64,000 nucleotides of DNA from an uncultured Eubacteriales bacterium. Its GTDB lineage: Bacteria; Bacillota; Clostridia; Christensenellales; CAG-917. Under the pieces are notes generated by a model, which was not told the origin of the DNA, did no database searches, and saw nothing but the letters and a program-made list of their open reading frames with translations. Position numbers and translations under genes: made by a program. The stretch is from positions 16,291 through 80,290 of the forward strand of contig URIX01000001.1 in NCBI GenBank assembly GCA_900547975.1, in the 5' to 3' direction. Shown here one piece after another: positions 1-64,000 of this stretch (its first letter is position 1; each line of letters opens with the position of its first letter).

Positions 1-2379
1 TTATACACGGTGTCTGCGGCGTTCTTTGCCACGAGTTTGACATAAAGTGCAAACCAACTCTTTTGCTCGGTGTCCTTGCGCTCTATCTCGAAAGTGTCGA
101 AAGAATATGACGTATAGGTGTTGGAAAGGACATAATCTTTTCCGTAATTCACCACCACTCTCTTGTTCAAATTCCAAATCGCGCTGTTGAAGTACACGAG
201 CGGACGACGCGAATCGGTAAATGACATTCTGTTGTCGTTGTCGGGGTCGAGAACGACGATACCGTCGTTTAGGTGCATGGTGTAATTTGTCGTGCCTATC
301 GACACAATCAAAGTGGATTGATCGATACCGCCCGTTAAATACGCTTGTCTGCCGTCGACGGTTATGCTTCCGTCGCGTGCGATAGTCATATCTTTAAGAG
401 GCGTAACGGGCACGACTTCGTCATAGTCGTCGCCCTCGCCGTAATCGCCGTATCCGTTGTCTTCTTCCCACGAGTCGGAACCCGACGAACTCGTCGCCGC
501 GGGTATCGTGGTCATATTCGTCTTGTACGTTCCTACGATGTCGTCGGAAAGCACCACGACGGTTGCGACCGCTTGCAAACCGAGATAATCGATTTTGACG
601 GTATACACACCGGGCGTAAACGTATCGACTTTGCCTTCGAGCATATCCGCCGTGGGTTGAACGTAATCCGTGCCGTCCTTTATCTCGAACAAATCGCGAG
701 TGTAGACCGTATCTCCGCCGAAAACCACTTTGCCTTTCGGCTCGACGGACACGTTGGACTTGATTCGAACCGTAAACTCTACTTCCACGGGGTCGCTGTC
801 CACGCCCTCGACATAAACCGCGATTCTGACGTATTGCACGCCCACCGCGTCAAAGTCGACGGGGTCGGAAAGCAGTTTTGCCCAAACGGTCAAATCGTCC
901 TCTTTTGCAATTTCTTTGTCTGCTATCAACGCTCTGCGAATACCGTTGATTCTTGCGTTGACGTTTTTGAAAACGTTGTAAGAAGTCGTGCCTTTTGCAA
1001 GCAAGACTTCATCCTCTATGACGGAAAGTTGATAAGTGTTCTCTTTCACGACGTAGTGGATTGTTTGAGTGACGGTAGTTGCCGTCGAGTCGAATTTATA
1101 CGGAATTTTCACGTCGACGGAATACGAACCCACAGTGTTGAAATCAACATTATTGGTGTCCATATGGTATTCCGAGCCGTTCCCGTAAGTCACAAACGAG
1201 AATTTCAAGCCGTTGACAATGACCGAAACGTCGTTTGCAAAATCGTATTCGTTTTTATTCGTGCCCTTTTTGACGATTATCGTGTCGCCTTTTGGCATAT
1301 TGATGACAACGCCGCGCTTAACCTCGACGGTCGCGGTCGCGGTTTGTCCCTTATAGGTAAGCGTAATCTCGTTGACGCCTATCGACGAATAGTCGATACT
1401 GCCCGAAATCATTTCTATTGTTACGGGCACGTTGACGTCGCCGTCCTTGATTGTGAACAGACTCGTCAAGTCGATAAATCCGCCGTTGGGATAAGTAACG
1501 ATATCGGACGCAGTCAAAACGACCGTCTTGGGCGCAACTATCTTAACTTTCGCCACCGATTCTTCGCTGTCTTCCATATAGGAATAGGAAAGTTTTACGT
1601 CATACTCGTTGCCTTCCTCGACGTTTTGCAAAGCGGACAAATCGAGCATATCTTCGGTTATACGCACCACTTCGCCGTCAAGATACAGCGAGAACAGCGA
1701 CGTAAAGTCGAATGACGCGAGTTGTGCTTTTTCAAGTTGCAAAACCTTGTAGGAATTGACGATTTCGATGAGGTGCGCCTCTTTGACGTGCACTCTGAGC
1801 GTTTTCGTAATGTTGTGGAAAGTTACGCTGACCGTATAGTCGCCGACGTCTCTTTTGACGTTGTTTGCAACCATATCCGAAGTTATTTCAACCGCCTCGT
1901 CGTCTTCGGTCACAGTGAAAAGCGCGAGAAAATCGAAGTTCTCGTCGATTTGCAACTGCGTGACGACGATTTCTTCCTGCGCAAGTTCGACGGCGTACTT
2001 GGTTGCCTGTATGGACACGGTGCAAGTCACACTTTGGTCCTTATAGGTGCAAGTGACGTAGCCGTCTTCTTCCGAGTTTTGCGGAAGATGACTCAAATCG
2101 AGGTATTCGGATTGAATCATAATTTGCTGTCCGTCAATCGTAATCACGAAAAGCGACGTAAAGTCAAAATCCGCGAACACTTTTTCGTGGATAGTCACAC
2201 TGGACTGCTTTGCGACTACGCTGATAACCTCCGGTTCGGGTTGTGGCGGTTGCGGCTGCGGCGGATTCGGCGGGGTCGGGGTATCACCCCCCCCCCCCGC
2301 CGTTATCGTTACATCCCGCAAATGTCAAAGCAGTCAATATTAATATTAAAGCAATTACTATAATTAATTTTTTCTTCAT
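1..2379 (-). pseudogene. Surface lipoprotein with tandem ~75-80 aa Ig-like repeats. The signal peptide and the body are in different frames at a G12 tract (phase-OFF state or homopolymer error). The 3' end runs off the left window edge.
   Basis: ATG at 2377-2379 gives MKKKLIIVIALILILTALTFAGC (lipobox) NDNGGGG, then an in-frame TGA at 2284-2286. By my manual translation the neighbouring frame is open from 2324 to position 1 (GDTPTPPNPPQPQPPQPEPEV..., then repeated modules with xFDFTSLF..DG motifs). It is absent from the ORF track because it has no stop inside the window. Confidence 0.7.
2287..2298. repeat. Homopolymer: C12 on the + strand, G12 on the coding strand
   Basis: Counted directly (gtatca + 12 c + gccg). 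The + strand ORF 2243..2563 translating HPPPPP across the run confirms the count. Confidence 0.95.
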
Positions 2380-2416
2380 AAATATCGACCACGACATTAA
2401 GTCTTTATTTTGTGAA

Positions 2417-5098
2417 TCAGCCGACGTTGTAGTCGCCGAAGTTGTAAACGGACAACCAGAAATATCTGGTGTGGTTGTTTGTCATAACGATTGTGAGTTT
2501 ATCGCCATAGGAGAACACCATCTTCCTGTCGGCTTTGCCCGACAAGCCGCCCGACACGTCTGACACGCCGGAGTTGTAGGTGAATCCCACGCTGTTCATA
2601 ACGGATTTGATTTCTGCAAACATCTCGTTGAATCCGGTGTTCGTTAAATTGTTCTTTTCGTCGAGATATTTTTGCGGCGCAACCGATGTGAATTTGACGT
2701 AATCGGTGTATACCGTCGTGTCGTCTGCAAGTTCTTCGGAATCGTATTCGTAGAAAAACGGTGTGTTGATGTCGTCGCCGAATATTCTTCTGAACGTTGC
2801 CATCGTCGGGAATGCGGAAGCGTTGTCTTTGAACACGTTTGCGATTACGACGTCGAGAGTTACGTTGTGCGTGCAAGGACCTGCGGACGGGTCGTGGAAT
2901 GCGCCCGTCTTCTTGTTGTAGCACGGATACTGTTTGAAATCGCTCGTATGCAAATTGTAGTAAGCATTGGTCGAGAGGTCTTCCCATTCGGGCAATACTC
3001 TGGGTTGATAGCCGTCGAATTCGTCGGTGAACAAATCCGTTGCGTTAACTTTCGAGTAAGTCGTGAGGCAGTAACCTGCGTATGCGGAATAAGCGTACGG
3101 GAAGGACGTGGAAACCACGTTTCCGTTGCTGTCAACCGTAATCGTAAACGCGTGTTGCGAGGAAGCAGTCGTGCTGTTCACGTCGGAGTGCATACAAACT
3201 TCTTTTGCCGCTTCTTCGATGATTTGAGTGTTGCGAAGCACGTACTTTGTCACGGTCTTGTTGTTTGCGTCCGTTTGGCTGCCCGCAAACTGAAATACGT
3301 CTGCCGACAAGTTCCAACCGGGCAACAATTCGGTGAGGCTGCCGACATATTGGTTCACACCTTCGAGTTTTTTCGAAGTAGTGTTGTACTCGAAATAGTC
3401 ATAAGTGCTTTCGTCGATTTGGTAGTATCCCGAGTACTTGAACCAGTACGGCGCGGTATCGTCGGAATAGTATTCGTATTTGCCCGTTCTCGTCAACAAA
3501 ACCTTGTCTTGCGTGACTTTGCCTGCAAGACCTACCGTTCCGCTGTAGCCGCCTGCGGGGAATTTGGTCGTAGCTGCCGCGCTTGCGGAAGATATGCTTG
3601 CGGTGTAATCGCTTGCATCGGGGGTAGGCGTAGTCGTTGCGACTTCGGACGTTTTGAACGCATAACTCGTTGCCGCCTTCATCTTTGCAAGAGCGGTTGC
3701 GAGCGCGTCGTTTTGCACGTAGTGTTTATACGGTGCGGGGTCGGGAACAACGGTTTCGCCGATATCTTCGAAGGTAAATTCAATCGTCGTGTACGCTCTG
3801 TTCATGTTTGTACCCGTTTCTTCTGCGGTCTTTGCCAAAATCTTGGTGATTTGACCGTTTTCCATCTTGAAATACAGGTTTTCGAGAGTGTCTTCGAGCA
3901 TCGGGGTGAAGCTATACGAGAGATACGTCATAAGATAGTAGTCGTACTCGTCGTCAACGTATTCTTTGCCTTCGGAATCGACGATTTTCCATACGTACTC
4001 GAACACGTCTTCTTCGGGTCTGTAAACGAATTTCTTTTCAACGTTTTTAGCGAATTGACCGATATGGTTCCAGTAATGTTGGTTTTCCCAGATATACGGG
4101 AAACTCATACTGTCCGTCTGCACCTTCGTTGCGACCTTGTTGTCTTTGTTGATGTAGACTCTTTGTGTCGCGTGACCGATAGTGCCGTTCGCGTCCTTGT
4201 AGTCTGCGGATTCGCTTGCTTTGTAACTGTCGGTGATGACAGTCGCCTTTTCGTCGCCTACCGGCGTTGCAAACCATTCGCCGTACCACTTACCTTCGGA
4301 CATCATAACTTTGGTTTGATATTCGCGGTTTGTGGTAGAGCCGTCTGCAGCGTCGAAAAACACGTCGGTTACCACGCCGTTGACGGTTATGTTCTTGTTG
4401 CCGAGCGCTTCGATAAGTTCGGTGGTAAGGATGTTGTCGTCCTTGCCTTGGACTTGACCTTTGACGGTGGGCGCTTTGACATAGTAGGTTCTCGATTTGG
4501 TTACGGATTCAAAATCCTTGAGGGTTGCCGTGACGACGAGAGTGCTGTCGTGTGCGGGTTCGCCGATAATCGTGATTTCGTTGCCCGAGATTGTTGCAAG
4601 GGTTTTGTCGCTTACCGACAAAATAACGGGACTCTTGTCTGTCGATGAGGCATTAACCGTAAATTTATCGCCCTTTTCGAGTCTCGAATTTTCGGGCTTC
4701 GACGAAGTCATATAGATTTCGGGAAGTTGAACGGGTGCGGTCATCTTGAACGTAACCGTCTTGGACACGTTGGGCAATCGCTTGATTTTTGCCGTGAGTT
4801 TAATCTCGGTATCCTCCGTTGCGTCTTTGAGAATGACGAGAGTGTTGCCGCTCAGTTTTGCCAATTCTTCGTTGTCAACGCTCACTTCGTACGGGCTGTT
4901 GTCGGACACGGCAACCAAGAACTGGATCTTGTTGCCTTTGGTGACGATAGAGCCGTCGTCAACGGAAGTCGTGATATTGATGGACGGCAAATTGTCGTCG
5001 CCCTTGTCGTCGCAAGCAACCAAGAACAACATACAAGCGACCATCAGTACGCAAACGAACGATATAACGCTCTTTTTCAATGTTTTGCGTGTTTCCAT
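2417..5098 (-). CDS. Surface lipoprotein, 893 aa, Big-like N-terminal repeats, function unknown; distant paralogue of 5159..7501
   Basis: ORF track. Signal peptide plus lipobox ...MLFLVAC/DD. AAGGAG RBS upstream of the ATG at 5098. Shared C-terminal motif RIFGDDINTPFF versus TFFGKDDIGEKLPFF in the neighbour. Confidence 0.85.
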   Translation of the reverse strand: METRKTLKKSVISFVCVLMVACMLFLVACDDKGDDNLPSINITTSVDDGSIVTKGNKIQFLVAVSDNSPYEVSVDNEELAKLSGNTLVILKDATEDTEIKLTAKIKRLPNVSKTVTFKMTAPVQLPEIYMTSSKPENSRLEKGDKFTVNASSTDKSPVILSVSDKTLATISGNEITIIGEPAHDSTLVVTATLKDFESVTKSRTYYVKAPTVKGQVQGKDDNILTTELIEALGNKNITVNGVVTDVFFDAADGSTTNREYQTKVMMSEGKWYGEWFATPVGDEKATVITDSYKASESADYKDANGTIGHATQRVYINKDNKVATKVQTDSMSFPYIWENQHYWNHIGQFAKNVEKKFVYRPEEDVFEYVWKIVDSEGKEYVDDEYDYYLMTYLSYSFTPMLEDTLENLYFKMENGQITKILAKTAEETGTNMNRAYTTIEFTFEDIGETVVPDPAPYKHYVQNDALATALAKMKAATSYAFKTSEVATTTPTPDASDYTASISSASAAATTKFPAGGYSGTVGLAGKVTQDKVLLTRTGKYEYYSDDTAPYWFKYSGYYQIDESTYDYFEYNTTSKKLEGVNQYVGSLTELLPGWNLSADVFQFAGSQTDANNKTVTKYVLRNTQIIEEAAKEVCMHSDVNSTTASSQHAFTITVDSNGNVVSTSFPYAYSAYAGYCLTTYSKVNATDLFTDEFDGYQPRVLPEWEDLSTNAYYNLHTSDFKQYPCYNKKTGAFHDPSAGPCTHNVTLDVVIANVFKDNASAFPTMATFRRIFGDDINTPFFYEYDSEELADDTTVYTDYVKFTSVAPQKYLDEKNNLTNTGFNEMFAEIKSVMNSVGFTYNSGVSDVSGGLSGKADRKMVFSYGDKLTIVMTNNHTRYFWLSVYNFGDYNVG

Positions 5099-5158
5099 TG
5101 TTTTTCTCCTTTTGAAAAAATTTATATTTTTTTGTGTTTTACGATGTTAGTTTCGCAC

Positions 5159-7501
5159 TCAGTCCTTCCAGACGTAAATGAGGAAGTCCAAACTCGAATC
5201 GACGGGCGCAACCCAAATGCCGTTGGCTTCGTCGTGGTATTCGTCGTATTGATTGCGGACGAATCCTTTTTGCTTCAAGAATTCTCTGACTGCCGTGAGC
5301 GACGAGTTGATGGTGTAATCCACGTCAAGCGGCACGTCATAGTAGAACACGATCGCGCTCTTTGCCGTCTTCGTTCCGCCCGGCGTTTTCGTCATAGTCA
5401 TACCGAATCCGTACGTATCGCCGAGTACGTTGCCGAAGAAAGGCAGTTTTTCGCCGATGTCGTCTTTGCCGAAGAACGTCTTTAAGAAGGTCAAAGCATT
5501 GACTTCTTCGTCGTCTTCAGTCGTCGAAGATTCTTCGTTGCGGACTTGAACGGTGAGTTGCGACCATTCGGTCGGCACTTGTCTCGTTTCGAACTCGACT
5601 TGCACGCCGTCGGGAACTGCCGCTTGATTGAGATCGCTGTATTTGATCATAACCACGCCGTACATAGAGCCGAGGTAGAAGTAGAAGCACGATTCGGTGA
5701 TATAACCGTCTTTAACCACGACGAACGGCGTAAATTGCGTGTTGAGCGTAAAGCCCTTTGTTGCGAATATACCGTAGAGGTTGACGTCGTTGCCCACGCC
5801 GTAATAGAAAGTGGACGCAACTCCGCACATCGACTCGTTGACGTAGTAAGTTGTCGTACCCGCTTCCTCGTCCTCCGCGTATCCGCTGAAAATTTCGGAC
5901 GAGAACGCAAACGACGGTCGAGCGTTGTCGAACGTGGTCTGATAAGCGCGACTCGCTTTGTACGTTACGGGGTCGCTTTCCTCTGTTTTTTCGTTTTCGC
6001 TGAAAGCGTTGTAGAGGTTGTCGCTTATTTTCTTATATCCGTAAGAAGCGTTTTGTTCGTACGTTCTGATTTCGTTCTGATTGTTGTCGTATCTAACGCT
6101 GAACGGCGCGAAGTAGCACAAATCGTTCGTTACGGTTTCGACGAATCCGCCGTACGAACTGCCGTATTGCGAATTTGTCATTTGATAGAAGTCGAGTTTG
6201 TAACTTTCAAGCGCACGCATATTGTCGATTGCGGTTTGAAGTTTAGAATACAACGCGTCGTACTTTTCGTCGTGGTGGAATTTTCCGACCTTCGGCACTT
6301 CCACGCTCTGGCTCGTGTTGATTGCAAGATAGAGCGATTGAATGCCCCTATACCCTTCCACGATTTGATAATCGTCCTTGCTTTGAGCGTAGATACCAAC
6401 GATTTCGCCCTCGTCGATGATGAGCCCCCAAGCGTTGACCTCGAAATCGTAAGGCGTTGCGGCGGCAACGAGGCGTTTTGAAATCGTTTCGTCGCCCTTG
6501 AACATCCAACGCCAAGTATTTTCGTCAAACTCGAAATCGTCAACGGACAAGTCGGTAAGGCTGTTGTAAAGACCGGATTCCGTCCAAGTCACCACTTCTT
6601 CGTCATCGCCGAGCATAGGAATGTATTGTTCCTCGTTCATAAAACTTACGCTGACCTGATTCGCTTTGCCGTTACGGTTGGTGTAGTAAATGCCGGTCTT
6701 GAGACCCGTCGAGGAATCTTCGTATTCGGCGTACCAGTTGTTGCCGTCCATAGCGGTTCTTATGGGAAGCGTAACCGTTCTGTAAAACGAGCCGAACAAG
6801 TCCGTTTTGTAGAGGTCGATTCTGTCGTATCCCTCGAATCCGACTTTTGCGTGGTTGAGCGCTGAAAGCATATCTGCGGTAAGCGCGGTTTTTGCAAGCA
6901 CCCAAATATCTTTTTCGGCAAAGCACTCGTCGTTGTCTGCGACCGTCGCCGTAACGGTGACTTTCTTGTCGCCGCTCACTTCGGCTGCGGTAACTTTGCC
7001 GTTTTCGTCGATGGTTGCGTATTGATTGCCGTCAACGATTTCCCAAATAATCTCGCCGTTTTTCGCTTCCTTGCCGTCGATGTACGCTTTGAGCGTAATG
7101 CTCTTGCCGCTTCTCACTTCGGAAGTTTTGGAGATTGTGACGGTCACTTCGTCGGGGTTTGGAACAATACCCGTACCCTTGAAAAGTTTTTCTTCGCTCT
7201 TTGGCGAGTCGTTATATCCGCTTGCTTTTGCGTACACGCAGTAAAGAATGTCGTTTACGGTCGAGGCAACCTGATAGGAAGTCGTGTCAGTGGCATATTC
7301 CTCGCCGTTGAGAACGACGACGTAGGAAGTTGCGTTTTCTACTGCGTTCCAAGTGATGAGTCCGCCTTGCGACATTTCGACGTTTTGCGGCGTCGAAAGC
7401 GTGGGCGTGGTCGGTTCGGAATTGTCGTTGCAGGCAACCAACGCCGTAAGCGCGCAAAGCACGATGAGAGTTACAAACAAAATATTGTTACGTTTTTTCA
7501 T
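5159..7501 (-). CDS. Surface lipoprotein, 780 aa, Fn3-like plus Big_2-like N-terminal modules, function unknown
   Basis: ORF track. Lipobox LTALVAC/ND. PQNVEMSQGGLITWNAVENATSYVVVLNGEEY (Fn3-like). ITLKAYIDG...ATIDENGKVTA...VTVTATV (Big_2-like). Confidence 0.85.
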   Translation of the reverse strand: MKKRNNILFVTLIVLCALTALVACNDNSEPTTPTLSTPQNVEMSQGGLITWNAVENATSYVVVLNGEEYATDTTSYQVASTVNDILYCVYAKASGYNDSPKSEEKLFKGTGIVPNPDEVTVTISKTSEVRSGKSITLKAYIDGKEAKNGEIIWEIVDGNQYATIDENGKVTAAEVSGDKKVTVTATVADNDECFAEKDIWVLAKTALTADMLSALNHAKVGFEGYDRIDLYKTDLFGSFYRTVTLPIRTAMDGNNWYAEYEDSSTGLKTGIYYTNRNGKANQVSVSFMNEEQYIPMLGDDEEVVTWTESGLYNSLTDLSVDDFEFDENTWRWMFKGDETISKRLVAAATPYDFEVNAWGLIIDEGEIVGIYAQSKDDYQIVEGYRGIQSLYLAINTSQSVEVPKVGKFHHDEKYDALYSKLQTAIDNMRALESYKLDFYQMTNSQYGSSYGGFVETVTNDLCYFAPFSVRYDNNQNEIRTYEQNASYGYKKISDNLYNAFSENEKTEESDPVTYKASRAYQTTFDNARPSFAFSSEIFSGYAEDEEAGTTTYYVNESMCGVASTFYYGVGNDVNLYGIFATKGFTLNTQFTPFVVVKDGYITESCFYFYLGSMYGVVMIKYSDLNQAAVPDGVQVEFETRQVPTEWSQLTVQVRNEESSTTEDDEEVNALTFLKTFFGKDDIGEKLPFFGNVLGDTYGFGMTMTKTPGGTKTAKSAIVFYYDVPLDVDYTINSSLTAVREFLKQKGFVRNQYDEYHDEANGIWVAPVDSSLDFLIYVWKD

Positions 7502-7516
7502 ATTCTCTCACCCCCC

Positions 7517-8080
7517 TTAATAATTGTAGACGTATGCGAGTTTGACGGTTTTGCCGTCCTTGAGTTTGAACCCGCAGTTGATGTTCGTCAGTTTATCGCC
7601 CGAAAAAGCGCAATCGAGAGCGGCGTTTCCGTCAATATCGTACGAGCCGAGTTTGAATACGCTTGCAAAGTCGCCTTCGGGGATTTCGCAACCGAATCCG
7701 TTTGCGTTCGCATTGAAGTTCTGCGCGCTCGATTCGGACAACGAAAGCGGCAACAACGTCGATTTTTCAACGCCCGATTTTTGTTCGGTGGTCGTGTTGC
7801 TTTCCAGTCTGAAATTCGCATTCAGTTTCTTTTCGGTGATTTCCAAAGTGGCGTTCGAGCCGTCAATGGTTACGTTTCTTTGATATTCGTAAACCAACGT
7901 GTCGCCGTCAAAGACGCTCAAAGTCGATACGAGCGTTTTGACGTCGTTCATCGATTTGTTCATATTGTCGCTGTACGTTGCAAAGTCTTTTGCTTGGTTG
8001 CAAGCGCAAAGACATATCGCAAGCGCAAGAAGCGTCGAAATCGTCAGGAATATATATTTCTTTTTCATATTCTTTTTCAT
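7517..8080 (-). CDS. Small lipoprotein, 187 aa, unknown function
   Basis: ORF track. Lipobox LCAC/NQ. Starts 18 nt after the upstream gene and ends 15 nt before the downstream gene. Confidence 0.8.
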   Translation of the reverse strand: MKKNMKKKYIFLTISTLLALAICLCACNQAKDFATYSDNMNKSMNDVKTLVSTLSVFDGDTLVYEYQRNVTIDGSNATLEITEKKLNANFRLESNTTTEQKSGVEKSTLLPLSLSESSAQNFNANANGFGCEIPEGDFASVFKLGSYDIDGNAALDCAFSGDKLTNINCGFKLKDGKTVKLAYVYNY

Positions 8081-8098
8081 ATTCGTTCGCCCCCCCTA

Positions 8099-11000
8099 TC
8101 ACAAAATGCCTCGTTTGATGACGAGTACCGCGCCCGCAAGAGCGAGAGACGTCGAGAAAAGGATAACGGCAAAGCCGAGATTATCCGTCGATTGTTTGAG
8201 CGGTTCGACTTGTTCGGCAAGCGAGTTGCGGTAGTCGTTGTATGACGTTTTCAAAGCGTTGAGTTTGGTCAAATCGAGGATATTTCTGTCGCTTCCGTCG
8301 AGTTGGTTGATTTGTTCCAGAACGTCTTGTATCGTCGCAAGGTCGTCTATGGAGAACGTGTCGGGCAACTCGTCGATGAGTGCTTGCACTCTCTTGACTT
8401 CATCGCTTGCGTTTGCGAACTTGATGTTTCTTATCGTGTTCTTTGCCGCTTGCACGCTTGCAACGAGCGCGTCCCATTCTTCCTTGTCGAAGCCATACGC
8501 CGTCGGGTCTTGCGTCACGGAATTGTAAGCCGTAAGCGCGTTGTTGACGAGTTTCTCGTTGACGAGGGTCACGTTTTTGAGTTTAGCGACCTGTTGTGCG
8601 TATTCGTAGAAGGTCAACATACTATTTTGCATTGCGACGTAGTCGCTTCTCAAAGCGTCCTCGACCTTTCCGAAATACACTTCATACACGAGCGAATCGT
8701 AACCTTCGACGTCGGCGTTGCCGGGCAGAATCATTTGGATAGGTTCTTTCTTTCCGAGCAAGTCGATGAAGTTGAAGTAGTACAACTCGTATCCGAAGAT
8801 GTCGAATTGATTGTGCAACTTTTCATAGCCGGGGTCGTTCTCGGTGAGTTTTGCGTCCTTTTTGTAGGAATCTTCCATGGCGGGCGCAACGACGGATTTG
8901 AACTCTACGCTCTTGAGTGCGGTATAGCCGTAGAAAGCGTATTGACCTATGCGTTTAAGACCGTCGGGCAACACGATTGACGCGATATGCGTGTTAGAGT
9001 TGCCTGCGTAGTCGTCGATACGCACGGTGCCGTCCATAACGTTGAGTACGCTTGCGTAAGAGCCGCCGGGGACTGCCTTCAATTCGTACTTGCCGGACGC
9101 GAGTTTGACGTAGAGCGAACCCTCGTAGAGCAATGCGTAATCGTTGATTGCGCCCTTTTGCGCAACGTTGCCGTCTTTATCGAGGAACGAGAAGTTTCTG
9201 AGCGACGAGCAGCCGTAGAATGCGCCCACGCCCACGCTTTCGAGTTTGTTCGAGAAGGTGAACGATGCGAGCATAATCGCTTTTGCGAATGCGGAATCGC
9301 CTATGGTTTTAAGCGCGGGTGCGTTAAACAAGATGATATTCGTCGCTTGGAAAGCGTATTTGCCGATATTTTCGAGTTTGCTTGCGCTTATGCTTCTCGA
9401 AAGACCCGTTTGAGCGAATGCGCCCTCGCCTATCGAAACCGCTTTGTCGATATTCGCGCTGGTAAGACTTGCGAGCGTAAACGCGTAATCGCCTATCTTC
9501 GTCACGTTTTCGAGGTTGATAGCGGAAAGCGATTCGCAGCCGCCGAACATATACGACGGGATTTCCGTCACGTTGTCGGGAAGCGTCACGCTTTGAAGCG
9601 CCGTGCAGTATGCAAACGCATATTCGCCGATACTCGTCACGGAAGACGGAATCGTCACGGATTTAAGTTTTTTGTTGTACACGAACGCGCCTTCGCCGAT
9701 GGATTTAAGCGTATTCGGAAGCACAATCGTTTCGAAGCACGGTGCGGAAGCAAACTGGCTGTAACGTCCGAACGCGCCTTGACCGATAGTTTCGACAATC
9801 GGGATAAGAACTTCGCCGAGACCCGAACAATCCGCAAAAGCGTATTTGCCGATATTTTTGACGTTCGCAAGGTTTACGGACATCAGTTTCGTACAACCGT
9901 AGAACGCTTCGTCGCCGATAGTATCGATCGTTTTGCTCAAATCGATTGTGACAAGGTTGGTGTCGTTTGCAAAGCAACCGTTGCCGATTTCAACGCCGCC
10001 GTCGGCAGGCATATTCACCGTTCTGAGTTTCTTACAGTTTTGGAACACGCCCTTTCCGAGCGTAGTGTTTGCGCCTATCGTAACGCTTTCGAGAGAACTG
10101 TTGTAGAACGCGCCCTCGTCGCAGACTGCGTTTGCTCCGACCGATGCGGTTTGAAGCGCGGTGTTTGCAAACGCGTATTCGCCGATATGCGCCACTTTAT
10201 CGAGGTTTTCCACTTCAACAAGGCTCGTGCAGACAGTAAACGCTCTCTTTCCGATATTCACGCCCGCTTGCGTAGGCAAAGTCACCTTTTTGAGTTTTTC
10301 GCAACTTGCAAAGGCAAACGCGCCGATTTGCAAATCTTTGTTGGTTATAGTGAGCGACGTTACGTTCACGCCCGCAAACGCGCTGTCGGCAATGGTCGTG
10401 TACTTTTCGTCAATCGTCAAATCGCCGTAGTCGACGCCTGCCGCCGCCAAAACTATTGTTTTGCCGTCTTTCGAGGTGAGATAGCGACCGCTCGACGAGT
10501 AGTTCGGATTGCTCGAAGGCATTACGAATGTATCGAGGACGGTATCCTTGAACACGAAGCCCTCAATCTTTTTAATTCTCGTATTTGCGCCGAAAACGAG
10601 CGTTTTGAGTCCGCCGCACTTGTAAAACGCATACGAATCGATTTGCACGTCGCAATTCGGAAGCGCAAACGTTTCAAGTCCCGTCGAATTGTAGAACGCT
10701 TGCTCGCCGATCGTGCCGAGAGTGCCTTCGATGGTGAAGTTGACAAGGGACGGGCAATCGCTGAACGCGCCCTTTTCGATTGCGTTAAGATTGTTGTGAA
10801 GCGTCACCGAAACGAGGTCCGAGCATCTTGCGAAGCAATATTCGGGGATAGTGGTGCGTTCGCTATAAATATCGACGCTTCTGAGTCCCGATTTTGCAAA
10901 CATCGCATAGGACAACTTGGTGTTTTTCACAAGCGTCACGCTCGTGAGTGCCGTGCAGCCCTTAAACGCTTCTTTGCCCGTATTTCTCAACGACGTGAGG

Positions 11001-14000
11001 TCCGCGCTCGTGAGCGATACGCAACCGTCGAATGCGTTTGCGCCGATACTCAACACGTTTTTGAGATTGAGAGTTGCAAGCGCTTTGCAATTTGCAAATG
11101 CGTTCGCGCCTATCGTTTCGACTTTGCTTGCGGACAAATCGTTGTTTTCGACGACCGTTCCGTCCTCTTTGACGACTTTCACGGTTTCGAGTTTTCTATC
11201 GTTGTAGAAAGCGTATTCTCTTATGTACTTCACAGAATCGGGGATAGTCACTTCCCTAAGTCCGGTGCAGTTGTAGAATGCGTATTTCTTGATTTCCTCG
11301 ACGCCTTTCGGGATAACGACCGACGTCACCGATGTGTTGGATGCGGGGATTTTGTTTGCGTCGTAGTCATCCTCGTCGATTTCGATCGAGTTGTCGGTTT
11401 CGTACAGACAGAACGCAAACGCGCCGATGTACAAAATGCCCTCGTCGTCGGGGATAACGACATTGCCGCCGAGCCCCTTATACGCTATAAGTTCGCGGTT
11501 TTCGATGACGAATTCGCTCTTGACGTTTATCGTGACCGCCGCTTGAATATACGAGTTTTTGGCTTTGATGACGATGATTGCACTGCCCTTTTTGAGTGCC
11601 GTCACCTCGCCTTTTTCGTTGACTTGCGCAACTTTTGTGTTGTTCGAGGAATACTCGAACTCGTAGTTGTCCTTCACGTACCACGGGTCAACGTCGTAGT
11701 TGAGTTGAATCTTCTCGCCGGGGTACATACCGATGTTCGGTGCGGAAGCAACCGCCCTTCTGTCGCCCGTTTTGCCTATTTCGCTCGTTTGCGCCGCGCG
11801 AGAATATGCAAACAACGTGTCGTAGTACGAAAATCTCAAATCTTTGAGGGTTGCTTCTTTATAGTCGTCCTCAACCGCTTGCGTGGTTGCGTAAGAGGCA
11901 GTTGCCGCAAACGCTTCGCAATCGTTTTGGGATTGTGCGTCCGCCGACTCTCTCTTTTTGACGTTGATTATGACGACGGCTTGATTCAGATTCATCTGCT
12001 CTCTCACCGTAACGGTTGCCTTGCCTTCCGCGATGCACTTGACAAGACCGTCTTTCACTTCGATAACGTTCTCGTTCGAGGAAGTCCACGACAAGTATTT
12101 GAGATAATCCTTATCTACGTCCACCGTGCCGTCGCTCGTTGCAAGGTATTGCGTGAGGTCGATGACTTCGTCCTCGTATGCGGACAAGATTATCAAATCC
12201 GTGCCGTCGGGCGTACCGTCTTTGGTGAACTTAAAGTCGCCTTTCGTGCCGGGAAGTTGGCAGATGAAGATGTTCGAGTTGAGCGCGTAGTCGTCGATAG
12301 AGAACGCGAGCGCACTCGTAATCAAAGCGTCCGTACCGATGTCCTTGAGGTAGTCGGTGATTTCGAATCTTACGAGGTTATCCTTGCCTTTTTCGCTGTA
12401 CACGGGAATCGGGTTTTGCGTGAGGAAGGTGTAACTGCTGCTCGACGTAAACAGAATCGGCGTTATGGATTGAACGTACTGATTGTCGTAGACGACCATA
12501 TTGACGTAGAATCTGTCCTTTTTGAGCGTTTTGTCGTACTGTTTCTCGTACGTAACGCTCTTGATGACGGGCGCTTCGTCGTCTGCCACGAAGTCGAAAC
12601 CGAAACTGTTTCTGACGTTCTTTGCCGCGCCGCCGTCGCCGTAGTCGAGAGTGCCTTTCATTTCAAAGGTATACTCGGCGTTGTTGACGAGTCCGTTTGC
12701 GAGCGACTTGAATTTGAGTTGCTCGTAATACGGCATCGGGCTTCCGCCGTAAGAATACGCTTTTGTCGCGTTGTAGTCGATATGCTCCCAAATCACTTCG
12801 CCCGTAGCCTTATCCGTAATGGTGAAACGCATTTCTTTCGCGCCTCTCAAAAGGCCGGCGTATACGACGGAAATGCCGTCGATTGTGCCGAGAATGTTGG
12901 ACACCGCGATATGTTCTTCGGAAGCGGGAATCTCGTCGTATTTTGTCGTATCGACGTCGTAGAGATACGTTCCGAGCGGAATGATGTAGTTGTAGAAGTA
13001 CGAACCGTAAGGCGTGGTAGCATAATAATCCGCCTTGATTTTGTCCTCGTCGTCGATGGACATATCGTGCGCTTCGGATTCCACTTCGTAATAGGTTTTG
13101 TCAAACATCGGGGCTTCCGTCCAGTCGCCGTAGAAAGCGAGGAACGGCACGTTGAGGTCGACGTTCTTCTTGTCTTCGGTTTCTTCGCCCGTTTGTTTGA
13201 GTTTCACGAAGCCTTCGACGTACATACCGTACGGGAAAAGGCTGTCGATGACGTTCTTTTCAGAGTCGGTAAGCGTGTAGGTAACTTTGATTTTCACCGT
13301 CGCGCCGGGTTGCACGGTGAGTGCCTGACCGTCGATAGTACCGTTGCCGCCGGTCACTTCGTAGTTCTTTACGCCTTCGAGAATTTGCGGCGTTTCGGCA
13401 ACGTGCTTGGCATCGGACGTGGACACGCTTTCGGTCATGCCCACAAGCGACAAATCGTAAGTCAAAACGTCCTTGCCGATATTGACGACATTGAAGTTCA
13501 TAACGTAAACGCCCGTTTTTTGCGGATCGTCGAACAGTTCGATCTTGGTGCGGTCTTTTCCGTCAACGGAAAGATACGCTCTTGTCGTCACGAGGTTTTT
13601 GAGACTTGCAAGACCTGCGCCCTGCTTACGCGGCGAATAAGGATTGCCGCGTTCGTTGAGTGCTATCGTTGCCGTAGACATCAACATTTGGTTGGTGAGA
13701 ACGGAAATTTCCTTCCAACTCTTTTCGGGATATTTGTCTTTGAGGAATTGTCTTATAAGCACGACGATACCGCAAAGGTTCGGGGTTGCCATAGACGTTC
13801 CGCTGAGTTCGTCATAGCCGCCGCCCGGTACGGAAGACTTGATGTTTCCGCCGTGAGCGGTGATTTCGGGTTTAAGTTCGAGAGACGGCGTAGGTCCCCA
13901 ACTCGAAAAGTCGGACATAAACGGACCCGCTTGGTTGTCGTAGGAAATTTTGAGAGTTCCCGACTTCTTTGCCGCAAGTATCGTGCCGTCGTCTTTGGAT

Positions 14001-15652
14001 ATTGAAATCGTGGGGATATGGTCGCTCTTGCCCATCGACATAGAGATGTCGCCGTCGATGTTGTTGTAGATAATGCACGCAACCGCGCCCGCGTTCTTTG
14101 CGTAACGCGCTTTTTCTTCAAAGGTGTTGTCACCGCGTCTTACGAGAGCGATTTTGCCCTTGACGTCGAGTCCCGAATAACTCGTCTTGCCGCCCGTACC
14201 GGGGACGGTGACGTATTCGTACTCTTTGCTCACGCCTTCGGTCACGCCGAGTTCCTTGAAGAAATCGTTTTCCTGACCCGTGATAGAGTTGGATTCCTTG
14301 AAGAAAACGACGCTTTCGCCGTTGCCGACCATATATTTGCTCTTAGTACCGCTGATGGAAGCGACCGAGAGACAGGGCGCGTACGTCGAAGGAGAGCCGA
14401 CCGTACCCGAATCGGGGTTGGTGACCATATTCGTGTTGCCTTGTTCGCCGCCGAAGCCCGTGCTGTAACTGTTGCTTGCCGCGGTGAGAACGCTGATACC
14501 GCTCTCGTTGAGTCTGTCGTAAATTCTGTTGACGTTTTCCTCGTCCACCTCGCGCGAGAATCCGCAGGACGAGCCGAGCGACATGTTTATGCAGTCGACG
14601 TTAAGCAAAACCGCGTCTTCGAGAGCAAGCAAGATGTCTTCCGTCTTGCCGCCCGTGCTCAAATCGGGAAAAACCTTCATAAGCACGAGTTGCGTATCCA
14701 CCGCAACGCCCGTTATAACGCTGTCTTTGCCGCCGATGATACCCGCAACGTGCGTGCCGTGTTCGGAATCGTAGGGGTCAACGTTCGTGTCCTTGTCCGC
14801 ATAGTCGTACGCAAACGGAATTTTGCTCGACACATACACCTTGTCGATGTCGATGTCGGACGTATATTTTGCCGCGTTGGTATCGCCAAGCAAATTTTCG
14901 ATGTCTTCTTTCGTATAGGAAATCTCGTCCGCTTTCAATTCCATATCGAAAACGGTATGGTCGCAATCGAAGCCGCTGTCCAGAATAGCAACCGAGGTTC
15001 TCTTGCCCGTGTAAGGTACGCTCGACGAATCGAAGATACCCGTCGGATAGATGTCCACGAGGTTGGTTATGGATTTTGCGTCCGAATCCGAAGACGCGGA
15101 TTGCGGATGATTGTAAGTGTCGCTTATGATGACCGTCTTTACGCCGTCGAAGTTTTCGAGCAATCTCAGATTGCCGTACTCGATAGTTGCGGCAAATCCG
15201 TTGAGAATGGTGTCGTAAGTGCATTTGACGTCTTCGAGCAAACCGTTTTTGCTCATTCTGTCAATGGCAAAATTGCGTTTCGCTTGCAAATACGCCTTTC
15301 TTGCGTTTCCGACGTCGCTCGACGCATATTCGGCAACGCTGCGATACTGACCCGAATAATTGTCGATATAATCGTCAATCAACGCGTCGTCGTCAAGCAT
15401 AACCATAACGACGATTTTATCCGAGTCGAGGTATCCTTTGTTTTGTTTGAGGTAGTCGGCTTTGATTTGCGACGCAACTTGGTCTTGCGTAAGGTGCAAG
15501 CCCGTGTTGAAAATACGCAGATTTTGGAAAACTGCGCCGTCCGCACCGTCCGCCCCGTCGTATGCGCTTTGATTGCCGCAAGCCGCCAGTGTGAACACCG
15601 ACACCGATATGAGCGCAATCATAAGGCAAATGCTGATGATTTTTCTTTTCAT
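8099..15652 (-). CDS. Giant cell-envelope S8 subtilisin-like serine protease (2517 aa). It has a PA-domain insert, Big_2 modules, a long BspA-type leucine-rich-repeat array, an N-terminal lipobox and a C-terminal TM helix.
   Basis: Catalytic triad motifs VAILDSGFDCDH, HGTHVAGIIGG and SGTSMATPNLCG. PA-like KIALVRRGDNTFEEKARYAKNAGAVACIIYNN. More than 20 repeats of the IPxSVxxIGxxAFxxCxxL type. Lipobox TLAAC/GN. C-terminus LGFAVILFSTSLALAGAVLVIKRGIL. Confidence 0.9.
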   Translation of the reverse strand: MKRKIISICLMIALISVSVFTLAACGNQSAYDGADGADGAVFQNLRIFNTGLHLTQDQVASQIKADYLKQNKGYLDSDKIVVMVMLDDDALIDDYIDNYSGQYRSVAEYASSDVGNARKAYLQAKRNFAIDRMSKNGLLEDVKCTYDTILNGFAATIEYGNLRLLENFDGVKTVIISDTYNHPQSASSDSDAKSITNLVDIYPTGIFDSSSVPYTGKRTSVAILDSGFDCDHTVFDMELKADEISYTKEDIENLLGDTNAAKYTSDIDIDKVYVSSKIPFAYDYADKDTNVDPYDSEHGTHVAGIIGGKDSVITGVAVDTQLVLMKVFPDLSTGGKTEDILLALEDAVLLNVDCINMSLGSSCGFSREVDEENVNRIYDRLNESGISVLTAASNSYSTGFGGEQGNTNMVTNPDSGTVGSPSTYAPCLSVASISGTKSKYMVGNGESVVFFKESNSITGQENDFFKELGVTEGVSKEYEYVTVPGTGGKTSYSGLDVKGKIALVRRGDNTFEEKARYAKNAGAVACIIYNNIDGDISMSMGKSDHIPTISISKDDGTILAAKKSGTLKISYDNQAGPFMSDFSSWGPTPSLELKPEITAHGGNIKSSVPGGGYDELSGTSMATPNLCGIVVLIRQFLKDKYPEKSWKEISVLTNQMLMSTATIALNERGNPYSPRKQGAGLASLKNLVTTRAYLSVDGKDRTKIELFDDPQKTGVYVMNFNVVNIGKDVLTYDLSLVGMTESVSTSDAKHVAETPQILEGVKNYEVTGGNGTIDGQALTVQPGATVKIKVTYTLTDSEKNVIDSLFPYGMYVEGFVKLKQTGEETEDKKNVDLNVPFLAFYGDWTEAPMFDKTYYEVESEAHDMSIDDEDKIKADYYATTPYGSYFYNYIIPLGTYLYDVDTTKYDEIPASEEHIAVSNILGTIDGISVVYAGLLRGAKEMRFTITDKATGEVIWEHIDYNATKAYSYGGSPMPYYEQLKFKSLANGLVNNAEYTFEMKGTLDYGDGGAAKNVRNSFGFDFVADDEAPVIKSVTYEKQYDKTLKKDRFYVNMVVYDNQYVQSITPILFTSSSSYTFLTQNPIPVYSEKGKDNLVRFEITDYLKDIGTDALITSALAFSIDDYALNSNIFICQLPGTKGDFKFTKDGTPDGTDLIILSAYEDEVIDLTQYLATSDGTVDVDKDYLKYLSWTSSNENVIEVKDGLVKCIAEGKATVTVREQMNLNQAVVIINVKKRESADAQSQNDCEAFAATASYATTQAVEDDYKEATLKDLRFSYYDTLFAYSRAAQTSEIGKTGDRRAVASAPNIGMYPGEKIQLNYDVDPWYVKDNYEFEYSSNNTKVAQVNEKGEVTALKKGSAIIVIKAKNSYIQAAVTINVKSEFVIENRELIAYKGLGGNVVIPDDEGILYIGAFAFCLYETDNSIEIDEDDYDANKIPASNTSVTSVVIPKGVEEIKKYAFYNCTGLREVTIPDSVKYIREYAFYNDRKLETVKVVKEDGTVVENNDLSASKVETIGANAFANCKALATLNLKNVLSIGANAFDGCVSLTSADLTSLRNTGKEAFKGCTALTSVTLVKNTKLSYAMFAKSGLRSVDIYSERTTIPEYCFARCSDLVSVTLHNNLNAIEKGAFSDCPSLVNFTIEGTLGTIGEQAFYNSTGLETFALPNCDVQIDSYAFYKCGGLKTLVFGANTRIKKIEGFVFKDTVLDTFVMPSSNPNYSSSGRYLTSKDGKTIVLAAAGVDYGDLTIDEKYTTIADSAFAGVNVTSLTITNKDLQIGAFAFASCEKLKKVTLPTQAGVNIGKRAFTVCTSLVEVENLDKVAHIGEYAFANTALQTASVGANAVCDEGAFYNSSLESVTIGANTTLGKGVFQNCKKLRTVNMPADGGVEIGNGCFANDTNLVTIDLSKTIDTIGDEAFYGCTKLMSVNLANVKNIGKYAFADCSGLGEVLIPIVETIGQGAFGRYSQFASAPCFETIVLPNTLKSIGEGAFVYNKKLKSVTIPSSVTSIGEYAFAYCTALQSVTLPDNVTEIPSYMFGGCESLSAINLENVTKIGDYAFTLASLTSANIDKAVSIGEGAFAQTGLSRSISASKLENIGKYAFQATNIILFNAPALKTIGDSAFAKAIMLASFTFSNKLESVGVGAFYGCSSLRNFSFLDKDGNVAQKGAINDYALLYEGSLYVKLASGKYELKAVPGGSYASVLNVMDGTVRIDDYAGNSNTHIASIVLPDGLKRIGQYAFYGYTALKSVEFKSVVAPAMEDSYKKDAKLTENDPGYEKLHNQFDIFGYELYYFNFIDLLGKKEPIQMILPGNADVEGYDSLVYEVYFGKVEDALRSDYVAMQNSMLTFYEYAQQVAKLKNVTLVNEKLVNNALTAYNSVTQDPTAYGFDKEEWDALVASVQAAKNTIRNIKFANASDEVKRVQALIDELPDTFSIDDLATIQDVLEQINQLDGSDRNILDLTKLNALKTSYNDYRNSLAEQVEPLKQSTDNLGFAVILFSTSLALAGAVLVIKRGIL

Positions 15653-15735
15653 TATATATACCTATAAAATTTATTTTCTATTTAATATTATAGTTTTCAA
15701 TATTGTAGTTTCGATTTTTGCTTCCGATTTTACGG

Positions 15736-16017
15736 CTATTTGAGCCACAAGTAAGCAATCACGCCGACAAGAGCGAAGCAGCCGAGCACGATAAGCACAA
15801 TCGGCAGATACACTGCGTAACCCGCCCTGATTGCCGCGTGCCTTTCCTTTCTATCGAGGCTTGCCTGCTCTTTGTCTTTTCCCTTCTCTTTTTCGAGACG
15901 GTCGTTGGTGATTTTGTCGGGAATCAATGCGTTCTGACGTCTCACGCCGTCCATATTGTACAGTGTGCGACCGTCGTCTACGTATATGACCTTGACTTTT
16001 TTCTTCTTACTTTTCAT
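15736..16017 (-). CDS. Small single-TM protein, 93 aa, unknown function
   Basis: ORF track. Basic N-terminus and C-terminal hydrophobic helix AVYLPIVLIVLGCFALVGVIAYLW. The start overlaps the upstream ATPase gene by 11 nt. Confidence 0.6.
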   Translation of the reverse strand: MKSKKKKVKVIYVDDGRTLYNMDGVRRQNALIPDKITNDRLEKEKGKDKEQASLDRKERHAAIRAGYAVYLPIVLIVLGCFALVGVIAYLWLK

Positions 16018-17347
16018 TTTCGGAATCGTTTGCGTTTTGCTCGTTTTCGTCCTCGAGAACGTGCGTTATTTCTTGATTCTGCACCGAATCGAAACCGACG
16101 TATTCGTCCTCGTTTTCCTTGATTTCCGCGTCTTTTTCGACTTTGGAATCTTCTTTTGCGGATTTATTTTTCAGTTGTGCAAACTTATCTTTTATCGCCT
16201 TGAGAACGTCGTACTCGTCCTTGATTTCGGCCTCGCGTTCTTCCATTTCCTTGACGTGTCTGTATGCCTCGTCGAGTTCGTCCTGTCTTGAAAGAATGTC
16301 CTCGTCGTAGAGGTGGCACGCAACGAAGTGTCCGGGCGTAACCTCGTGGTATTTCGGCTCGATGATTTTGCACGCGCTCATACATTGCGAGCAGCGAGTG
16401 TGGAACTTGCACCCTCTCGGCGGATTTGCGGGCGAAGGAATATCGCCTTCGAGAATGATTCTCTCGTTCTTGACATCGGGGTCTGGAACGGGAACTGCCG
16501 AGAACAACGCTTTCGTATATGGGTGAAGCGGATTGTTAAACAACTCGTCCGTTTCGCCTTTTTCCATCATATTGCCGAGGTACATAACCATAATTTCGTC
16601 GGTTATGTACTTGACGACGGACAAATCGTGCGAGATGAACACATAAGTGAGATTCATCGTCTTTTGCAAATCTTTGAGCAAGTTGATTATCTGCGCTTGC
16701 ACCGACACGTCGAGCGCGCTGACGGGCTCGTCGCAAATTACGAGGTCGGGTTTTACGGCGAGTGCTCTCGCGATACAGATGCGCTGTCTTTGTCCACCCG
16801 AAAACTCGTGCGGATAGCGGTCGTAATACTGCTCTTGCAAGCCGCACTTTCTCATTATGTCGCGAACGTACGAGGAAACTTGATCCTTCGGCACGATTTT
16901 ATGCACTCTGACCGCCTCTGCGATTATGCTTCCGATAGTCATTCTCGGCGGCAAACTCGAATATGGGTCTTGGAAAATCAACTGCATAGAAGTTCTGTAC
17001 TTGCGCATATCCTTCTTCGACAGATTCGTGATGTCCGTGCCGTTGTAGATGACCTTTCCGCCGTCGATGTCGTAGAGTTTGAGTATGGTTCTGCCCATCG
17101 TGGTTTTGCCGCAACCCGACTCGCCCACTATACCTATCGTCGTGCCTCGTTTGAGTTTGAAACTGACGTGGTCCACCGCTTTGAGCGTGGATATGGGCTT
17201 TCCGAGCAGAGTTCTCGAAAGCACAAAGTGCTTTTGCAAGTCCTGAACTTCGAGGATTATATCGTCCTTTTTCTCGTTTTGCGCTTTGTCGGAAACGGTT
17301 TCGACGTTTACGTTTTCGGTCGCCATAACGTCTTTTTCGTTATTCAT
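16007..17347 (-). CDS. Oligopeptide/dipeptide ABC transporter ATP-binding protein (OppF/DppF-like) with a ~100-aa acidic C-terminal extension
   Basis: Walker A GESGCGKTT, signature FSGGQRQRICIARAL, Walker B LVICDEP. 8-nt overlap with the upstream ATPase gene. Confidence 0.9.
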   Translation of the reverse strand: MNNEKDVMATENVNVETVSDKAQNEKKDDIILEVQDLQKHFVLSRTLLGKPISTLKAVDHVSFKLKRGTTIGIVGESGCGKTTMGRTILKLYDIDGGKVIYNGTDITNLSKKDMRKYRTSMQLIFQDPYSSLPPRMTIGSIIAEAVRVHKIVPKDQVSSYVRDIMRKCGLQEQYYDRYPHEFSGGQRQRICIARALAVKPDLVICDEPVSALDVSVQAQIINLLKDLQKTMNLTYVFISHDLSVVKYITDEIMVMYLGNMMEKGETDELFNNPLHPYTKALFSAVPVPDPDVKNERIILEGDIPSPANPPRGCKFHTRCSQCMSACKIIEPKYHEVTPGHFVACHLYDEDILSRQDELDEAYRHVKEMEEREAEIKDEYDVLKAIKDKFAQLKNKSAKEDSKVEKDAEIKENEDEYVGFDSVQNQEITHVLEDENEQNANDSENEK

Positions 17348-18524
17348 TTTCGCCGTCCCCCTTTTTGTAGAGATAGCACGACACGTAGTGCGTGTCGCTC
17401 ACTTTGATTTCCGGCGGATATTCGCCGTCGCACGCTTCGATGCATTTTGAACATCTGTTCTTAAAATAGCAGGCGTTCGGGAGGTTTATCGGGCTCGGAA
17501 CTTGTCCCGGTATCGAATAAAGCGGTTGGTCGGAAGGCGAGGTGATGAGCGGTTTGCTCTTTTGCAAGCCTATCGTGTAGGGGTGAAGCGGGTTATGGAA
17601 GATTTCCGCCGCCGTACCTTTTTCGATGACTCTGCCCGCATACATAACCACCACTTCGTCCGCCATTTCCGCGATAACGCCCAAGTCGTGCGTGATGAGC
17701 ATAATCGAGCAACCTTCCCTTCTTTGCAAATCTTTGAGCAATTCGAGGATTTGCGCCTGAATGGTGACGTCGAGCGCGGTCGTAGGCTCGTCCGCAATGA
17801 TAAGTTTGGGGTCGCCCACGAGAGCCATAGCAATCATAACTCTTTGGCGCATACCGCCCGACAACTCGTGCGGATAAGAGGCGTACACTCTTTCGGGCAT
17901 TGCAATGCCGACCTTTTGGAGCATTTCGATACTGACCGCTTTCGCCTCTTGCTTGCTCACCGACGGATTGTGCGTGAAGGACACTTCGTCGAGTTGGAAT
18001 CCGATGGTAAACACGGGATTCAAAGACGTCATCGGCTCTTGGAAAATCATAGTTATGTCTTTTCCGCGCACCTTATACATCTCTTTGGTGGGCATTTTCG
18101 CAATATCGTAGGCGATTTTTCTGCCTTGTTCGTCATAGCCGAGGTCGTCGGAATTGAATCTGATTTGTCCGTCCACGACCTGCCCTTGCGGCGCTTGAAC
18201 GAGTTGCATAATGGAAAGGGACGTTACGCTCTTTCCGCAGCCCGATTCGCCCACAACGCCGACGATTTTGTTTTTCGGAATCTCGAATGATACGCCGTTG
18301 ACCGACATAACCGTGCCCGTATCCGTGAAGAAACAGGTTTTGAGATTCTCGATTTCTATGAGGTTGTTTTCGTCGCGCATAACGGTCGTAAACTCGCTTT
18401 TTTCGCGTTTTTTACGCTTTTGCGCCTCGTAAAACCTCATTTGTTTTATGTTGTATCTGATTATTTTTCTGCTGTCGCGAATTGACAGATAATTTGAAGA
18501 TTTCTTTTTGATTTCTTTTTCCAT
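17340..18524 (-). CDS. Oligopeptide/dipeptide ABC transporter ATP-binding protein (OppD/DppD-like) with a ~60-aa basic N-terminal extension
   Basis: Walker [11 protein letters not shown], signature [35 protein letters not shown] upstream. Confidence 0.9.
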
Positions 18525-18534
18525 AATTCACCTG

Positions 18535-19713
18535 TCACTTCTTTGCTTTGGGGTCCATAGCGTCGCGCAGACCGTCGCCGACGAAGTTGAATCCCAAAAC
18601 CGCGATAACGATCATAATGCCGGCGGGCAACCACATATTGAGGTGGTAACTCAAAACCTGCGGATCGTTCGAGGTTGCTATCATAGTACCCCAAGCAGCC
18701 TTCGGAAGTTGTACGCCCAAGCCCAAGAAACTGAGCGTCGACTCGTACAAAATGACGCTGCCCAAGCCGAGAGTCATCGAAACGATGAGTTGCGGCATTA
18801 CGTTCGGTATAAGGTGCAAGAAAATCTTGCGCCACGTCGGCAAGCCCATAACTTCGGTTGCGGTTATGTACTCTTGCTCGCGCAAAGACAGAATCTGTCC
18901 TCTGACGAGTCGAGCCACGCCGCTCCAACTGAATATCGTGATGATTGCCATCAAGAGATAGATTCTCGTATCCGCGTCCACTTGCCACGAGTCGATCATC
19001 GCCGAAGCGATAAGCAAAATCGGAAGCGTAGGCACGCAAGTGAAAATATCCACTATACGCATAATCACCTGATCCACCCAGCCGCCGAAGTAGCCTGCAA
19101 GACCGCCGAGGATTATGCCGATCAAGGTTTCCAGAATTACGACTATGAAGCCTATCGTGAGCGAGATACGTCCGCCGTACATAATACGCACGAACACGTC
19201 CATCCCCTTGTCGTCCGTGCCGAGAAGGTGATCCTTGCTCGGATCTGCGTAGGAATTGATGTTGGAAGTGTGTTGAAGCACCTCTTTAACGACCACCGTC
19301 TGACCGTCCTCGTCGATATACTCGTACGAGTTTCTGACGATTACGATAACTTCCGTTCTGTCAACGGTTTCTTCGCCCCACTTGTCGTAGATGACGGGTC
19401 CGAGGAATGAGAACAGCACGAGGAACACTATCATAACGAGTCCGACGATTGAGAGTTTCGAGCGGAAGAAACGTCTTCCCACCATTCTCAAAGGACTCAT
19501 TTCTTTGTAAACGTACTCGACTTTTTCGTCATTGCCGTTTTCGGATTGTTCCGTTTGCTCTGCGTTTTCGGATTGTTCGGATTGCGCCTCTTGCGTAATC
19601 TCTGTGGAATTTTGCTCTTGCACGTTTTCGACGTTTGCGTTTTCTTGCTCGTCGCAAGCCTCGTTCGTCAAAACGTTTTCGATGTTTATGTTGTTAAGTT
19701 CGTCTTTTTGCAT
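18535..19713 (-). CDS. ABC peptide transporter permease (OppC/DppC-like) with a ~75-aa acidic Q/E/N-rich N-terminal extension
   Basis: Multi-TM protein. Permease motif ATEVMGLPTWRKIFLHLIPNV. RBS AGGTGA directly upstream of the long start, 7 nt after oppB-like. Confidence 0.85.
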   Translation of the reverse strand: MQKDELNNINIENVLTNEACDEQENANVENVQEQNSTEITQEAQSEQSENAEQTEQSENGNDEKVEYVYKEMSPLRMVGRRFFRSKLSIVGLVMIVFLVLFSFLGPVIYDKWGEETVDRTEVIVIVRNSYEYIDEDGQTVVVKEVLQHTSNINSYADPSKDHLLGTDDKGMDVFVRIMYGGRISLTIGFIVVILETLIGIILGGLAGYFGGWVDQVIMRIVDIFTCVPTLPILLIASAMIDSWQVDADTRIYLLMAIITIFSWSGVARLVRGQILSLREQEYITATEVMGLPTWRKIFLHLIPNVMPQLIVSMTLGLGSVILYESTLSFLGLGVQLPKAAWGTMIATSNDPQVLSYHLNMWLPAGIMIVIAVLGFNFVGDGLRDAMDPKAKK

Positions 19714-19720
19714 AATTCAC

Positions 19721-20728
19721 CTACTTACTGATTTTGACGCGCGGGTCAACGATAGAGTACATAATGTCCGAGAGCAACGTGCCTATGACGGTCAAAATTG
19801 CAAGGAACATATTGTAACCCATAACGAAAGGAATATCGCCGTCTTTCAAAGCCTGATAAGCCAAACGACCGATACCGTCTATGCCGAAAACTTGTTCCGT
19901 TATCATCATACCGCCGAACAAAGACGGCAAAATTCCGGCAAGCAAAGTCGCAAGCGGAATGAGCGTATTTCTGAAAGCGTGCTTGTAGATGACCGTTTTT
20001 TCGGACAAACCTTTTGCTCTTGCCGTTCTGATATAGTCGGCGTTGAGCACTTCGAGGGTGTTCGTTCTGGTGTAGCGCATAAGTCCGCCGATTGAGAGGA
20101 AAACGCTGACGAAAATGGGCAGAACCATATGGTGCAACATATCGCCGAGTTTTGCCATCTGACCTGCGAAGTTGTTTGCGTAGTCCATACTCGCATAGAT
20201 AAGACCGTTTGCGGGGAACCACCCCAAATCGACCGAGAAAATCTTGATTGCGATTGCGGCAAAGAAGTACGTCGGAAGGGAAATACCCACCATAGTGAGA
20301 ACGGTGGTTATGTAATCTCTTGCCGAATACTGATGCGTCGCGCTCGTGATTCCCAAAGGAATCGCAATCAAAAATTGCAAAATCGTTGCGATAAACGCAA
20401 TCGCAAACGAAATCCACATATTTTCGGTTATGACTTGTCCGACGGGTTTTTCGTACTTAAAGGATATGCCAAGGTCGCCCTTGCACATATTCCCCAGCCA
20501 TTTGAAGTAGCCGCCCATAATACCCTTGAACGAGTTGTCGCCGATTCCGTACAATTCCTTGAATCTTGCGATGTCTTCGGGTTTTATCGAACCGCTTTGA
20601 AGTTGTTGAGAATATTTTATATCCACGTAATCGTTAGGCATAAGTCGGACCATCGTGTATATGATGATTGACACGCCTATCAGGATAAGTATGGAAATCA
20701 ATATTCTTTTGACGATATACTTAAACAT
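19721..20728 (-). CDS. ABC peptide transporter permease (OppB/DppB-like)
   Basis: MFKYIVKRIL N-terminus and the EAA-type loop YIRTARAKGLSEKTVIYKHAFRN. Confidence 0.9.
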   Translation of the reverse strand: MFKYIVKRILISILILIGVSIIIYTMVRLMPNDYVDIKYSQQLQSGSIKPEDIARFKELYGIGDNSFKGIMGGYFKWLGNMCKGDLGISFKYEKPVGQVITENMWISFAIAFIATILQFLIAIPLGITSATHQYSARDYITTVLTMVGISLPTYFFAAIAIKIFSVDLGWFPANGLIYASMDYANNFAGQMAKLGDMLHHMVLPIFVSVFLSIGGLMRYTRTNTLEVLNADYIRTARAKGLSEKTVIYKHAFRNTLIPLATLLAGILPSLFGGMMITEQVFGIDGIGRLAYQALKDGDIPFVMGYNMFLAILTVIGTLLSDIMYSIVDPRVKISK

Positions 20729-20741
20729 TCTTTTTACGTGC

Positions 20742-20774
20742 GCAATCTTGAGGCGATTTTTGCCTCAAGATTGC
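20742..20774 (-). other. Intercistronic 13-bp perfect stem-loop between the SBP gene and the permease genes
   Basis: gcaatcttgaggc / gcctcaagattgc with a 7-nt loop. No U-run follows it on the coding strand. Confidence 0.6.
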
Positions 20775-20821
20775 ACGTTCCTTCATAGTATTTGCTTTTG
20801 CGCGGATTGCGTTATCTTTTG

Positions 20822-23515
20822 TTATCTTTCCGTAACGAGAGAGAGATTCCAGTTTTCGCTCGTCAATCCCTTGAACGAGGACAACTCGCTTTCGGGCGTG
20901 AACGTTCTCTCGTCGATTTTGTTTACGTTGTACGCAAACAAGTCGTCTCTTTGATAAGTGGGCAGTTCGACTGCGAGTTCCATAACGAGGTCGAGTGCTT
21001 GACTATAGTATCTTGCACGTCTCTTTTGATCGTTGGTCTTTCTTGCCTTTTCAATCAAGTCGGACAACTCGTTGATTATGCCCTGTTCGGTCGCATAAGT
21101 CTTTCCTGCCGTGTCGTTGAGGATTTGTTTGTAACCCCAGTTAAGCACGGAAGTCGCGGTGGACTCTTTGTGATAGACCTGATACATATCCGGGTCGAGA
21201 GTCGAACCCCACGCAGCCGCCCAAACGGTAAGTTCGCCGGTGGACAACTTCTTAAGAGCGTTCGCGTCCGTGGTCACTGTGATTTGGAATCCGCATTGAT
21301 TGAGGATTTCTCTTGCGTGGAGCATTGCGTTGAACGCGGGGTGATCGGTTTCTTCGCCTGCGATTGTGAACGTATATTTGAGTTGGTTGCTACCCTTTTG
21401 GTAGATACCCTCGCCGTTTACGGTGTAGCCTGCGCTCTCAACCAAAGAGGTGAGAAACTCGATTTGTTGTTCTTCACTCATCTTTTGACCGGATTTCAAG
21501 CCCTTTGCTTCCACGAATTTCTTGTAGTCGGGATTGACTGCATTGAGGTCTTCGGGGATTGCGCCGCCGACGTACGGATAATACGGGGTCGGTGCTTTCG
21601 TGCCCGGAGTGTTGCCGGGATATGCCCAACTCGACTTCGACATAGAACGGTAAATCGGCGAAGCGGTCGTCTTGTAGTAGTCGACGCACTCTTGCGTGTT
21701 GATTGCGTGCATAATGGCTTGTCTGACCTTTATGGACGGCACTTTGCCCGCGTTGATGCCGATATAGCCGTAACCGAGCGTACGAACGGATTTGCTCTTG
21801 AAACCTTGATGGTTGTTGATTTCTTCGATTGTTTCGGGTTTTGCGTTAGGTTCTGCGAAGTCGATTTCACCGTTATAAAGAGTGTTGGTGATTTGGTTTG
21901 CAGAAACCACTTGATAACGCACTTTCTTGATTTTTGCGGGACCCATACAGAAGTAGGGGTTTCTCTCAAAGTAGATGACGCCCTTGTCGCAGAACTCGCC
22001 CGAAGCGATGTTGTCGATACCGCCGCTGGACTTTGATGCCGCATATGCGCCTGCGCCGACGGGAACGCCCACTTTGTCGTCGCCCTTGATGACTTGGTTC
22101 ATAAAGGATTGCGACATAAATTCAACGCCGAAGTTTTCTTCGAAGTCGAAAGAATCGATATAGTTTTTGCCGTTCCAGTTCGTCGTGGAATAGTAATACA
22201 TAGGCGCAACGCCGATTGCGAAGTTCCAGATTGCCTTGGGGTCTACGCCGTTGATGGTGATTGCAAGCACTTCGTTGCAGTCACTCTTGACGTTTCCGTT
22301 CTCGTCATACTCGACGGGCTTGTAAGTCTTGCCGTTGACGGTGACGGATTCGGTGCGGTTTGCAAATCTGATACCCGAAATGTTCTTGACCGCTTTGCCG
22401 CCGAGGTTTTGAGCAAATTCTTCCATCGCTTCTTTCTCAAGGAACTCGGAAAGGTTGGACGCTGTTGCCCAGTAAGTCACGATTTCGTTTACGTCTTTGG
22501 GCATTTTGGTGTTAAACACGATGTCGATTGCTTGTTGTTTCGCTCTTTCTTTGGCTTGCTGAGCGGTTTCGTTGCCCGTGGGGTCGGACCATTTTTTGAT
22601 GTCTGCCAAATCGTTGGTGAAAGTCGCGCTCAATTTGCCGTCTTTTTTGTTCCACGAAATGATACCTTCGTTGTAAAGGAACGCCTCTTGGTCGGTGGTG
22701 AGCAAGTCTTTGTAAAGTTTGCCCGCCTCGTCCTTAAAGGTTATGTCCTTGTAGGTGTCTACGGCATTTGAATAGTCGGAAGCGAGTTCTTCCTCAAACA
22801 ATTCCATCGCTTTCTTGAAGTCTACGACGACGTACTTGCTTTCGGGATTGTTATTGACGTATTTCGTGAGGCTTTCGGTCATAAGGTCGATGTCGTCCGC
22901 AACTTCCTCGTTTTCGTCGATAACGGTTTCAACCGCCGATTTGAGAGCGCTGATTCTGCCGTTTGCGATAATCTTGAATTGATTGTTGAACGATTCTTGC
23001 TCTTTCTCGTTTTGAGTTTGAGTGCGGTACGCTTTAAGACCTACGATGTCCGTCGAATAAATCGTGCTCGAACCGGTGTATGCGGGGTCGAGGTAGACGT
23101 AGTAGTTGAAAAGCACGTCCTTTATCGTAAGATACGAACCGTTCGAGAAACGAATGTTGTTTTTGAGCACGAAATAGTAAGTGTTCGTGCCGTTTTCGTT
23201 TCCGCCGCTGGGTTGTTGCAAGTCAAGCGTGATGACCGCTTCGCTCTCGCCGTACGCAACGTTGCCCTTTGCGTCGTTGGTGAGCATTGAAAGTTGCGTC
23301 ATACCCACAACGCTGTTGTCGGGACCTGTCGTGGAAAAGAACGGGCTGAACACGTTGTCAACTGCCTGCGTAGAGAACACGAGAGGGTCGTTTTCGTTGT
23401 CGTATGCTTTCTCTTTGTCCTTATCGTTGCACGCCGCGAGCATTGAAACGCAAAGGGCGAGCATAAGGACGATCAACACGACTTTCGTAACCGAATTGAT
23501 TTTTGCTGATCTCAT
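20822..23515 (-). CDS. Oversized (897 aa) family-5 ABC substrate-binding lipoprotein (OppA/DppA-like)
   Basis: Lipobox LAAC/NDK. Sits first in an OppBCDF-like operon. I chose the start at the second ATG (23515) because AAGGAG lies 6 nt upstream of it. Confidence 0.75.
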   Translation of the reverse strand: MRSAKINSVTKVVLIVLMLALCVSMLAACNDKDKEKAYDNENDPLVFSTQAVDNVFSPFFSTTGPDNSVVGMTQLSMLTNDAKGNVAYGESEAVITLDLQQPSGGNENGTNTYYFVLKNNIRFSNGSYLTIKDVLFNYYVYLDPAYTGSSTIYSTDIVGLKAYRTQTQNEKEQESFNNQFKIIANGRISALKSAVETVIDENEEVADDIDLMTESLTKYVNNNPESKYVVVDFKKAMELFEEELASDYSNAVDTYKDITFKDEAGKLYKDLLTTDQEAFLYNEGIISWNKKDGKLSATFTNDLADIKKWSDPTGNETAQQAKERAKQQAIDIVFNTKMPKDVNEIVTYWATASNLSEFLEKEAMEEFAQNLGGKAVKNISGIRFANRTESVTVNGKTYKPVEYDENGNVKSDCNEVLAITINGVDPKAIWNFAIGVAPMYYYSTTNWNGKNYIDSFDFEENFGVEFMSQSFMNQVIKGDDKVGVPVGAGAYAASKSSGGIDNIASGEFCDKGVIYFERNPYFCMGPAKIKKVRYQVVSANQITNTLYNGEIDFAEPNAKPETIEEINNHQGFKSKSVRTLGYGYIGINAGKVPSIKVRQAIMHAINTQECVDYYKTTASPIYRSMSKSSWAYPGNTPGTKAPTPYYPYVGGAIPEDLNAVNPDYKKFVEAKGLKSGQKMSEEQQIEFLTSLVESAGYTVNGEGIYQKGSNQLKYTFTIAGEETDHPAFNAMLHAREILNQCGFQITVTTDANALKKLSTGELTVWAAAWGSTLDPDMYQVYHKESTATSVLNWGYKQILNDTAGKTYATEQGIINELSDLIEKARKTNDQKRRARYYSQALDLVMELAVELPTYQRDDLFAYNVNKIDERTFTPESELSSFKGLTSENWNLSLVTER

Positions 23516-23552
23516 TTCTATCTCCTTCATTCGATGAAATTTATTTTTTCTT

Positions 23553-24734
23553 TTATTTTGCTTCCGTCATAGTGACGTCAAAGTCAACTATGGTTGTGTT
23601 TTCAGCCGTTCTGTAACCTTGCTCGAACGCTTTGAAATCGCTTGCGAAATCGAAGTCTTTGTTGTTTACCGGTCCGCTTACTATCTTGTAGGACACTTCG
23701 ATTGAAACGTTTTCTATCTTCGAGTCCGTCGCGCTCATACAAAGCGGTGCGAAATAAATCTTCTTTATCTTCGACGTGCCGCCGTCAACCGTGAACGTTG
23801 CGCCGCTGAACTTGACGTTGCGAAGCGTTGCGCCCGAAAGGCTTTCAAACAAACTTGCGTGAACCGCCGTATCGCCCGAATTGTCGTCGAAGTTGAATTT
23901 GAGGTCGTTGTTTCCCGCGTTGTATGCAATCGTGAAGTTGGAAATCGTATGACCGTTGCCCTCGAACACACCGCCGTAGTTTTCAAAGGAAAGCGTCGCG
24001 CCCTTCATATCGACGTCGGCGAGCAAATAGATGTCGTTGCTTCTTGCCGCAATCAATTCGCTTGCCGTGCGCACGAGAGTGTATTCGCCCTTGACGTACT
24101 TGACGTAAACGTTTATCGCCGTGTCTTCTTCACCGCCGGGGTGCTTATATCCCTTGACGGGTTGAGCGCACTCTGCGTCGAGATAATAGCCGTCGTCCAT
24201 ATATCCGGTGTCTTCGTCCGCAAAAGCGAGAGCGGTGTATCCGCTGCGCTTCGCCGCATAGTTTTCGTAATCGTCGAACTCGTCTCCCTCGGACACGTCG
24301 TAAGAACCGACGATTTGCGTCTGACCTTGCTCGTCGACGTAGCAAACGTTATACAAATACGTCACATTTCTCTTCCAACCTGCATAAAGCGTAACGCCGT
24401 CCGTTCCCACCTTGTCGGTTGCAAAGTCCCACATATCCGAGTAAGTCGCCTTTCCGTCGACTTCCGTTCTCGTTTTGAACCAACCGACAAAAGTGTAGCC
24501 GTCTTTTTTGAATTCCTTGCGAGAAAGCGCGAGCGGCTCGCGAATGAGGTTCGTCGTGCCGTCCTTGAAGTCGTAGTACTGATAGAAAGGCAGAGTGCAG
24601 TTTTGGTATACGCCGCCTTCCGGCTCGAAGGTGATTTTCGTCAAGCCGTCGTAATTCGTCGAATTATTGCAAGCAACGAGCAAGCACGCAATCGACAAAA
24701 TCATTAACGCTGTGACCAACAATTTTTTCTTCAT
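23553..24734 (-). CDS. Lipoprotein with a Listeria/Bacteroides-type (Flg_new) repeat
   Basis: Internal start MKKKLLVTALMILSIACLLVAC/NN with AAAGAGGA RBS. Repeat motif GYTFVGWF...LYAGWK. Confidence 0.75.
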   Translation of the reverse strand: MKKKLLVTALMILSIACLLVACNNSTNYDGLTKITFEPEGGVYQNCTLPFYQYYDFKDGTTNLIREPLALSRKEFKKDGYTFVGWFKTRTEVDGKATYSDMWDFATDKVGTDGVTLYAGWKRNVTYLYNVCYVDEQGQTQIVGSYDVSEGDEFDDYENYAAKRSGYTALAFADEDTGYMDDGYYLDAECAQPVKGYKHPGGEEDTAINVYVKYVKGEYTLVRTASELIAARSNDIYLLADVDMKGATLSFENYGGVFEGNGHTISNFTIAYNAGNNDLKFNFDDNSGDTAVHASLFESLSGATLRNVKFSGATFTVDGGTSKIKKIYFAPLCMSATDSKIENVSIEVSYKIVSGPVNNKDFDFASDFKAFEQGYRTAENTTIVDFDVTMTEAK

Positions 24735-24837
24735 ATATCCTCTTTGTTTTTCGCTCGTATTGCCGCCGAGCGAAACTACTGTCTTTATGCCACGCATACG
24801 CATATATAGCGCACGCGCATATTTTTGATACTTAATG

Positions 24838-24866
24838 ATTCTAAAACTACTTTTGTATAAAGTCAA
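24838..24866 (-). promoter_or_regulatory. Candidate sigma-A promoter of the 24.7-kb cluster (TTGACT-17-TAGAAT)
   Basis: Read on the minus strand, about 100 nt upstream of the ATG at 24734. Confidence 0.45.
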
Positions 24867-25298
24867 ATAATATTGTTACAAAATATAAATTTAATTATTC
24901 TTTTTGTATTTTTATGCAGAAAACGACAAAATTGTATATGCAATTTTGCAAATTTATGAATAAAAGTTCTTCCCTTTCCACACAGCCGCGTCACTTGTTC
25001 AAAAGTGACGTTTTGCGGTGTATTTTCACGAAACGGTATTTTATCATACGATTTTGCATTTATAAACATTATATTTTGCAAATGTCGGTGTTTGAGGCAC
25101 ATATCGGTTACAGATTCGAATATAAAGGCTCGCACCGCCGTATACGGCGTTTTCGAAAACCGTATTTTTGCATAATCAGCAATTTTTCGCCAATAAATAT
25201 ACATTTTACAAATTTTGGTTTTTAGAAAAAACACATCGAAATTTGTGCTTGTTTATGCGACAAATCGCGCCGTTTTGCCGATTTTCCATGCGCAAGTC

Positions 25299-25326
25299 AA
25301 AAAAAGAAAGCACCCCGCAGGGTGCT
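25299..25326 (-). terminator. Rho-independent terminator
   Basis: agcaccc/gggtgct stem followed by a T-run on the minus strand, 20 nt after the stop at 25348. Confidence 0.75.
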
Positions 25327-25347
25327 TGAATTATTGCTCGTTTTGCC

Positions 25348-26121
25348 TCAGATAAAGAGCAACGACAGCGCGATGAGGAACTGTGCAAGATAGTACGTCG
25401 TGTGATTTACGATTATCATAAGACGGGATTCGGGATTGAGTGCGCCCTTGCGTTCATAGTCCGCGGGCTTTGAGAAATAGGTCATCGAAAGCACCATATC
25501 CGACGCCACGAACAGCACCGAACCTGCAACGAGTATGCCTGCCGAAGCAGAGCCTTGCGCGGGCTTGACGTACAGCGCGCTGAGCACCACGAACCAGCAA
25601 AGCAAAAACGCATACGCTATGCTCGGGATAAGGAATTTGCCGAACTGCATTTTCATAACGTATATGCACACTAGGAACATCACCGCAACTATTGCCGCCG
25701 AGCCGAGAGCCGACCAAAGCAGATTCATTTCGTAACCGTTAAAGCGAATCGCCATAGATGTTATGTACAAAACGTGACCTATGCCGAACGCCAACATACC
25801 GAAGTACATCATCGTGTCGCGGTCCTTTTCAACGCCCTCGTATTTGCCTTCGAGTCCTTTGAAATAGATTTTGAAATCGAGGGTTATGTCCCCCACCATT
25901 CCGAGCACCAATCCCATAATCACGAGCGCGCTCGGAAGAAGTTTCGCGTCGGAGTTGCCAATGACGCCGTTTTCGACTACGGCGGCAAGACCCGTCGCGA
26001 TAAAGAACAGCGAAGTCGCGGTTTTAAGCACGATTGCCAGAGCGGACGATTTTTTGTCTCTCGCAATCAAAAACAGAATCAGCATAATTATGCCGCAAAC
26101 AAGCAGAAAATACGGTAACAT
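25348..26121 (-). CDS. Polytopic membrane protein, 257 aa (YhhN/lysoplasmalogenase-like, tentative)
   Basis: ORF track shows 7-8 hydrophobic segments. The family call is from overall resemblance only. Confidence 0.8.
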   Translation of the reverse strand: MLPYFLLVCGIIMLILFLIARDKKSSALAIVLKTATSLFFIATGLAAVVENGVIGNSDAKLLPSALVIMGLVLGMVGDITLDFKIYFKGLEGKYEGVEKDRDTMMYFGMLAFGIGHVLYITSMAIRFNGYEMNLLWSALGSAAIVAVMFLVCIYVMKMQFGKFLIPSIAYAFLLCWFVVLSALYVKPAQGSASAGILVAGSVLFVASDMVLSMTYFSKPADYERKGALNPESRLMIIVNHTTYYLAQFLIALSLLFI

Positions 26122-26345
26122 ACTTTCCCCCTTTTCATACTTTTGATAAGTTTATTTTACACCCATAATTTGAAATATTCAACACTCGATATTTTGCAAA
26201 AGTTTGCAAAACGCCCGTTTTTTTACTGCGCAATCCCTCGCTTGCCGATCTCGTTTGCGATTACGGATTATTATTTTGTCGATTATAATTTGCAAATACT
26301 GCGATTTGGTATTATCATATAAAAAAACGAAATAAGGACGAATTT

Positions 26346-27587
26346 ATGGACGTCATCAACTTTTTGGACAAATCGTACACGGCATACCACGCCGTAAAGC
26401 ACAGCGAATATATCCTTGAAAAACACGGTTTTTCAGAACTTAACCTTGCGGACAAATGGAATCTCGAAGTAGGCGGCAAGTACTACGTCGTCAAAAACGG
26501 CACTTCGGTAATCGCGTTTGTCGTCGGCGAAAATTTTGCTTTCAACATTGCGGCAAGCCACACCGACTCGCCTTGTCTGCACGTCAAGGGAAGAGATTTG
26601 CTTCCCTCGCCCGAAGGCGCAAGGCTCAACGTCGAAGCGTACGGCGGACTTATCCTCTATTCTATGCTCGACGCACCCTTGAAAGTGGCAGGCAGAATCA
26701 TCGAAAAACACGGCGATATGCTCACGAGCAAAATCGTCGAGAGCGACTACAACGTCATTATTCCTTCGCTTGCGATACACCACAATCCCAACGTCAACTC
26801 GGCGTTTTCGGTGAGCGTGCAAAAGGATATGCTTCCGCTCGTCGGCGACGCGGACGACTTCTATTCCACTCTTTCAAAAGAGGAAATCGTTGACGCGGAC
26901 CTTTACGTCGTGCCGGCAACTTCACCTTTCAGAAGCGGCGCAAACGGCGAATATCTCTGCTCGCCGAGAATCGACAATCTCACCAGCGTATACGCAGCTC
27001 TCGCCGCGCTCGTAACCGCAAATCCGCAAAACGTCGCAATTTGCGCTTGCTTCGACAACGAGGAAATCGGAAGCCGAACCAAGCAAGGCGCAAACTCTTC
27101 GCTTATGCAAACCGTGCTTGAAAAAATCACGAGCGGGCTCGGCAAAACCAAAGACGATTATATATCCGCTTGCGAAAAGGGCTTCATTCTTTCCGTTGAC
27201 AACGCCCACGCGCTTCACCCGTCCTTCCCCGAAAAAATGGACGTCAAAGAGCGTGTGTATATGGGCAAAGGCATTGTCGTCAAACATCACGTCAACTATG
27301 CGACGGACGGCGAATCCTCTGCGATTTTCAAGACCATACTCGACAAGGCGAATGTCGAAAGACAGGACTATTACAACAATTCCGACCAACGTTGCGGAAG
27401 CACGATAGGACTTATGGCAAGCGCGAATCTCGGTATGAAAGCGTGCGACATAGGTCTTGCACAACTTGCGATGCACTCTGCCGTAGAAACCGTTTCTTAT
27501 GCGGATATTGCAAAAATGCAAGCGGGCGTAAAAGCGTTTTTCGACACGAGACTCGTCGAATCGTCATCCTCGATTCTTGTCGGCTAA
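26346..27587 (+). CDS. M18-family aminopeptidase
   Basis: N-terminus FLDKSYTAYHAV...GGKYYVVKNGTSVIAF, plus DNLTSVYAAL and FDNEEIGS motifs. Confidence 0.8.
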   Translation: MDVINFLDKSYTAYHAVKHSEYILEKHGFSELNLADKWNLEVGGKYYVVKNGTSVIAFVVGENFAFNIAASHTDSPCLHVKGRDLLPSPEGARLNVEAYGGLILYSMLDAPLKVAGRIIEKHGDMLTSKIVESDYNVIIPSLAIHHNPNVNSAFSVSVQKDMLPLVGDADDFYSTLSKEEIVDADLYVVPATSPFRSGANGEYLCSPRIDNLTSVYAALAALVTANPQNVAICACFDNEEIGSRTKQGANSSLMQTVLEKITSGLGKTKDDYISACEKGFILSVDNAHALHPSFPEKMDVKERVYMGKGIVVKHHVNYATDGESSAIFKTILDKANVERQDYYNNSDQRCGSTIGLMASANLGMKACDIGLAQLAMHSAVETVSYADIAKMQAGVKAFFDTRLVESSSSILVG

Positions 27588-27607
27588 TTTAGATTAAAAT
27601 TGCACAA

Positions 27608-27654
27608 ACGGCACTTTATTTGCAAAATATATGCGAATAAAGTGCCGTTTTTTG
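27608..27654 (+). terminator. Rho-independent terminator
   Basis: acggcactttatt / aataaagtgccgt stem followed by tttttt. Confidence 0.8.
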
Positions 27655-27748
27655 TATAGTAAAAAAATATAAAACTTCGGTTATACTTTGCTTGTGCGTA
27701 TAAAGTCATATTGAAAAGAGATGAATTGCCAAAGAGCAAATGGCAAGA

Positions 27749-28078
27749 GTCAAGGAAGACGATAACGAGGTGCGGAACGTTTGTAAAGAGATAAGTCAGG
27801 CGCAGAGCAAACGCCGAAAATCGCGAAAAGCGAGCACGCGTAGCGCAGTGTTATCTCTTGCAAAACGTTGACCAAGCGCGAAGCAAGGCGCACAAGTCGA
27901 GAAAGGCGAGAACGAGGTGCGGAACGTTTGGTAAAGAGATAAGTCAGGCGCAAAGCAAACGCCGAAAATCGCAAAAAGTGAGCACGCGTAGCGCAGTGTT
28001 ATCTCTTGTAAAACATTGACCAAGCGCGAAGCAAGGCGCACAAGTCGCGGAAGGCGAGAACGAGGCGCGGAACGTACA
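27749..28078. repeat. Intergenic tandem repeat, about 2.2 copies of a 147-148 bp unit
   Basis: Copies start at 27764, 27911 and 28059 (partial) with only a few substitutions. The overlapping repetitive minus-strand ORFs in the track are artefacts of it. Confidence 0.9.
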
Positions 28079-28112
28079 AAACGTACGTGAGCACCTCGCC
28101 CGCAGCCTGACA

Positions 28113-28140
28113 AAGAAAAAGCACGGCAAATATGCCGTGC
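28113..28140 (-). terminator. Rho-independent terminator of rpsI
   Basis: gcacggca/tgccgtgc stem with a T-run on the minus strand. Confidence 0.8.
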
Positions 28141-28167
28141 TTGTTTGTGCGTCTTGAACGCGATTGG

Positions 28168-28581
28168 TTAACGTTTTGAGAATTGAGGTGCTTTACGTGC
28201 CTTGTGCAAACCGTATTTCTTACGTTCTTTAGCACGCGGGTCACGAGTGAGGTAACCTTCTTTCTTGAGGATTGCTCTGTATGCTTCGCTGTCTGCAACG
28301 CAGAGCGCTCTTGCAATACCGTGACGGATTGCGCCTGCTTGACCGGTGTAACCGCCGCCGTACACGTTGACGTAAACGTCGAACTTGTCGGTCGTGCCCG
28401 TTGCAACGAGAGGTTGATTGACGATGAGTTTCATCGTGTCAAGAGGGAAATACTCGTCGAGAGTACGTTTGTTGATGACGATGCTGCCTTCGCCGCCGGG
28501 GATAAGACGAACTCTTGCGATTGCCGTCTTTCTTCTACCGGTGCCGAGATATTGGACTTTCTTGGTTTTCTTAGTAGCCAT
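28168..28581 (-). CDS. rpsI: 30S ribosomal protein S9
   Basis: [12 protein letters not shown]...[20 protein letters not shown]...[11 protein letters not shown]. Confidence 0.97.
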
Positions 28582-28595
28582 ATTTCACCTCTCAA

Positions 28596-29060
28596 TCAGT
28601 TGAGTTTCAACTCAACGGGGCATTGTGCCTGATGATCGTGCTCTGCACCGACGTAAACGCGGAGTTTTTTGAGCATTTTTGCGCCGAGAGTATTCTTGGG
28701 AAGCATACCCTTGACTGCCTTGTACACGACGAATTCGGGTTTTTCAGCCATCAATTTCTTGTACTGAATTTCCTTCAAACCGCCGATGTAACCGGTGTGA
28801 TAACGATAATATTTGTCCTCGAGTTTTTTGCCTGTGAGAACGACCTTTTCGCAGTTGATGATTATAACGTGGTCGCCGCAGTCGACGTTGGGTGTATATT
28901 CGGGTTTGTTCTTACCTTTAAGGATAGAAGCAACCTGAGATGCAAGGCGGCCGAGAACCATATCGGTTGCATCGACAACGTACCACTTGCTTTCAACTTC
29001 GCCGGGCTTTGCCATATAAGACTTATTGTTTTTTGCCATTGTTGACAAATCCTTAGCCAT
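28596..29060 (-). CDS. rplM: 50S ribosomal protein L13
   Basis: [17 protein letters not shown]... The start at 29060 was chosen for the GGAGG 9 nt upstream. Confidence 0.95.
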
Positions 29061-29321
29061 TGTGCTAACCTCCAAAATTTGTTTTCGCAAGAGCAAGGCT
29101 TAGATCGGAGGGGCTAGTTCTTCTCGCGCCATACGTCTTTCAAAAATATGCTTGATAATAATATTAGATATAACGAAATAAGTCAAGCGTTTTTGTCAAA
29201 AAACGGATATTTTTTGCAATCGTCTTCCGTTATTCTCGTTAAGAGTGTTTTTACCGCACGTTTTCAATCCCCGTTAAGGGCGCAATCGGCGTGCGTTTTT
29301 CCCTCCCTCGTAAAGGCGTAA

Positions 29322-31424
29322 TCAGCGTGCGTTTTCGATGCGGATTTTCATAGGTTTGCAAGGCATATTTTCAAGCGATTTCAAATCCGTTTGCTGTTCG
29401 TTCACCTCGATGTTTGCTTCGCTCACGTTTGCAAAAGACACGGTTAGACGCTCGGTTTTTACGTTTTCGGGAATGATTATCAAATCGTACCCGTTCTCGT
29501 CCTTTCTCATTGCGACGGATATTTTGCCTTGCTCGTCGAACATCGTGTAAACGTTGTTTCCGAGATAAATTTTGAGTTCTATATCCTTAAACTCGGTCGA
29601 GTTATTGTCCTGATTGAGCAACGGTATAATCGCGCCCTCTTTGACGAACACTGGGTATTTGTCGAGCGGATATTCTCTTTGATATTCCTTTCCGCCCTCG
29701 AATCTTTCGCCCGTGAAGAAGTCGAACCATACGCCGCTCGGAAGCCAAAATTTTTGCTTCGCTACGCCGTTTTTGCCCTTGTGCGTGACGGGGCAAACGT
29801 ACATTTGTACGCCGAAATAGTATTGATTGCGCCACTTTTTGTCGTATGCGCGGCTATCTTGCGAATAGTAATACGTCGGGCAAACGAGCGGAACGCCCTC
29901 TGTTGCAGTCTTCACGTTTGCCGTGTACAAGTACGGCAAAAGTCTGTGGCGCAGGCGCAAAAAGTCCTCTGCTATCGTTTCTACTTGCGTGTAATTCCAC
30001 GGCTCTTTGCTCATGCCTTTGTTGCTTGAATGCAGGCGGTTTATCGGCGAGAACACGCCGTATTGCAACCACCTCAAATACAGTTCGTTGTCACCCTTGC
30101 CGAAAAGGTGTCCGCCTATGTCGTGCGACCACCAAGTGTAGCCTGCGTTGGAAGCGAGCGCGGTGAAATAGGGTTGGAATTTCAAACTGTTCCAGCACAC
30201 GAAAGTATCCCCCGAAAAACCGAGCGGATATCGGTGCGAGCCGAGTCCCGCGTATCTTGAAAGAATCACGCTGCCCCTCCCGTCGCGATTTATGTCGAGC
30301 GTATGATAGTGGTTGAGAAGCCAAAGCGGGTCGAGATTCTTCATTTTGGACTTTGTGCCTTGCTGCCAGTCTATCCACCAAAAATCAACGCCCATCTTTT
30401 CGTACGGATGGTGCAAAATATCGAAATACGCATTGCGGAATTTCTCGTCTGTGAGGTCAAATTCGAGCGTGCGCTTGGTTTGCGGGTCGACGCCGAGCGC
30501 GCGGCACATTTCGGGGTATTGTTCCTCGAAATAGCGAACGCCGTCGCGGGGGTGCAAGTTCATCGTGACCGCAAGATTGCGGCTTTTGAGGTTTTGCAAA
30601 AATCCTTCGGGGTCGGGGAACAATTCCTTTTCAAACGTATATCCCGTCCACCCTGCGCCTTGAAAGGATTTGTATTCGGCGTCCTTTGGCACGTTGTTGA
30701 CGATGTGCCAGTCCATATCTATCGTTGCGACTGTCAAAGGTATGTTCTTTTGCTCGAATTTATCCATAAGTTCGAGATACTCTTTATCTGTGTAGGCGTG
30801 ATAGCGCGACCACCAGTTGCCCAGAACGTACTTGGGCAAAAGCGGCGTAAATCCCGAAAGCGAATAAAACTCTTTGAGTCCGCCGAGATAATCCTTTCCG
30901 AACGCGAAAACGTACTTGTCTTTCGTCGCCGCGGGACGAGGCGAAACGCTGCCGTCGACATTGAGAATAACCGACGCCGAATCGTCTATTTCGCTCACGC
31001 CGTTCAAAGCGAATATGCCTTTTCTTATGTGTGCAAGGCAAAAATGGTCTTTCTTTTCACTTCTGCCTTTCCAGCCGCCGAGCAATCCGAACGTACCGTC
31101 AAGCGTCCTTGCAGTGCCGCCGAGATTGAACGCGTTCGAGGGCGTCGCGCTCTCGCCGTTTTTGAAAGTGACCGACGTCGAAAGCGTCTTCGTGTTTACG
31201 TTGAAAAAACAAGTTTCCGTCTCAATCGACACTTCATCGCCGTTTATTGCATACTTAAACTGCGGATTTGCGTAATCTCTGCAAAATGCGAATTGCGTGC
31301 GATTGTCCGTAAAACTACCCTTTTCTATACGCAACGTTCTTGGCGAAAGCACGCTTATTCGCACGTTGCCGACAATAATCGTATTCTCTTTTTTACACGG
31401 TGCGAGTTCTTGCGAAAATCTCAT
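29322..31424 (-). CDS. Glycoside hydrolase, probably family 31
   Basis: 700 aa. GVDFWWIDWQQG-type catalytic-region motif and overall layout. The family call is tentative. Confidence 0.6.
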   Translation of the reverse strand: MRFSQELAPCKKENTIIVGNVRISVLSPRTLRIEKGSFTDNRTQFAFCRDYANPQFKYAINGDEVSIETETCFFNVNTKTLSTSVTFKNGESATPSNAFNLGGTARTLDGTFGLLGGWKGRSEKKDHFCLAHIRKGIFALNGVSEIDDSASVILNVDGSVSPRPAATKDKYVFAFGKDYLGGLKEFYSLSGFTPLLPKYVLGNWWSRYHAYTDKEYLELMDKFEQKNIPLTVATIDMDWHIVNNVPKDAEYKSFQGAGWTGYTFEKELFPDPEGFLQNLKSRNLAVTMNLHPRDGVRYFEEQYPEMCRALGVDPQTKRTLEFDLTDEKFRNAYFDILHHPYEKMGVDFWWIDWQQGTKSKMKNLDPLWLLNHYHTLDINRDGRGSVILSRYAGLGSHRYPLGFSGDTFVCWNSLKFQPYFTALASNAGYTWWSHDIGGHLFGKGDNELYLRWLQYGVFSPINRLHSSNKGMSKEPWNYTQVETIAEDFLRLRHRLLPYLYTANVKTATEGVPLVCPTYYYSQDSRAYDKKWRNQYYFGVQMYVCPVTHKGKNGVAKQKFWLPSGVWFDFFTGERFEGGKEYQREYPLDKYPVFVKEGAIIPLLNQDNNSTEFKDIELKIYLGNNVYTMFDEQGKISVAMRKDENGYDLIIIPENVKTERLTVSFANVSEANIEVNEQQTDLKSLENMPCKPMKIRIENAR

Positions 31425-31712
31425 ATTTCCTCCGTCCTGCCCTTATTTGGCACAGGATATTATTCTTCTGAAATATGATACCAAGCAAGCGGCAAAGTGT
31501 CAATACCAAAGGCGATTTATACGTCGTTTTTTGCGACGTTTTTTTTGTATTATTTTGTCTCGTTTTTATATCGTTTGCGTGTTGTTTTTACGCAGTGTTA
31601 CACAGCGATTAATATGCGTTTTGCCGTCGCTTGCAATAGTCTTATACTCGGTTATATATAAACGAACCGCCTAAAAAGCACCTTGCTTAGGCGCATTGCA
31701 TATACATATGAT

Positions 31713-33437
31713 ATGTGCGGAATTATTGGCTACGTCGGCTTTCAAAGTGCCGAGAAAATCGTGCTTGACGGGTTGAAAACTCTTGAATATCGAGGCTATG
31801 ACAGCGCGGGTATCGCCGCGATTTCGGACGAGAAAATCAAGGTGTTCAAAGCAGTCGGGCGCGTCGAATTGCTCGAAAGAAAAGTTCCCGCCCTTTCCGC
31901 GCAAGCGGGAATCGGGCATACGAGGTGGGCAACTCACGGCAAGGTATGCGAGAAAAACGCACACCCGCATTTGTCGTTCGACGGCAAAATCGCCGTTGCG
32001 CACAACGGCGTGATAAGCAACGCCGAAGAACTCAAAGCCGAACTGTCCGAAAAAGGAATAACGTTTTCGTCGGATACGGACAGCGAAATCATCGCACATA
32101 TGCTTGCGCTCGAAACTTGCGATATGTCGGCGGCAATCGAAAACGTCGGAAAACGCCTTGAAGGCGCAACGACGTTTCTTGCCATAAAAGAGGGCGAAAA
32201 CGCGATTTATCTAAGACGGTGCGGCGCATCGCTTGCGGTGGGACTCGGCAAAGGCGAAAACTTCGTTGCGAGCGATACGCTCGCGCTTGGCAAATACACG
32301 CAGAATATAGTGGTTTTGAGCGACGGCGAATGTGCAAAAATCGCCGCCGATTCCACAGAGTTTTTTAAGGACGGCGAAAAGCAAATCAAAAAGCCTATCA
32401 AAGTCAAGCGCACCGCCCCGAAAGAATGTTCTTGTCATATGCGCTCGGAAATCGACGAAATACCGCGCGCGCTAATCAGAACGTACAAAAGCATCGTCAA
32501 AAACGTTGACGAAAAATTGATAGAAGACTTGAAAAACGCCGAAAAAATCGTGTTTTGCGGTTGCGGCACGGCGTATCACGCCGGATTGTACGGAAAAGAC
32601 GTCTTTGAGCGACTTTTGAGTATTCCGTGCGTATGCGAAGTTGCAAGCGAGTTTTCGGGCGTAAGGTTTTTAACAAAAAACACCGTCGGGATTTTCATAA
32701 CGCAAAGCGGGGAAACGGCGGACACGATTCTCGCGCTCAAACGTTGCAAAGAGTCAGGCGCAAAAACGGTTGCGCTGACAAACGTCGAGGCAAGCAGCAT
32801 AACCTTCGAGGCGGACAAAACGCTGTATCTCAACGCTGACGCGGAAGTTGCCGTGGCGGCGACGAAATCCTACGTTTGCCAACTGCTCGCGCTGTACGTC
32901 ATCGCAAAAACCTGCCTCGGGCAAACGCCGCCAAAAAGCAAAATATCCGCACTTGTGCAAGATGTGCGCATTGCGAGCGCGCAGTCGCTGTACGAAGAAA
33001 AAATCAAAAAAGCGAATCTGTTTTTCATCGGCAAGGGGCTCGACTTCGTGACAGCGAGAGAGGGCGCGTTGAAGTTTAAGGAAATCACCTACAAAATGAC
33101 GGACGCGTATCAGTCGGGCGAACTCAAACACGGCACGATTGCCCTCATAGATTCAAAGAGCGTAGTCACCGTGATTGCGACGAATCCGCAAGACAAAGAC
33201 CGCACGGCGGCAAGCGTGAGCGAATTGAAATCGAGGGGCGCGGACGTCATTGCGCTAACGTCGATAGGCGACGTCGGTGCAAGCAAGACGTTCGTTTTGC
33301 CCGATTGCAAGGACGAATTGCTGTACCCGATTTTGTCGGTCATTCCCCTTCAATCGCTTGCGCTGACAACCTCGCTTTGTATGGGACTAAACCCCGACAA
33401 ACCGAGAAATCTCGCAAAGAGCGTAACCGTTATATAA
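31713..33437 (+). CDS. glmS: Glutamine--fructose-6-phosphate aminotransferase
   Basis: MCGIIGYVG N-terminal Cys nucleophile. SIS motifs GCGTAYHAG and ITQSGETADT. C-terminus KPRNLAKSVTVI. Confidence 0.95.
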   Translation: MCGIIGYVGFQSAEKIVLDGLKTLEYRGYDSAGIAAISDEKIKVFKAVGRVELLERKVPALSAQAGIGHTRWATHGKVCEKNAHPHLSFDGKIAVAHNGVISNAEELKAELSEKGITFSSDTDSEIIAHMLALETCDMSAAIENVGKRLEGATTFLAIKEGENAIYLRRCGASLAVGLGKGENFVASDTLALGKYTQNIVVLSDGECAKIAADSTEFFKDGEKQIKKPIKVKRTAPKECSCHMRSEIDEIPRALIRTYKSIVKNVDEKLIEDLKNAEKIVFCGCGTAYHAGLYGKDVFERLLSIPCVCEVASEFSGVRFLTKNTVGIFITQSGETADTILALKRCKESGAKTVALTNVEASSITFEADKTLYLNADAEVAVAATKSYVCQLLALYVIAKTCLGQTPPKSKISALVQDVRIASAQSLYEEKIKKANLFFIGKGLDFVTAREGALKFKEITYKMTDAYQSGELKHGTIALIDSKSVVTVIATNPQDKDRTAASVSELKSRGADVIALTSIGDVGASKTFVLPDCKDELLYPILSVIPLQSLALTTSLCMGLNPDKPRNLAKSVTVI

Positions 33438-33518
33438 CAAAAGCACAGAAGCGACACAGACAAAAAAATACAATATATTTATGAAAAAAAGGCAACCGAT
33501 AACGTTGCATAACATACA

Positions 33519-33546
33519 AAAAACGGCACTTTATTTGCCGTTTTTG
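33519..33546. terminator. Bidirectional terminator between glmS and the Sir2 gene
   Basis: aaacggca/tgccgttt stem flanked by an A-run and a T-run. Confidence 0.7.
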
Positions 33547-33570
33547 TATATATAAACATCGGATATTGCG

Positions 33571-34335
33571 TTATAGATTCAGATTCTTATCGAGCCACTC
33601 TGCGACCTTCCCGCAATCCTCGTTAATCAAAATGTCCGCTTGCGAATCGAAATAAGTGCTTGATTTGTTTATCACCGCCGTGACGTCGCCCGTAAAATAT
33701 CCCACGAGCCCCGCGGCAGGATATACGACCAAAGACGTACCGACGACTATGAGCATATCCGCTCGCCGAATGGCTCCGATTGCGCTGCGCAAAACTCGCT
33801 CGTCGAGGTTCTCGCCGTACAAGACAACTTCGGGTTTTATTATGCCGCCGCACTCGTCGCAATGCGGCACGCCATCGTGCGATACTATATAATCCAAATC
33901 GAAAAACTTGTGGCAACGCTCGCACCTGTTGCGCTCAATCGAGCCGTGCAGTTCAAACACCTTTTCACTGCCTGCCGCTTGGTGCAAGCCGTCGATGTTT
34001 TGCGTGACTATTCCCTCGATTCTGCCTTCTTTTTCAAGCCTTGCCAAAAGCAAGTGCATTGCGTTGGGCTTTGCGTTTCGGTATATCATTTTGCTCTTGT
34101 AAAAGTCGTAAAACTCTTTGGGGTGCGAAAGGAAAAAGTCGTGCGAAATTACGGTTTCGGCAGGATAGTTTCCAAACGGCGTGGAATACAATCCGTGCGC
34201 ACTGCGAAAATCGGGTATGCCGCTCGGAACGGACGCACCCGCCCCCGTCAGCACGACTATGCGCCGTGACGTTTCGATTGCCGCTTTCAAATCGTTCAAC
34301 GCGGCTAATGTTCTGTCGCTAAACTCGTTTGCCAT
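33571..34335 (-). CDS. cobB: NAD-dependent protein deacylase (Sir2 family)
   Basis: [23 protein letters not shown], and zinc site CERC...CDECGG. Confidence 0.9.
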
Positions 34336-34368
34336 ATGCGTTTACCTTCCACGCCTAAATTATATCAC

Positions 34369-34397
34369 TTGAAAAACGGCAATACAAGTGGTATAAT
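34369..34397 (+). promoter_or_regulatory. Sigma-A promoter TTGAAA-17-TATAAT
   Basis: -35 at 34369-34374 and -10 at 34392-34397, followed by RBS GAGGTGA and the ATG at 34420. Confidence 0.65.
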
Positions 34398-34419
34398 TTC
34401 ATAATTGCGAGGTGAGTTT

Positions 34420-35607
34420 ATGTTCAACAAAGATATGTACGCGCTCGGAAGCAAACGCTCGTCGATAAGAGAGTTGTTCGAATACGGCAAACAACGCGCC
34501 GAGAAGGTCGGAAAAGAAAATGTGTTCGACTTTTCCCTCGGCAATCCCAACACGCCGTCTCCCGACTGCGTGAAAGAGGCGATTTTGTCGCTTGCAGACG
34601 AAAACCCCGTTGCGCTTCACGGCTACACATCGGCGCAAGGCGGAAAAGGCGTGAGAGAGGCGATTGCAAACAACATACGCCGCCGTTTCGGCGTTGACGT
34701 AAACAAGGATTATATCTATATGACTTGCGGTGCGGCGGCCTCACTCTGCATAACCATTCGCGCGCTCAACGAACGCAGCGACGAATTTGTTATACTCGCG
34801 CCGTACTTTCCCGAATACGAAGTTTTCATAAAAGCTGCCGGCGGAACGCCTATCGTCGTTCCATTTGACGAAAAGGACTTCACCCCGAATCTCGCCGCGC
34901 TCGAAAACGCGATAACCGAAAGAACGAAAGCAGTTATCGTCAATTCCCCCAACAATCCGAGCGGCGTTGTGTACTCTGCCGAAACCATTGCAAAAATATC
35001 CGATATTTTGAGCAAAAAAAGCGCGTTTTTCTCTCACCCGATTTTCATAATTTCGGACGAGCCGTATCGCGAACTTTCCTACGACGTCGAAGTGCCGTAT
35101 ATAACGAATTTTTACCACGACACAATCGTGTGTTACAGTTATTCAAAAAGTTTGTCGCTTCCCGGCGAGCGCATAGGTTATATCGCGGTAAATCCGAAAG
35201 CGAACGGCGCAAAAGACTTGTATCTTGCAATATGCGGCGCAGGTCGCGCACTCGGTTACGTTTGCGCCCCGAGCACGTATCAACGAGTGGTCGAAAAGTG
35301 CGTGGACTCTCTGCCCGACCTCGATTTTTACCGCACGAATCGCGACTTGCTTTATAACTCTTTGACGAAAACCGGTTACACATGCGTACGCCCCGACGGC
35401 GCGTTTTACCTTCTCGTCAAGGCACTCGAAGACGACGCAAACGTCTTTGCGGACAATGCGAAACGACTCGGATTGCTGCTCGTTCCGTGCGACGATTTCG
35501 GCGCGAAAGGCTACGTTCGTATTGCGTATTGCGTGAGCCTCGACGTCATAAAACGCTCTCTTCCCGCGTTTGAAAAATTATATAACGAGTACAAACAAAC
35601 TAATTAA
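34420..35607 (+). CDS. PLP-dependent class I/II aminotransferase (aspartate aminotransferase-like)
   Basis: SYSKSLSLPGERIGY lysine motif and NSPNNPSG. I chose the ATG at 34420 rather than the TTG at 34405. Confidence 0.85.
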   Translation: MFNKDMYALGSKRSSIRELFEYGKQRAEKVGKENVFDFSLGNPNTPSPDCVKEAILSLADENPVALHGYTSAQGGKGVREAIANNIRRRFGVDVNKDYIYMTCGAAASLCITIRALNERSDEFVILAPYFPEYEVFIKAAGGTPIVVPFDEKDFTPNLAALENAITERTKAVIVNSPNNPSGVVYSAETIAKISDILSKKSAFFSHPIFIISDEPYRELSYDVEVPYITNFYHDTIVCYSYSKSLSLPGERIGYIAVNPKANGAKDLYLAICGAGRALGYVCAPSTYQRVVEKCVDSLPDLDFYRTNRDLLYNSLTKTGYTCVRPDGAFYLLVKALEDDANVFADNAKRLGLLLVPCDDFGAKGYVRIAYCVSLDVIKRSLPAFEKLYNEYKQTN

Positions 35608-35635
35608 AATTGTGAATATCTATACTTTAGAGAAA

Positions 35636-35664
35636 CGAAAACGGCATTTTAAGTGCCGTTTTCG
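35636..35664. terminator. Bidirectional terminator
   Basis: acggca/tgccgt stem flanked by A/T runs, between convergent genes. Confidence 0.6.
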
Positions 35665-35735
35665 TAATTTTGCTATACTTTATTCATCTTTATGGGATTT
35701 TGTAAAACTTTGTTTATTTGCCGTTTTGTATCTCG

Positions 35736-37316
35736 TTAATTATTGAGATAGCCCGCCGCGATGTACTCTGCAAGGCAATCTCTCGGATAGGTCGTGTCGC
35801 CGAGCGTTTCCACCATAGTGAGTTTGTTGGGCGCATAGTCGGTGTTGTACGAATCGGTGACGATATAGTAATTATCGTTGAGTCCTTCGCCTCTTTCGAG
35901 TTTCGCCTTGACCTGCGCGCCGTACGAGCCGTACTCATAAATATAACTGTCGTTTCGGAAATAGCGTTTAAGCAAATTGTAGCCCGTGATTTTGCAAAGG
36001 TGCATTTCGTTGTCAAACGGGAACAAGGTTTGAATCTGCCTTATCGTGACGTCGCCTGCGGCGAGATAACCGGGATTTCTTACGTTGATATAGCCGCCTG
36101 CAAGCACTATGTCGTAGTCGTTGCCCCACACTTGCCGACCTTTCGCCAGGTACGCTTTTGCCATATAACTTCTAAGCATATCGTAACTCGTATAGTCGCT
36201 TATATGCCCTATCACTTTGTCGGGGTCGCCTATTTCGTCAGAGTATTTTTCAACGAGATTTTTGATTATATCGTTGCTTGCGGACTCGGAATAAACCTCG
36301 TTGCGCACAACGTCTACGGAAGTTGAAGATTTGCCGTTTGCATAGTTCACGGTTACGTCCGCGTGGGCGATTGCGTCGTTGTAGCCGCCCGCCTGAATAT
36401 GCTTGACGCCATAGCGGTCCACGAGCGTATACGTTCTGTGCGTATGTCCCTCGAACACGACGTTGACGTACCCGTTTGAAAGCGCGCTGTCGTACCAGTC
36501 CATATCCTTGTCGGATATATTTTGCATACTGTGACTGTTTCTTGCGTACCCGTCGTGAATGGACAACACGATATAGTCCGCGCCTTGCTTTTTCAATTTT
36601 TCGGACTCGCTTTTGATGAGTGCGGTGAGTTCGCTGCCCGTTTTGAAATACACGTCGCGGCACATACTTGCCGAAATCGACGAATAGCAATCCCCGATTG
36701 CGCCGATTATGCCGATTTTTGCACCGTCCTCGTTGACGAGCACCGACGATTGACAATACGGCGCGCGCTCGTTCGTTGCGTGTTCGTAAACGTTGATTGC
36801 CAAAAGCGGAAAGTTTGCAAGTTCGGCGTTTATTTTTATTTTGTCCGTTTTCCAGTCAAATTCGTGGTTGCCCAGAGTCATTGCCGAGCAATTCACGAAG
36901 TTGAGCCATTCGGTTGCGAGTCTGCCTTTGGTGTTGTTGGACTCGGCGCTTCCCTGCCACATATCTCCCGACGCGAGTAAAACGGAATTGCCGTTTGCCT
37001 GCTTGTCAAGAAGATACGTCGTCAACTCGTCAACGCCGGGTTGCGTGTCCGTGTCGACGTACATACCGTGCAAATCGTTGATTGCATAGAAGTCGATGTC
37101 AACGACAACGCCCTTTTTGCAAAGGTCGCACTTTCCGTCGTCGTTGCCGTCGATATGAACGCAATCGCCGTCCATATCGCGATAGCATTTGTCGCAAACG
37201 AGGTCGCCGTTTAAGTCGGAATGATTGCACTTGTTCTTTTCGCCGCACGCAACGAAAAGCGTGACGCAAATCGCCACGACAAGGAATAATGCGATTATCG
37301 AAAGTTTTTTCTTCAT
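35736..37316 (-). CDS. Lipoprotein of the metallophosphoesterase / 5'-nucleotidase family with a Cys/Asp-rich N-terminal module
   Basis: Lipobox LFVAC/GE. Motifs INDLHG, GDMWQGS, GNHEFD, GHTHR. ATG at 37316. Confidence 0.8.
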   Translation of the reverse strand: MKKKLSIIALFLVVAICVTLFVACGEKNKCNHSDLNGDLVCDKCYRDMDGDCVHIDGNDDGKCDLCKKGVVVDIDFYAINDLHGMYVDTDTQPGVDELTTYLLDKQANGNSVLLASGDMWQGSAESNNTKGRLATEWLNFVNCSAMTLGNHEFDWKTDKIKINAELANFPLLAINVYEHATNERAPYCQSSVLVNEDGAKIGIIGAIGDCYSSISASMCRDVYFKTGSELTALIKSESEKLKKQGADYIVLSIHDGYARNSHSMQNISDKDMDWYDSALSNGYVNVVFEGHTHRTYTLVDRYGVKHIQAGGYNDAIAHADVTVNYANGKSSTSVDVVRNEVYSESASNDIIKNLVEKYSDEIGDPDKVIGHISDYTSYDMLRSYMAKAYLAKGRQVWGNDYDIVLAGGYINVRNPGYLAAGDVTIRQIQTLFPFDNEMHLCKITGYNLLKRYFRNDSYIYEYGSYGAQVKAKLERGEGLNDNYYIVTDSYNTDYAPNKLTMVETLGDTTYPRDCLAEYIAAGYLNN

Positions 37317-37482
37317 AAGCACCCGCGCCGCGAAATATCGTCGAATATATCGCGTCCTATATTTTTTAATATATCCTATTTAATATACCGTAAATAAATA
37401 TACCACATTTAACAGGCAAAGTACAATATCCGAAAATATCCGATTTTGCTTAAAATGCGGAACTCACAACTCAAAAAAAGCC

Positions 37483-37519
37483 GAAAGCCCGATGTCATCA
37501 GGGTTTTTGTCGGGCTTTC
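37483..37519 (-). terminator. Orphan minus-strand terminator in a divergent intergenic region
   Basis: gaaagcccga/tcgggctttc 10-bp stem. The T-run is on the minus strand only. Confidence 0.55.
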
Positions 37520-37737
37520 AAAAAAGGGATAAACGTGGACAAACCACTATGTCGTCGAGCAAACGCTCGTTGAAAACGTCAGGACGCTTTGCGCATAAGG
37601 CTTATGCGCACGAACACGATTTTGCCGTCTTTGGTTGCGATTTGCGAATTGTTGACTCTCGATTGATTGTTGATATGCGTCATATAAAATTTCATTTTCT
37701 TTTTCCTTTGCAAGCGGCGTATATTTTGTTTTCTCTC

Positions 37738-37784
37738 TTGCTTGCAAGCATATGATATGCTATACTGTGTACCGAAATCGGTAC
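37738..37784 (+). promoter_or_regulatory. Promoter TTGCTT-17-TATACT with two inverted repeats (candidate operators)
   Basis: gcatat-g-atatgc (37748-37760) lies inside the spacer. gtaccga-aa-tcggtac (37769-37784) lies just after the -10. Confidence 0.5.
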
Positions 37785-37828
37785 ATCAAACGATTTTTAT
37801 AAAAAATTTTACGAAAAAGGAAAAGATT

Positions 37829-38812
37829 ATGGCACTCGAAGCGAAAAAGACTCTGATTATGCGAATATATCAAATTCTCGACGAATACAGCGACGAGGAA
37901 CACCCCTTGACCCAACAAAACATAATCGACATATTAGAGCGCGACTACGACATACCCTGCGAGAGAAAGGCGGTGGGCAGAAACGTGTCATATCTCAAGG
38001 AAATGGGATTCGACATCGAATCGACCGCAAACGGAACGTATCTTGCCTCGCGCAAACTCGAAAACGCCGAACTTCGACTTCTCATAGACAGCGTGCTTTC
38101 GTCGAGAAACGTCAATTCCACCCACTCGGAACAGTTGATAAACAAACTTATCGCGCTGGGCGGTCGCAACTTCAAATCCCACGTCAAGCACGTGTATTCC
38201 GTCAAGGAGTGGGACAAATCGGACAACAAGGCGTTTTTCTACAACATCGACGTCATAGACGAGGCTATCGAGCAAGGCAAGAAAATCAGTTTCAACTACA
38301 ACAAAATCGGGCTCGACAAAAAGTTGCACGTTTCAAAGCCGCACGTCGGCTCGCCATATCAAATGCTTCTGCACAATCAACGCTACTACCTTATGATGTT
38401 CGACGAAATGTTCGACGAGGTGGGATTCTATCGTATGGACAAAATCACCGACATCGAAGTGCTTGACGATAACTCAAAACCCTTGCGCGAGAATGTCGGA
38501 TTTGAAAAAGGCATAGATTATAAGCGTATCGCAACGTCTCTGCCGTATATGTACAACGACGCGCCCGTCGCGATAACCCTCAAATGCTGGATAGGTATGG
38601 CGGACACGCTCTACGACTGGTTCGGCACGAACTTCACCGCAAAGAAACTCGACGACAAATATTTCGTCGCGACTATCGTTGCAAGCGAGAAAGCTATGCT
38701 CTACTGGGTGCTGCAATACAACCGCAACGTCGAGGTGCTATCCCCCCTCGCTTTGCGCGAAAACGTGGTCGCAAAACTCAAAAAAACACTCGCTTTGTAT
38801 GAAAACGATTGA
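37829..38812 (+). CDS. WYL-domain transcriptional regulator (wHTH + WYL + WCX-like C-terminus)
   Basis: N-terminal wHTH IMRIYQILDEYSDEEHPLTQQNIIDIL. WYL-type core SPYQMLLHNQRYYLMMFDE..FYRMDKI. C-terminus VEVLSPLALRE. Confidence 0.8.
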   Translation: MALEAKKTLIMRIYQILDEYSDEEHPLTQQNIIDILERDYDIPCERKAVGRNVSYLKEMGFDIESTANGTYLASRKLENAELRLLIDSVLSSRNVNSTHSEQLINKLIALGGRNFKSHVKHVYSVKEWDKSDNKAFFYNIDVIDEAIEQGKKISFNYNKIGLDKKLHVSKPHVGSPYQMLLHNQRYYLMMFDEMFDEVGFYRMDKITDIEVLDDNSKPLRENVGFEKGIDYKRIATSLPYMYNDAPVAITLKCWIGMADTLYDWFGTNFTAKKLDDKYFVATIVASEKAMLYWVLQYNRNVEVLSPLALRENVVAKLKKTLALYEND

Positions 38813-38842
38813 TTTTTAATGTTTACATAATTCGCTTTTCGG

Positions 38843-38871
38843 TTGCTTTTCTTATCTAACACAACTATAAT
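38843..38871 (+). promoter_or_regulatory. Promoter TTGCTT-17-TATAAT
   Basis: Read directly, about 35 nt upstream of the ATG at 38905. Confidence 0.55.
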
Positions 38872-38904
38872 GCAAGCGGATTTGCAATCAAACGGTACAT
38901 TATT

Positions 38905-40554
38905 ATGAATAAAAACATTTTGTCAAGATTGTATAGACACGGCGTTCAACTTATGGCGGTGGGTATCGTAACCGGCATACTTTCGGGTATCGTCGTGACG
39001 TTTTTCAATATCGCGGCGGAGTTGTTCTCGAAGTACGCAAAAGACGTCTACGCTCTTGTGCGCGAAAACCCCGCTTTCGTCCCCTTGCTTTTCGCTGCGC
39101 TTGCAATAATCGCTTTTTCAATCGCTACGGTTTCAAAGTTCGTTCCTATGGTTCGCGGAAGCGGTATTCCCCAAACGGAAGGCGCGGCAAGAGGCTTGCT
39201 CGAACTCAAATGGTACAAATCGCTGCCCGCTATGGCGACTTCCTGCCTCGTGTGCATACTGTCGGGCTTGACGGCAGGCGCGGAAGGTCCGAGTATGTTT
39301 ATCGGCGCGACCTGCGGCGAGGGCACGAGCAAACTTTTGCGCTGTACGGATATGGAAAAACGCTATCAAATCACGGGCGGCGCGTGCGCAGGTCTTGCGG
39401 TCGCTTTCAATGCGCCGCTTACCGGTATCACGTTCGCTTTCGAAGAAGCGCACAGACGTTTTACGCCCGCTATATTCATTTGCGCATTTTCGTCGGTGCT
39501 TAGCGCAATCATAACCAGAAACGCACTTTACGGTTGGATGAATATGCCCGTCGAAGGCATTCTTTCCTCGTTCAACCTCATTCAGATTCCCCTCAAAAGT
39601 TACGGATTCGTCGCGCTTGCCGCCGTCGTGAGCGGAATTTGCGGATTCGGATTCTATAATCTTTGCTTGTTGTCAAAGAAACTCTTTGCTAAAATCAAAA
39701 CAAAAAACGCGCTTACGACAACCTATCTCAAACTGTTGTTCCCGTTTATATTCGCAGGCGTTTTCGGGCTTATCACCGCTTCAGTTATGGGCGGCGGTCA
39801 CTCGTTTATCGAGTCGTTGGGAACTCACGGCGGAACGACGCAGCAAAGCGTCGCAACCGTATTCTCGTCGCCCGTCGTGGTTACGCTTATTCTCGTGCTC
39901 GTGATGAGAGTTATCGCCACCGCGCTCAATCTCGGCGCAGGCGTGCCTTGCGGAATATTCATTCCTATGCTCGCAATAGGCGCGTGTATCGGCACGCTCG
40001 TAGCAAAACTCGGCGTCGCTTGGGGCATGCCTGACGAATACGCCGATTGCATCGTTATGATTTGTATGGCAACGTTCTTTGCAACAATCGTCAAAGCACC
40101 GCTTACGGCAATAATTATGGTCGTGGAACTTACGTGGCAATTCACTCTGCTCGTACCCGTCGTCTTGGGCGTGTCCTTCGGATATATGGTGAGCGAAGTG
40201 TGCGGCGCAAGGTCTATTTACGATGAACTGCTCGACAATATTCTCGACGAGCAACACGTCCACCTCACCAAACAAACCTACGTCGCAACCGTCGAGGACG
40301 GCTCGATTGCTATGCACAAACCCATTCGCGACGTGCTTTGGCCGAGCAACTTGCTCATACGTTCGATAAAGCGCGACGGCGTTTCAATCGTTCCCGCTTC
40401 GGATACAGTCCTGCAAGTCGGCGACGAATTGAGCATACAAGCCGAATGTGTGGACTACGACAACTTCAAAGTGTCAGTGGACGAAATCGTAAAACCGAGA
40501 AAGCACCTTTTCTCAAACAAAAAACATAAATCGCAACACGAACAAAACGAATAG
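38905..40554 (+). CDS. ClC-family chloride channel/antiporter with a C-terminal TrkA-C-like domain
   Basis: GSGIPQ, GAEGPS and GIFIPML selectivity motifs. C-terminal LLIRSIKRDGVSIVPASDTVLQVGDEL. Confidence 0.9.
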   Translation: MNKNILSRLYRHGVQLMAVGIVTGILSGIVVTFFNIAAELFSKYAKDVYALVRENPAFVPLLFAALAIIAFSIATVSKFVPMVRGSGIPQTEGAARGLLELKWYKSLPAMATSCLVCILSGLTAGAEGPSMFIGATCGEGTSKLLRCTDMEKRYQITGGACAGLAVAFNAPLTGITFAFEEAHRRFTPAIFICAFSSVLSAIITRNALYGWMNMPVEGILSSFNLIQIPLKSYGFVALAAVVSGICGFGFYNLCLLSKKLFAKIKTKNALTTTYLKLLFPFIFAGVFGLITASVMGGGHSFIESLGTHGGTTQQSVATVFSSPVVVTLILVLVMRVIATALNLGAGVPCGIFIPMLAIGACIGTLVAKLGVAWGMPDEYADCIVMICMATFFATIVKAPLTAIIMVVELTWQFTLLVPVVLGVSFGYMVSEVCGARSIYDELLDNILDEQHVHLTKQTYVATVEDGSIAMHKPIRDVLWPSNLLIRSIKRDGVSIVPASDTVLQVGDELSIQAECVDYDNFKVSVDEIVKPRKHLFSNKKHKSQHEQNE

Positions 40555-40633
40555 AAATCGTAAAACAAGTTGTTTATCCGCTCGTTTAAGATATATAAAC
40601 GTTGCGTTTTGCAATTAAAACTACAAATTTACA

Positions 40634-40670
40634 CAAAAAAACAATCGCTTTTCAGGCGATTGTTTTTATA
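40634..40670. terminator. Bidirectional terminator
   Basis: aaacaatcgc/gcgattgttt stem flanked by an A-run and a T-run. Confidence 0.7.
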
Positions 40671-40685
40671 TGCTTTTCAAAAATA

Positions 40686-41426
40686 TCAGTCTTCTTCAAC
40701 GTCGCACGCAGGTTCTGCAACGGCAGATATTGCGTCCGCCGAAGTCGCTTCTTCGCTACCCTCGCAAGCGGAATTGCGCGCGGCTTCTTCGCGTTGCTTT
40801 TTGAGTACGGGAAGTTCGTCCGTGCAGAACAATCTCACCTTCCCGTCCTTGTTTTTGCCCACGATGTTGAGGATTTTGCCTTTCGTCACACATATGCCCG
40901 CAAAGAGCGGTTCGAGCAAGAAGAGTATCGAGAGCAAGAGCATAAACACAAGCACCACCCAAAGGAACGCGCCGTCGCCAAACCACGCTATAAAGCCTTT
41001 AAGGATATTGTCCGTGCGCATAACTTGGTCCACGACAAACAATTCGTCAAAAGCCGGCATACCCGTCGCGGTTGCCTTTGCCGCAAGCGGAAGTATCGCA
41101 ATAAAAACGTACACCAGCGGAAGCGTAAGCACAAACGCGAACGTCGTTATGCCTATCGTGAGTCCGTTGCGAAGTTTTCTGCTTGGAAAGTTCAACGCCA
41201 CGTTTGAAAAGAGCATAATCCCTGCGCTCATCGTGAGAATGACGACGATATATTTTGCAAGAACGTTGTCTATTCTGCTGAAAGCCGTGAAAAACGCGAT
41301 ATTGTCGGGATTGTCCATATCCTGCATCGCGTTGAGCAAAAACAGTATTCCCAAAATGATGATCGCCACCGAAAGACCCAAAAGCGCAAAAAGCACCTTC
41401 TCGGTTTTTGAGAGTTGTTTAGTCAT
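40686..41426 (-). CDS. Membrane protein, 246 aa, acidic cytoplasmic tail, unknown function
   Basis: ORF track shows about 5 TM segments. It has its own RBS and promoter. Confidence 0.75.
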   Translation of the reverse strand: MTKQLSKTEKVLFALLGLSVAIIILGILFLLNAMQDMDNPDNIAFFTAFSRIDNVLAKYIVVILTMSAGIMLFSNVALNFPSRKLRNGLTIGITTFAFVLTLPLVYVFIAILPLAAKATATGMPAFDELFVVDQVMRTDNILKGFIAWFGDGAFLWVVLVFMLLLSILFLLEPLFAGICVTKGKILNIVGKNKDGKVRLFCTDELPVLKKQREEAARNSACEGSEEATSADAISAVAEPACDVEED

Positions 41427-41453
41427 AATTTTACCCCTAAAATTAATAAGTCA

Positions 41454-41482
41454 ATTATACCCGACAATCGCATTATAAGCAA
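41454..41482 (-). promoter_or_regulatory. Promoter TTGCTT-17-TATAAT for the 40686..41426 gene
   Basis: Read on the minus strand. Confidence 0.55.
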
Positions 41483-41594
41483 CAAAAACTTTTCCGGCCT
41501 AACTCAGCGAAAAGTTCTTATGCATTTCTCTCGCATAAAAACTTTTACCGCATCTTCATTCGTTCCTCCGTAGCAATCATCTGTTTTTAAGCAT

Positions 41595-41623
41595 AGAAAA
41601 AGCCGAGCATTATTCGCCCGGCT
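41595..41623 (-). terminator. Rho-independent terminator downstream of the helicase gene
   Basis: agccggg/ctcggct stem (one G-U pair) followed by ttttt on the minus strand. Confidence 0.6.
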
Positions 41624-41755
41624 GATACTTCTTTTTGCCGTTCAAATCGACTTTTATGCCGAAATATTCGTTAGAAAAGAACAATACGAACTCTAACTTA
41701 TCGTCAGGGTTCGTATTATTCCCTAATGGCGGAGCGTTAGTAACGTAAATCGAAT

Positions 41756-44700
41756 TTAGTTGTTATCGTGATTTGATTCATTTGAACTATCTTCGGCTTG
41801 AGTTAAGTTTTCTTTTTCTAATATTTCAATCGGTCCGACAAATTGTTCTAAGAACTTTTCTGCCAAATGACGGTCTAATTGATCATGAATTTTTTGATTT
41901 TCATAACTTCTTAAACAATTGTAGCATGATGGATCGCAATTACATGTTCTCATATTGTACAGCGCCGACATCAAGATTTTATACAATATTTCCCCGTTTT
42001 TAGTTACCAACCGACGAGAATGTCCCGCACCTCCGGGAACGGCATCGTATATTATTATCGAATAATGCATAATGTTGTCGGTTAGACGTTGGGATAAGCA
42101 TGCCTTTATATCTCTGCGTTCAATATTCAAATCCTTCGCTATTGCGTTAAGAATTGCGTACATTACGGAAATCATTGTTTTGTAGTCGGATGTGTCACAA
42201 GAAAAGGTAATTTTAGCCACATCGGTGTTAAACACATGGTGCAGAGACCTTCGTTCTAATTTTCTTGAATTACAATTATATTGTCCAAATAAACTTTCGT
42301 GTGGTTTTTCCGTTTCTACAAATAATGCGCCTTGTTGCATTTGTCCTTCGATTTTTTTCTCACCGATACTTTCATCGGCGGCAACTGCATAGCCGCATAG
42401 CGGGCATACGTAGAAATTGGTTGAAGATTTTACCATAAGAGAGTCATTAGTCGTTGATTCGACTTTGACTTCAATCCCATTGAACGAAAAATAGTACTTA
42501 TCTATCAATTTGGCTGATGTGTTGCCGATATAATAATCTTCCGAACGATAGTTTTTTTCTTGTTTTGTCATTGGAACATCTTTATCGTTTCGTTCTGCTA
42601 CGAAACCGGATCGGGGTTCTATGCTTTCGAAAAAATTGATAGGCTTAAGTTTCTTTCCGCATGAAATACAAGCAATGCCTTCTTTGGACGGAGGCACAAC
42701 ACTGTAATTGACGGTTTTACAGTCATCGTTATCGCAAACTGCTATATAGCCGGTGTGCCAGTCTTGTCGATTCGTGCCTATTGCTGCTTTTTTGATGTAT
42801 CTACTGGTATACAGCCTGCCGTCTGCAATAACTTCAGATGACGGAGCATACTCGGCTATAGCAATTTGCAAATCTCTGCTTAATCTCAATTTTGCTATAT
42901 TGTTTGCGGAGGAATTCTGATACAATTCAACCGTATCAACAGGGAATCCGTAACGAGGTAAAATATTCCCGCGTGCAAGGAATTCGATTAGTTTATTAGT
43001 GCTGTAATTTTTTAATTTGCGTTCACACTTAACAGCATCTTCGGAATTTTTTTCTCGTTGGAATTTCTTTATTAACTTTTCAAAATTTGCAATATTGCTT
43101 TCATATTCGGTGATTAGTTGTGTAAAAACTCCGTCTTCACCGCAAAAGCCATCAACCCAGTCGAAATTATCGATACCGATTCTACTATGCAAATTATCTA
43201 TATCCGGTATAGATTTTTTTAGCAGCGCTCTTAGTCTTTCCGGATGAGTGCCTATCCAATCAATAAAAAGCTCGTACCCTTTTTGATTGATGAATTTTTC
43301 GGCATTATTGTGATTGTACAACTCCTCGTGCTCGGCAAAAAACATGCTAAGGGCAACTGCGTAAACATGTCTCCTTACAATTTTTTCGTTATCAACCTTA
43401 AATAAAGGCGGCAAAATAATACCGCTTATCATTTTCTTCGGTTCTTTAAAAAACGATAAGTCGTGAGAGCTTAGTTTTGCAAAAGTCAAAGCAAATGCGG
43501 CAGAGTTTACACTTCTTCCGGCTCGTCCTGCTCTTTGAGCATAATTTGAAGGAAGAGGCGGAACATCTCTCAAAAATACGGTTTCCAAGTCACCGACATC
43601 GACACCCATTTCAAATGTGGTAGAACATGAAAGAGCGTTGATCTCTTTTTTGATAAACTGTTCTTGGTATTCGGCGCTTTCTTTTTTGCTCAATTGAGCG
43701 GTATGTTCTTTTATGAGCAACGGAGACATTCTCTCACTCATATAAAGCTTTGCGAAATGGTTGTTTTTTATAATTTCGTCAGACGAAATTTCTTTCAATT
43801 CGCCATTGCATCTAACGGACGGACATTTGCCGTCAAGATTGAATTGTGTTACCTTTCCGCATTTCTTGCATTTATACCAACGTGCGTGTTCATCTCCGCT
43901 TATTTTTATAGAAAAGTTTTTGGCTCTTAATACATAAGTCCCGTCTTTGTTAATGTCCTCCATACAATAAATATTTCCGTATTCGGCTTTTGTCAAATAG
44001 TCGAAATAGTCTTTTAGAAAACTTGCAGCTTCGGATTCGGGGATGCCTAAGGTTCTGCATACGTAATAAGTCTTATTGTTTTTGTAGAATTCGTCATTTT
44101 TGCCCGGCTTATTTCTCGGTGCAAACGAAGCCACCGTGATTCTTTTATTGTCAGGACTCTTTAAGTATGTAATAAACCTCTGTGATTGTGTATAAAAGAT
44201 ATATTCGCGATCGTTGTCATCGATATCGCTGTCATTGTCGGGATAAATTGCGCCAGATTTGACGATTTCGAAAACAAGCATATCTAATAGAGCTTCAACG
44301 CTGCGAGTGGATACTCCGTATTTTTCGGCAATTGAGGCAACTATTTCAGGCGTATTGCCCATGTAATGGAATTGAATTTGCCCCAAAGCAGTTAGCGAAG
44401 TAGAGGAATTGTATCTTGCAAGTTCGTTTAACAATGCAACCCAAGCATTTTTACGGCTGTTAACAGTCAGATTACTTTCATCCGAATTTGATTTTGCAAA
44501 ACTCTTTTTAGAAGAATAGTAATTTGTAAGCAAAGTAACAAAATCGGAAACAGTGTAATTTTGATTTGCGATTTCTTTCTTTTTTTCTTCAATTATACGA
44601 CAAATGCCTCTTCGTCTTAAAAACTCGCAATAACTTTTGCTTAAATAACATGCAAACTTTGCAGCCTCTTGTCTGCTGTCGGAAAACGCCAAGAACTGCC

Positions 44701-46636
44701 GACCTGTTCTTTTTGCGACTTTCTTATTGGACAGGGCAGCTTTTGCAAATATATTTTGTGTCGTGATTTTTGCGGTTTCCTCTTCGTATACTAATTCCGG
44801 CAATTCTTCATACAAAGATGTCGCCAAAACAGCTGTTGCGGCATCGTTTCCCAAATAGAACCGTCTATATGAACCGTTGCAACAATTCCCGCATCTTGCT
44901 CCGGATTTTAGAACTTTGGCTTTTACTACTTTTATATAGTTTTCCGTGCCGCAGTCGCAAGGAGGAATGTGTTGTTCTCCTTCCGCAACGATGCCTCCGC
45001 AATGAGGGCATAAATAGTAGTAGTCTTTTTTTAACGATTCGCCGGAATCAATAATTTCTTCATCAGACAACTCTTCGTTATCATCGTCTAAAAGATAAAA
45101 GTAATCGACTTTTTCTTCTTGTTTGCTAGTCTGAACTAAATGACGATTTTCGATTTTCCCAACTAATGCAATTCTTCCGCACGTATCGCAAATACCGATT
45201 TCAAAAACAGCATAAGGTTTTTCGTCTTTGAAATATTGCTTTTGCCGATTCAGGAAAAGCGTTTTGGTTTTGTTTATAGTGGCGTAGCACCCTTCGAGGC
45301 TTCTGATGAAAAAATGATATCGGGCATCTAGTAACGATTTGCCGTTTTTTTGCGCTCTGGTACAAAGAGAAATAAAAGAAATCGCCGTTTCTTCATCGAT
45401 ATTCAATGTTTGTTCTATTTCAAACAAAGTACATACATTTGAAATGTTCAATCGTAATGAATGGTACAAATCCGAGCTGACAACTAAATCATATATCAGT
45501 TCATTTTCTTCTTTGTTTTTGTCGCAATCTATCCCATATTTTTGCAATACATTGGCAACGATGTTACTTTCGTCGGCAATATCCTTGTACAACTCATCGG
45601 AATAGTGTTTAACATACGAATTTGGTATGTACTTTTCACGAGTAGCTCTGATTATATTTTCTTTATCAAAATTTTCGCCACAAAGATTTTCTGCAAATGT
45701 AATAATGTCATCATCCGCACTTGAATCACTACCAAGTGTCGCGCTTGTCAAGATGAATCTGGTCTTTTGTGTTGCAGATATTCTGGCTTTAAGGCGGCGC
45801 AATAATATGGCCGTTTCAATTCCTGTTGCTCCGTTGTAAACATGAGCCTCATCAAGAACTACAAATCTAAAATCGGCATTAGAAAAAAGCACATCGTCCT
45901 TTGGCCTAAAGAGAAGATGCTCCAACATTGCATAGTTTGTAAATAGAATATTCGGAGGAATCTTTTTCATTTCGTCTCTAGATAATATTTCATTATCCAA
46001 ACGATGTCTGAGTTTTTCTATTTTTTCTTTTGAGAACATTGCTTCGTAAACAGCAATTGCACTTTCCTCGTCATTCTCGGTTCCTCCGTTGTATACCCCA
46101 AAAGTAATATCCGGATAGTACATAAGTAGTTCGCGAATATTCTTCATTTGGTCATTTGCAAGAGCATTCATCGGATAAACAAACAATGCTCTTACGCCTG
46201 GGCCAAGCGTTCCTGCTTCTTGTTCTCGCAAAAGTTCGTTTATTACAGGTATTAAGAAACAGTTGGTTTTACCACTTCCCGTACCGGTTGATATGACAGC
46301 ATTATTCCCGGAAACAATACTCCGTACTGCTTTCTCTTGATGTAAATACAACTTTCTGTCAACAGGCAATTTTCGTTTATATAGCTTGTTTTGCGGCTTT
46401 TCGCTTTCAAGGTTGAGAAACAGCGGCGAAAGCACTCCTTGGTCAACTAATTCTGCGATAGAATGCCCCGTTGCAAAAACATCTTTAATTTCCAAAAGAG
46501 GCCCTTTGGAAATATTTTTCCTCAACTCTTCAACAAATTGTTGTTGTAGATTTTCATCGCAAAAAGAGTAGCTTGTTGCTACGTAATCTATAAATTCGTT
46601 CTTTATGTTATTTGAAGCCTTTGCCGGATTAAACAT
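41756..46636 (-). CDS. 1626-aa SF2 DEAH-box helicase with zinc-ribbon inserts and a C-terminal DUF1998/MrfA-type Cys-rich domain (DruE-like)
   Basis: Motifs in order: TGTGSGKT, VYPMNALANDQ, VLDEAHVY, LTSATLG, FEMGVDVGD, QRAGRAGRS. CxxC pairs CDTCGR, CPHCGG..CDCG, CKKCGK..CPSVRC. C-terminus CPLCGYA...CNCDPSCYNCLRSYENQ. Confidence 0.85.
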   Translation of the reverse strand: MFNPAKASNNIKNEFIDYVATSYSFCDENLQQQFVEELRKNISKGPLLEIKDVFATGHSIAELVDQGVLSPLFLNLESEKPQNKLYKRKLPVDRKLYLHQEKAVRSIVSGNNAVISTGTGSGKTNCFLIPVINELLREQEAGTLGPGVRALFVYPMNALANDQMKNIRELLMYYPDITFGVYNGGTENDEESAIAVYEAMFSKEKIEKLRHRLDNEILSRDEMKKIPPNILFTNYAMLEHLLFRPKDDVLFSNADFRFVVLDEAHVYNGATGIETAILLRRLKARISATQKTRFILTSATLGSDSSADDDIITFAENLCGENFDKENIIRATREKYIPNSYVKHYSDELYKDIADESNIVANVLQKYGIDCDKNKEENELIYDLVVSSDLYHSLRLNISNVCTLFEIEQTLNIDEETAISFISLCTRAQKNGKSLLDARYHFFIRSLEGCYATINKTKTLFLNRQKQYFKDEKPYAVFEIGICDTCGRIALVGKIENRHLVQTSKQEEKVDYFYLLDDDNEELSDEEIIDSGESLKKDYYYLCPHCGGIVAEGEQHIPPCDCGTENYIKVVKAKVLKSGARCGNCCNGSYRRFYLGNDAATAVLATSLYEELPELVYEEETAKITTQNIFAKAALSNKKVAKRTGRQFLAFSDSRQEAAKFACYLSKSYCEFLRRRGICRIIEEKKKEIANQNYTVSDFVTLLTNYYSSKKSFAKSNSDESNLTVNSRKNAWVALLNELARYNSSTSLTALGQIQFHYMGNTPEIVASIAEKYGVSTRSVEALLDMLVFEIVKSGAIYPDNDSDIDDNDREYIFYTQSQRFITYLKSPDNKRITVASFAPRNKPGKNDEFYKNNKTYYVCRTLGIPESEAASFLKDYFDYLTKAEYGNIYCMEDINKDGTYVLRAKNFSIKISGDEHARWYKCKKCGKVTQFNLDGKCPSVRCNGELKEISSDEIIKNNHFAKLYMSERMSPLLIKEHTAQLSKKESAEYQEQFIKKEINALSCSTTFEMGVDVGDLETVFLRDVPPLPSNYAQRAGRAGRSVNSAAFALTFAKLSSHDLSFFKEPKKMISGIILPPLFKVDNEKIVRRHVYAVALSMFFAEHEELYNHNNAEKFINQKGYELFIDWIGTHPERLRALLKKSIPDIDNLHSRIGIDNFDWVDGFCGEDGVFTQLITEYESNIANFEKLIKKFQREKNSEDAVKCERKLKNYSTNKLIEFLARGNILPRYGFPVDTVELYQNSSANNIAKLRLSRDLQIAIAEYAPSSEVIADGRLYTSRYIKKAAIGTNRQDWHTGYIAVCDNDDCKTVNYSVVPPSKEGIACISCGKKLKPINFFESIEPRSGFVAERNDKDVPMTKQEKNYRSEDYYIGNTSAKLIDKYYFSFNGIEVKVESTTNDSLMVKSSTNFYVCPLCGYAVAADESIGEKKIEGQMQQGALFVETEKPHESLFGQYNCNSRKLERRSLHHVFNTDVAKITFSCDTSDYKTMISVMYAILNAIAKDLNIERRDIKACLSQRLTDNIMHYSIIIYDAVPGGAGHSRRLVTKNGEILYKILMSALYNMRTCNCDPSCYNCLRSYENQKIHDQLDRHLAEKFLEQFVGPIEILEKENLTQAEDSSNESNHDNN

Positions 46637-49376
46637 CTTTGTCCTCCTGAGTTTTGAAAAAGTAATAGTTTATAGGTTTGTTTCCGTTTGCCATGTTAGA
46701 CAGTTGGTTGTAATGATCCAAAAACAGTTCGCCCAAGAAGTCGTTAACATCATCGCTTTCAAGCCCTGCTACCATCCAGCACGTATTATTAGAGCGCAGT
46801 TCTATTCTTACCGGATTTGTTGTCTCGCATATACCATAGTCATTTTTCATGGTATTCAAATATATTTTTCTTCCATCGGGATGACGGAAATACATGGTTC
46901 CCGAATAATATATGCAATCTTCAATGTTTCCTATAAAATGTAATTTTTCAACATAAATTGTTTTCATGTACGACGAGGATATTGCATTATCCAGCATAAC
47001 TTTGCTTATAACGATCGTTTTATTTTTGAACCGTAATTGATTTTCGTCCCCTATTACAATCGAGCGCCGATACAGTGATTCTGCTTTTTTGAAAATATTT
47101 TTAGGCGATGAGAAAATTTCTATCGTATAAAACCCATCTTCAATAGGACTTATATCAATTTCCATTGATTTTAAAGGCAGAGAAACGGATTTCAGTGTGT
47201 TGTTATATTTGTCACTTAATTTTAACGTAAACGCATCGTCAGGTCCTCCAATATATGTTGTTATTGGATTCCAAAGGAAATGGCGTTGAGCAAATAAAAA
47301 ATATGGTGCGTCAACAAATTTTTCTTTAGTATGTATACATAGAAGTGGAAATGGCTTTTCTCCAACAATAGATAAGAGCACCATTGAACCATCATAACAA
47401 TCTATGTTTGAGTATATTTGTTGACCTATTTTGTAATGATTCAATCGATTCTCGGATTTTTCCAGAGGTTTGCAACTTGGCGTGATAAGAATGTTGTACG
47501 AAACGGATGTCGGAACGGACAATTCTAAAATCGAAGAATTGTTAAAAGTTTTATACCAACAGCCTTTTTCGTTAAAGCTATAATTCCAGTCTCCGTCATC
47601 GATTCTCCATTGTATTTTTGGAATGCTTAAAATAATTTCACCGTCGGCGATAGGAAGTTCAACTTCATTTTGTTTTATGTCAAATGAGGCGGAGTGGCTG
47701 AAAAGTTGCGTTGAAAAGCTGACGGTTCCCGTAACGGCATCTCCGTAATAATACGCTTTATCAAAAGTAACGTTTATGTTGTTGAATTTTACAACATTTA
47801 CATTACATATGATTTTCCCTGTGGAAAATTTGAAAACAATGAGTTTTTGAGGTTCTCCCGCATTTAATAGTTCGGAAATGTTGTAGTAAACAATGTCGTC
47901 ACAAATCTCTTTTGAGAAATCTTGCAGCTTCCAAGACGTATCTTCATATCTCACCCCATAATCTGATAAATCAGCGGAATCAAATGCGGCAATCTTCAAT
48001 TCGCCGTCTAAAACATCATACTCCTCGTCGTCTTGTCTAAACTTTACCTCATTTTTCTTGTCTGCGTATATCCATATATCTCTATTTTGCCTTTCACTTG
48101 CAAACAGTACGGTTCTTTTCTTACTTTGAATAACGTCTCCATCTATCGTATTGACGAGAAATAACGAGGAATTAACCTTTTTGATATTTGTAGGATATTG
48201 CAATAAAAAGTTCAAATCTCGGCAGTAAAGCTGATAATTACCCGGCAGGCATTGCTGTGCGAATATCTCCTTTTCCCCGTTAAAAAGCATAAATATTCGC
48301 TCTAAACTTTTTTTAGAATCAAATATCGTTGTTCCGCAGTGTATAATTACCAATCTTATATCAAAACAAGACGTGTCGCTTAAAATTTTGCTTAACTCGA
48401 TTTGATACGCTTTCGTACTCATGGATAACCCTGAACCACGAGTTAACATTTCCTCGGAATACACAAGAGAGTCGTTAGTGTAAATTTCTATCCAAGGACA
48501 CTCATAAATATTATTCAGCAAGCGGAACGCCGGTACGGTTAGATAGACGGTACCGTTTTCATTTATATACCTTGGCTTAATCGCAGAGTAATCCGATACA
48601 ATTTGTGTCGACCGTGACACTTTTGCTTTTTCTATACCAAAGTTTGTTTCTTTGTTTCTCCACCAATTTAACAGCAAGGAATAGTAGTAGGTGGGTTTTT
48701 CTATCGGTTCGCTGCTAAATAATTTGTCTATGGCATTTATGGTGTTGCGAATATATTCGGTTAGTAGGTCACATTGCTCTACGGCAAGGCGCTTTATTCC
48801 GGCTCTGAAATTATATATTTTGGAGCCAAGCTGAAAGTCCTCGTCACCTTTGCTTTTGGCGAAACGTTTGCTTAATTCGTTTGACACAATCTGAAATATG
48901 CTATCCGTCTCGTCAAAATTTTGCGCCATATCTTCGCAGTAAATTTGCCAGCACAATTCAAAGAATGACTCCGTTGATTGCAGCGGAGCAAAAGCATGGG
49001 CAAGGATTGTGGAATAATATCTTTTCTGCGTTCCGTTCAAGTATAGTATTTTATTCCTTTCTCCCAGGCGGTCAATTATTTCCGTTAACGCATGGTATAG
49101 TTTCTGCGAACAAATCTCAGTTCCTGAAAGCTTTTTGGCAATACGATTCCAAAATGTATCTTCATCGGAAGTCCAGGTTTTTACGGAATTAACCATTGCC
49201 ACAAACAATATCTCGTAGTCTAAAGTGCTGATTTTGTTGATATATCCATATTCGAATTCACGCAATCTTTCCTCGGAATAAGAATACATTTTTGACAATT
49301 CTTCATCGTCAAATCTACAATCACCTACAAACTCGCAGCTCATCGCTTCTGCAATTTTTTTCTTGAGTTCCTCCAT
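46629..49376 (-). CDS. 915-aa protein with no motif I can recognise (DruH-like by position and size only)
   Basis: ORF track. I chose the start at 49376 (MEELKKK) for the GAGGAGG RBS. Its stop overlaps the helicase start (ATGTTTAA, 46629-46636). Confidence 0.8.
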   Translation of the reverse strand: MEELKKKIAEAMSCEFVGDCRFDDEELSKMYSYSEERLREFEYGYINKISTLDYEILFVAMVNSVKTWTSDEDTFWNRIAKKLSGTEICSQKLYHALTEIIDRLGERNKILYLNGTQKRYYSTILAHAFAPLQSTESFFELCWQIYCEDMAQNFDETDSIFQIVSNELSKRFAKSKGDEDFQLGSKIYNFRAGIKRLAVEQCDLLTEYIRNTINAIDKLFSSEPIEKPTYYYSLLLNWWRNKETNFGIEKAKVSRSTQIVSDYSAIKPRYINENGTVYLTVPAFRLLNNIYECPWIEIYTNDSLVYSEEMLTRGSGLSMSTKAYQIELSKILSDTSCFDIRLVIIHCGTTIFDSKKSLERIFMLFNGEKEIFAQQCLPGNYQLYCRDLNFLLQYPTNIKKVNSSLFLVNTIDGDVIQSKKRTVLFASERQNRDIWIYADKKNEVKFRQDDEEYDVLDGELKIAAFDSADLSDYGVRYEDTSWKLQDFSKEICDDIVYYNISELLNAGEPQKLIVFKFSTGKIICNVNVVKFNNINVTFDKAYYYGDAVTGTVSFSTQLFSHSASFDIKQNEVELPIADGEIILSIPKIQWRIDDGDWNYSFNEKGCWYKTFNNSSILELSVPTSVSYNILITPSCKPLEKSENRLNHYKIGQQIYSNIDCYDGSMVLLSIVGEKPFPLLCIHTKEKFVDAPYFLFAQRHFLWNPITTYIGGPDDAFTLKLSDKYNNTLKSVSLPLKSMEIDISPIEDGFYTIEIFSSPKNIFKKAESLYRRSIVIGDENQLRFKNKTIVISKVMLDNAISSSYMKTIYVEKLHFIGNIEDCIYYSGTMYFRHPDGRKIYLNTMKNDYGICETTNPVRIELRSNNTCWMVAGLESDDVNDFLGELFLDHYNQLSNMANGNKPINYYFFKTQEDKDV

Positions 49377-49492
49377 CTCTTCCTCCTCTGTATTAACCAA
49401 CCCTCTTCCACATGATGTTTCCCAAAAATTAAAGTATATAATTTTCGGGAATCGACTACTGTTTAAGCCAATCGGCAACGTAGATTGGTCCT

Positions 49493-50494
49493 TTATTCGC
49501 CAACGTTAATTTCCGTTTCGAGTTTTTTCATTGCATTCATAATTTCATCAAAAGTCGGTTTTTCTCCAAACAGCATGTTTTGCATGTGGTCATAATCGGA
49601 GCGAAGTTTTGTCGTATTATAGTCGGGTGGCAACAGCTTCATCGTTCCACGCTTTGCAAGATCGTATCTTGCCCACGGACAACGATAAAACTTGTCCTTA
49701 AATTTCACAACACGTTCCAACAAATCGTTGTCGGCAAGCGCATTATCTTTTACGGGCGATTTCATCATCTTGTACAAGTCGTAGTAATGGCGCGAATACC
49801 TTGAAGGGAACGGGCGATCTTCCGGGCGGAACGCTTCTCTGTGCAAAATGGTAACCTTTTCCCAAAATGTGCGTTCGGGCAAGACGGTCAATACTTCTGT
49901 TGACGATTGCGTAAACACTCTTGCATATAGTTGTGCCGAATAAGGGGTAACGGTTGCTTCTTTTACTGGGGTCCAAGCGGCAAGCGCACCGATTTCAAGT
50001 CGTATTTCTTGCAAAATAGACGAATCGGCAAAACTGTTCGGATAGACGATTTTTATCGTTTGAGGATCGCTATCGTCAATAAAACAGTGGATATTTCGAT
50101 CAAGCTCGGCAGTTAAATCAGCAAGCGTTGCCGGCAAAAATGTATCTCTCAAAAAGACCTCGGCACGAGTGTTGGCTTCTTTGTTGAAAATATCCTGTTT
50201 CGTGTTGCTTCTTTCTTGCCACGGCTCGTCTATTCCGTATCCAAGAACACGCCAATCGAGAATCAAATCGATGTCTTCCGAAAATCTCTCAATAAGTCCG
50301 TACGCTTTTGACAAACTCGTACCGCCCTTGAATGCGATATTGTCTTTCCACGCCGAGCGATGAAAAAGATAATCGAGCATATAACACACCCAAAAATCCT
50401 TTTCTATTATGGCATCTGTCATGCCCATTTTTGCTGCGGTATTATGAAAAAGTGCTTTTCTGTCGTTTTCGTTGATTTTTGCAATGTTTCGCAT
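49493..50494 (-). CDS. abiEii: AbiEii/AbiGii-family nucleotidyltransferase toxin (type IV TA / abortive infection)
   Basis: N-terminus ...DAIIEKDFWVCYMLDYLF...IAFKGGTSLSKAYGLIERFSEDIDL is typical of the family. Confidence 0.8.
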   Translation of the reverse strand: MRNIAKINENDRKALFHNTAAKMGMTDAIIEKDFWVCYMLDYLFHRSAWKDNIAFKGGTSLSKAYGLIERFSEDIDLILDWRVLGYGIDEPWQERSNTKQDIFNKEANTRAEVFLRDTFLPATLADLTAELDRNIHCFIDDSDPQTIKIVYPNSFADSSILQEIRLEIGALAAWTPVKEATVTPYSAQLYARVFTQSSTEVLTVLPERTFWEKVTILHREAFRPEDRPFPSRYSRHYYDLYKMMKSPVKDNALADNDLLERVVKFKDKFYRCPWARYDLAKRGTMKLLPPDYNTTKLRSDYDHMQNMLFGEKPTFDEIMNAMKKLETEINVGE

Positions 50495-50495
50495 T

Positions 50496-51104
50496 TTAAC
50501 CTCTGCAAATTTGTCTTATATATTCATAAATCCAAGACGTTGCTGTTTTTGCTTCCGACATCATTGTTTGTTTCTCATCGACAGTAAGCAATTTGCGCAA
50601 ACTGTCAAGCAGGGCATCGTCTATTTTGTCTTTTCCGAGTGCTTTCAACGCTTGAATAGTGAGAGCCGTTTTGTATGAAAGCTTAGAAACCTCTTTGTTC
50701 GTCGTTCTTTTGAATTGAATTGTCGTGTTGTCGTAGGTGTATTCCTTATATGTGCCGTCGCTGACGTAAACCCACGTTGCCGGAACCTGCGTTGACAATC
50801 CGAGCAAATTCAATGCCGTATCTCCGCACGGAACGATTGTCCAACCATAATTGCGGGCAAGTGCGTGTGCTACGTTATCCGGAATAGGTGCAATGTATTC
50901 CTTCAAGAATTCGTTGTATTCGGGTTTATCGTAAACGCCACGCAAAACTCTTCTAATAATCCCTTCGGATTCAAGACGAGCCAATGCAACGTTTGTGGTG
51001 GTTTTGTCCGTTATATCGGCAAAATCCGCCGCAACAAAAACAGCACCTATTTTTTCAGCTAATATTCTAATTTTTATCGCACCAAGATAGTTAGGTCTAT
51101 TCAT
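50496..51104 (-). CDS. abiEi: AbiEi-like antitoxin (DUF6088-type wHTH protein)
   Basis: About 200 aa. ...NVALARLESEGIIRRVLRGVYDKP... 1-nt gap to the toxin gene. ATG at 51104 after GAGGTGA. Confidence 0.7.
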   Translation of the reverse strand: MNRPNYLGAIKIRILAEKIGAVFVAADFADITDKTTTNVALARLESEGIIRRVLRGVYDKPEYNEFLKEYIAPIPDNVAHALARNYGWTIVPCGDTALNLLGLSTQVPATWVYVSDGTYKEYTYDNTTIQFKRTTNKEVSKLSYKTALTIQALKALGKDKIDDALLDSLRKLLTVDEKQTMMSEAKTATSWIYEYIRQICRG

Positions 51105-51238
51105 CACTTCACCTCGTTAGGAATAGTATACACTTTTTCTAACCGAAAATCAAGATATTATGACACCAAAAATTAAATTTTTTTCGCTAATTTTTAGATT
51201 AAAAACAAAGAAACAGAACAAAAAACTTCAAATGGCAC

Positions 51239-51300
51239 TTTGGCGGGTGCTTGACTAATACAAGCGCGACGCTTCGCGTCGCGGTCAAGCACCCGCCAAA
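51239..51300. other. GC-rich 17+8 bp compound hairpin/cruciform
   Basis: tttggcgggtgcttgac ... gtcaagcacccgccaaa (perfect), with inner cgcgacgc-ttc-gcgtcgcg. Confidence 0.85.
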
Positions 51301-51347
51301 CAACTCGCTTAAACTCGGATAAAAAGGTCAACTCAAAGCCGAGCGAA

Positions 51348-51388
51348 ACGGGGCGTTCGCCGCTAAACCGCTTGGCGAATCGCCCCGT
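51348..51388. other. Second hairpin, about 14 bp with one bulge
   Basis: acggggcgttcgcc ... ggcgaatcgccccgt. Confidence 0.75.
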
Positions 51389-51465
51389 AATTCTTCGCAC
51401 GGCGGCATATTTTGAGTTTTTATTCCTTTTATATCTTCCAAGTATTTTCGCTCCGTTTTGTTTCG

Positions 51466-51493
51466 GGCGGCGTTTGTTGCGCCGTCTTTTTTT
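51466..51493 (+). terminator. Terminator-like hairpin plus T7 run
   Basis: ggcggcg/cgccgtc (one G-U pair), loop tttgttg, then ttttttt. Confidence 0.55.
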
Positions 51494-51505
51494 GTTGCCT
51501 AAAAT

Positions 51506-51595
51506 CCATTTTGCAGCCATTCCGCAGTCATTTTTCTTCTTTACAAAAACCATTGTAAATGGAAATTTTCCATTGAAACTACATTTTGAGCCATT
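51506..51595. repeat. Five CCATT repeats roughly in helical phase (iteron-like)
   Basis: CCATT at 51506, 51517, 51550, 51570 and 51591 (spacings 11, 33, 20, 21). One sits in the palindrome ccatt-gta-aatgg. Confidence 0.6.
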
Positions 51596-51744
51596 CACGC
51601 TTTTTCTGTGGAGTGTTGTAAGATTGAATTGTGCAAAGAGATTGCAAAAACTTTTGTATTTCTTTCAAGGAATTATTTCGAAGTCGCAAAAAACTTGCGA
51701 GTTCGGGTAATAAAATCTATTTCAAAAAAAAGGAGGACGGAAAA

Positions 51745-51897
51745 ATGCTGCAAACAAACCTAAAAGTCGTAGCCGTCGGCGAGCCGAATATCGAGGCGTT
51801 GACCGACGGCGAAAAACGCACTTTCTTTGAAAGTATCTTTTCAAGGATAGTCGAACTGCACCAACAAACGCAAACCGAAAACAAAAACGAAACCTGA
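51745..51897 (+). CDS. Small hypothetical protein, 50 aa
   Basis: Strong RBS AAAGGAGGA 7 nt upstream of the ATG. Confidence 0.5.
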   Translation: MLQTNLKVVAVGEPNIEALTDGEKRTFFESIFSRIVELHQQTQTENKNET

Positions 51898-52085
51898 CTT
51901 AAAAGCCGAAAAATTACGCAAAAAAACTAAATAAACTAAACCGAGTAAATAGAAAAATATTAAATTAGAAAATAACGCTAAAAAGCGATAACATAAACAA
52001 AATGAAAGGAACTGAACGGAAATCTATTTATGACTTAAACTAACCGAATTAAACTGAATTGAATTGTAATAAAACCGAACTGTAA

Positions 52086-52133
52086 ACGGCAGAGTATGAA
52101 ATTGTATGGTGTTTCGTATTCTGCCGTTTTTTA
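52086..52133 (+). terminator. Intrinsic terminator/attenuator about 50 nt upstream of the rep start
   Basis: acggcagagta / tattctgccgt 11-bp stem (one G-U pair), 20-nt loop, then tttttt. Confidence 0.6.
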
Positions 52134-52180
52134 TTTTCTTTCGCCATACAAAAAAATCTAAATCACAAGGAGTAAAAACT

Positions 52181-53095
52181 ATGAACTACGCAAATATGAA
52201 AATCTACTTTGACGGCGGTCATTACGTCGGAATACCGCAAGGAGCGTTTCCGAGCGGAAAAGGCTGTAAAAGGCGCGCCGTTAAACCTATGAAACAACAA
52301 TCGACGGCAGACGTAACGCCGCCCGAAACCCCGAAAGAACGCTTTGAAACGGCATATAAAGAGAGCCAATCTCTACCGAAGCGAGAACGCAAGGCGCATA
52401 TAAAAGCCGCTATGCAAGACGATTTCAAGGATAAAGCCGAATTGAACGCTTTTGTCGAGAAAAACACCGAACGAATGAAAACCAACGCCATTAAGCGCAA
52501 AGTAAGGCTTATGCGAAAATTGCGTTTGCAGGATTGGAATTTTTTCGTAACTTTTACCTACTCGAATGAACTTCACACCGAAGAAACGTTCCGCAAAAAG
52601 TTGACTAACACCTTAAAACACCTTGTTGCGAGAAACGGTTGGAAATATGTGGGAATATGGGAGCGCGGCGAAGATACGAACAGACTACATTTTCACGGTA
52701 TTTTCTATATTCCCGACGGCAAAATGATAGGAAAACTCGAAGAAGTAAAAGACTACGACACGCGAAACCACCGTATGCAAACGACATACCAAAACACGCA
52801 TTTTCTGAAACAGTTCGGGCGTAACGACTTCAAGGATATTGCCACACAGGACGATATTTCCGAGGCGGCGAAATACATAACGAAGTATATGGAGAAGTCC
52901 GGCGAGCGTTTAGTCTACGGCGGAAAATTGCCGACTTACTTCCGCTCGGACGTTTTGGACGAAGATGTTATATGCTCTTTCGGAGTTGACGACCGAAAAG
53001 TATTGCTTTTCGATAATTTTACCTGTATCAACGAGGGCGAAATTCTCGGAAAGGTAAGCAAAGAAATTATAGCGCAGTTGCCGCATTGCAACTAA
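52181..53095 (+). CDS. Rolling-circle replication initiator (HUH endonuclease superfamily)
   Basis: Motif 1 FVTFTY, motif 2 LHFHGIFY (HUH), motif 3 EAAKYITKYMEK. ATG at 52181 follows AAGGAG. Confidence 0.75.
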   Translation: MNYANMKIYFDGGHYVGIPQGAFPSGKGCKRRAVKPMKQQSTADVTPPETPKERFETAYKESQSLPKRERKAHIKAAMQDDFKDKAELNAFVEKNTERMKTNAIKRKVRLMRKLRLQDWNFFVTFTYSNELHTEETFRKKLTNTLKHLVARNGWKYVGIWERGEDTNRLHFHGIFYIPDGKMIGKLEEVKDYDTRNHRMQTTYQNTHFLKQFGRNDFKDIATQDDISEAAKYITKYMEKSGERLVYGGKLPTYFRSDVLDEDVICSFGVDDRKVLLFDNFTCINEGEILGKVSKEIIAQLPHCN

Positions 53096-53098
53096 TTA

Positions 53099-53248
53099 GT
53101 CTTTCGGATCGGGAAAGGTTAAACGAAAACGACTTTTTCGTCAAGGGTAAAATGCATTGCTTGGCGCAACCCTTGACGAGAAAAGCCGTAAGCCATAAAA
53201 GAAAACAATTTTAATTCGTTTCCGTTTTCTCCGTTCCCGTCGAAAGAC
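53099..53248. other. Nested inverted repeats between rep and recombinase A
   Basis: Outer arms gtctttcggatcgggaa / ttcccgtcgaaagac. Inner perfect arms cgtcaagggt / acccttgacg with a 20-nt loop. Confidence 0.7.
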
Positions 53249-53282
53249 AAATCTAAAAATAAAATTAAAGGAGTAACAAATT

Positions 53283-54782
53283 TTGAAAACTGGAGTTATT
53301 TACGCTCGTTATTCGAGCGACACTCAAACGGAACAGTCCATAGAGGGACAACTCCGTGTATGCAACGAGTATGCGAAAAACAACGACATACTCATTTTAA
53401 GAACTTATATAGACCGTGCTATGACGGGTACTAACGACAATCGTCCCGACTTCCGTCAGATGATTGAAGATAGCAAAAAACACGATTTCAATGTCGTACT
53501 CGTTTACAAATTCGACAGGTTTTCGCGCAATAAATACGAAACCACGAAACACAAGAAAACGCTTAAAGATAACGGCGTTAAAGTCGTTTCCGCTACCGAA
53601 TATATTCCCGATAGTCCCGAGGCGATTATACTCGAAAGTATGATTGAGGGCTATGCCGAATATTACTCTGCCGAACTTTCTCAAAAGGTAAAACGCGGTA
53701 TGAACGAAACAAGACAAAAAGGCAACTTTACGGGCGGAACTGTCATTTACGGCTATAAAGTAGAAAACCACAAAGTCGTGATTGACGAAGAAAAAGCCGA
53801 AGTCGTAAGGTTTATTTACGACCAATATGCGCAAGGTGTTTACGTTAAAGACATAATAAAAACGCTTACCGAAAGAGGTATTTTCAATCGCGGTAAAAAA
53901 TTTGCGAGAAATACCGTCTACAATATACTCAAAAACGAAAAGTATTCGGGTATATACAGACACGGTAACGAAGTTTTTACAAATATGTATCCGCAAATCG
54001 TGCCGACAGAGATTTACGAAAACGTAAGACGAAAGACCGAAACCAACAAATACGGAACTCGTAGCGTTGAAGTCGTGTATCTTCTACGCAACAAAATTAA
54101 ATGCGGCTACTGCGGTAGTCCTATTTCTGCCGAGTGCGGAACGGCTAAAAACGGACAGAAAATACGCTATTACAAATGTTTGGGACGAAAACACCAAAGC
54201 GGTTGCAAAAAATCCCAAGTCAGGAAAGAAATACTCGAAAAATATGTACTTGACAACGTATGCGAACAAATGCAACGCCCCGAAATATTAGATAAAATGG
54301 CGACGTATTTACTGCAAGTGCAGGAAAACCGAATAAAACAAAACTCGGTTCTGACTAATCTAATAAAAGAGAAACGCCAAACCGAGAATACGATAAACAA
54401 CATTATGCAAGCCATAGAGCAAGGCGGACAAAGCGCAACGGTAATGAAACGTATGCGAGAACTTGAAAAAAAACTGACCGACATCGAGAAGCGATTGACG
54501 ATTGAAAAATCTCAAACGGCGTTCAGGCTTTCCAAAGAGCAAATAATCGATTATTACAAATCTGCGCTTGAAAAAGAGCCGCTACAACTGATAAATTACT
54601 TCATAAAAGAAATTCAGTTGTATGACGACAAAATGATAATTATCTACAACACCCCAAAGACGATAAACCTTGACGAAAGTCAGGGTTTTTCTTTTTACGA
54701 CAAAAACGTTAAAATGCCGTATGTGATACAAAACAGAGAGTATTACGGACTTAAAGATTTCAGACTTATAATGCGTATCTGA
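53283..54782 (+). CDS. Large serine recombinase A (499 aa)
   Basis: IYARYSSDTQTEQSIEGQ catalytic-Ser N-terminus. Zinc-ribbon CGYCGSP...YYKC. Coiled-coil C-terminus. TTG start after AAAGGAG. Confidence 0.9.
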   Translation: MKTGVIYARYSSDTQTEQSIEGQLRVCNEYAKNNDILILRTYIDRAMTGTNDNRPDFRQMIEDSKKHDFNVVLVYKFDRFSRNKYETTKHKKTLKDNGVKVVSATEYIPDSPEAIILESMIEGYAEYYSAELSQKVKRGMNETRQKGNFTGGTVIYGYKVENHKVVIDEEKAEVVRFIYDQYAQGVYVKDIIKTLTERGIFNRGKKFARNTVYNILKNEKYSGIYRHGNEVFTNMYPQIVPTEIYENVRRKTETNKYGTRSVEVVYLLRNKIKCGYCGSPISAECGTAKNGQKIRYYKCLGRKHQSGCKKSQVRKEILEKYVLDNVCEQMQRPEILDKMATYLLQVQENRIKQNSVLTNLIKEKRQTENTINNIMQAIEQGGQSATVMKRMRELEKKLTDIEKRLTIEKSQTAFRLSKEQIIDYYKSALEKEPLQLINYFIKEIQLYDDKMIIIYNTPKTINLDESQGFSFYDKNVKMPYVIQNREYYGLKDFRLIMRI

Positions 54783-54810
54783 CAATAACGCAGACGATTT
54801 ATTCCACGGT

Positions 54811-54935
54811 GTTCTTGACGTGAGCCTCTCAGGAGCGTGTCGATAGGCAAATAAACCGCCAACCGACAGCCCCGAGGGGCTTTTCGTTTGCCTTTGGCAA
54901 GATAGCCTGACACACTCCTTTCTCACGTCAAGAAC
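54811..54935. other. 125-nt nested imperfect palindrome immediately 3' of recombinase A
   Basis: gttcttgacgtgag/ctcacgtcaagaac (14 bp perfect), aggagcgtgtc/gacacactcct (10 of 11), aggcaaa/tttgcct, apical agcccc-gag-gggct. Confidence 0.8.
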
Positions 54936-55259
54936 CTTTCGCGGCATAAAACCGTCTGCAACTGCTACGGATAAAGCGATACGAACACACCATACGAACA
55001 CCGAAAAAGATAAAACGACGGCACATAGACAACCGAAAAACGCAGTTAAAACCTGAATTTTTGCAAAAGAAAAACCTAAACCAAACACTTTCGTATTCGA
55101 TTTAGGTTTTGATTGGCGGACATTTTTTAATCCCAACTGAACACCCTAAAATTGCTTGTGTAATATATACTTCGTATATATTAAGTTGTTTTTTTTATTT
55201 GTGAATTTTTACAAAAGTGTACATTTTTATTCAAAAACCTAGATTATAATTCGAAACCA

Positions 55260-56804
55260 TCATATAAACAAAATTATCTCATAATCGGTAACAATTGGCT
55301 CTTTTCCTATTTTGTGTTGGTCTATGGTTATGCGCTGATTAAATGAGTAAAAAGAAAAGGCCTGATGCAGTTCGTCATCAGGTCTTTTCCCATCGGTATA
55401 ATTGAAGTGAATTTCTATCTTATCGTTATATAGCACAACTTGTTTTATTAGCAGTTGTATCATTTGCAGCGGTCGCTTTTTTACTGCGGATTGTAGGTAT
55501 TTTACTATATCGTGTTTCTGTATTATCAAATTAGATTTTAGTTTCTCGACGGCAATCTTATTGATTAGCTCCGCCTTTTCAGCCTCTAATGCATTCAGTC
55601 GTTCTTTTGTTGTTTGACTGATGATGCCTTGCTCCATTGCCGCTATCAAATTGTCTATGGACGATTTCTTCTCTGCTAATCTTTCTTCCAAGATATGTAG
55701 GATTGATTGGTCGTCCATTCGCTTTTGATGCGCGCCCATTATTCGCTCGGCTATATCTTCTATTAAATCCGGCGTTGCCAGGGCTTTGTATGTTGCATCT
55801 ATTACAACTTTTTCCAAAACTTCTTTTCGTATCGGCGTGCTTTGACAATTCTTCCCTTTCCGCCGCCCCGAACATTTGTAATATCTCATAATTACGCCAC
55901 TTTTCGAAGTGCCGGAATCGGAGTTTATTGGACTTCCGCAATAACCGCACGTAACTTTGAATTTCAATAGATATTCAACATTAGGTTTGTGCTTTCCGTA
56001 TTTGTTGTTTTCAATTCTCGCTCTAACAATATCGTATGTCGTTTGAGAAATTATCGGAGGATAAATATTCGTAAACACTTCATCGCCGTGTCTAAAAATG
56101 CCTGCATACTTTTCGTTTTTCAAAAGAAAGTAAACCGTGTTCCTTGCAAATGGTTGTCCTCTATTCTCAATTCCTTTCTCGTGCAACTCGTCAATAATAT
56201 CAGTTACAAGACGTCCTGCTGCATAATCTTCAAAAATCTTTCTGACAATAACCGCTTGGTCTTCGTTGATTTGCACCTTTCGCCCAGTCTTTCTATCTCC
56301 CGTCACGCAATATCCGAATGGTATATATCCACCTGTAAAATTGCCTTTTTGACGGCTTTCATTCATCCCGCGTTTGACCTTTTGTGATAACTCTGCCGAA
56401 TAATACTCTGCCATACCGACATACATATTCTCAAGAATAATTCCGTCAAGGTTTTGAGAACCGTCTATATTTCGCGACGTTCGTTGTGTTGCAGAAATGA
56501 CAATCTTACCTGTCTTTTGCAACTTGAATTTGTTGATTGCTTGTTCAATAGAATTCCTTCCGAAACGGTCTAATGCATATACAAGGCAAATATCCCATTC
56601 TTTTGTCTTTTCACTGTCCGAAAGCATTTGCTGGAATTCTTTTCTTAAATCGTTTGTGCCTGTCATTGCGCGGTCTATATATTCATGCACTACAATCAGG
56701 TCGTTGTTTTTTGCAAACTCATAACAAACTCGAAGCTGACCTTCGATAGATTGTTCAGTTTGTCGTTCGCTCGAGTATCGAGCATAAATTACACATTGCT
56801 TCAT
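55260..56804 (-). CDS. Large serine recombinase B (514 aa), paralogue of A
   Basis: IYARYSSERQTEQSIEGQ..., CGYCGSP...YYKC. Alignable with A over its full length, roughly half identical by eye. Confidence 0.9.
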   Translation of the reverse strand: MKQCVIYARYSSERQTEQSIEGQLRVCYEFAKNNDLIVVHEYIDRAMTGTNDLRKEFQQMLSDSEKTKEWDICLVYALDRFGRNSIEQAINKFKLQKTGKIVISATQRTSRNIDGSQNLDGIILENMYVGMAEYYSAELSQKVKRGMNESRQKGNFTGGYIPFGYCVTGDRKTGRKVQINEDQAVIVRKIFEDYAAGRLVTDIIDELHEKGIENRGQPFARNTVYFLLKNEKYAGIFRHGDEVFTNIYPPIISQTTYDIVRARIENNKYGKHKPNVEYLLKFKVTCGYCGSPINSDSGTSKSGVIMRYYKCSGRRKGKNCQSTPIRKEVLEKVVIDATYKALATPDLIEDIAERIMGAHQKRMDDQSILHILEERLAEKKSSIDNLIAAMEQGIISQTTKERLNALEAEKAELINKIAVEKLKSNLIIQKHDIVKYLQSAVKKRPLQMIQLLIKQVVLYNDKIEIHFNYTDGKRPDDELHQAFSFYSFNQRITIDQHKIGKEPIVTDYEIILFI

Positions 56805-56895
56805 CTTATTACCTCCTTTTTCGCAATTTGTGATTCAAGTATAGGGTGTTCAAATCTCAAAAGGTAGGACATCTGTCGAGTCGTTTTGTACCGAG

Positions 56896-56911
56896 TTTGT
56901 GTCGACACAAA
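56896..56911. promoter_or_regulatory. 16-bp perfect palindrome upstream of recombinase B
   Basis: tttgtgtcgacacaaa, about 90 nt upstream of the start at 56804. Confidence 0.35.
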
Positions 56912-57328
56912 TTTGCATCGAAATTCTCTTGAACCAGTTTTGAAACGATAACGTGACATAATTGAAACACTCCTTTATCGAGTTGTCTTTTTCTTTCGAC
57001 ACCCCGAAAGAATCAGAAAAGCGACGCATCGTCAAGGAACAGAAAAAAAATTGCGTAGATTGTAATTATTTTCCATTCTTATGCAATATTTTTTCCATTG
57101 ACGAAAGGAGTTTTCCTGATAAACTCCCACCCTACTCAAAAAGAGAAAGAAAAGACATATCACATTGATGTTTCATCATTGTTTTGTTACGGATTTGTAG
57201 CGATTTCGTCACAGTTTTGTCATACATATTTTTGTGTTTCAAAGACGACCTTTGTTGCTTTATAATGTTCTTCTTTTTTGCGGCCACAAGGATTATCGTT
57301 AAGTTAGAAAAAACAACGGAGGTGTGAT

Positions 57329-57526
57329 ATGCGGGAAATCGTACTTGAAGATAATCCGAGTAAACGACAAATATTTGTAGATGATAACAAACCGGATTTC
57401 TCTCATTTATCTAATAAAGATATAGATTTATATATATCCTTATTAGAAATAGAAATGTATGAGCATTTCAAGAATCGTCGCAAAAGAAAGCCGAGAGATC
57501 AACCTGAAAATAAAAAAATCTCCTAA
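57329..57526 (+). CDS. Hypothetical protein, 65 aa
   Basis: GGAGGTG RBS and a basic C-terminus. Confidence 0.5.
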   Translation: MREIVLEDNPSKRQIFVDDNKPDFSHLSNKDIDLYISLLEIEMYEHFKNRRKRKPRDQPENKKIS

Positions 57527-57582
57527 TGTGTACCATAAATGTCGCATAACGATTAATGCCAAAAATTTCTTATGAAAACCCG

Positions 57583-57646
57583 TTGACTTTTGTTTTTGAA
57601 TGACTATAATGAAAATTACAAAACGCAATAAATATTGCATATTGTA
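57583..57646 (+). promoter_or_regulatory. Promoter TTGACT-16-TATAAT plus a 30-bp palindromic operator candidate
   Basis: -35 at 57583-57588 and -10 at 57605-57610. TACAA..GCAATA-aa-TATTGC..TTGTA spans 57617-57646 with core 57625-57638. Confidence 0.55.
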
Positions 57647-57659
57647 AAAGGGGTATACA

Positions 57660-58271
57660 ATGCAAGTAAAAAACAAAGAAACGATAGATAAGATTTTGAA
57701 CATACTCAACGAGAGTTTGCGTGAGAACAACGGCACTCCGTCTATATACGAAATTGCCGACGCGATAAACGTAAATCCGTCCACGGTCAGCAGATATATC
57801 AACTATTTGGTGTCTGAAGGCATAATCGAGAGAAAAGGCAAGCATTGCAATCTCACCACATCGAAGTTTGCCAAAACGATGTCCAACGTAACGGCTTGCC
57901 CGATTGTCGGCGACATTGCTTGCGGCTCTCCGATACTTGCGGAAGAAAACATAGAATCGTATGTATCAATCTCTACCGAGTTCTTCGGTCCCGGAGAGTA
58001 CTTCATACTGAAAGCGAAAGGCGAAAGTATGATAAACGCAGGCGTAAACGACGGAGATTTGGTTGTTATACGAAAGCAAGATACTGCAAGCGAAGGACAA
58101 ATAGTGGTTGCACTCACGGATGACGGAGAGGCTACGTTAAAGCGATATTTTTTGGATAAAAAGCACAAACTAATAAGACTGCATCCCGAAAACGATGCAC
58201 TTCAAGATATGTTCTATAAGAACATTCAAATTCAAGGCATAGCCGTAAAAGTAATAAAGGACTTGTTATAA
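57660..58271 (+). CDS. LexA-like S24 autopeptidase repressor (element-encoded)
   Basis: N-terminal wHTH. Cleavage region PIVGDIACGSPI. Ser motif GESMINAG. Lys motif EATLKRY. Confidence 0.85.
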   Translation: MQVKNKETIDKILNILNESLRENNGTPSIYEIADAINVNPSTVSRYINYLVSEGIIERKGKHCNLTTSKFAKTMSNVTACPIVGDIACGSPILAEENIESYVSISTEFFGPGEYFILKAKGESMINAGVNDGDLVVIRKQDTASEGQIVVALTDDGEATLKRYFLDKKHKLIRLHPENDALQDMFYKNIQIQGIAVKVIKDLL

Positions 58272-58280
58272 AGGAGCAAT

Positions 58281-59543
58281 ATGGAAAAACAACGGACTTA
58301 TCTTTGCATAGATATGAAATCTTTCTTCGCATCGGTTGAATGTGCGGAACGTGGGTTAAGTCCGTTTGAAACAAACCTTGTCGTTGCAGACGAATCTCGC
58401 GGAAAAGGTGCTATAACTTTGGCAATTACTCCAAAGATGAAAGCGCTCGGAGTCAGAAATCGTTGCAGGCTGTTTGAAATACCTAAAAACATCGATTATA
58501 TTATTGCTCTTCCGCACATGAGTTTGTATATCAAATACTGTGCAGACATTTTTGATATATATCTCGATTATTTCTCGCCGGAGGATATACATCAATACTC
58601 AATCGACGAGGCTTTTATAAATGTTACGGACTACTTGTCTATTTACAAACTCGAACCAAAGCAACTTGCAAAGAAAATCATAAACGAGATAGCCGAGCGC
58701 ACGCATATTCCTGCGACTTGCGGTATAGGCACGAACCTGTATCTTGCAAAGATTGCACTCGACATCACGGCAAAACATTGCAAAGACCATATTGGAATGC
58801 TTGACGAGCAAACATTCAAAGAAACTTTGTGGGAGCATAGACCGATAACCGACTTTTGGAATATCGCAAACGGTATTGCCACAAGGCTCGCCCGATATGG
58901 AATTCATGATATGAAAGGCGTAGCAACAGCCCCGGAAGATCTCCTTTATAGGAATTTCGGTAAGAACGCTAAATTGCTAATCGACCACGCAAACGGCAAG
59001 GAAAGTTGTACGATTGCGGACATCAAGAACTACAAGGGTAAGTCAAAGTCTATCTCAAATTCTCAAATCTTGTTCAGCGACTACGCATACGATAAAGCAC
59101 ATATCGTCATACAAGAGATGGCTTTGAGTGGTTGTCAGCGACTTCTAAAAGAACATTTGATTGCAAGCCACGTCGGTGTTTCCGTCGGATATTCAAAAGA
59201 TGCTGCTCCGGCTACGGGCGGAACGCTCAAAATGGCTAACAGCACCAATCTCTATTCAATGGTTAAGGAATACGTTGATAGAATTTTTGAAGATACCACA
59301 CATCAAGAAGTTCCTATCCGCAGACTTGCTATATGTTTTAGCGGACTCGTGGACGAATCTGCCGAGGGCTATGATTTGTTTACGGATTTGGACGCGTTGC
59401 AAAAAGAGCGCAATGTCGAAAAAGCGGTGTTGGAAATCAAAGAAAAGTTTGGCAAGAATGCAATGTTGCGAGGTTTCGACTTGCAAGAGGGCGCAACGCA
59501 AAAAGAACGCAACAAACTGATTGGAGGACACAATGGCGGTTAA
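58281..59543 (+). CDS. Y-family translesion DNA polymerase (UmuC/UvrX/DinB-like)
   Basis: YLCIDMKSFFASVE, SIDEAFINVTDY. Confidence 0.9.
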   Translation: MEKQRTYLCIDMKSFFASVECAERGLSPFETNLVVADESRGKGAITLAITPKMKALGVRNRCRLFEIPKNIDYIIALPHMSLYIKYCADIFDIYLDYFSPEDIHQYSIDEAFINVTDYLSIYKLEPKQLAKKIINEIAERTHIPATCGIGTNLYLAKIALDITAKHCKDHIGMLDEQTFKETLWEHRPITDFWNIANGIATRLARYGIHDMKGVATAPEDLLYRNFGKNAKLLIDHANGKESCTIADIKNYKGKSKSISNSQILFSDYAYDKAHIVIQEMALSGCQRLLKEHLIASHVGVSVGYSKDAAPATGGTLKMANSTNLYSMVKEYVDRIFEDTTHQEVPIRRLAICFSGLVDESAEGYDLFTDLDALQKERNVEKAVLEIKEKFGKNAMLRGFDLQEGATQKERNKLIGGHNGG

Positions 59544-59868
59544 AAACAATGACGATGTAAATCGTGCGGCTCAGTTTCTTCCATTCGATGCACTAAAAGG
59601 CTTGTCCGAAGAATTGCAAAGCAGAATCGAAAAGCGAACGCGCGTTCCTAAACACGAATTTTCCGACGAAAAGAAAGAAGAATTGTCCAAAACCCTTGTG
59701 AGAGTGGACAAAGGAACGGTTGTGAGAATCAATTTCTATCTCAACGGACATTACATTGATATAGAAGGAACGGTTGCAAAAAACAACGTGGTCTATCATT
59801 ATTTGACGATAGGTCAAAAGAAGATATTTTATGACGATATCTACCAAATCGATATAGTTTCCGAATAA
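59533..59868 (+). CDS. YolD-like protein (accessory partner of UvrX-type polymerases)
   Basis: FLPFDALKGL... motif. 11-nt overlap with the polymerase gene. GGAGGA RBS. Confidence 0.65.
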   Translation: MAVKNNDDVNRAAQFLPFDALKGLSEELQSRIEKRTRVPKHEFSDEKKEELSKTLVRVDKGTVVRINFYLNGHYIDIEGTVAKNNVVYHYLTIGQKKIFYDDIYQIDIVSE

Positions 59869-60001
59869 CTGCCCCGGTTTATAAGGAAATTATATATAGA
59901 GTGCGCAAGATAGTTTTACTGCGATGTGGGAGTGCCTAACCCCGTCAATGCAGTGGGCTAAATACAAGTCTATGTGCGCTATGGGCGAAGGAGGTGCTTT
60001 T

Positions 60002-60187
60002 ATGGATAATGCTATTATCACGCAAGACGCTATTTCGATACGAAAACTGTGTCCCGAATGCAGGAAGTATTTTGTAGCGAGTGTTAAAAGTAACGGCGAA
60101 ATCGTGGGGAGATGCTCACATTGTCACGCTAAGTACTTTGAGCAGAAAAAGAACAACATGCGACTTATCAAAGTTGTGCAAAGATAA
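60002..60187 (+). CDS. Small zinc-ribbon protein, 61 aa
   Basis: CPEC...CSHC. AAGGAGGTG RBS. Confidence 0.55.
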   Translation: MDNAIITQDAISIRKLCPECRKYFVASVKSNGEIVGRCSHCHAKYFEQKKNNMRLIKVVQR

Positions 60188-60300
60188 TCACTAAAAAGAA
60201 AAACTACATACGTCTATATAGGCAAATCAAGGTCGGGCTGTGACAGCGCCCAAGATAAATCCTCGTTCCCCGCTTTTATAGATAAGATTCGATAGGAGAC

Positions 60301-60362
60301 AATATCCCCAACCCGAATGCGGCGTGTTGAAAAAGGTCGCAAACCGAGTGGGGATATTTTTA
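60301..60362 (+). terminator. Terminator/attenuator-like hairpin 45 nt upstream of the 60406 gene
   Basis: aatatcccca / tggggatatt 10-bp stem with an inner 6-bp hairpin, followed by ttttt. Confidence 0.45.
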
Positions 60363-60405
60363 TTCTCCGCTACGGGAAAAACTATTTATAAAACTAGGAG
60401 AATAT

Positions 60406-60705
60406 ATGAAAACATTTACAGCAATCAGAGAAGATCTGAAAAATATAAGATATTATTATGCGCGTCGTGACGAAATGGCGCAAAAGGCAAAAATTCTCGG
60501 TGAATGTACTGTGTCAAAAACCGCTGAAGAATATAACGAAGTGGTTTGTCAAGCCCCGCCAAAACTTTACGAATTGTACTATTGTATGTACGTCGAAAAC
60601 AATACACAAGAATCTGCAGCCGACAAATATGGTTATGCAAGAGAACACATCACAAGACTTAACAGGCAATTGTTGGTTTTTATTCAGAGCCATCTTACGG
60701 CATAA
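60406..60705 (+). CDS. Small sigma-70 region-4-like HTH protein (phage/ICE-type transcription factor, tentative)
   Basis: C-terminal TQESAADKYGYAREHITRLNRQ HTH. AGGAG RBS. Confidence 0.5.
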   Translation: MKTFTAIREDLKNIRYYYARRDEMAQKAKILGECTVSKTAEEYNEVVCQAPPKLYELYYCMYVENNTQESAADKYGYAREHITRLNRQLLVFIQSHLTA

Positions 60706-60716
60706 GGAGAATGAAT

Positions 60717-60869
60717 ATGGAAGAATTTATCCCGGATTTTATATTGCAGGCAGACAATGTATATAGAACGAGAAACTATATCGTGAAGCAAAGATTGGAA
60801 TATATCGAAAACACGACGGAAGATAACGTCATAATTAGTTACTTCTACCACGTTTCGTTTCAAATTTAG
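60717..60869 (+). CDS. Small hypothetical protein, 50 aa (below the ORF-track cutoff)
   Basis: AAGGAGA lies 6 nt upstream of the ATG at 60717. My manual translation is MEEFIPDFILQADNVYRTRNYIVKQ... Confidence 0.4.
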   Translation: MEEFIPDFILQADNVYRTRNYIVKQRLEYIENTTEDNVIISYFYHVSFQI

Positions 60870-60929
60870 ACAACGACGAATTGCTTGCGTAAATCGCCAA
60901 AAAAGCGGCAATTTCCCCGTTATTTCGTA

Positions 60930-60980
60930 TAAAAAAGACACGCGCGACGGAGTTTTGTACGCTCCTTTTGCGTGTGTCTT
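60930..60980 (-). terminator. Rho-independent terminator of the esterase/GH operon
   Basis: aagacacacgc/gcgcgtgtctt stem (one mismatch) followed by a T-run on the minus strand. Confidence 0.65.
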
Positions 60981-61001
60981 AATAGCGGACGAAGCAAAGC
61001 T

Positions 61002-61934
61002 TTAAAGTTCCAAAAAGTTTTGTATAAGTGCGTCTGCAAACATATGTCCCAACTCAATCATTGACGACGAATCGTAATGGTATATATCGGGAGCGCCGAG
61101 AGGCTCGGCATTATACCTCAAATTGGCGGCGATAGTGTCCAAATAAACGTGCGCTTCGTCAGATTGCGCAAGACTCTTTTTGGCGTCGTTTACGACTTGA
61201 TAATGAGTCCACGCAACGCAATCGGAGATGCCTGCGTCCACAAAACCTATCTCGGAATCGGTCGGCTTATAAAACGCAAATTCTTTGCGTATATCTTTGA
61301 CGAAGTTGCGCTCCAATTCCTCGTAAGAATTGTAACTAGTTCCGTCGGAGTCCGACTCGCCCTGCATCCAGCATATAGCCTTGACGACGGGATACAAGTC
61401 TTGCTCTTCGAGTTTTTTCAATTGCTCGTTGACGTATTGGACGGCACCCGTATACAATCCTCCCGTGTTTTTGCTTGAAGGAGAGCGCCATTGCGTTGTC
61501 AGGGTCGTTCCGCCGTATGCATATTTAATTACGTATACTCGTTTCGCCAAATCAAGTGCGGAAATCTTTTCCGCAATACCCACTTCGGGCCCGAATTTTG
61601 ACGTGGCGGTCCCTTGTCCCAGTTTTACGGGAACGAATTTTCCGTCGCTGGTATTTGCCGATACGGTGCATGCGTACGAAATGTTTACGTTATCGTATCC
61701 TTTTGCATACTCTGCGGCTTTTTCCTCTCCAACGGTTTTCACAAGATACGAACTGTTGGTATGCCCCTCGGCATTGCTTTGTCCTAAAAGCAACACCACC
61801 TGCACTTCGTTCGAATACTCTTTTGGAGGTTCGTTTTCGTCTATGGGGTGCTGCCCCTTCGAAGAACACGCGCATAACGACAATAAAAACGTTACGCATA
61901 ACAACAGAACGCCTATCGAACTAATCGTTTTCAT
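61002..61934 (-). CDS. SGNH-type sialate O-acetylesterase-family lipoprotein (carbohydrate esterase)
   Basis: Lipobox LSLCAC/SS. Motifs LLGQSNAEGH and WMQGESD. Confidence 0.75.
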   Translation of the reverse strand: MKTISSIGVLLLCVTFLLSLCACSSKGQHPIDENEPPKEYSNEVQVVLLLGQSNAEGHTNSSYLVKTVGEEKAAEYAKGYDNVNISYACTVSANTSDGKFVPVKLGQGTATSKFGPEVGIAEKISALDLAKRVYVIKYAYGGTTLTTQWRSPSSKNTGGLYTGAVQYVNEQLKKLEEQDLYPVVKAICWMQGESDSDGTSYNSYEELERNFVKDIRKEFAFYKPTDSEIGFVDAGISDCVAWTHYQVVNDAKKSLAQSDEAHVYLDTIAANLRYNAEPLGAPDIYHYDSSSMIELGHMFADALIQNFLEL

Positions 61935-62799
61935 ATACTTTCACCTCTCCGTCAATTATTTTTAAGTAGTTAATTATCGCTCTTTCTTTTCCGCAATTGG
62001 AATTGTTGTTGTGATAACAAATGCGATTTGCACCGTCAAAATCCTTGAAAACCATAGCGTGTCCGCAATCTTCCGTCGGCAATTTGAGCAGACTATGGCG
62101 ATATTTCCCCCCTAACATATCGTCGTTTTCGGGATATGCGACGCCTACGGAGTATCTCGGTTTATCGACGTTCGACCAACTTGACCAAAGCATAAACTCA
62201 ACTCCGTCTACATTATAAACGAACGGTGCGTCCACTATATAAATCGCCGTGTTTTTCGTATTCCACGTGGGAGAAACCGCCCAACCGGATTGACTTGCGG
62301 AAAACATTTTTACGGGTCTTCCAACTGCTGCCGATAAATCGTCGGTCAATTTGACGTAACACATTTCTCCGTCATCTATTTGCACCCATTCGTGGGAAAA
62401 AACGGCATACGGAACGGCGTCTTTTACGTACAACGTTGCGTCCAAAGCAAACCATCCCTCAGGGGCAATTGCATCGCTCCACACCTCGAACGGGCCCGCC
62501 GGGCTGTCCGAAACGAGAATTTGACACGTTCTTTTCCTTCCCCCAGTTCCGAACGTCCCGAACAAATAGTATTTTCCATCGTAACGATGCACTTCGGGCG
62601 CCCAGTAATCGTCTTTTGCCCAAAAATTGCTTGCGTCGAACACGACAAAGGGCTCGCTCCAATTCTCTAAATCCTTGGATTTATATGCGCAAAAACCTCT
62701 CCCGAATTGACCGACGCCGGAAGAATACAAGTAGTATTCTCCTTCCTTTTCGTCGGCATATATATACGGGTCGCGAATAGCAATATCACACAGTTTCAT
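61921..62799 (-). CDS. Glycoside hydrolase family 43
   Basis: IRDPYIY, YWAPEV, FVYNVDG. Confidence 0.75.
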   Translation of the reverse strand: MKLCDIAIRDPYIYADEKEGEYYLYSSGVGQFGRGFCAYKSKDLENWSEPFVVFDASNFWAKDDYWAPEVHRYDGKYYLFGTFGTGGRKRTCQILVSDSPAGPFEVWSDAIAPEGWFALDATLYVKDAVPYAVFSHEWVQIDDGEMCYVKLTDDLSAAVGRPVKMFSASQSGWAVSPTWNTKNTAIYIVDAPFVYNVDGVEFMLWSSWSNVDKPRYSVGVAYPENDDMLGGKYRHSLLKLPTEDCGHAMVFKDFDGANRICYHNNNSNCGKERAIINYLKIIDGEVKVYEND

Positions 62800-64000
62800 T
62801 CTCGACCTCCTGCAATGTTACGAGATAGGAATCGAATTCGTAAAGATTGTACGAGAGATTTAGCCCTACGTTCATATAATACTCCCCTTTGTGCGCCTTA
62901 TCGTCCAAACTATTGACGTAATAGGCGTCCTCTTTCAGTCCCTGCAATTTTACGAATCTGCGAGCACGCAGTTTTTTCAGTAAATTGACGAATAAGAATA
63001 ATGATTCCGACTTGTCTTTCGACACCATTTGAATGGCAAACGCCTCTTTGTCAAAGGGGGAAATCAATCTATACATATCGCCCTCAAGCACGACGGAATC
63101 GTGATATTTCTTAAAAATCTCATTGACTTTTCGGATTTCAAGAACGTCTTTTTCTGTGAGTTTTCGCGGATCGAGTTCAAAGCCGTACGAGCCGAATAGC
63201 GCGATTTCCGCTTTCGTCTTATAATCCGTGATTTTGCAATCGTTGACGTGGCTGCCCGAAACCGACGGCGGATAACAGAACGACGTTCCGTATTGTATAA
63301 ACAGCCTTTGTACGGGGTCGTTTTCGTCGCTCGTCCATATTTCGGGGAAATAGAACAACGTGCCGAGGTCAAAACGTCCGCCGCCGCTTGCGCAACCTTG
63401 GAAATGCACGTGGTCAAACCTTTCCGTAAGCATCTTGGCAAGGCGATAATAACCGAGCGTGTTGCGATGATAGAATTCGCCTTGATGCGCGCCGTCGAGG
63501 TTTGCTGCGAAACAATCTTCCAATTGGCGATTGTGATCCCATTTTACGTAATCTATCCGATAATTCGACAAAATATCGGCGATTCTTTCATATACCGCGT
63601 CTACCACCTTTTCGTCGGTGAAGTTCAACGCTACCTGATGCCTGGAAAGCCAAAAATTCGTGTTGTAGTCTACGGCGGCATATTGAGGGTGTTCTCTCAA
63701 AAAATCGGAATCCAAATTGCCCATTTCGGGCTCGAACCAAAGTCCGAAAAGCATTCCGTTCTCGTGGCACTCGTCGATTATTCTGCGTAAATCTATTTTT
63801 TTGGAATTGACGAACCAATCCCCGAGCGAACGTTCATCGTCGTCCCTGCTTCCAAACCAACCGTCGTCAAGCACGAACAGACCGACGCCTATTTTCTTTG
63901 CGGAACGAATAAGGTCGAGCACTTTTCCCGTATCAAAATCCATGTAGCACCCTTCCCAAGAGTTTAACAGAATGGAGCGAAACGCCTCGACGTTGTTGTC
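62786..64000 (-). CDS. GH36 alpha-galactosidase, C-terminal ~400 aa; the 5' part lies beyond the right window edge
   Basis: LDDGWFG..RDDD, KWDHNR, CASGGGRFD. The frame stays open upstream of M63943 (..NSWEGCYMDFD). Confidence 0.85.
   Translation of the reverse strand, partial: DNNVEAFRSILLNSWEGCYMDFDTGKVLDLIRSAKKIGVGLFVLDDGWFGSRDDDERSLGDWFVNSKKIDLRRIIDECHENGMLFGLWFEPEMGNLDSDFLREHPQYAAVDYNTNFWLSRHQVALNFTDEKVVDAVYERIADILSNYRIDYVKWDHNRQLEDCFAANLDGAHQGEFYHRNTLGYYRLAKMLTERFDHVHFQGCASGGGRFDLGTLFYFPEIWTSDENDPVQRLFIQYGTSFCYPPSVSGSHVNDCKITDYKTKAEIALFGSYGFELDPRKLTEKDVLEIRKVNEIFKKYHDSVVLEGDMYRLISPFDKEAFAIQMVSKDKSESLFLFVNLLKKLRARRFVKLQGLKEDAYYVNSLDDKAHKGEYYMNVGLNLSYNLYEFDSYLVTLQEVENETV

Follow-up and report, generated by a model that had tools for sequence, protein, structure and literature searches.

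A DruE-family helicase coupled to a partner of a new protein family: a Druantia type III-like candidate defence pair on a mobile island of a gut Clostridia bacterium

Within the 64,000-nucleotide stretch of DNA that was analysed (the window), two adjacent genes on the (-) strand encode a large protein, here called the partner, and a helicase (Table 1). Both ORFs lie where an earlier note on this DNA had placed them, their strand having been left unstated there. In its longest form the partner ORF starts from a TTG codon (46629-49478). The 915-aa reading is taken as correct because homologues of the partner are 907-925 aa in length and their alignment begins at residue 1, and because a GGAGGA ribosome-binding site is present upstream of the ATG at 49376. 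As previously noted, the stop codon of the partner gene overlaps with the start of the helicase gene (ATGTTTAA), and the ribosome-binding site of the helicase (AGGAGG) lies within the 3' end of the partner gene, 8 nt upstream of this overlap. Judged from this arrangement, partner and helicase are predicted to be translationally coupled. A terminator-like hairpin located ~130 nt past the helicase stop codon probably marks the end of the operon. Two further ORFs were considered as a third component and rejected, namely a + strand ORF (40570-41478) and, downstream of the helicase gene, a membrane ORF of 246 aa: neither gave any family match, both possess host-like GC and a terminator-like site separates each from the helicase.

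Table 1. Positions of the gene pair, its domains and neighbouring features within the window
Feature	Position	Strand	Description
Terminator-like hairpin and T-run	41601..41623	(-)	consensus scan, pattern match only
Helicase gene	41756..46636	(-)	1626 aa, ATG start
MZB/DUF1998 zinc-binding domain	41912..42163	(-)	helicase aa 1492-1575; Pfam PF09369, 3e-13
RecA2, conserved part	43475..43723	(-)	helicase aa 972-1054; motifs V and VI; Pfam Helicase_C 972-1042
Large insert with CxxC zinc modules	43724..45706	(-)	helicase aa 311-971; CxxC at 483, 543, 582, 923 and 938
RecA1 core	45707..46354	(-)	helicase aa 95-310; Walker A GTGSGKT and DEAH; Pfam DEAD 99-302
Stop/start overlap ATGTTTAA	46629-46636	(-)	8 nt, partner stop/helicase start; read directly in the sequence
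Partner gene	46629..49376	(-)	915 aa from ATG at 49376; protein in DruH position, new family
Partner all-beta region	46632..48584	(-)	partner aa 265-915; DSSP of AF2 model
Partner N-terminal all-helical domain	48642..49376	(-)	partner aa 1-245; AF2 model
Most conserved partner block K118-RYYSTILAHAFAP-131	48984..49025	(-)	within N-terminal domain
AbiEii	49493-50494	(-)	PADLOC 8e-106; co-oriented, adjoins pair
AbiEi	50496-51107	(-)	PADLOC 3e-61; co-oriented, adjoins pair

By its profile matches, the 1626-aa protein is clearly a DruE-family (YprA-like SF2) helicase. It matches the PADLOC models DruE1 (8.8e-174) and DruE3 (4.2e-169), with DruE2 and DruE4 also below 1e-100; DruE is the signature helicase of Druantia of any type. 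Its DruE score of 579 bits compares with 58 bits for DrmA, to which the matches are weak (1.8e-16), and lies ~500 bits above that of any repair-type model. Pfam identified DEAD, Helicase_C and MZB domains, and sequence matches in the PDB include a 2108-aa DEAD/DEAH helicase (9tu7, 4.7e-76), a 1970-aa helicase (9wae) and MrfA/YprA (6znp, 2e-15). Every SF2 motif quoted in the earlier note was found in the order given there: GTGSGKT (118-124), VYPMNALANDQ (153-163), VLDEAHVY (260-267) and LTSATLG (296-302), followed by FEMGVDVGD (1008-1016) and QRAGRAGRS (1034-1042), with CPLCGYA (1411-1417) and CNCDPSCYNCLRSYENQ (1565-1581) towards the C-terminus. The zinc pairs splitting these motifs and the C-terminal zinc module of DUF1998 type were likewise recovered (Table 1). 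The insert, which separates motif III from motif V by ~700 aa, contains CDTC, CPHC, CGNCC, CKKC and CPSVRC; by its position and the literature, it would represent the BrxA-like / beta-barrel ZBM / MarR-like insertion that Bell et al. (2025, PMC12458937) describe in the ARMADA-Druantia lineage. The helicase therefore has the YprA-like architecture of an SF2 core, a zinc-module insert in RecA2 and a C-terminal MZB/DUF1998 module. Only ~50 aa follow the MZB domain, and of the 2055 positions of the DruE3 profile the helicase aligns to none beyond position 1693, leaving the C-terminal ~360 positions unmatched. No PLD match was obtained with Pfam, and the C-terminal PLD-like nuclease of type III-A DruE was not found. 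The likeness to DruE proposed earlier thus holds for the profile match but not for the C-terminal nuclease region of the E. coli-type (III-A) protein. Profile matches revealed a recognisable nuclease in neither the helicase nor the partner.

The partner showed no match in PADLOC (even at E<=10), Pfam, NCBIfam or the PDB sequences, in keeping with the previous observation that it carries no recognisable motif. The profile searches advised in the earlier note consequently identify the helicase as DruE and the partner as no Druantia component, the latter matching no PADLOC model of DruH, DruA-D, DruF, DruG, DruL or DruM. An AF2 model of the full partner (pLDDT 88) predicts a helical N-terminal domain followed by an all-beta region with matches to tandem Ig-like proteins; going by length, this region would hold roughly 6-7 Ig/FN3-like sandwiches. 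Structure prediction and a Foldseek search, also advised in that note, hence yielded an architecture but no fold match for the N-terminal domain in the PDB (best E 0.7), although this domain modelled alone reached a pLDDT of 90 and a pTM of 0.87. For the full model, Foldseek against PDB and BFVD gave generic tandem Ig/FN3 matches only (TM-scores <=0.13), these being S-layer proteins, receptor ectodomains and phage Ig/FN3 proteins; a baseplate-J-like match of the kind reported for DruH was not found in these two databases, nor was a DruH structure among the PDB fold-search matches. Conservation is highest in the N-terminal domain, with a median identity to homologues of 50%, whereas the C-terminal beta region, at 34%, is the fastest-evolving region of the partner. 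Within the block K118-RYYSTILAHAFAP-131, residues Y121, T123, H127 and P131 are invariant in one alignment of the family and show 81-93% conservation among 112 non-redundant members. The contrast between the N-terminal domain and the beta region is similar to that published for DruH, in which a functional N-terminal surface is set against positively selected Ig-like domains.

The family of the partner comprises 92 clusters when grouped at 90% identity, and 374 representatives were obtained at 50%. A DruE-like helicase gene is located directly downstream of the partner in all 15 of the database loci possessing at least 1.2 kb of DNA beyond the partner gene, starting no more than ~12 nt from its end; three further contigs end within the helicase gene, one of them (L016) retaining only its first 19 codons. 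This is the two-gene arrangement of Druantia type III, in which druE directly follows the gene of a large partner. The pairing is maintained for a partner of 22% identity (L003), for a pair on a Clostridium butyricum megaplasmid and for a form of the partner fused to an RNAP-alpha-CTD. Finding this pair of genes again in numerous independent loci places the linkage far beyond chance. Partner/helicase identities across loci of 62/78, 52/78, 41/72, 36/66, 22/44 and about 20/32 % show, at the level of sequence, that the two proteins co-diverge and that the partner evolves faster. The suggestion that the partner could represent a new family is therefore borne out: the family is large and unannotated, and its linkage to DruE-like helicases is strict, as seen in the survey of co-occurrence which the earlier note had called for; the family is not described anywhere in the literature searched. 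Comparison of the partner with phage and plasmid collections (tblastn) gave no match at 1e-5. The plasmid-borne family member of C. butyricum was found only via its helicase. Fusions within the family comprise RNAP-alpha-CTD HhH repeats, a UvrD/GajB-like helicase and DUF3427, which point to a DNA-directed role of the partner.

The pair is situated in a low-GC island, GC falling from ~0.49 to 0.36-0.40 across 41-50 kb; its higher AT content relative to the flanks had been remarked upon before, as had the adjacent AbiE module and recombinases. In addition to AbiE, the island encodes a Rep protein, two large serine recombinases and a LexA-like/Y-family polymerase/YolD module. AbiEi (antitoxin) and AbiEii (nucleotidyltransferase toxin) were both identified, with Pfam matches to AbiEii and DUF6088, and form a separate known system (49493..51107) that is not part of the pair. 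In most other loci a small HTH gene is located upstream of the pair; it is absent here, its position being taken by AbiE. The order AbiE-partner-helicase is repeated in one other locus (L023). Flanking genes otherwise vary by locus, with TnpV, resolvases, an SLFN/AlbA_2 protein and a NERD-UvrD helicase among them. No tRNA gene that could mark an integration site was found in the window.

An ordinary Druantia type III system, with the partner being an extremely diverged DruH that has lost its C-terminal helical domain and is missed by current HMMs, would account for a gene order, overlap and size class identical to those of type III and for the similar predicted plan of an N-terminal helical domain followed by Ig-like domains. 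We regard this as rather unlikely. None of 46 diverse members of the partner family matches a PADLOC DruH model, whereas E. coli YjiT, the positive control, matches 12 of them; the lack of any Pfam match to the partner extends to the YjiT-family domains PF27205/PF27201. Alignments of the partner family were also compared by hhalign, whole and domain-wise, with the single YjiT sequence and with a 27-sequence DruH alignment, using reversed profiles as controls. Probabilities did not exceed 2.6% and scores were barely over those of the controls, yet the same method finds true members of 20% identity at 99.6% and a cyanobacterial family of DruE-associated proteins at 91.7%. The cyanobacterial family provides no bridge to DruH either (hhalign probability 0.13%). 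Furthermore, the partner model lacks the C-terminal helical domain which in DruH bears an ssDNA/ATP site (R1031, H1062, R1064, K1067; 2026 work), and for this reason its biochemical role may differ from that of DruH. On the other side, the top hhalign alignments of partner with DruH, partner with the cyanobacterial family and DruH with the cyanobacterial family all fall on one motif of the N-terminal domain, at similar positions (KRYYSTILAHAFAP / HTFVSTLWLQSGIP / RNFLGTLFSEGGLP). It is the most conserved block of the partner family and mostly invariant in DruH, where published mutants in RNFLGTLFSEGGLP abolish defence; the K118-RYYSTILAHAFAP-131 block is possibly the counterpart of this essential motif, a correspondence that is statistically not significant. 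The earlier remark that the Druantia mechanism is unresolved is outdated, as papers and preprints from 2026 report structures or mechanisms of DruE/DruH. These published mechanisms of DruH disagree (ssDNA binder, 3'-5' exonuclease or dimer-dependent nickase/sensor), and the DruH analogy is thus without a single settled model.

Membership of type III calls for a DruH (YjiT family) partner, and since this was tested and no such homology found, the pair cannot be shown to belong to that type. Its sequence instead describes a Druantia type III-like variant defined by a new partner superfamily. The type III likeness previously put forward is supported by the DruE profile matches, the DruH position of the partner, the coupling and the DruH-like plan predicted for the partner, but does not extend to sequence homology with DruH. 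Accessory genes of Druantia types I, II and IV (DruA-D, DruM/F/G and DruF/DruL; type IV as defined by Payne et al. 2021) were not detected by PADLOC in the partner or the non-AbiE neighbours scanned.

Other readings draw on the island or on relatives of the helicase. The pair could serve the mobile element itself, in replication, recombination, transfer or the exclusion of competing elements and not in phage defence, given the Rep protein, the two serine recombinases and the SOS-type module of the island and the recurrence of recombinase genes close to the pair in other loci. We consider this improbable: neighbours differ widely, with no Rep or recombinase in the flanks read of, for example, the pair beside metH in Cuneatibacter or that of the C. 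butyricum megaplasmid, the helicase falls in the defence branch of YprA helicases, and defence genes are frequent neighbours (AbiE, an HpaII restriction-modification system, NERD-UvrD, SLFN/AlbA_2). A housekeeping DNA-repair system of the MrfA/MrfB (YprA/YprB) kind, with which the MZB/DUF1998 domain and SF2 core are held in common, is effectively refuted by the ~500-bit difference in favour of DruE, by a zinc-module insert as described for the ARMADA-Druantia defence lineage, by the absence of an MrfB-type exonuclease partner and by a low-GC mobile island with flanks that differ among genomes, in place of a conserved housekeeping context. A degenerate or minimal DISARM-like system would be in line with the weak DrmA matches and with three metagenomic loci in which the UvrD-fused form of the partner lies directly upstream of DrmA/DrmB-like genes. 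It is nevertheless very improbable, the helicase being a single chain with fused MZB, in place of the split DrmA plus DrmB of DISARM, and scoring 58 bits against DrmA versus 579 bits against DruE. No DrmC (PLD), DrmD/E, methyltransferase or PLD nuclease was found in the ORFs scanned (37.7-63.9 kb), which agrees with the earlier note.

Homology and context suggest defence activity, and the pair is probably a two-gene module of Druantia type, directed against phages (invading DNA), that an integrative mobile element of this gut Clostridia bacterium carries as cargo. By analogy with characterised DruE, the helicase would load where 3' ssDNA is exposed in intermediates of phage replication or recombination and unwind 3'-to-5', while translational coupling would set a fixed proportion of partner to helicase. 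The partner would be functionally equivalent to DruH: the helical N-terminal domain, which is conserved, may couple to the helicase and/or DNA, the fast-evolving Ig-like array may sense signs of infection, for instance structural proteins of the phage or DNA ends, and the two would jointly license the helicase. Because a recognisable nuclease is missing from both proteins, the invader is presumed to be killed in one of three ways: by a cryptic nuclease within the N-terminal domain of the partner, as claimed for DruH; by the passing of unwound DNA to host nucleases; or by preventing the genome from circularising and replicating, as has been reported for the mycobacterial system, which also lacks a nuclease.

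It is conceivable, though short of probable, that the partner founds a new and widespread superfamily of YprA-family defence-helicase companions that is evolutionarily independent of DruH. Such a superfamily would pair with single-chain DruE in Clostridia and cyanobacteria and, as the UvrD/GajB-like fusion, with split DrmA/DrmB beside an HpaII-type restriction-modification system. If true, this would define a new DISARM-like system and one or more new Druantia types, and the sensor/licensing partner of YprA-family helicases would have been invented or replaced more than once. PADLOC models, Pfam and NCBIfam detect only the helicase of the pair, and systems of this kind, which are common in gut Clostridia, are therefore presumably scored as incomplete or orphan DruE. 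With the superfamily recognised, Bacillota and cyanobacteria would gain a further Druantia type, and Druantia and DISARM-like operons would be connected via a shared accessory module. The partner also lends itself to comparison with DruH, whose role is disputed (ssDNA binder, exonuclease or phage-protein sensor): it is predicted to retain the helical N-terminal domain and Ig-like array without the ssDNA/ATP-binding domain, beside a helicase without nuclease, and if the pair still defends, the missing parts would be dispensable for the core mechanism.

Among known systems, Hachiman (HamA-HamB) is a conceptual analogy only, likewise consisting of a helicase and a partner of initially unknown function, but its helicase clade and partner are unrelated to those described here. 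The DISARM core DrmA/DrmB has in common a YprA-family helicase with an MZB module, but the helicase here is of the single-chain DruE type and is accompanied by neither a methyltransferase nor DrmC. DruE-associated proteins of ~960 aa in cyanobacteria (for example WP_126390731.1, from a plasmid of Pseudanabaena sp. ABRG5-3) are homologous to the partner over the N-terminal domain and first beta domains (hhalign 91.7%, E 8e-7, 419 columns); they are encoded upstream of a DruE-family helicase and give no PADLOC matches. These systems differ in an extra 310-aa gene between partner and helicase, in a helicase of 2082 aa whose alignment reaches nearly to the end of the DruE3 profile and in an unlike C-terminal part of the partner. 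The cyanobacterial partners are often mislabelled as 'ParA / chromosome segregation ATPase-like'. With the III-A systems of E. coli and P. aeruginosa (YjiT-YjiV = DruH-DruE; 2026 cryo-EM preprints), the pair shares the helicase core, zinc-module insert and MZB (PDB 9tu7) and the faster evolution of the partner, whose model resembles DruH in starting with a helical N-terminal domain followed by Ig-like domains. In contrast, the PLD nuclease domains of III-A DruE fall in the C-terminal part of the DruE3 profile that is unmatched here, the helical C-terminal domain of the partner is lacking and no homology to YjiT/DruH sequence is detectable. The III-B clade (Bell et al. 2025, PMC12458937), represented by M. 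smegmatis MSMEG_1253/1254, is also a two-gene operon in which the partner lies upstream of and overlaps with the helicase; its DruE of ~1650 aa, as here, ends past the MZB domain without a nuclease domain, and both partners are large proteins without annotated domains. Toxicity has been seen with the mycobacterial DruH. The partner is 915 aa here versus 1132 aa in M. smegmatis, the host phylum here is Bacillota, and the partner matches none of the PADLOC DruH models, 12 of which are matched by YjiT, a canonical DruH. In M. smegmatis, such a nuclease-less DruE (1667 aa) with its overlapping upstream partner defends the host against phage (Li & He 2026, PMC13316683).

The 915-aa partner and the 1626-aa helicase are encoded by two translationally coupled minus-strand ORFs arranged tail-to-head. 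As the earlier note had claimed, these overlap: the helicase start and partner stop were read directly in ATGTTTAA, which an AGGAGG site precedes by 8 nt. The 915-aa reading of the partner is considered correct because its homologues are 907-925 aa long with alignment beginning at residue 1, and because a GGAGGA ribosome-binding site lies 5' of its ATG. GC content drops from ~0.49 to 0.36-0.40 across the pair, which is AT-richer than its flanks as described previously.

The helicase is a member of the DruE family, with PADLOC matches to DruE1 (8.8e-174) and DruE3 (4.2e-169) bearing out the identity first proposed from its motifs; other helicase families are far weaker (e.g. DrmA, 1.8e-16). It possesses DEAD, Helicase_C and MrfA zinc-binding (MZB) Pfam domains, and its closest solved relatives by sequence are 9tu7 (2108-aa DEAD/DEAH box helicase, 4.7e-76), 9wae (1970-aa helicase) and MrfA/YprA of B. 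subtilis. Every SF2 motif quoted in the earlier note was found in the order stated, with several CxxC pairs in the ~700 aa that separate motif III from motif V. By position, this extensive Cys-rich insert matches the shared derived insertion of the ARMADA-Druantia helicase lineage, which comprises BrxA-like and MarR-like domains and a beta-barrel zinc module (Bell et al., PMC12458937).

The partner has no PADLOC match, even at E<=10, and no match in Pfam, NCBIfam or PDB sequences. DruH (YjiT) is the usual partner of DruE in Druantia type III, and its full-length E. coli reference (1096 aa, strain ECONIH1) matches 12 PADLOC DruH models as a positive control; the YjiT family bears PF27205/PF27201. 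None of 46 diverse partner-family members matches the DruH models. Profile-profile comparison of the partner with a 27-sequence DruH alignment gave a probability of <=2.6%, with scores barely exceeding reversed-profile controls. Insensitivity is not the cause of this result, since a family member with 20% identity was recognised at 99.6% by the same method. By these sequence comparisons the partner cannot be recognised as DruH or as any other Druantia component.

An AlphaFold2 model of the partner built from 44 homologues (pLDDT 88.3) is all-helical over residues 1-245 and all-beta over residues 265-915. For the beta region, Foldseek returned only generic tandem Ig/FN3 arrays, the same kind of outcome as obtained for DruH by Loeff et al. 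The N-domain, modelled alone (pLDDT 90, pTM 0.87), had no PDB fold match below E 0.7. The predicted body plan is DruH-like in its helical N-domain and Ig-like beta region, but the model lacks the C-terminal helical domain, which in DruH holds ssDNA/ATP-binding residues. Conservation along the partner is highest in the N-domain and lowest in the C-terminal beta region. For each of three protein pairs, the top-scoring local profile alignment falls on the same N-domain motif, which is similarly placed in all: KRYYSTILAHAFAP of the partner aligns to RNFLGTLFSEGGLP of DruH and to HTFVSTLWLQSGIP of a cyanobacterial protein, and the top alignment of DruH with this same protein also falls there. In the partner family KRYYSTILAHAFAP is the best-conserved block; the motif is mostly invariant across the DruH alignment, and DruH mutations within it abolish defence. 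It could mean deep homology of the N-domains, albeit at a level without statistical support.

Word-indexed searching identified 92 clusters of the partner family at 90% identity, none annotated, and exhaustive HMMER searching 374 representatives at 50% identity. The family occurs in 20 species-representative genomes, almost all gut Clostridia/Bacillota, and has a cultured carrier in Cuneatibacter caecimuris DSM 29486. Surveying co-occurrence showed it to be strictly linked to YprA-type defence helicases: a DruE-like helicase starts within ~12 nt of the partner end in 15/15 loci where the DNA downstream extends for 1.2 kb or more. A further three contigs break off inside the helicase gene, one (L016) retaining just its first 19 codons. 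Partner and helicase co-diverge, the partner faster in every case (partner/helicase identities of 62/78, 52/78, 41/72, 36/66 and 22/44%). In a plasmid collection, the nearest helicase is that of Clostridium butyricum pNPD4_2, from a cultured and sequenced strain, where an overlapping upstream 1069-aa 'hypothetical protein' belongs to the partner family; this divergent pair is a convenient experimental source.

A cyanobacterial family of ~960 aa is homologous to the partner family (hhalign, 91.7%, E 8e-7, 419 columns), and profile comparison gave no link between it and DruH. On a Pseudanabaena plasmid its gene precedes those for a 310-aa protein and a 2082-aa DruE; next to it are genes for another DEAD/DEAH helicase, convergent in orientation, and for a 3'-5' exonuclease. 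The label 'ParA / chromosome segregation ATPase-like', frequently given to members of this family in public records, appears to be erroneous. No description of the partner family was found in the searchable literature, and current PADLOC profiles miss it in the window and at the cyanobacterial locus, as do the DruH models in the 46 members.

Fusions place the partner-family domain after RNAP-alpha-CTD (HhH) repeats, where a DruE gene follows, after DUF3427, or ahead of a UvrD/GajB-like helicase. The last fusion belongs to one conserved operon at three independent metagenomic loci, in the order Vsr, C5 DNA methylase, HpaII-like endonuclease, UvrD fusion, DrmA-like, DrmB-like and NERD-UvrD helicase; the L026 contig shows no Vsr, its first genes being those for the endonuclease and methylase. 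The operon looks like an undescribed DISARM-like system that shares its accessory domain with the window's partner. A NERD+UvrD-like helicase, also the last gene of these DrmAB operons, lies 3' of DruE in L003, whose partner homologue is the most distant one. It is absent from the window and may be an optional third component, a nuclease-helicase.

The pair is located within a mobile low-GC island (roughly 41.5-60.5 kb), and the AbiE module and recombinases noted earlier near it were confirmed, with AbiEi/AbiEii adjoining and two large serine recombinases in the island. Its backbone (52106-59868) is probably that of an integrative element with its own SOS-type mutagenesis module; no tRNA genes occur in the window. 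Genes flanking the island are host-like: those for a CLC channel and a WYL regulator to one side, glycoside hydrolase genes to the other. WYL regulators frequently accompany defence loci. In other genomes the neighbours of the pair are quite different, and the 5' position held here by AbiE usually has a small gene for an HTH protein, the type of which varies. A Ruminococcus MAG (L023) shares the order AbiEi-AbiEii-partner-helicase, with identities to the window's proteins of 82, 89, 39 and 72%, respectively, a mosaic suggestive of cassette exchange or of very rapid evolution of the partner.

Coordinates of features in the window and at comparison loci (L-numbers, own coordinates)
Feature	Position	Strand	Remarks
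WYL/WCX-domain regulator	37742-38812	+	just beyond left island edge; adjoins CLC chloride channel gene
Terminator-like hairpin	41623-41601		3' of helicase; pattern
Helicase ORF	41756-46636	-	1626 aa; ORF and translation
Partner ORF	46629-49478	-	from TTG; 915 aa from ATG at 49376; ORF and translation
AbiEi/AbiEii module	49493-51107	-	directly upstream of pair, co-oriented
134-aa ORF (putative gene)	51194-51598	-	in island; no match in profile libraries tried
Rep protein (REP_ORF2-G2P)	52106-53095	+	backbone
Large serine recombinase 1	53283-54782	+	backbone
184-aa ORF (putative gene)	54582-55136	-	in island; no match in profile libraries tried
Large serine recombinase 2	55260-56804	-	backbone
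LexA-like S24 repressor	57660-58271	+	backbone
Y-family polymerase	58281-59543	+	backbone
YolD	59521-59868	+	backbone
NERD+UvrD-like helicase	L003 12678-14372		PADLOC RTasNERD-Hel, 1e-69; directly after DruE gene
AbiE module	L023 160-1763		82-89% identical to window's
Fusion operon	L026 2046-13625; L028 5025-19419; L029 1670-15811		fusion protein 1606-1655 aa
pNPD4_2 pair	L030 3783-11668		C. butyricum CDC_51208; WP_071981758.1 / WP_071981757.1; 4-nt overlap
Cyanobacterial locus	L031 3364-13240		Pseudanabaena sp. ABRG5-3 plasmid, NZ_AP017561.1

By analogy with published Druantia III work, the helicase would load on 3' ssDNA left exposed in intermediates of phage replication or recombination, unwinding 3'-to-5', and would be licensed or directed by the partner. 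The variable Ig-like array of the latter might sense infection cues, and its conserved N-domain might couple to helicase or DNA. The killing step is uncertain, as neither protein has a recognisable nuclease: a cryptic nuclease could reside within the partner N-domain, host nucleases could act on the unwound DNA, or genome circularisation and replication could be blocked.

The idea of a Druantia type III-like candidate whose partner represents a new family is supported. The partner failed the sequence tests for DruH, and for this reason type III is not the right class for the pair, which is most fittingly regarded as a new Druantia variant defined by a distinct partner superfamily. The helicase alignment to the DruE3 profile (2055 positions) stops at position 1693 and the protein ends ~50 residues past the MZB domain, indicating that, in contrast to DruE of the E. 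coli-type III-A, it is without the C-terminal region bearing PLD nuclease domains. It is similar to the mostly nuclease-free 'type III-like / III-B' helicases and resembles DruE of M. smegmatis (1667 aa).
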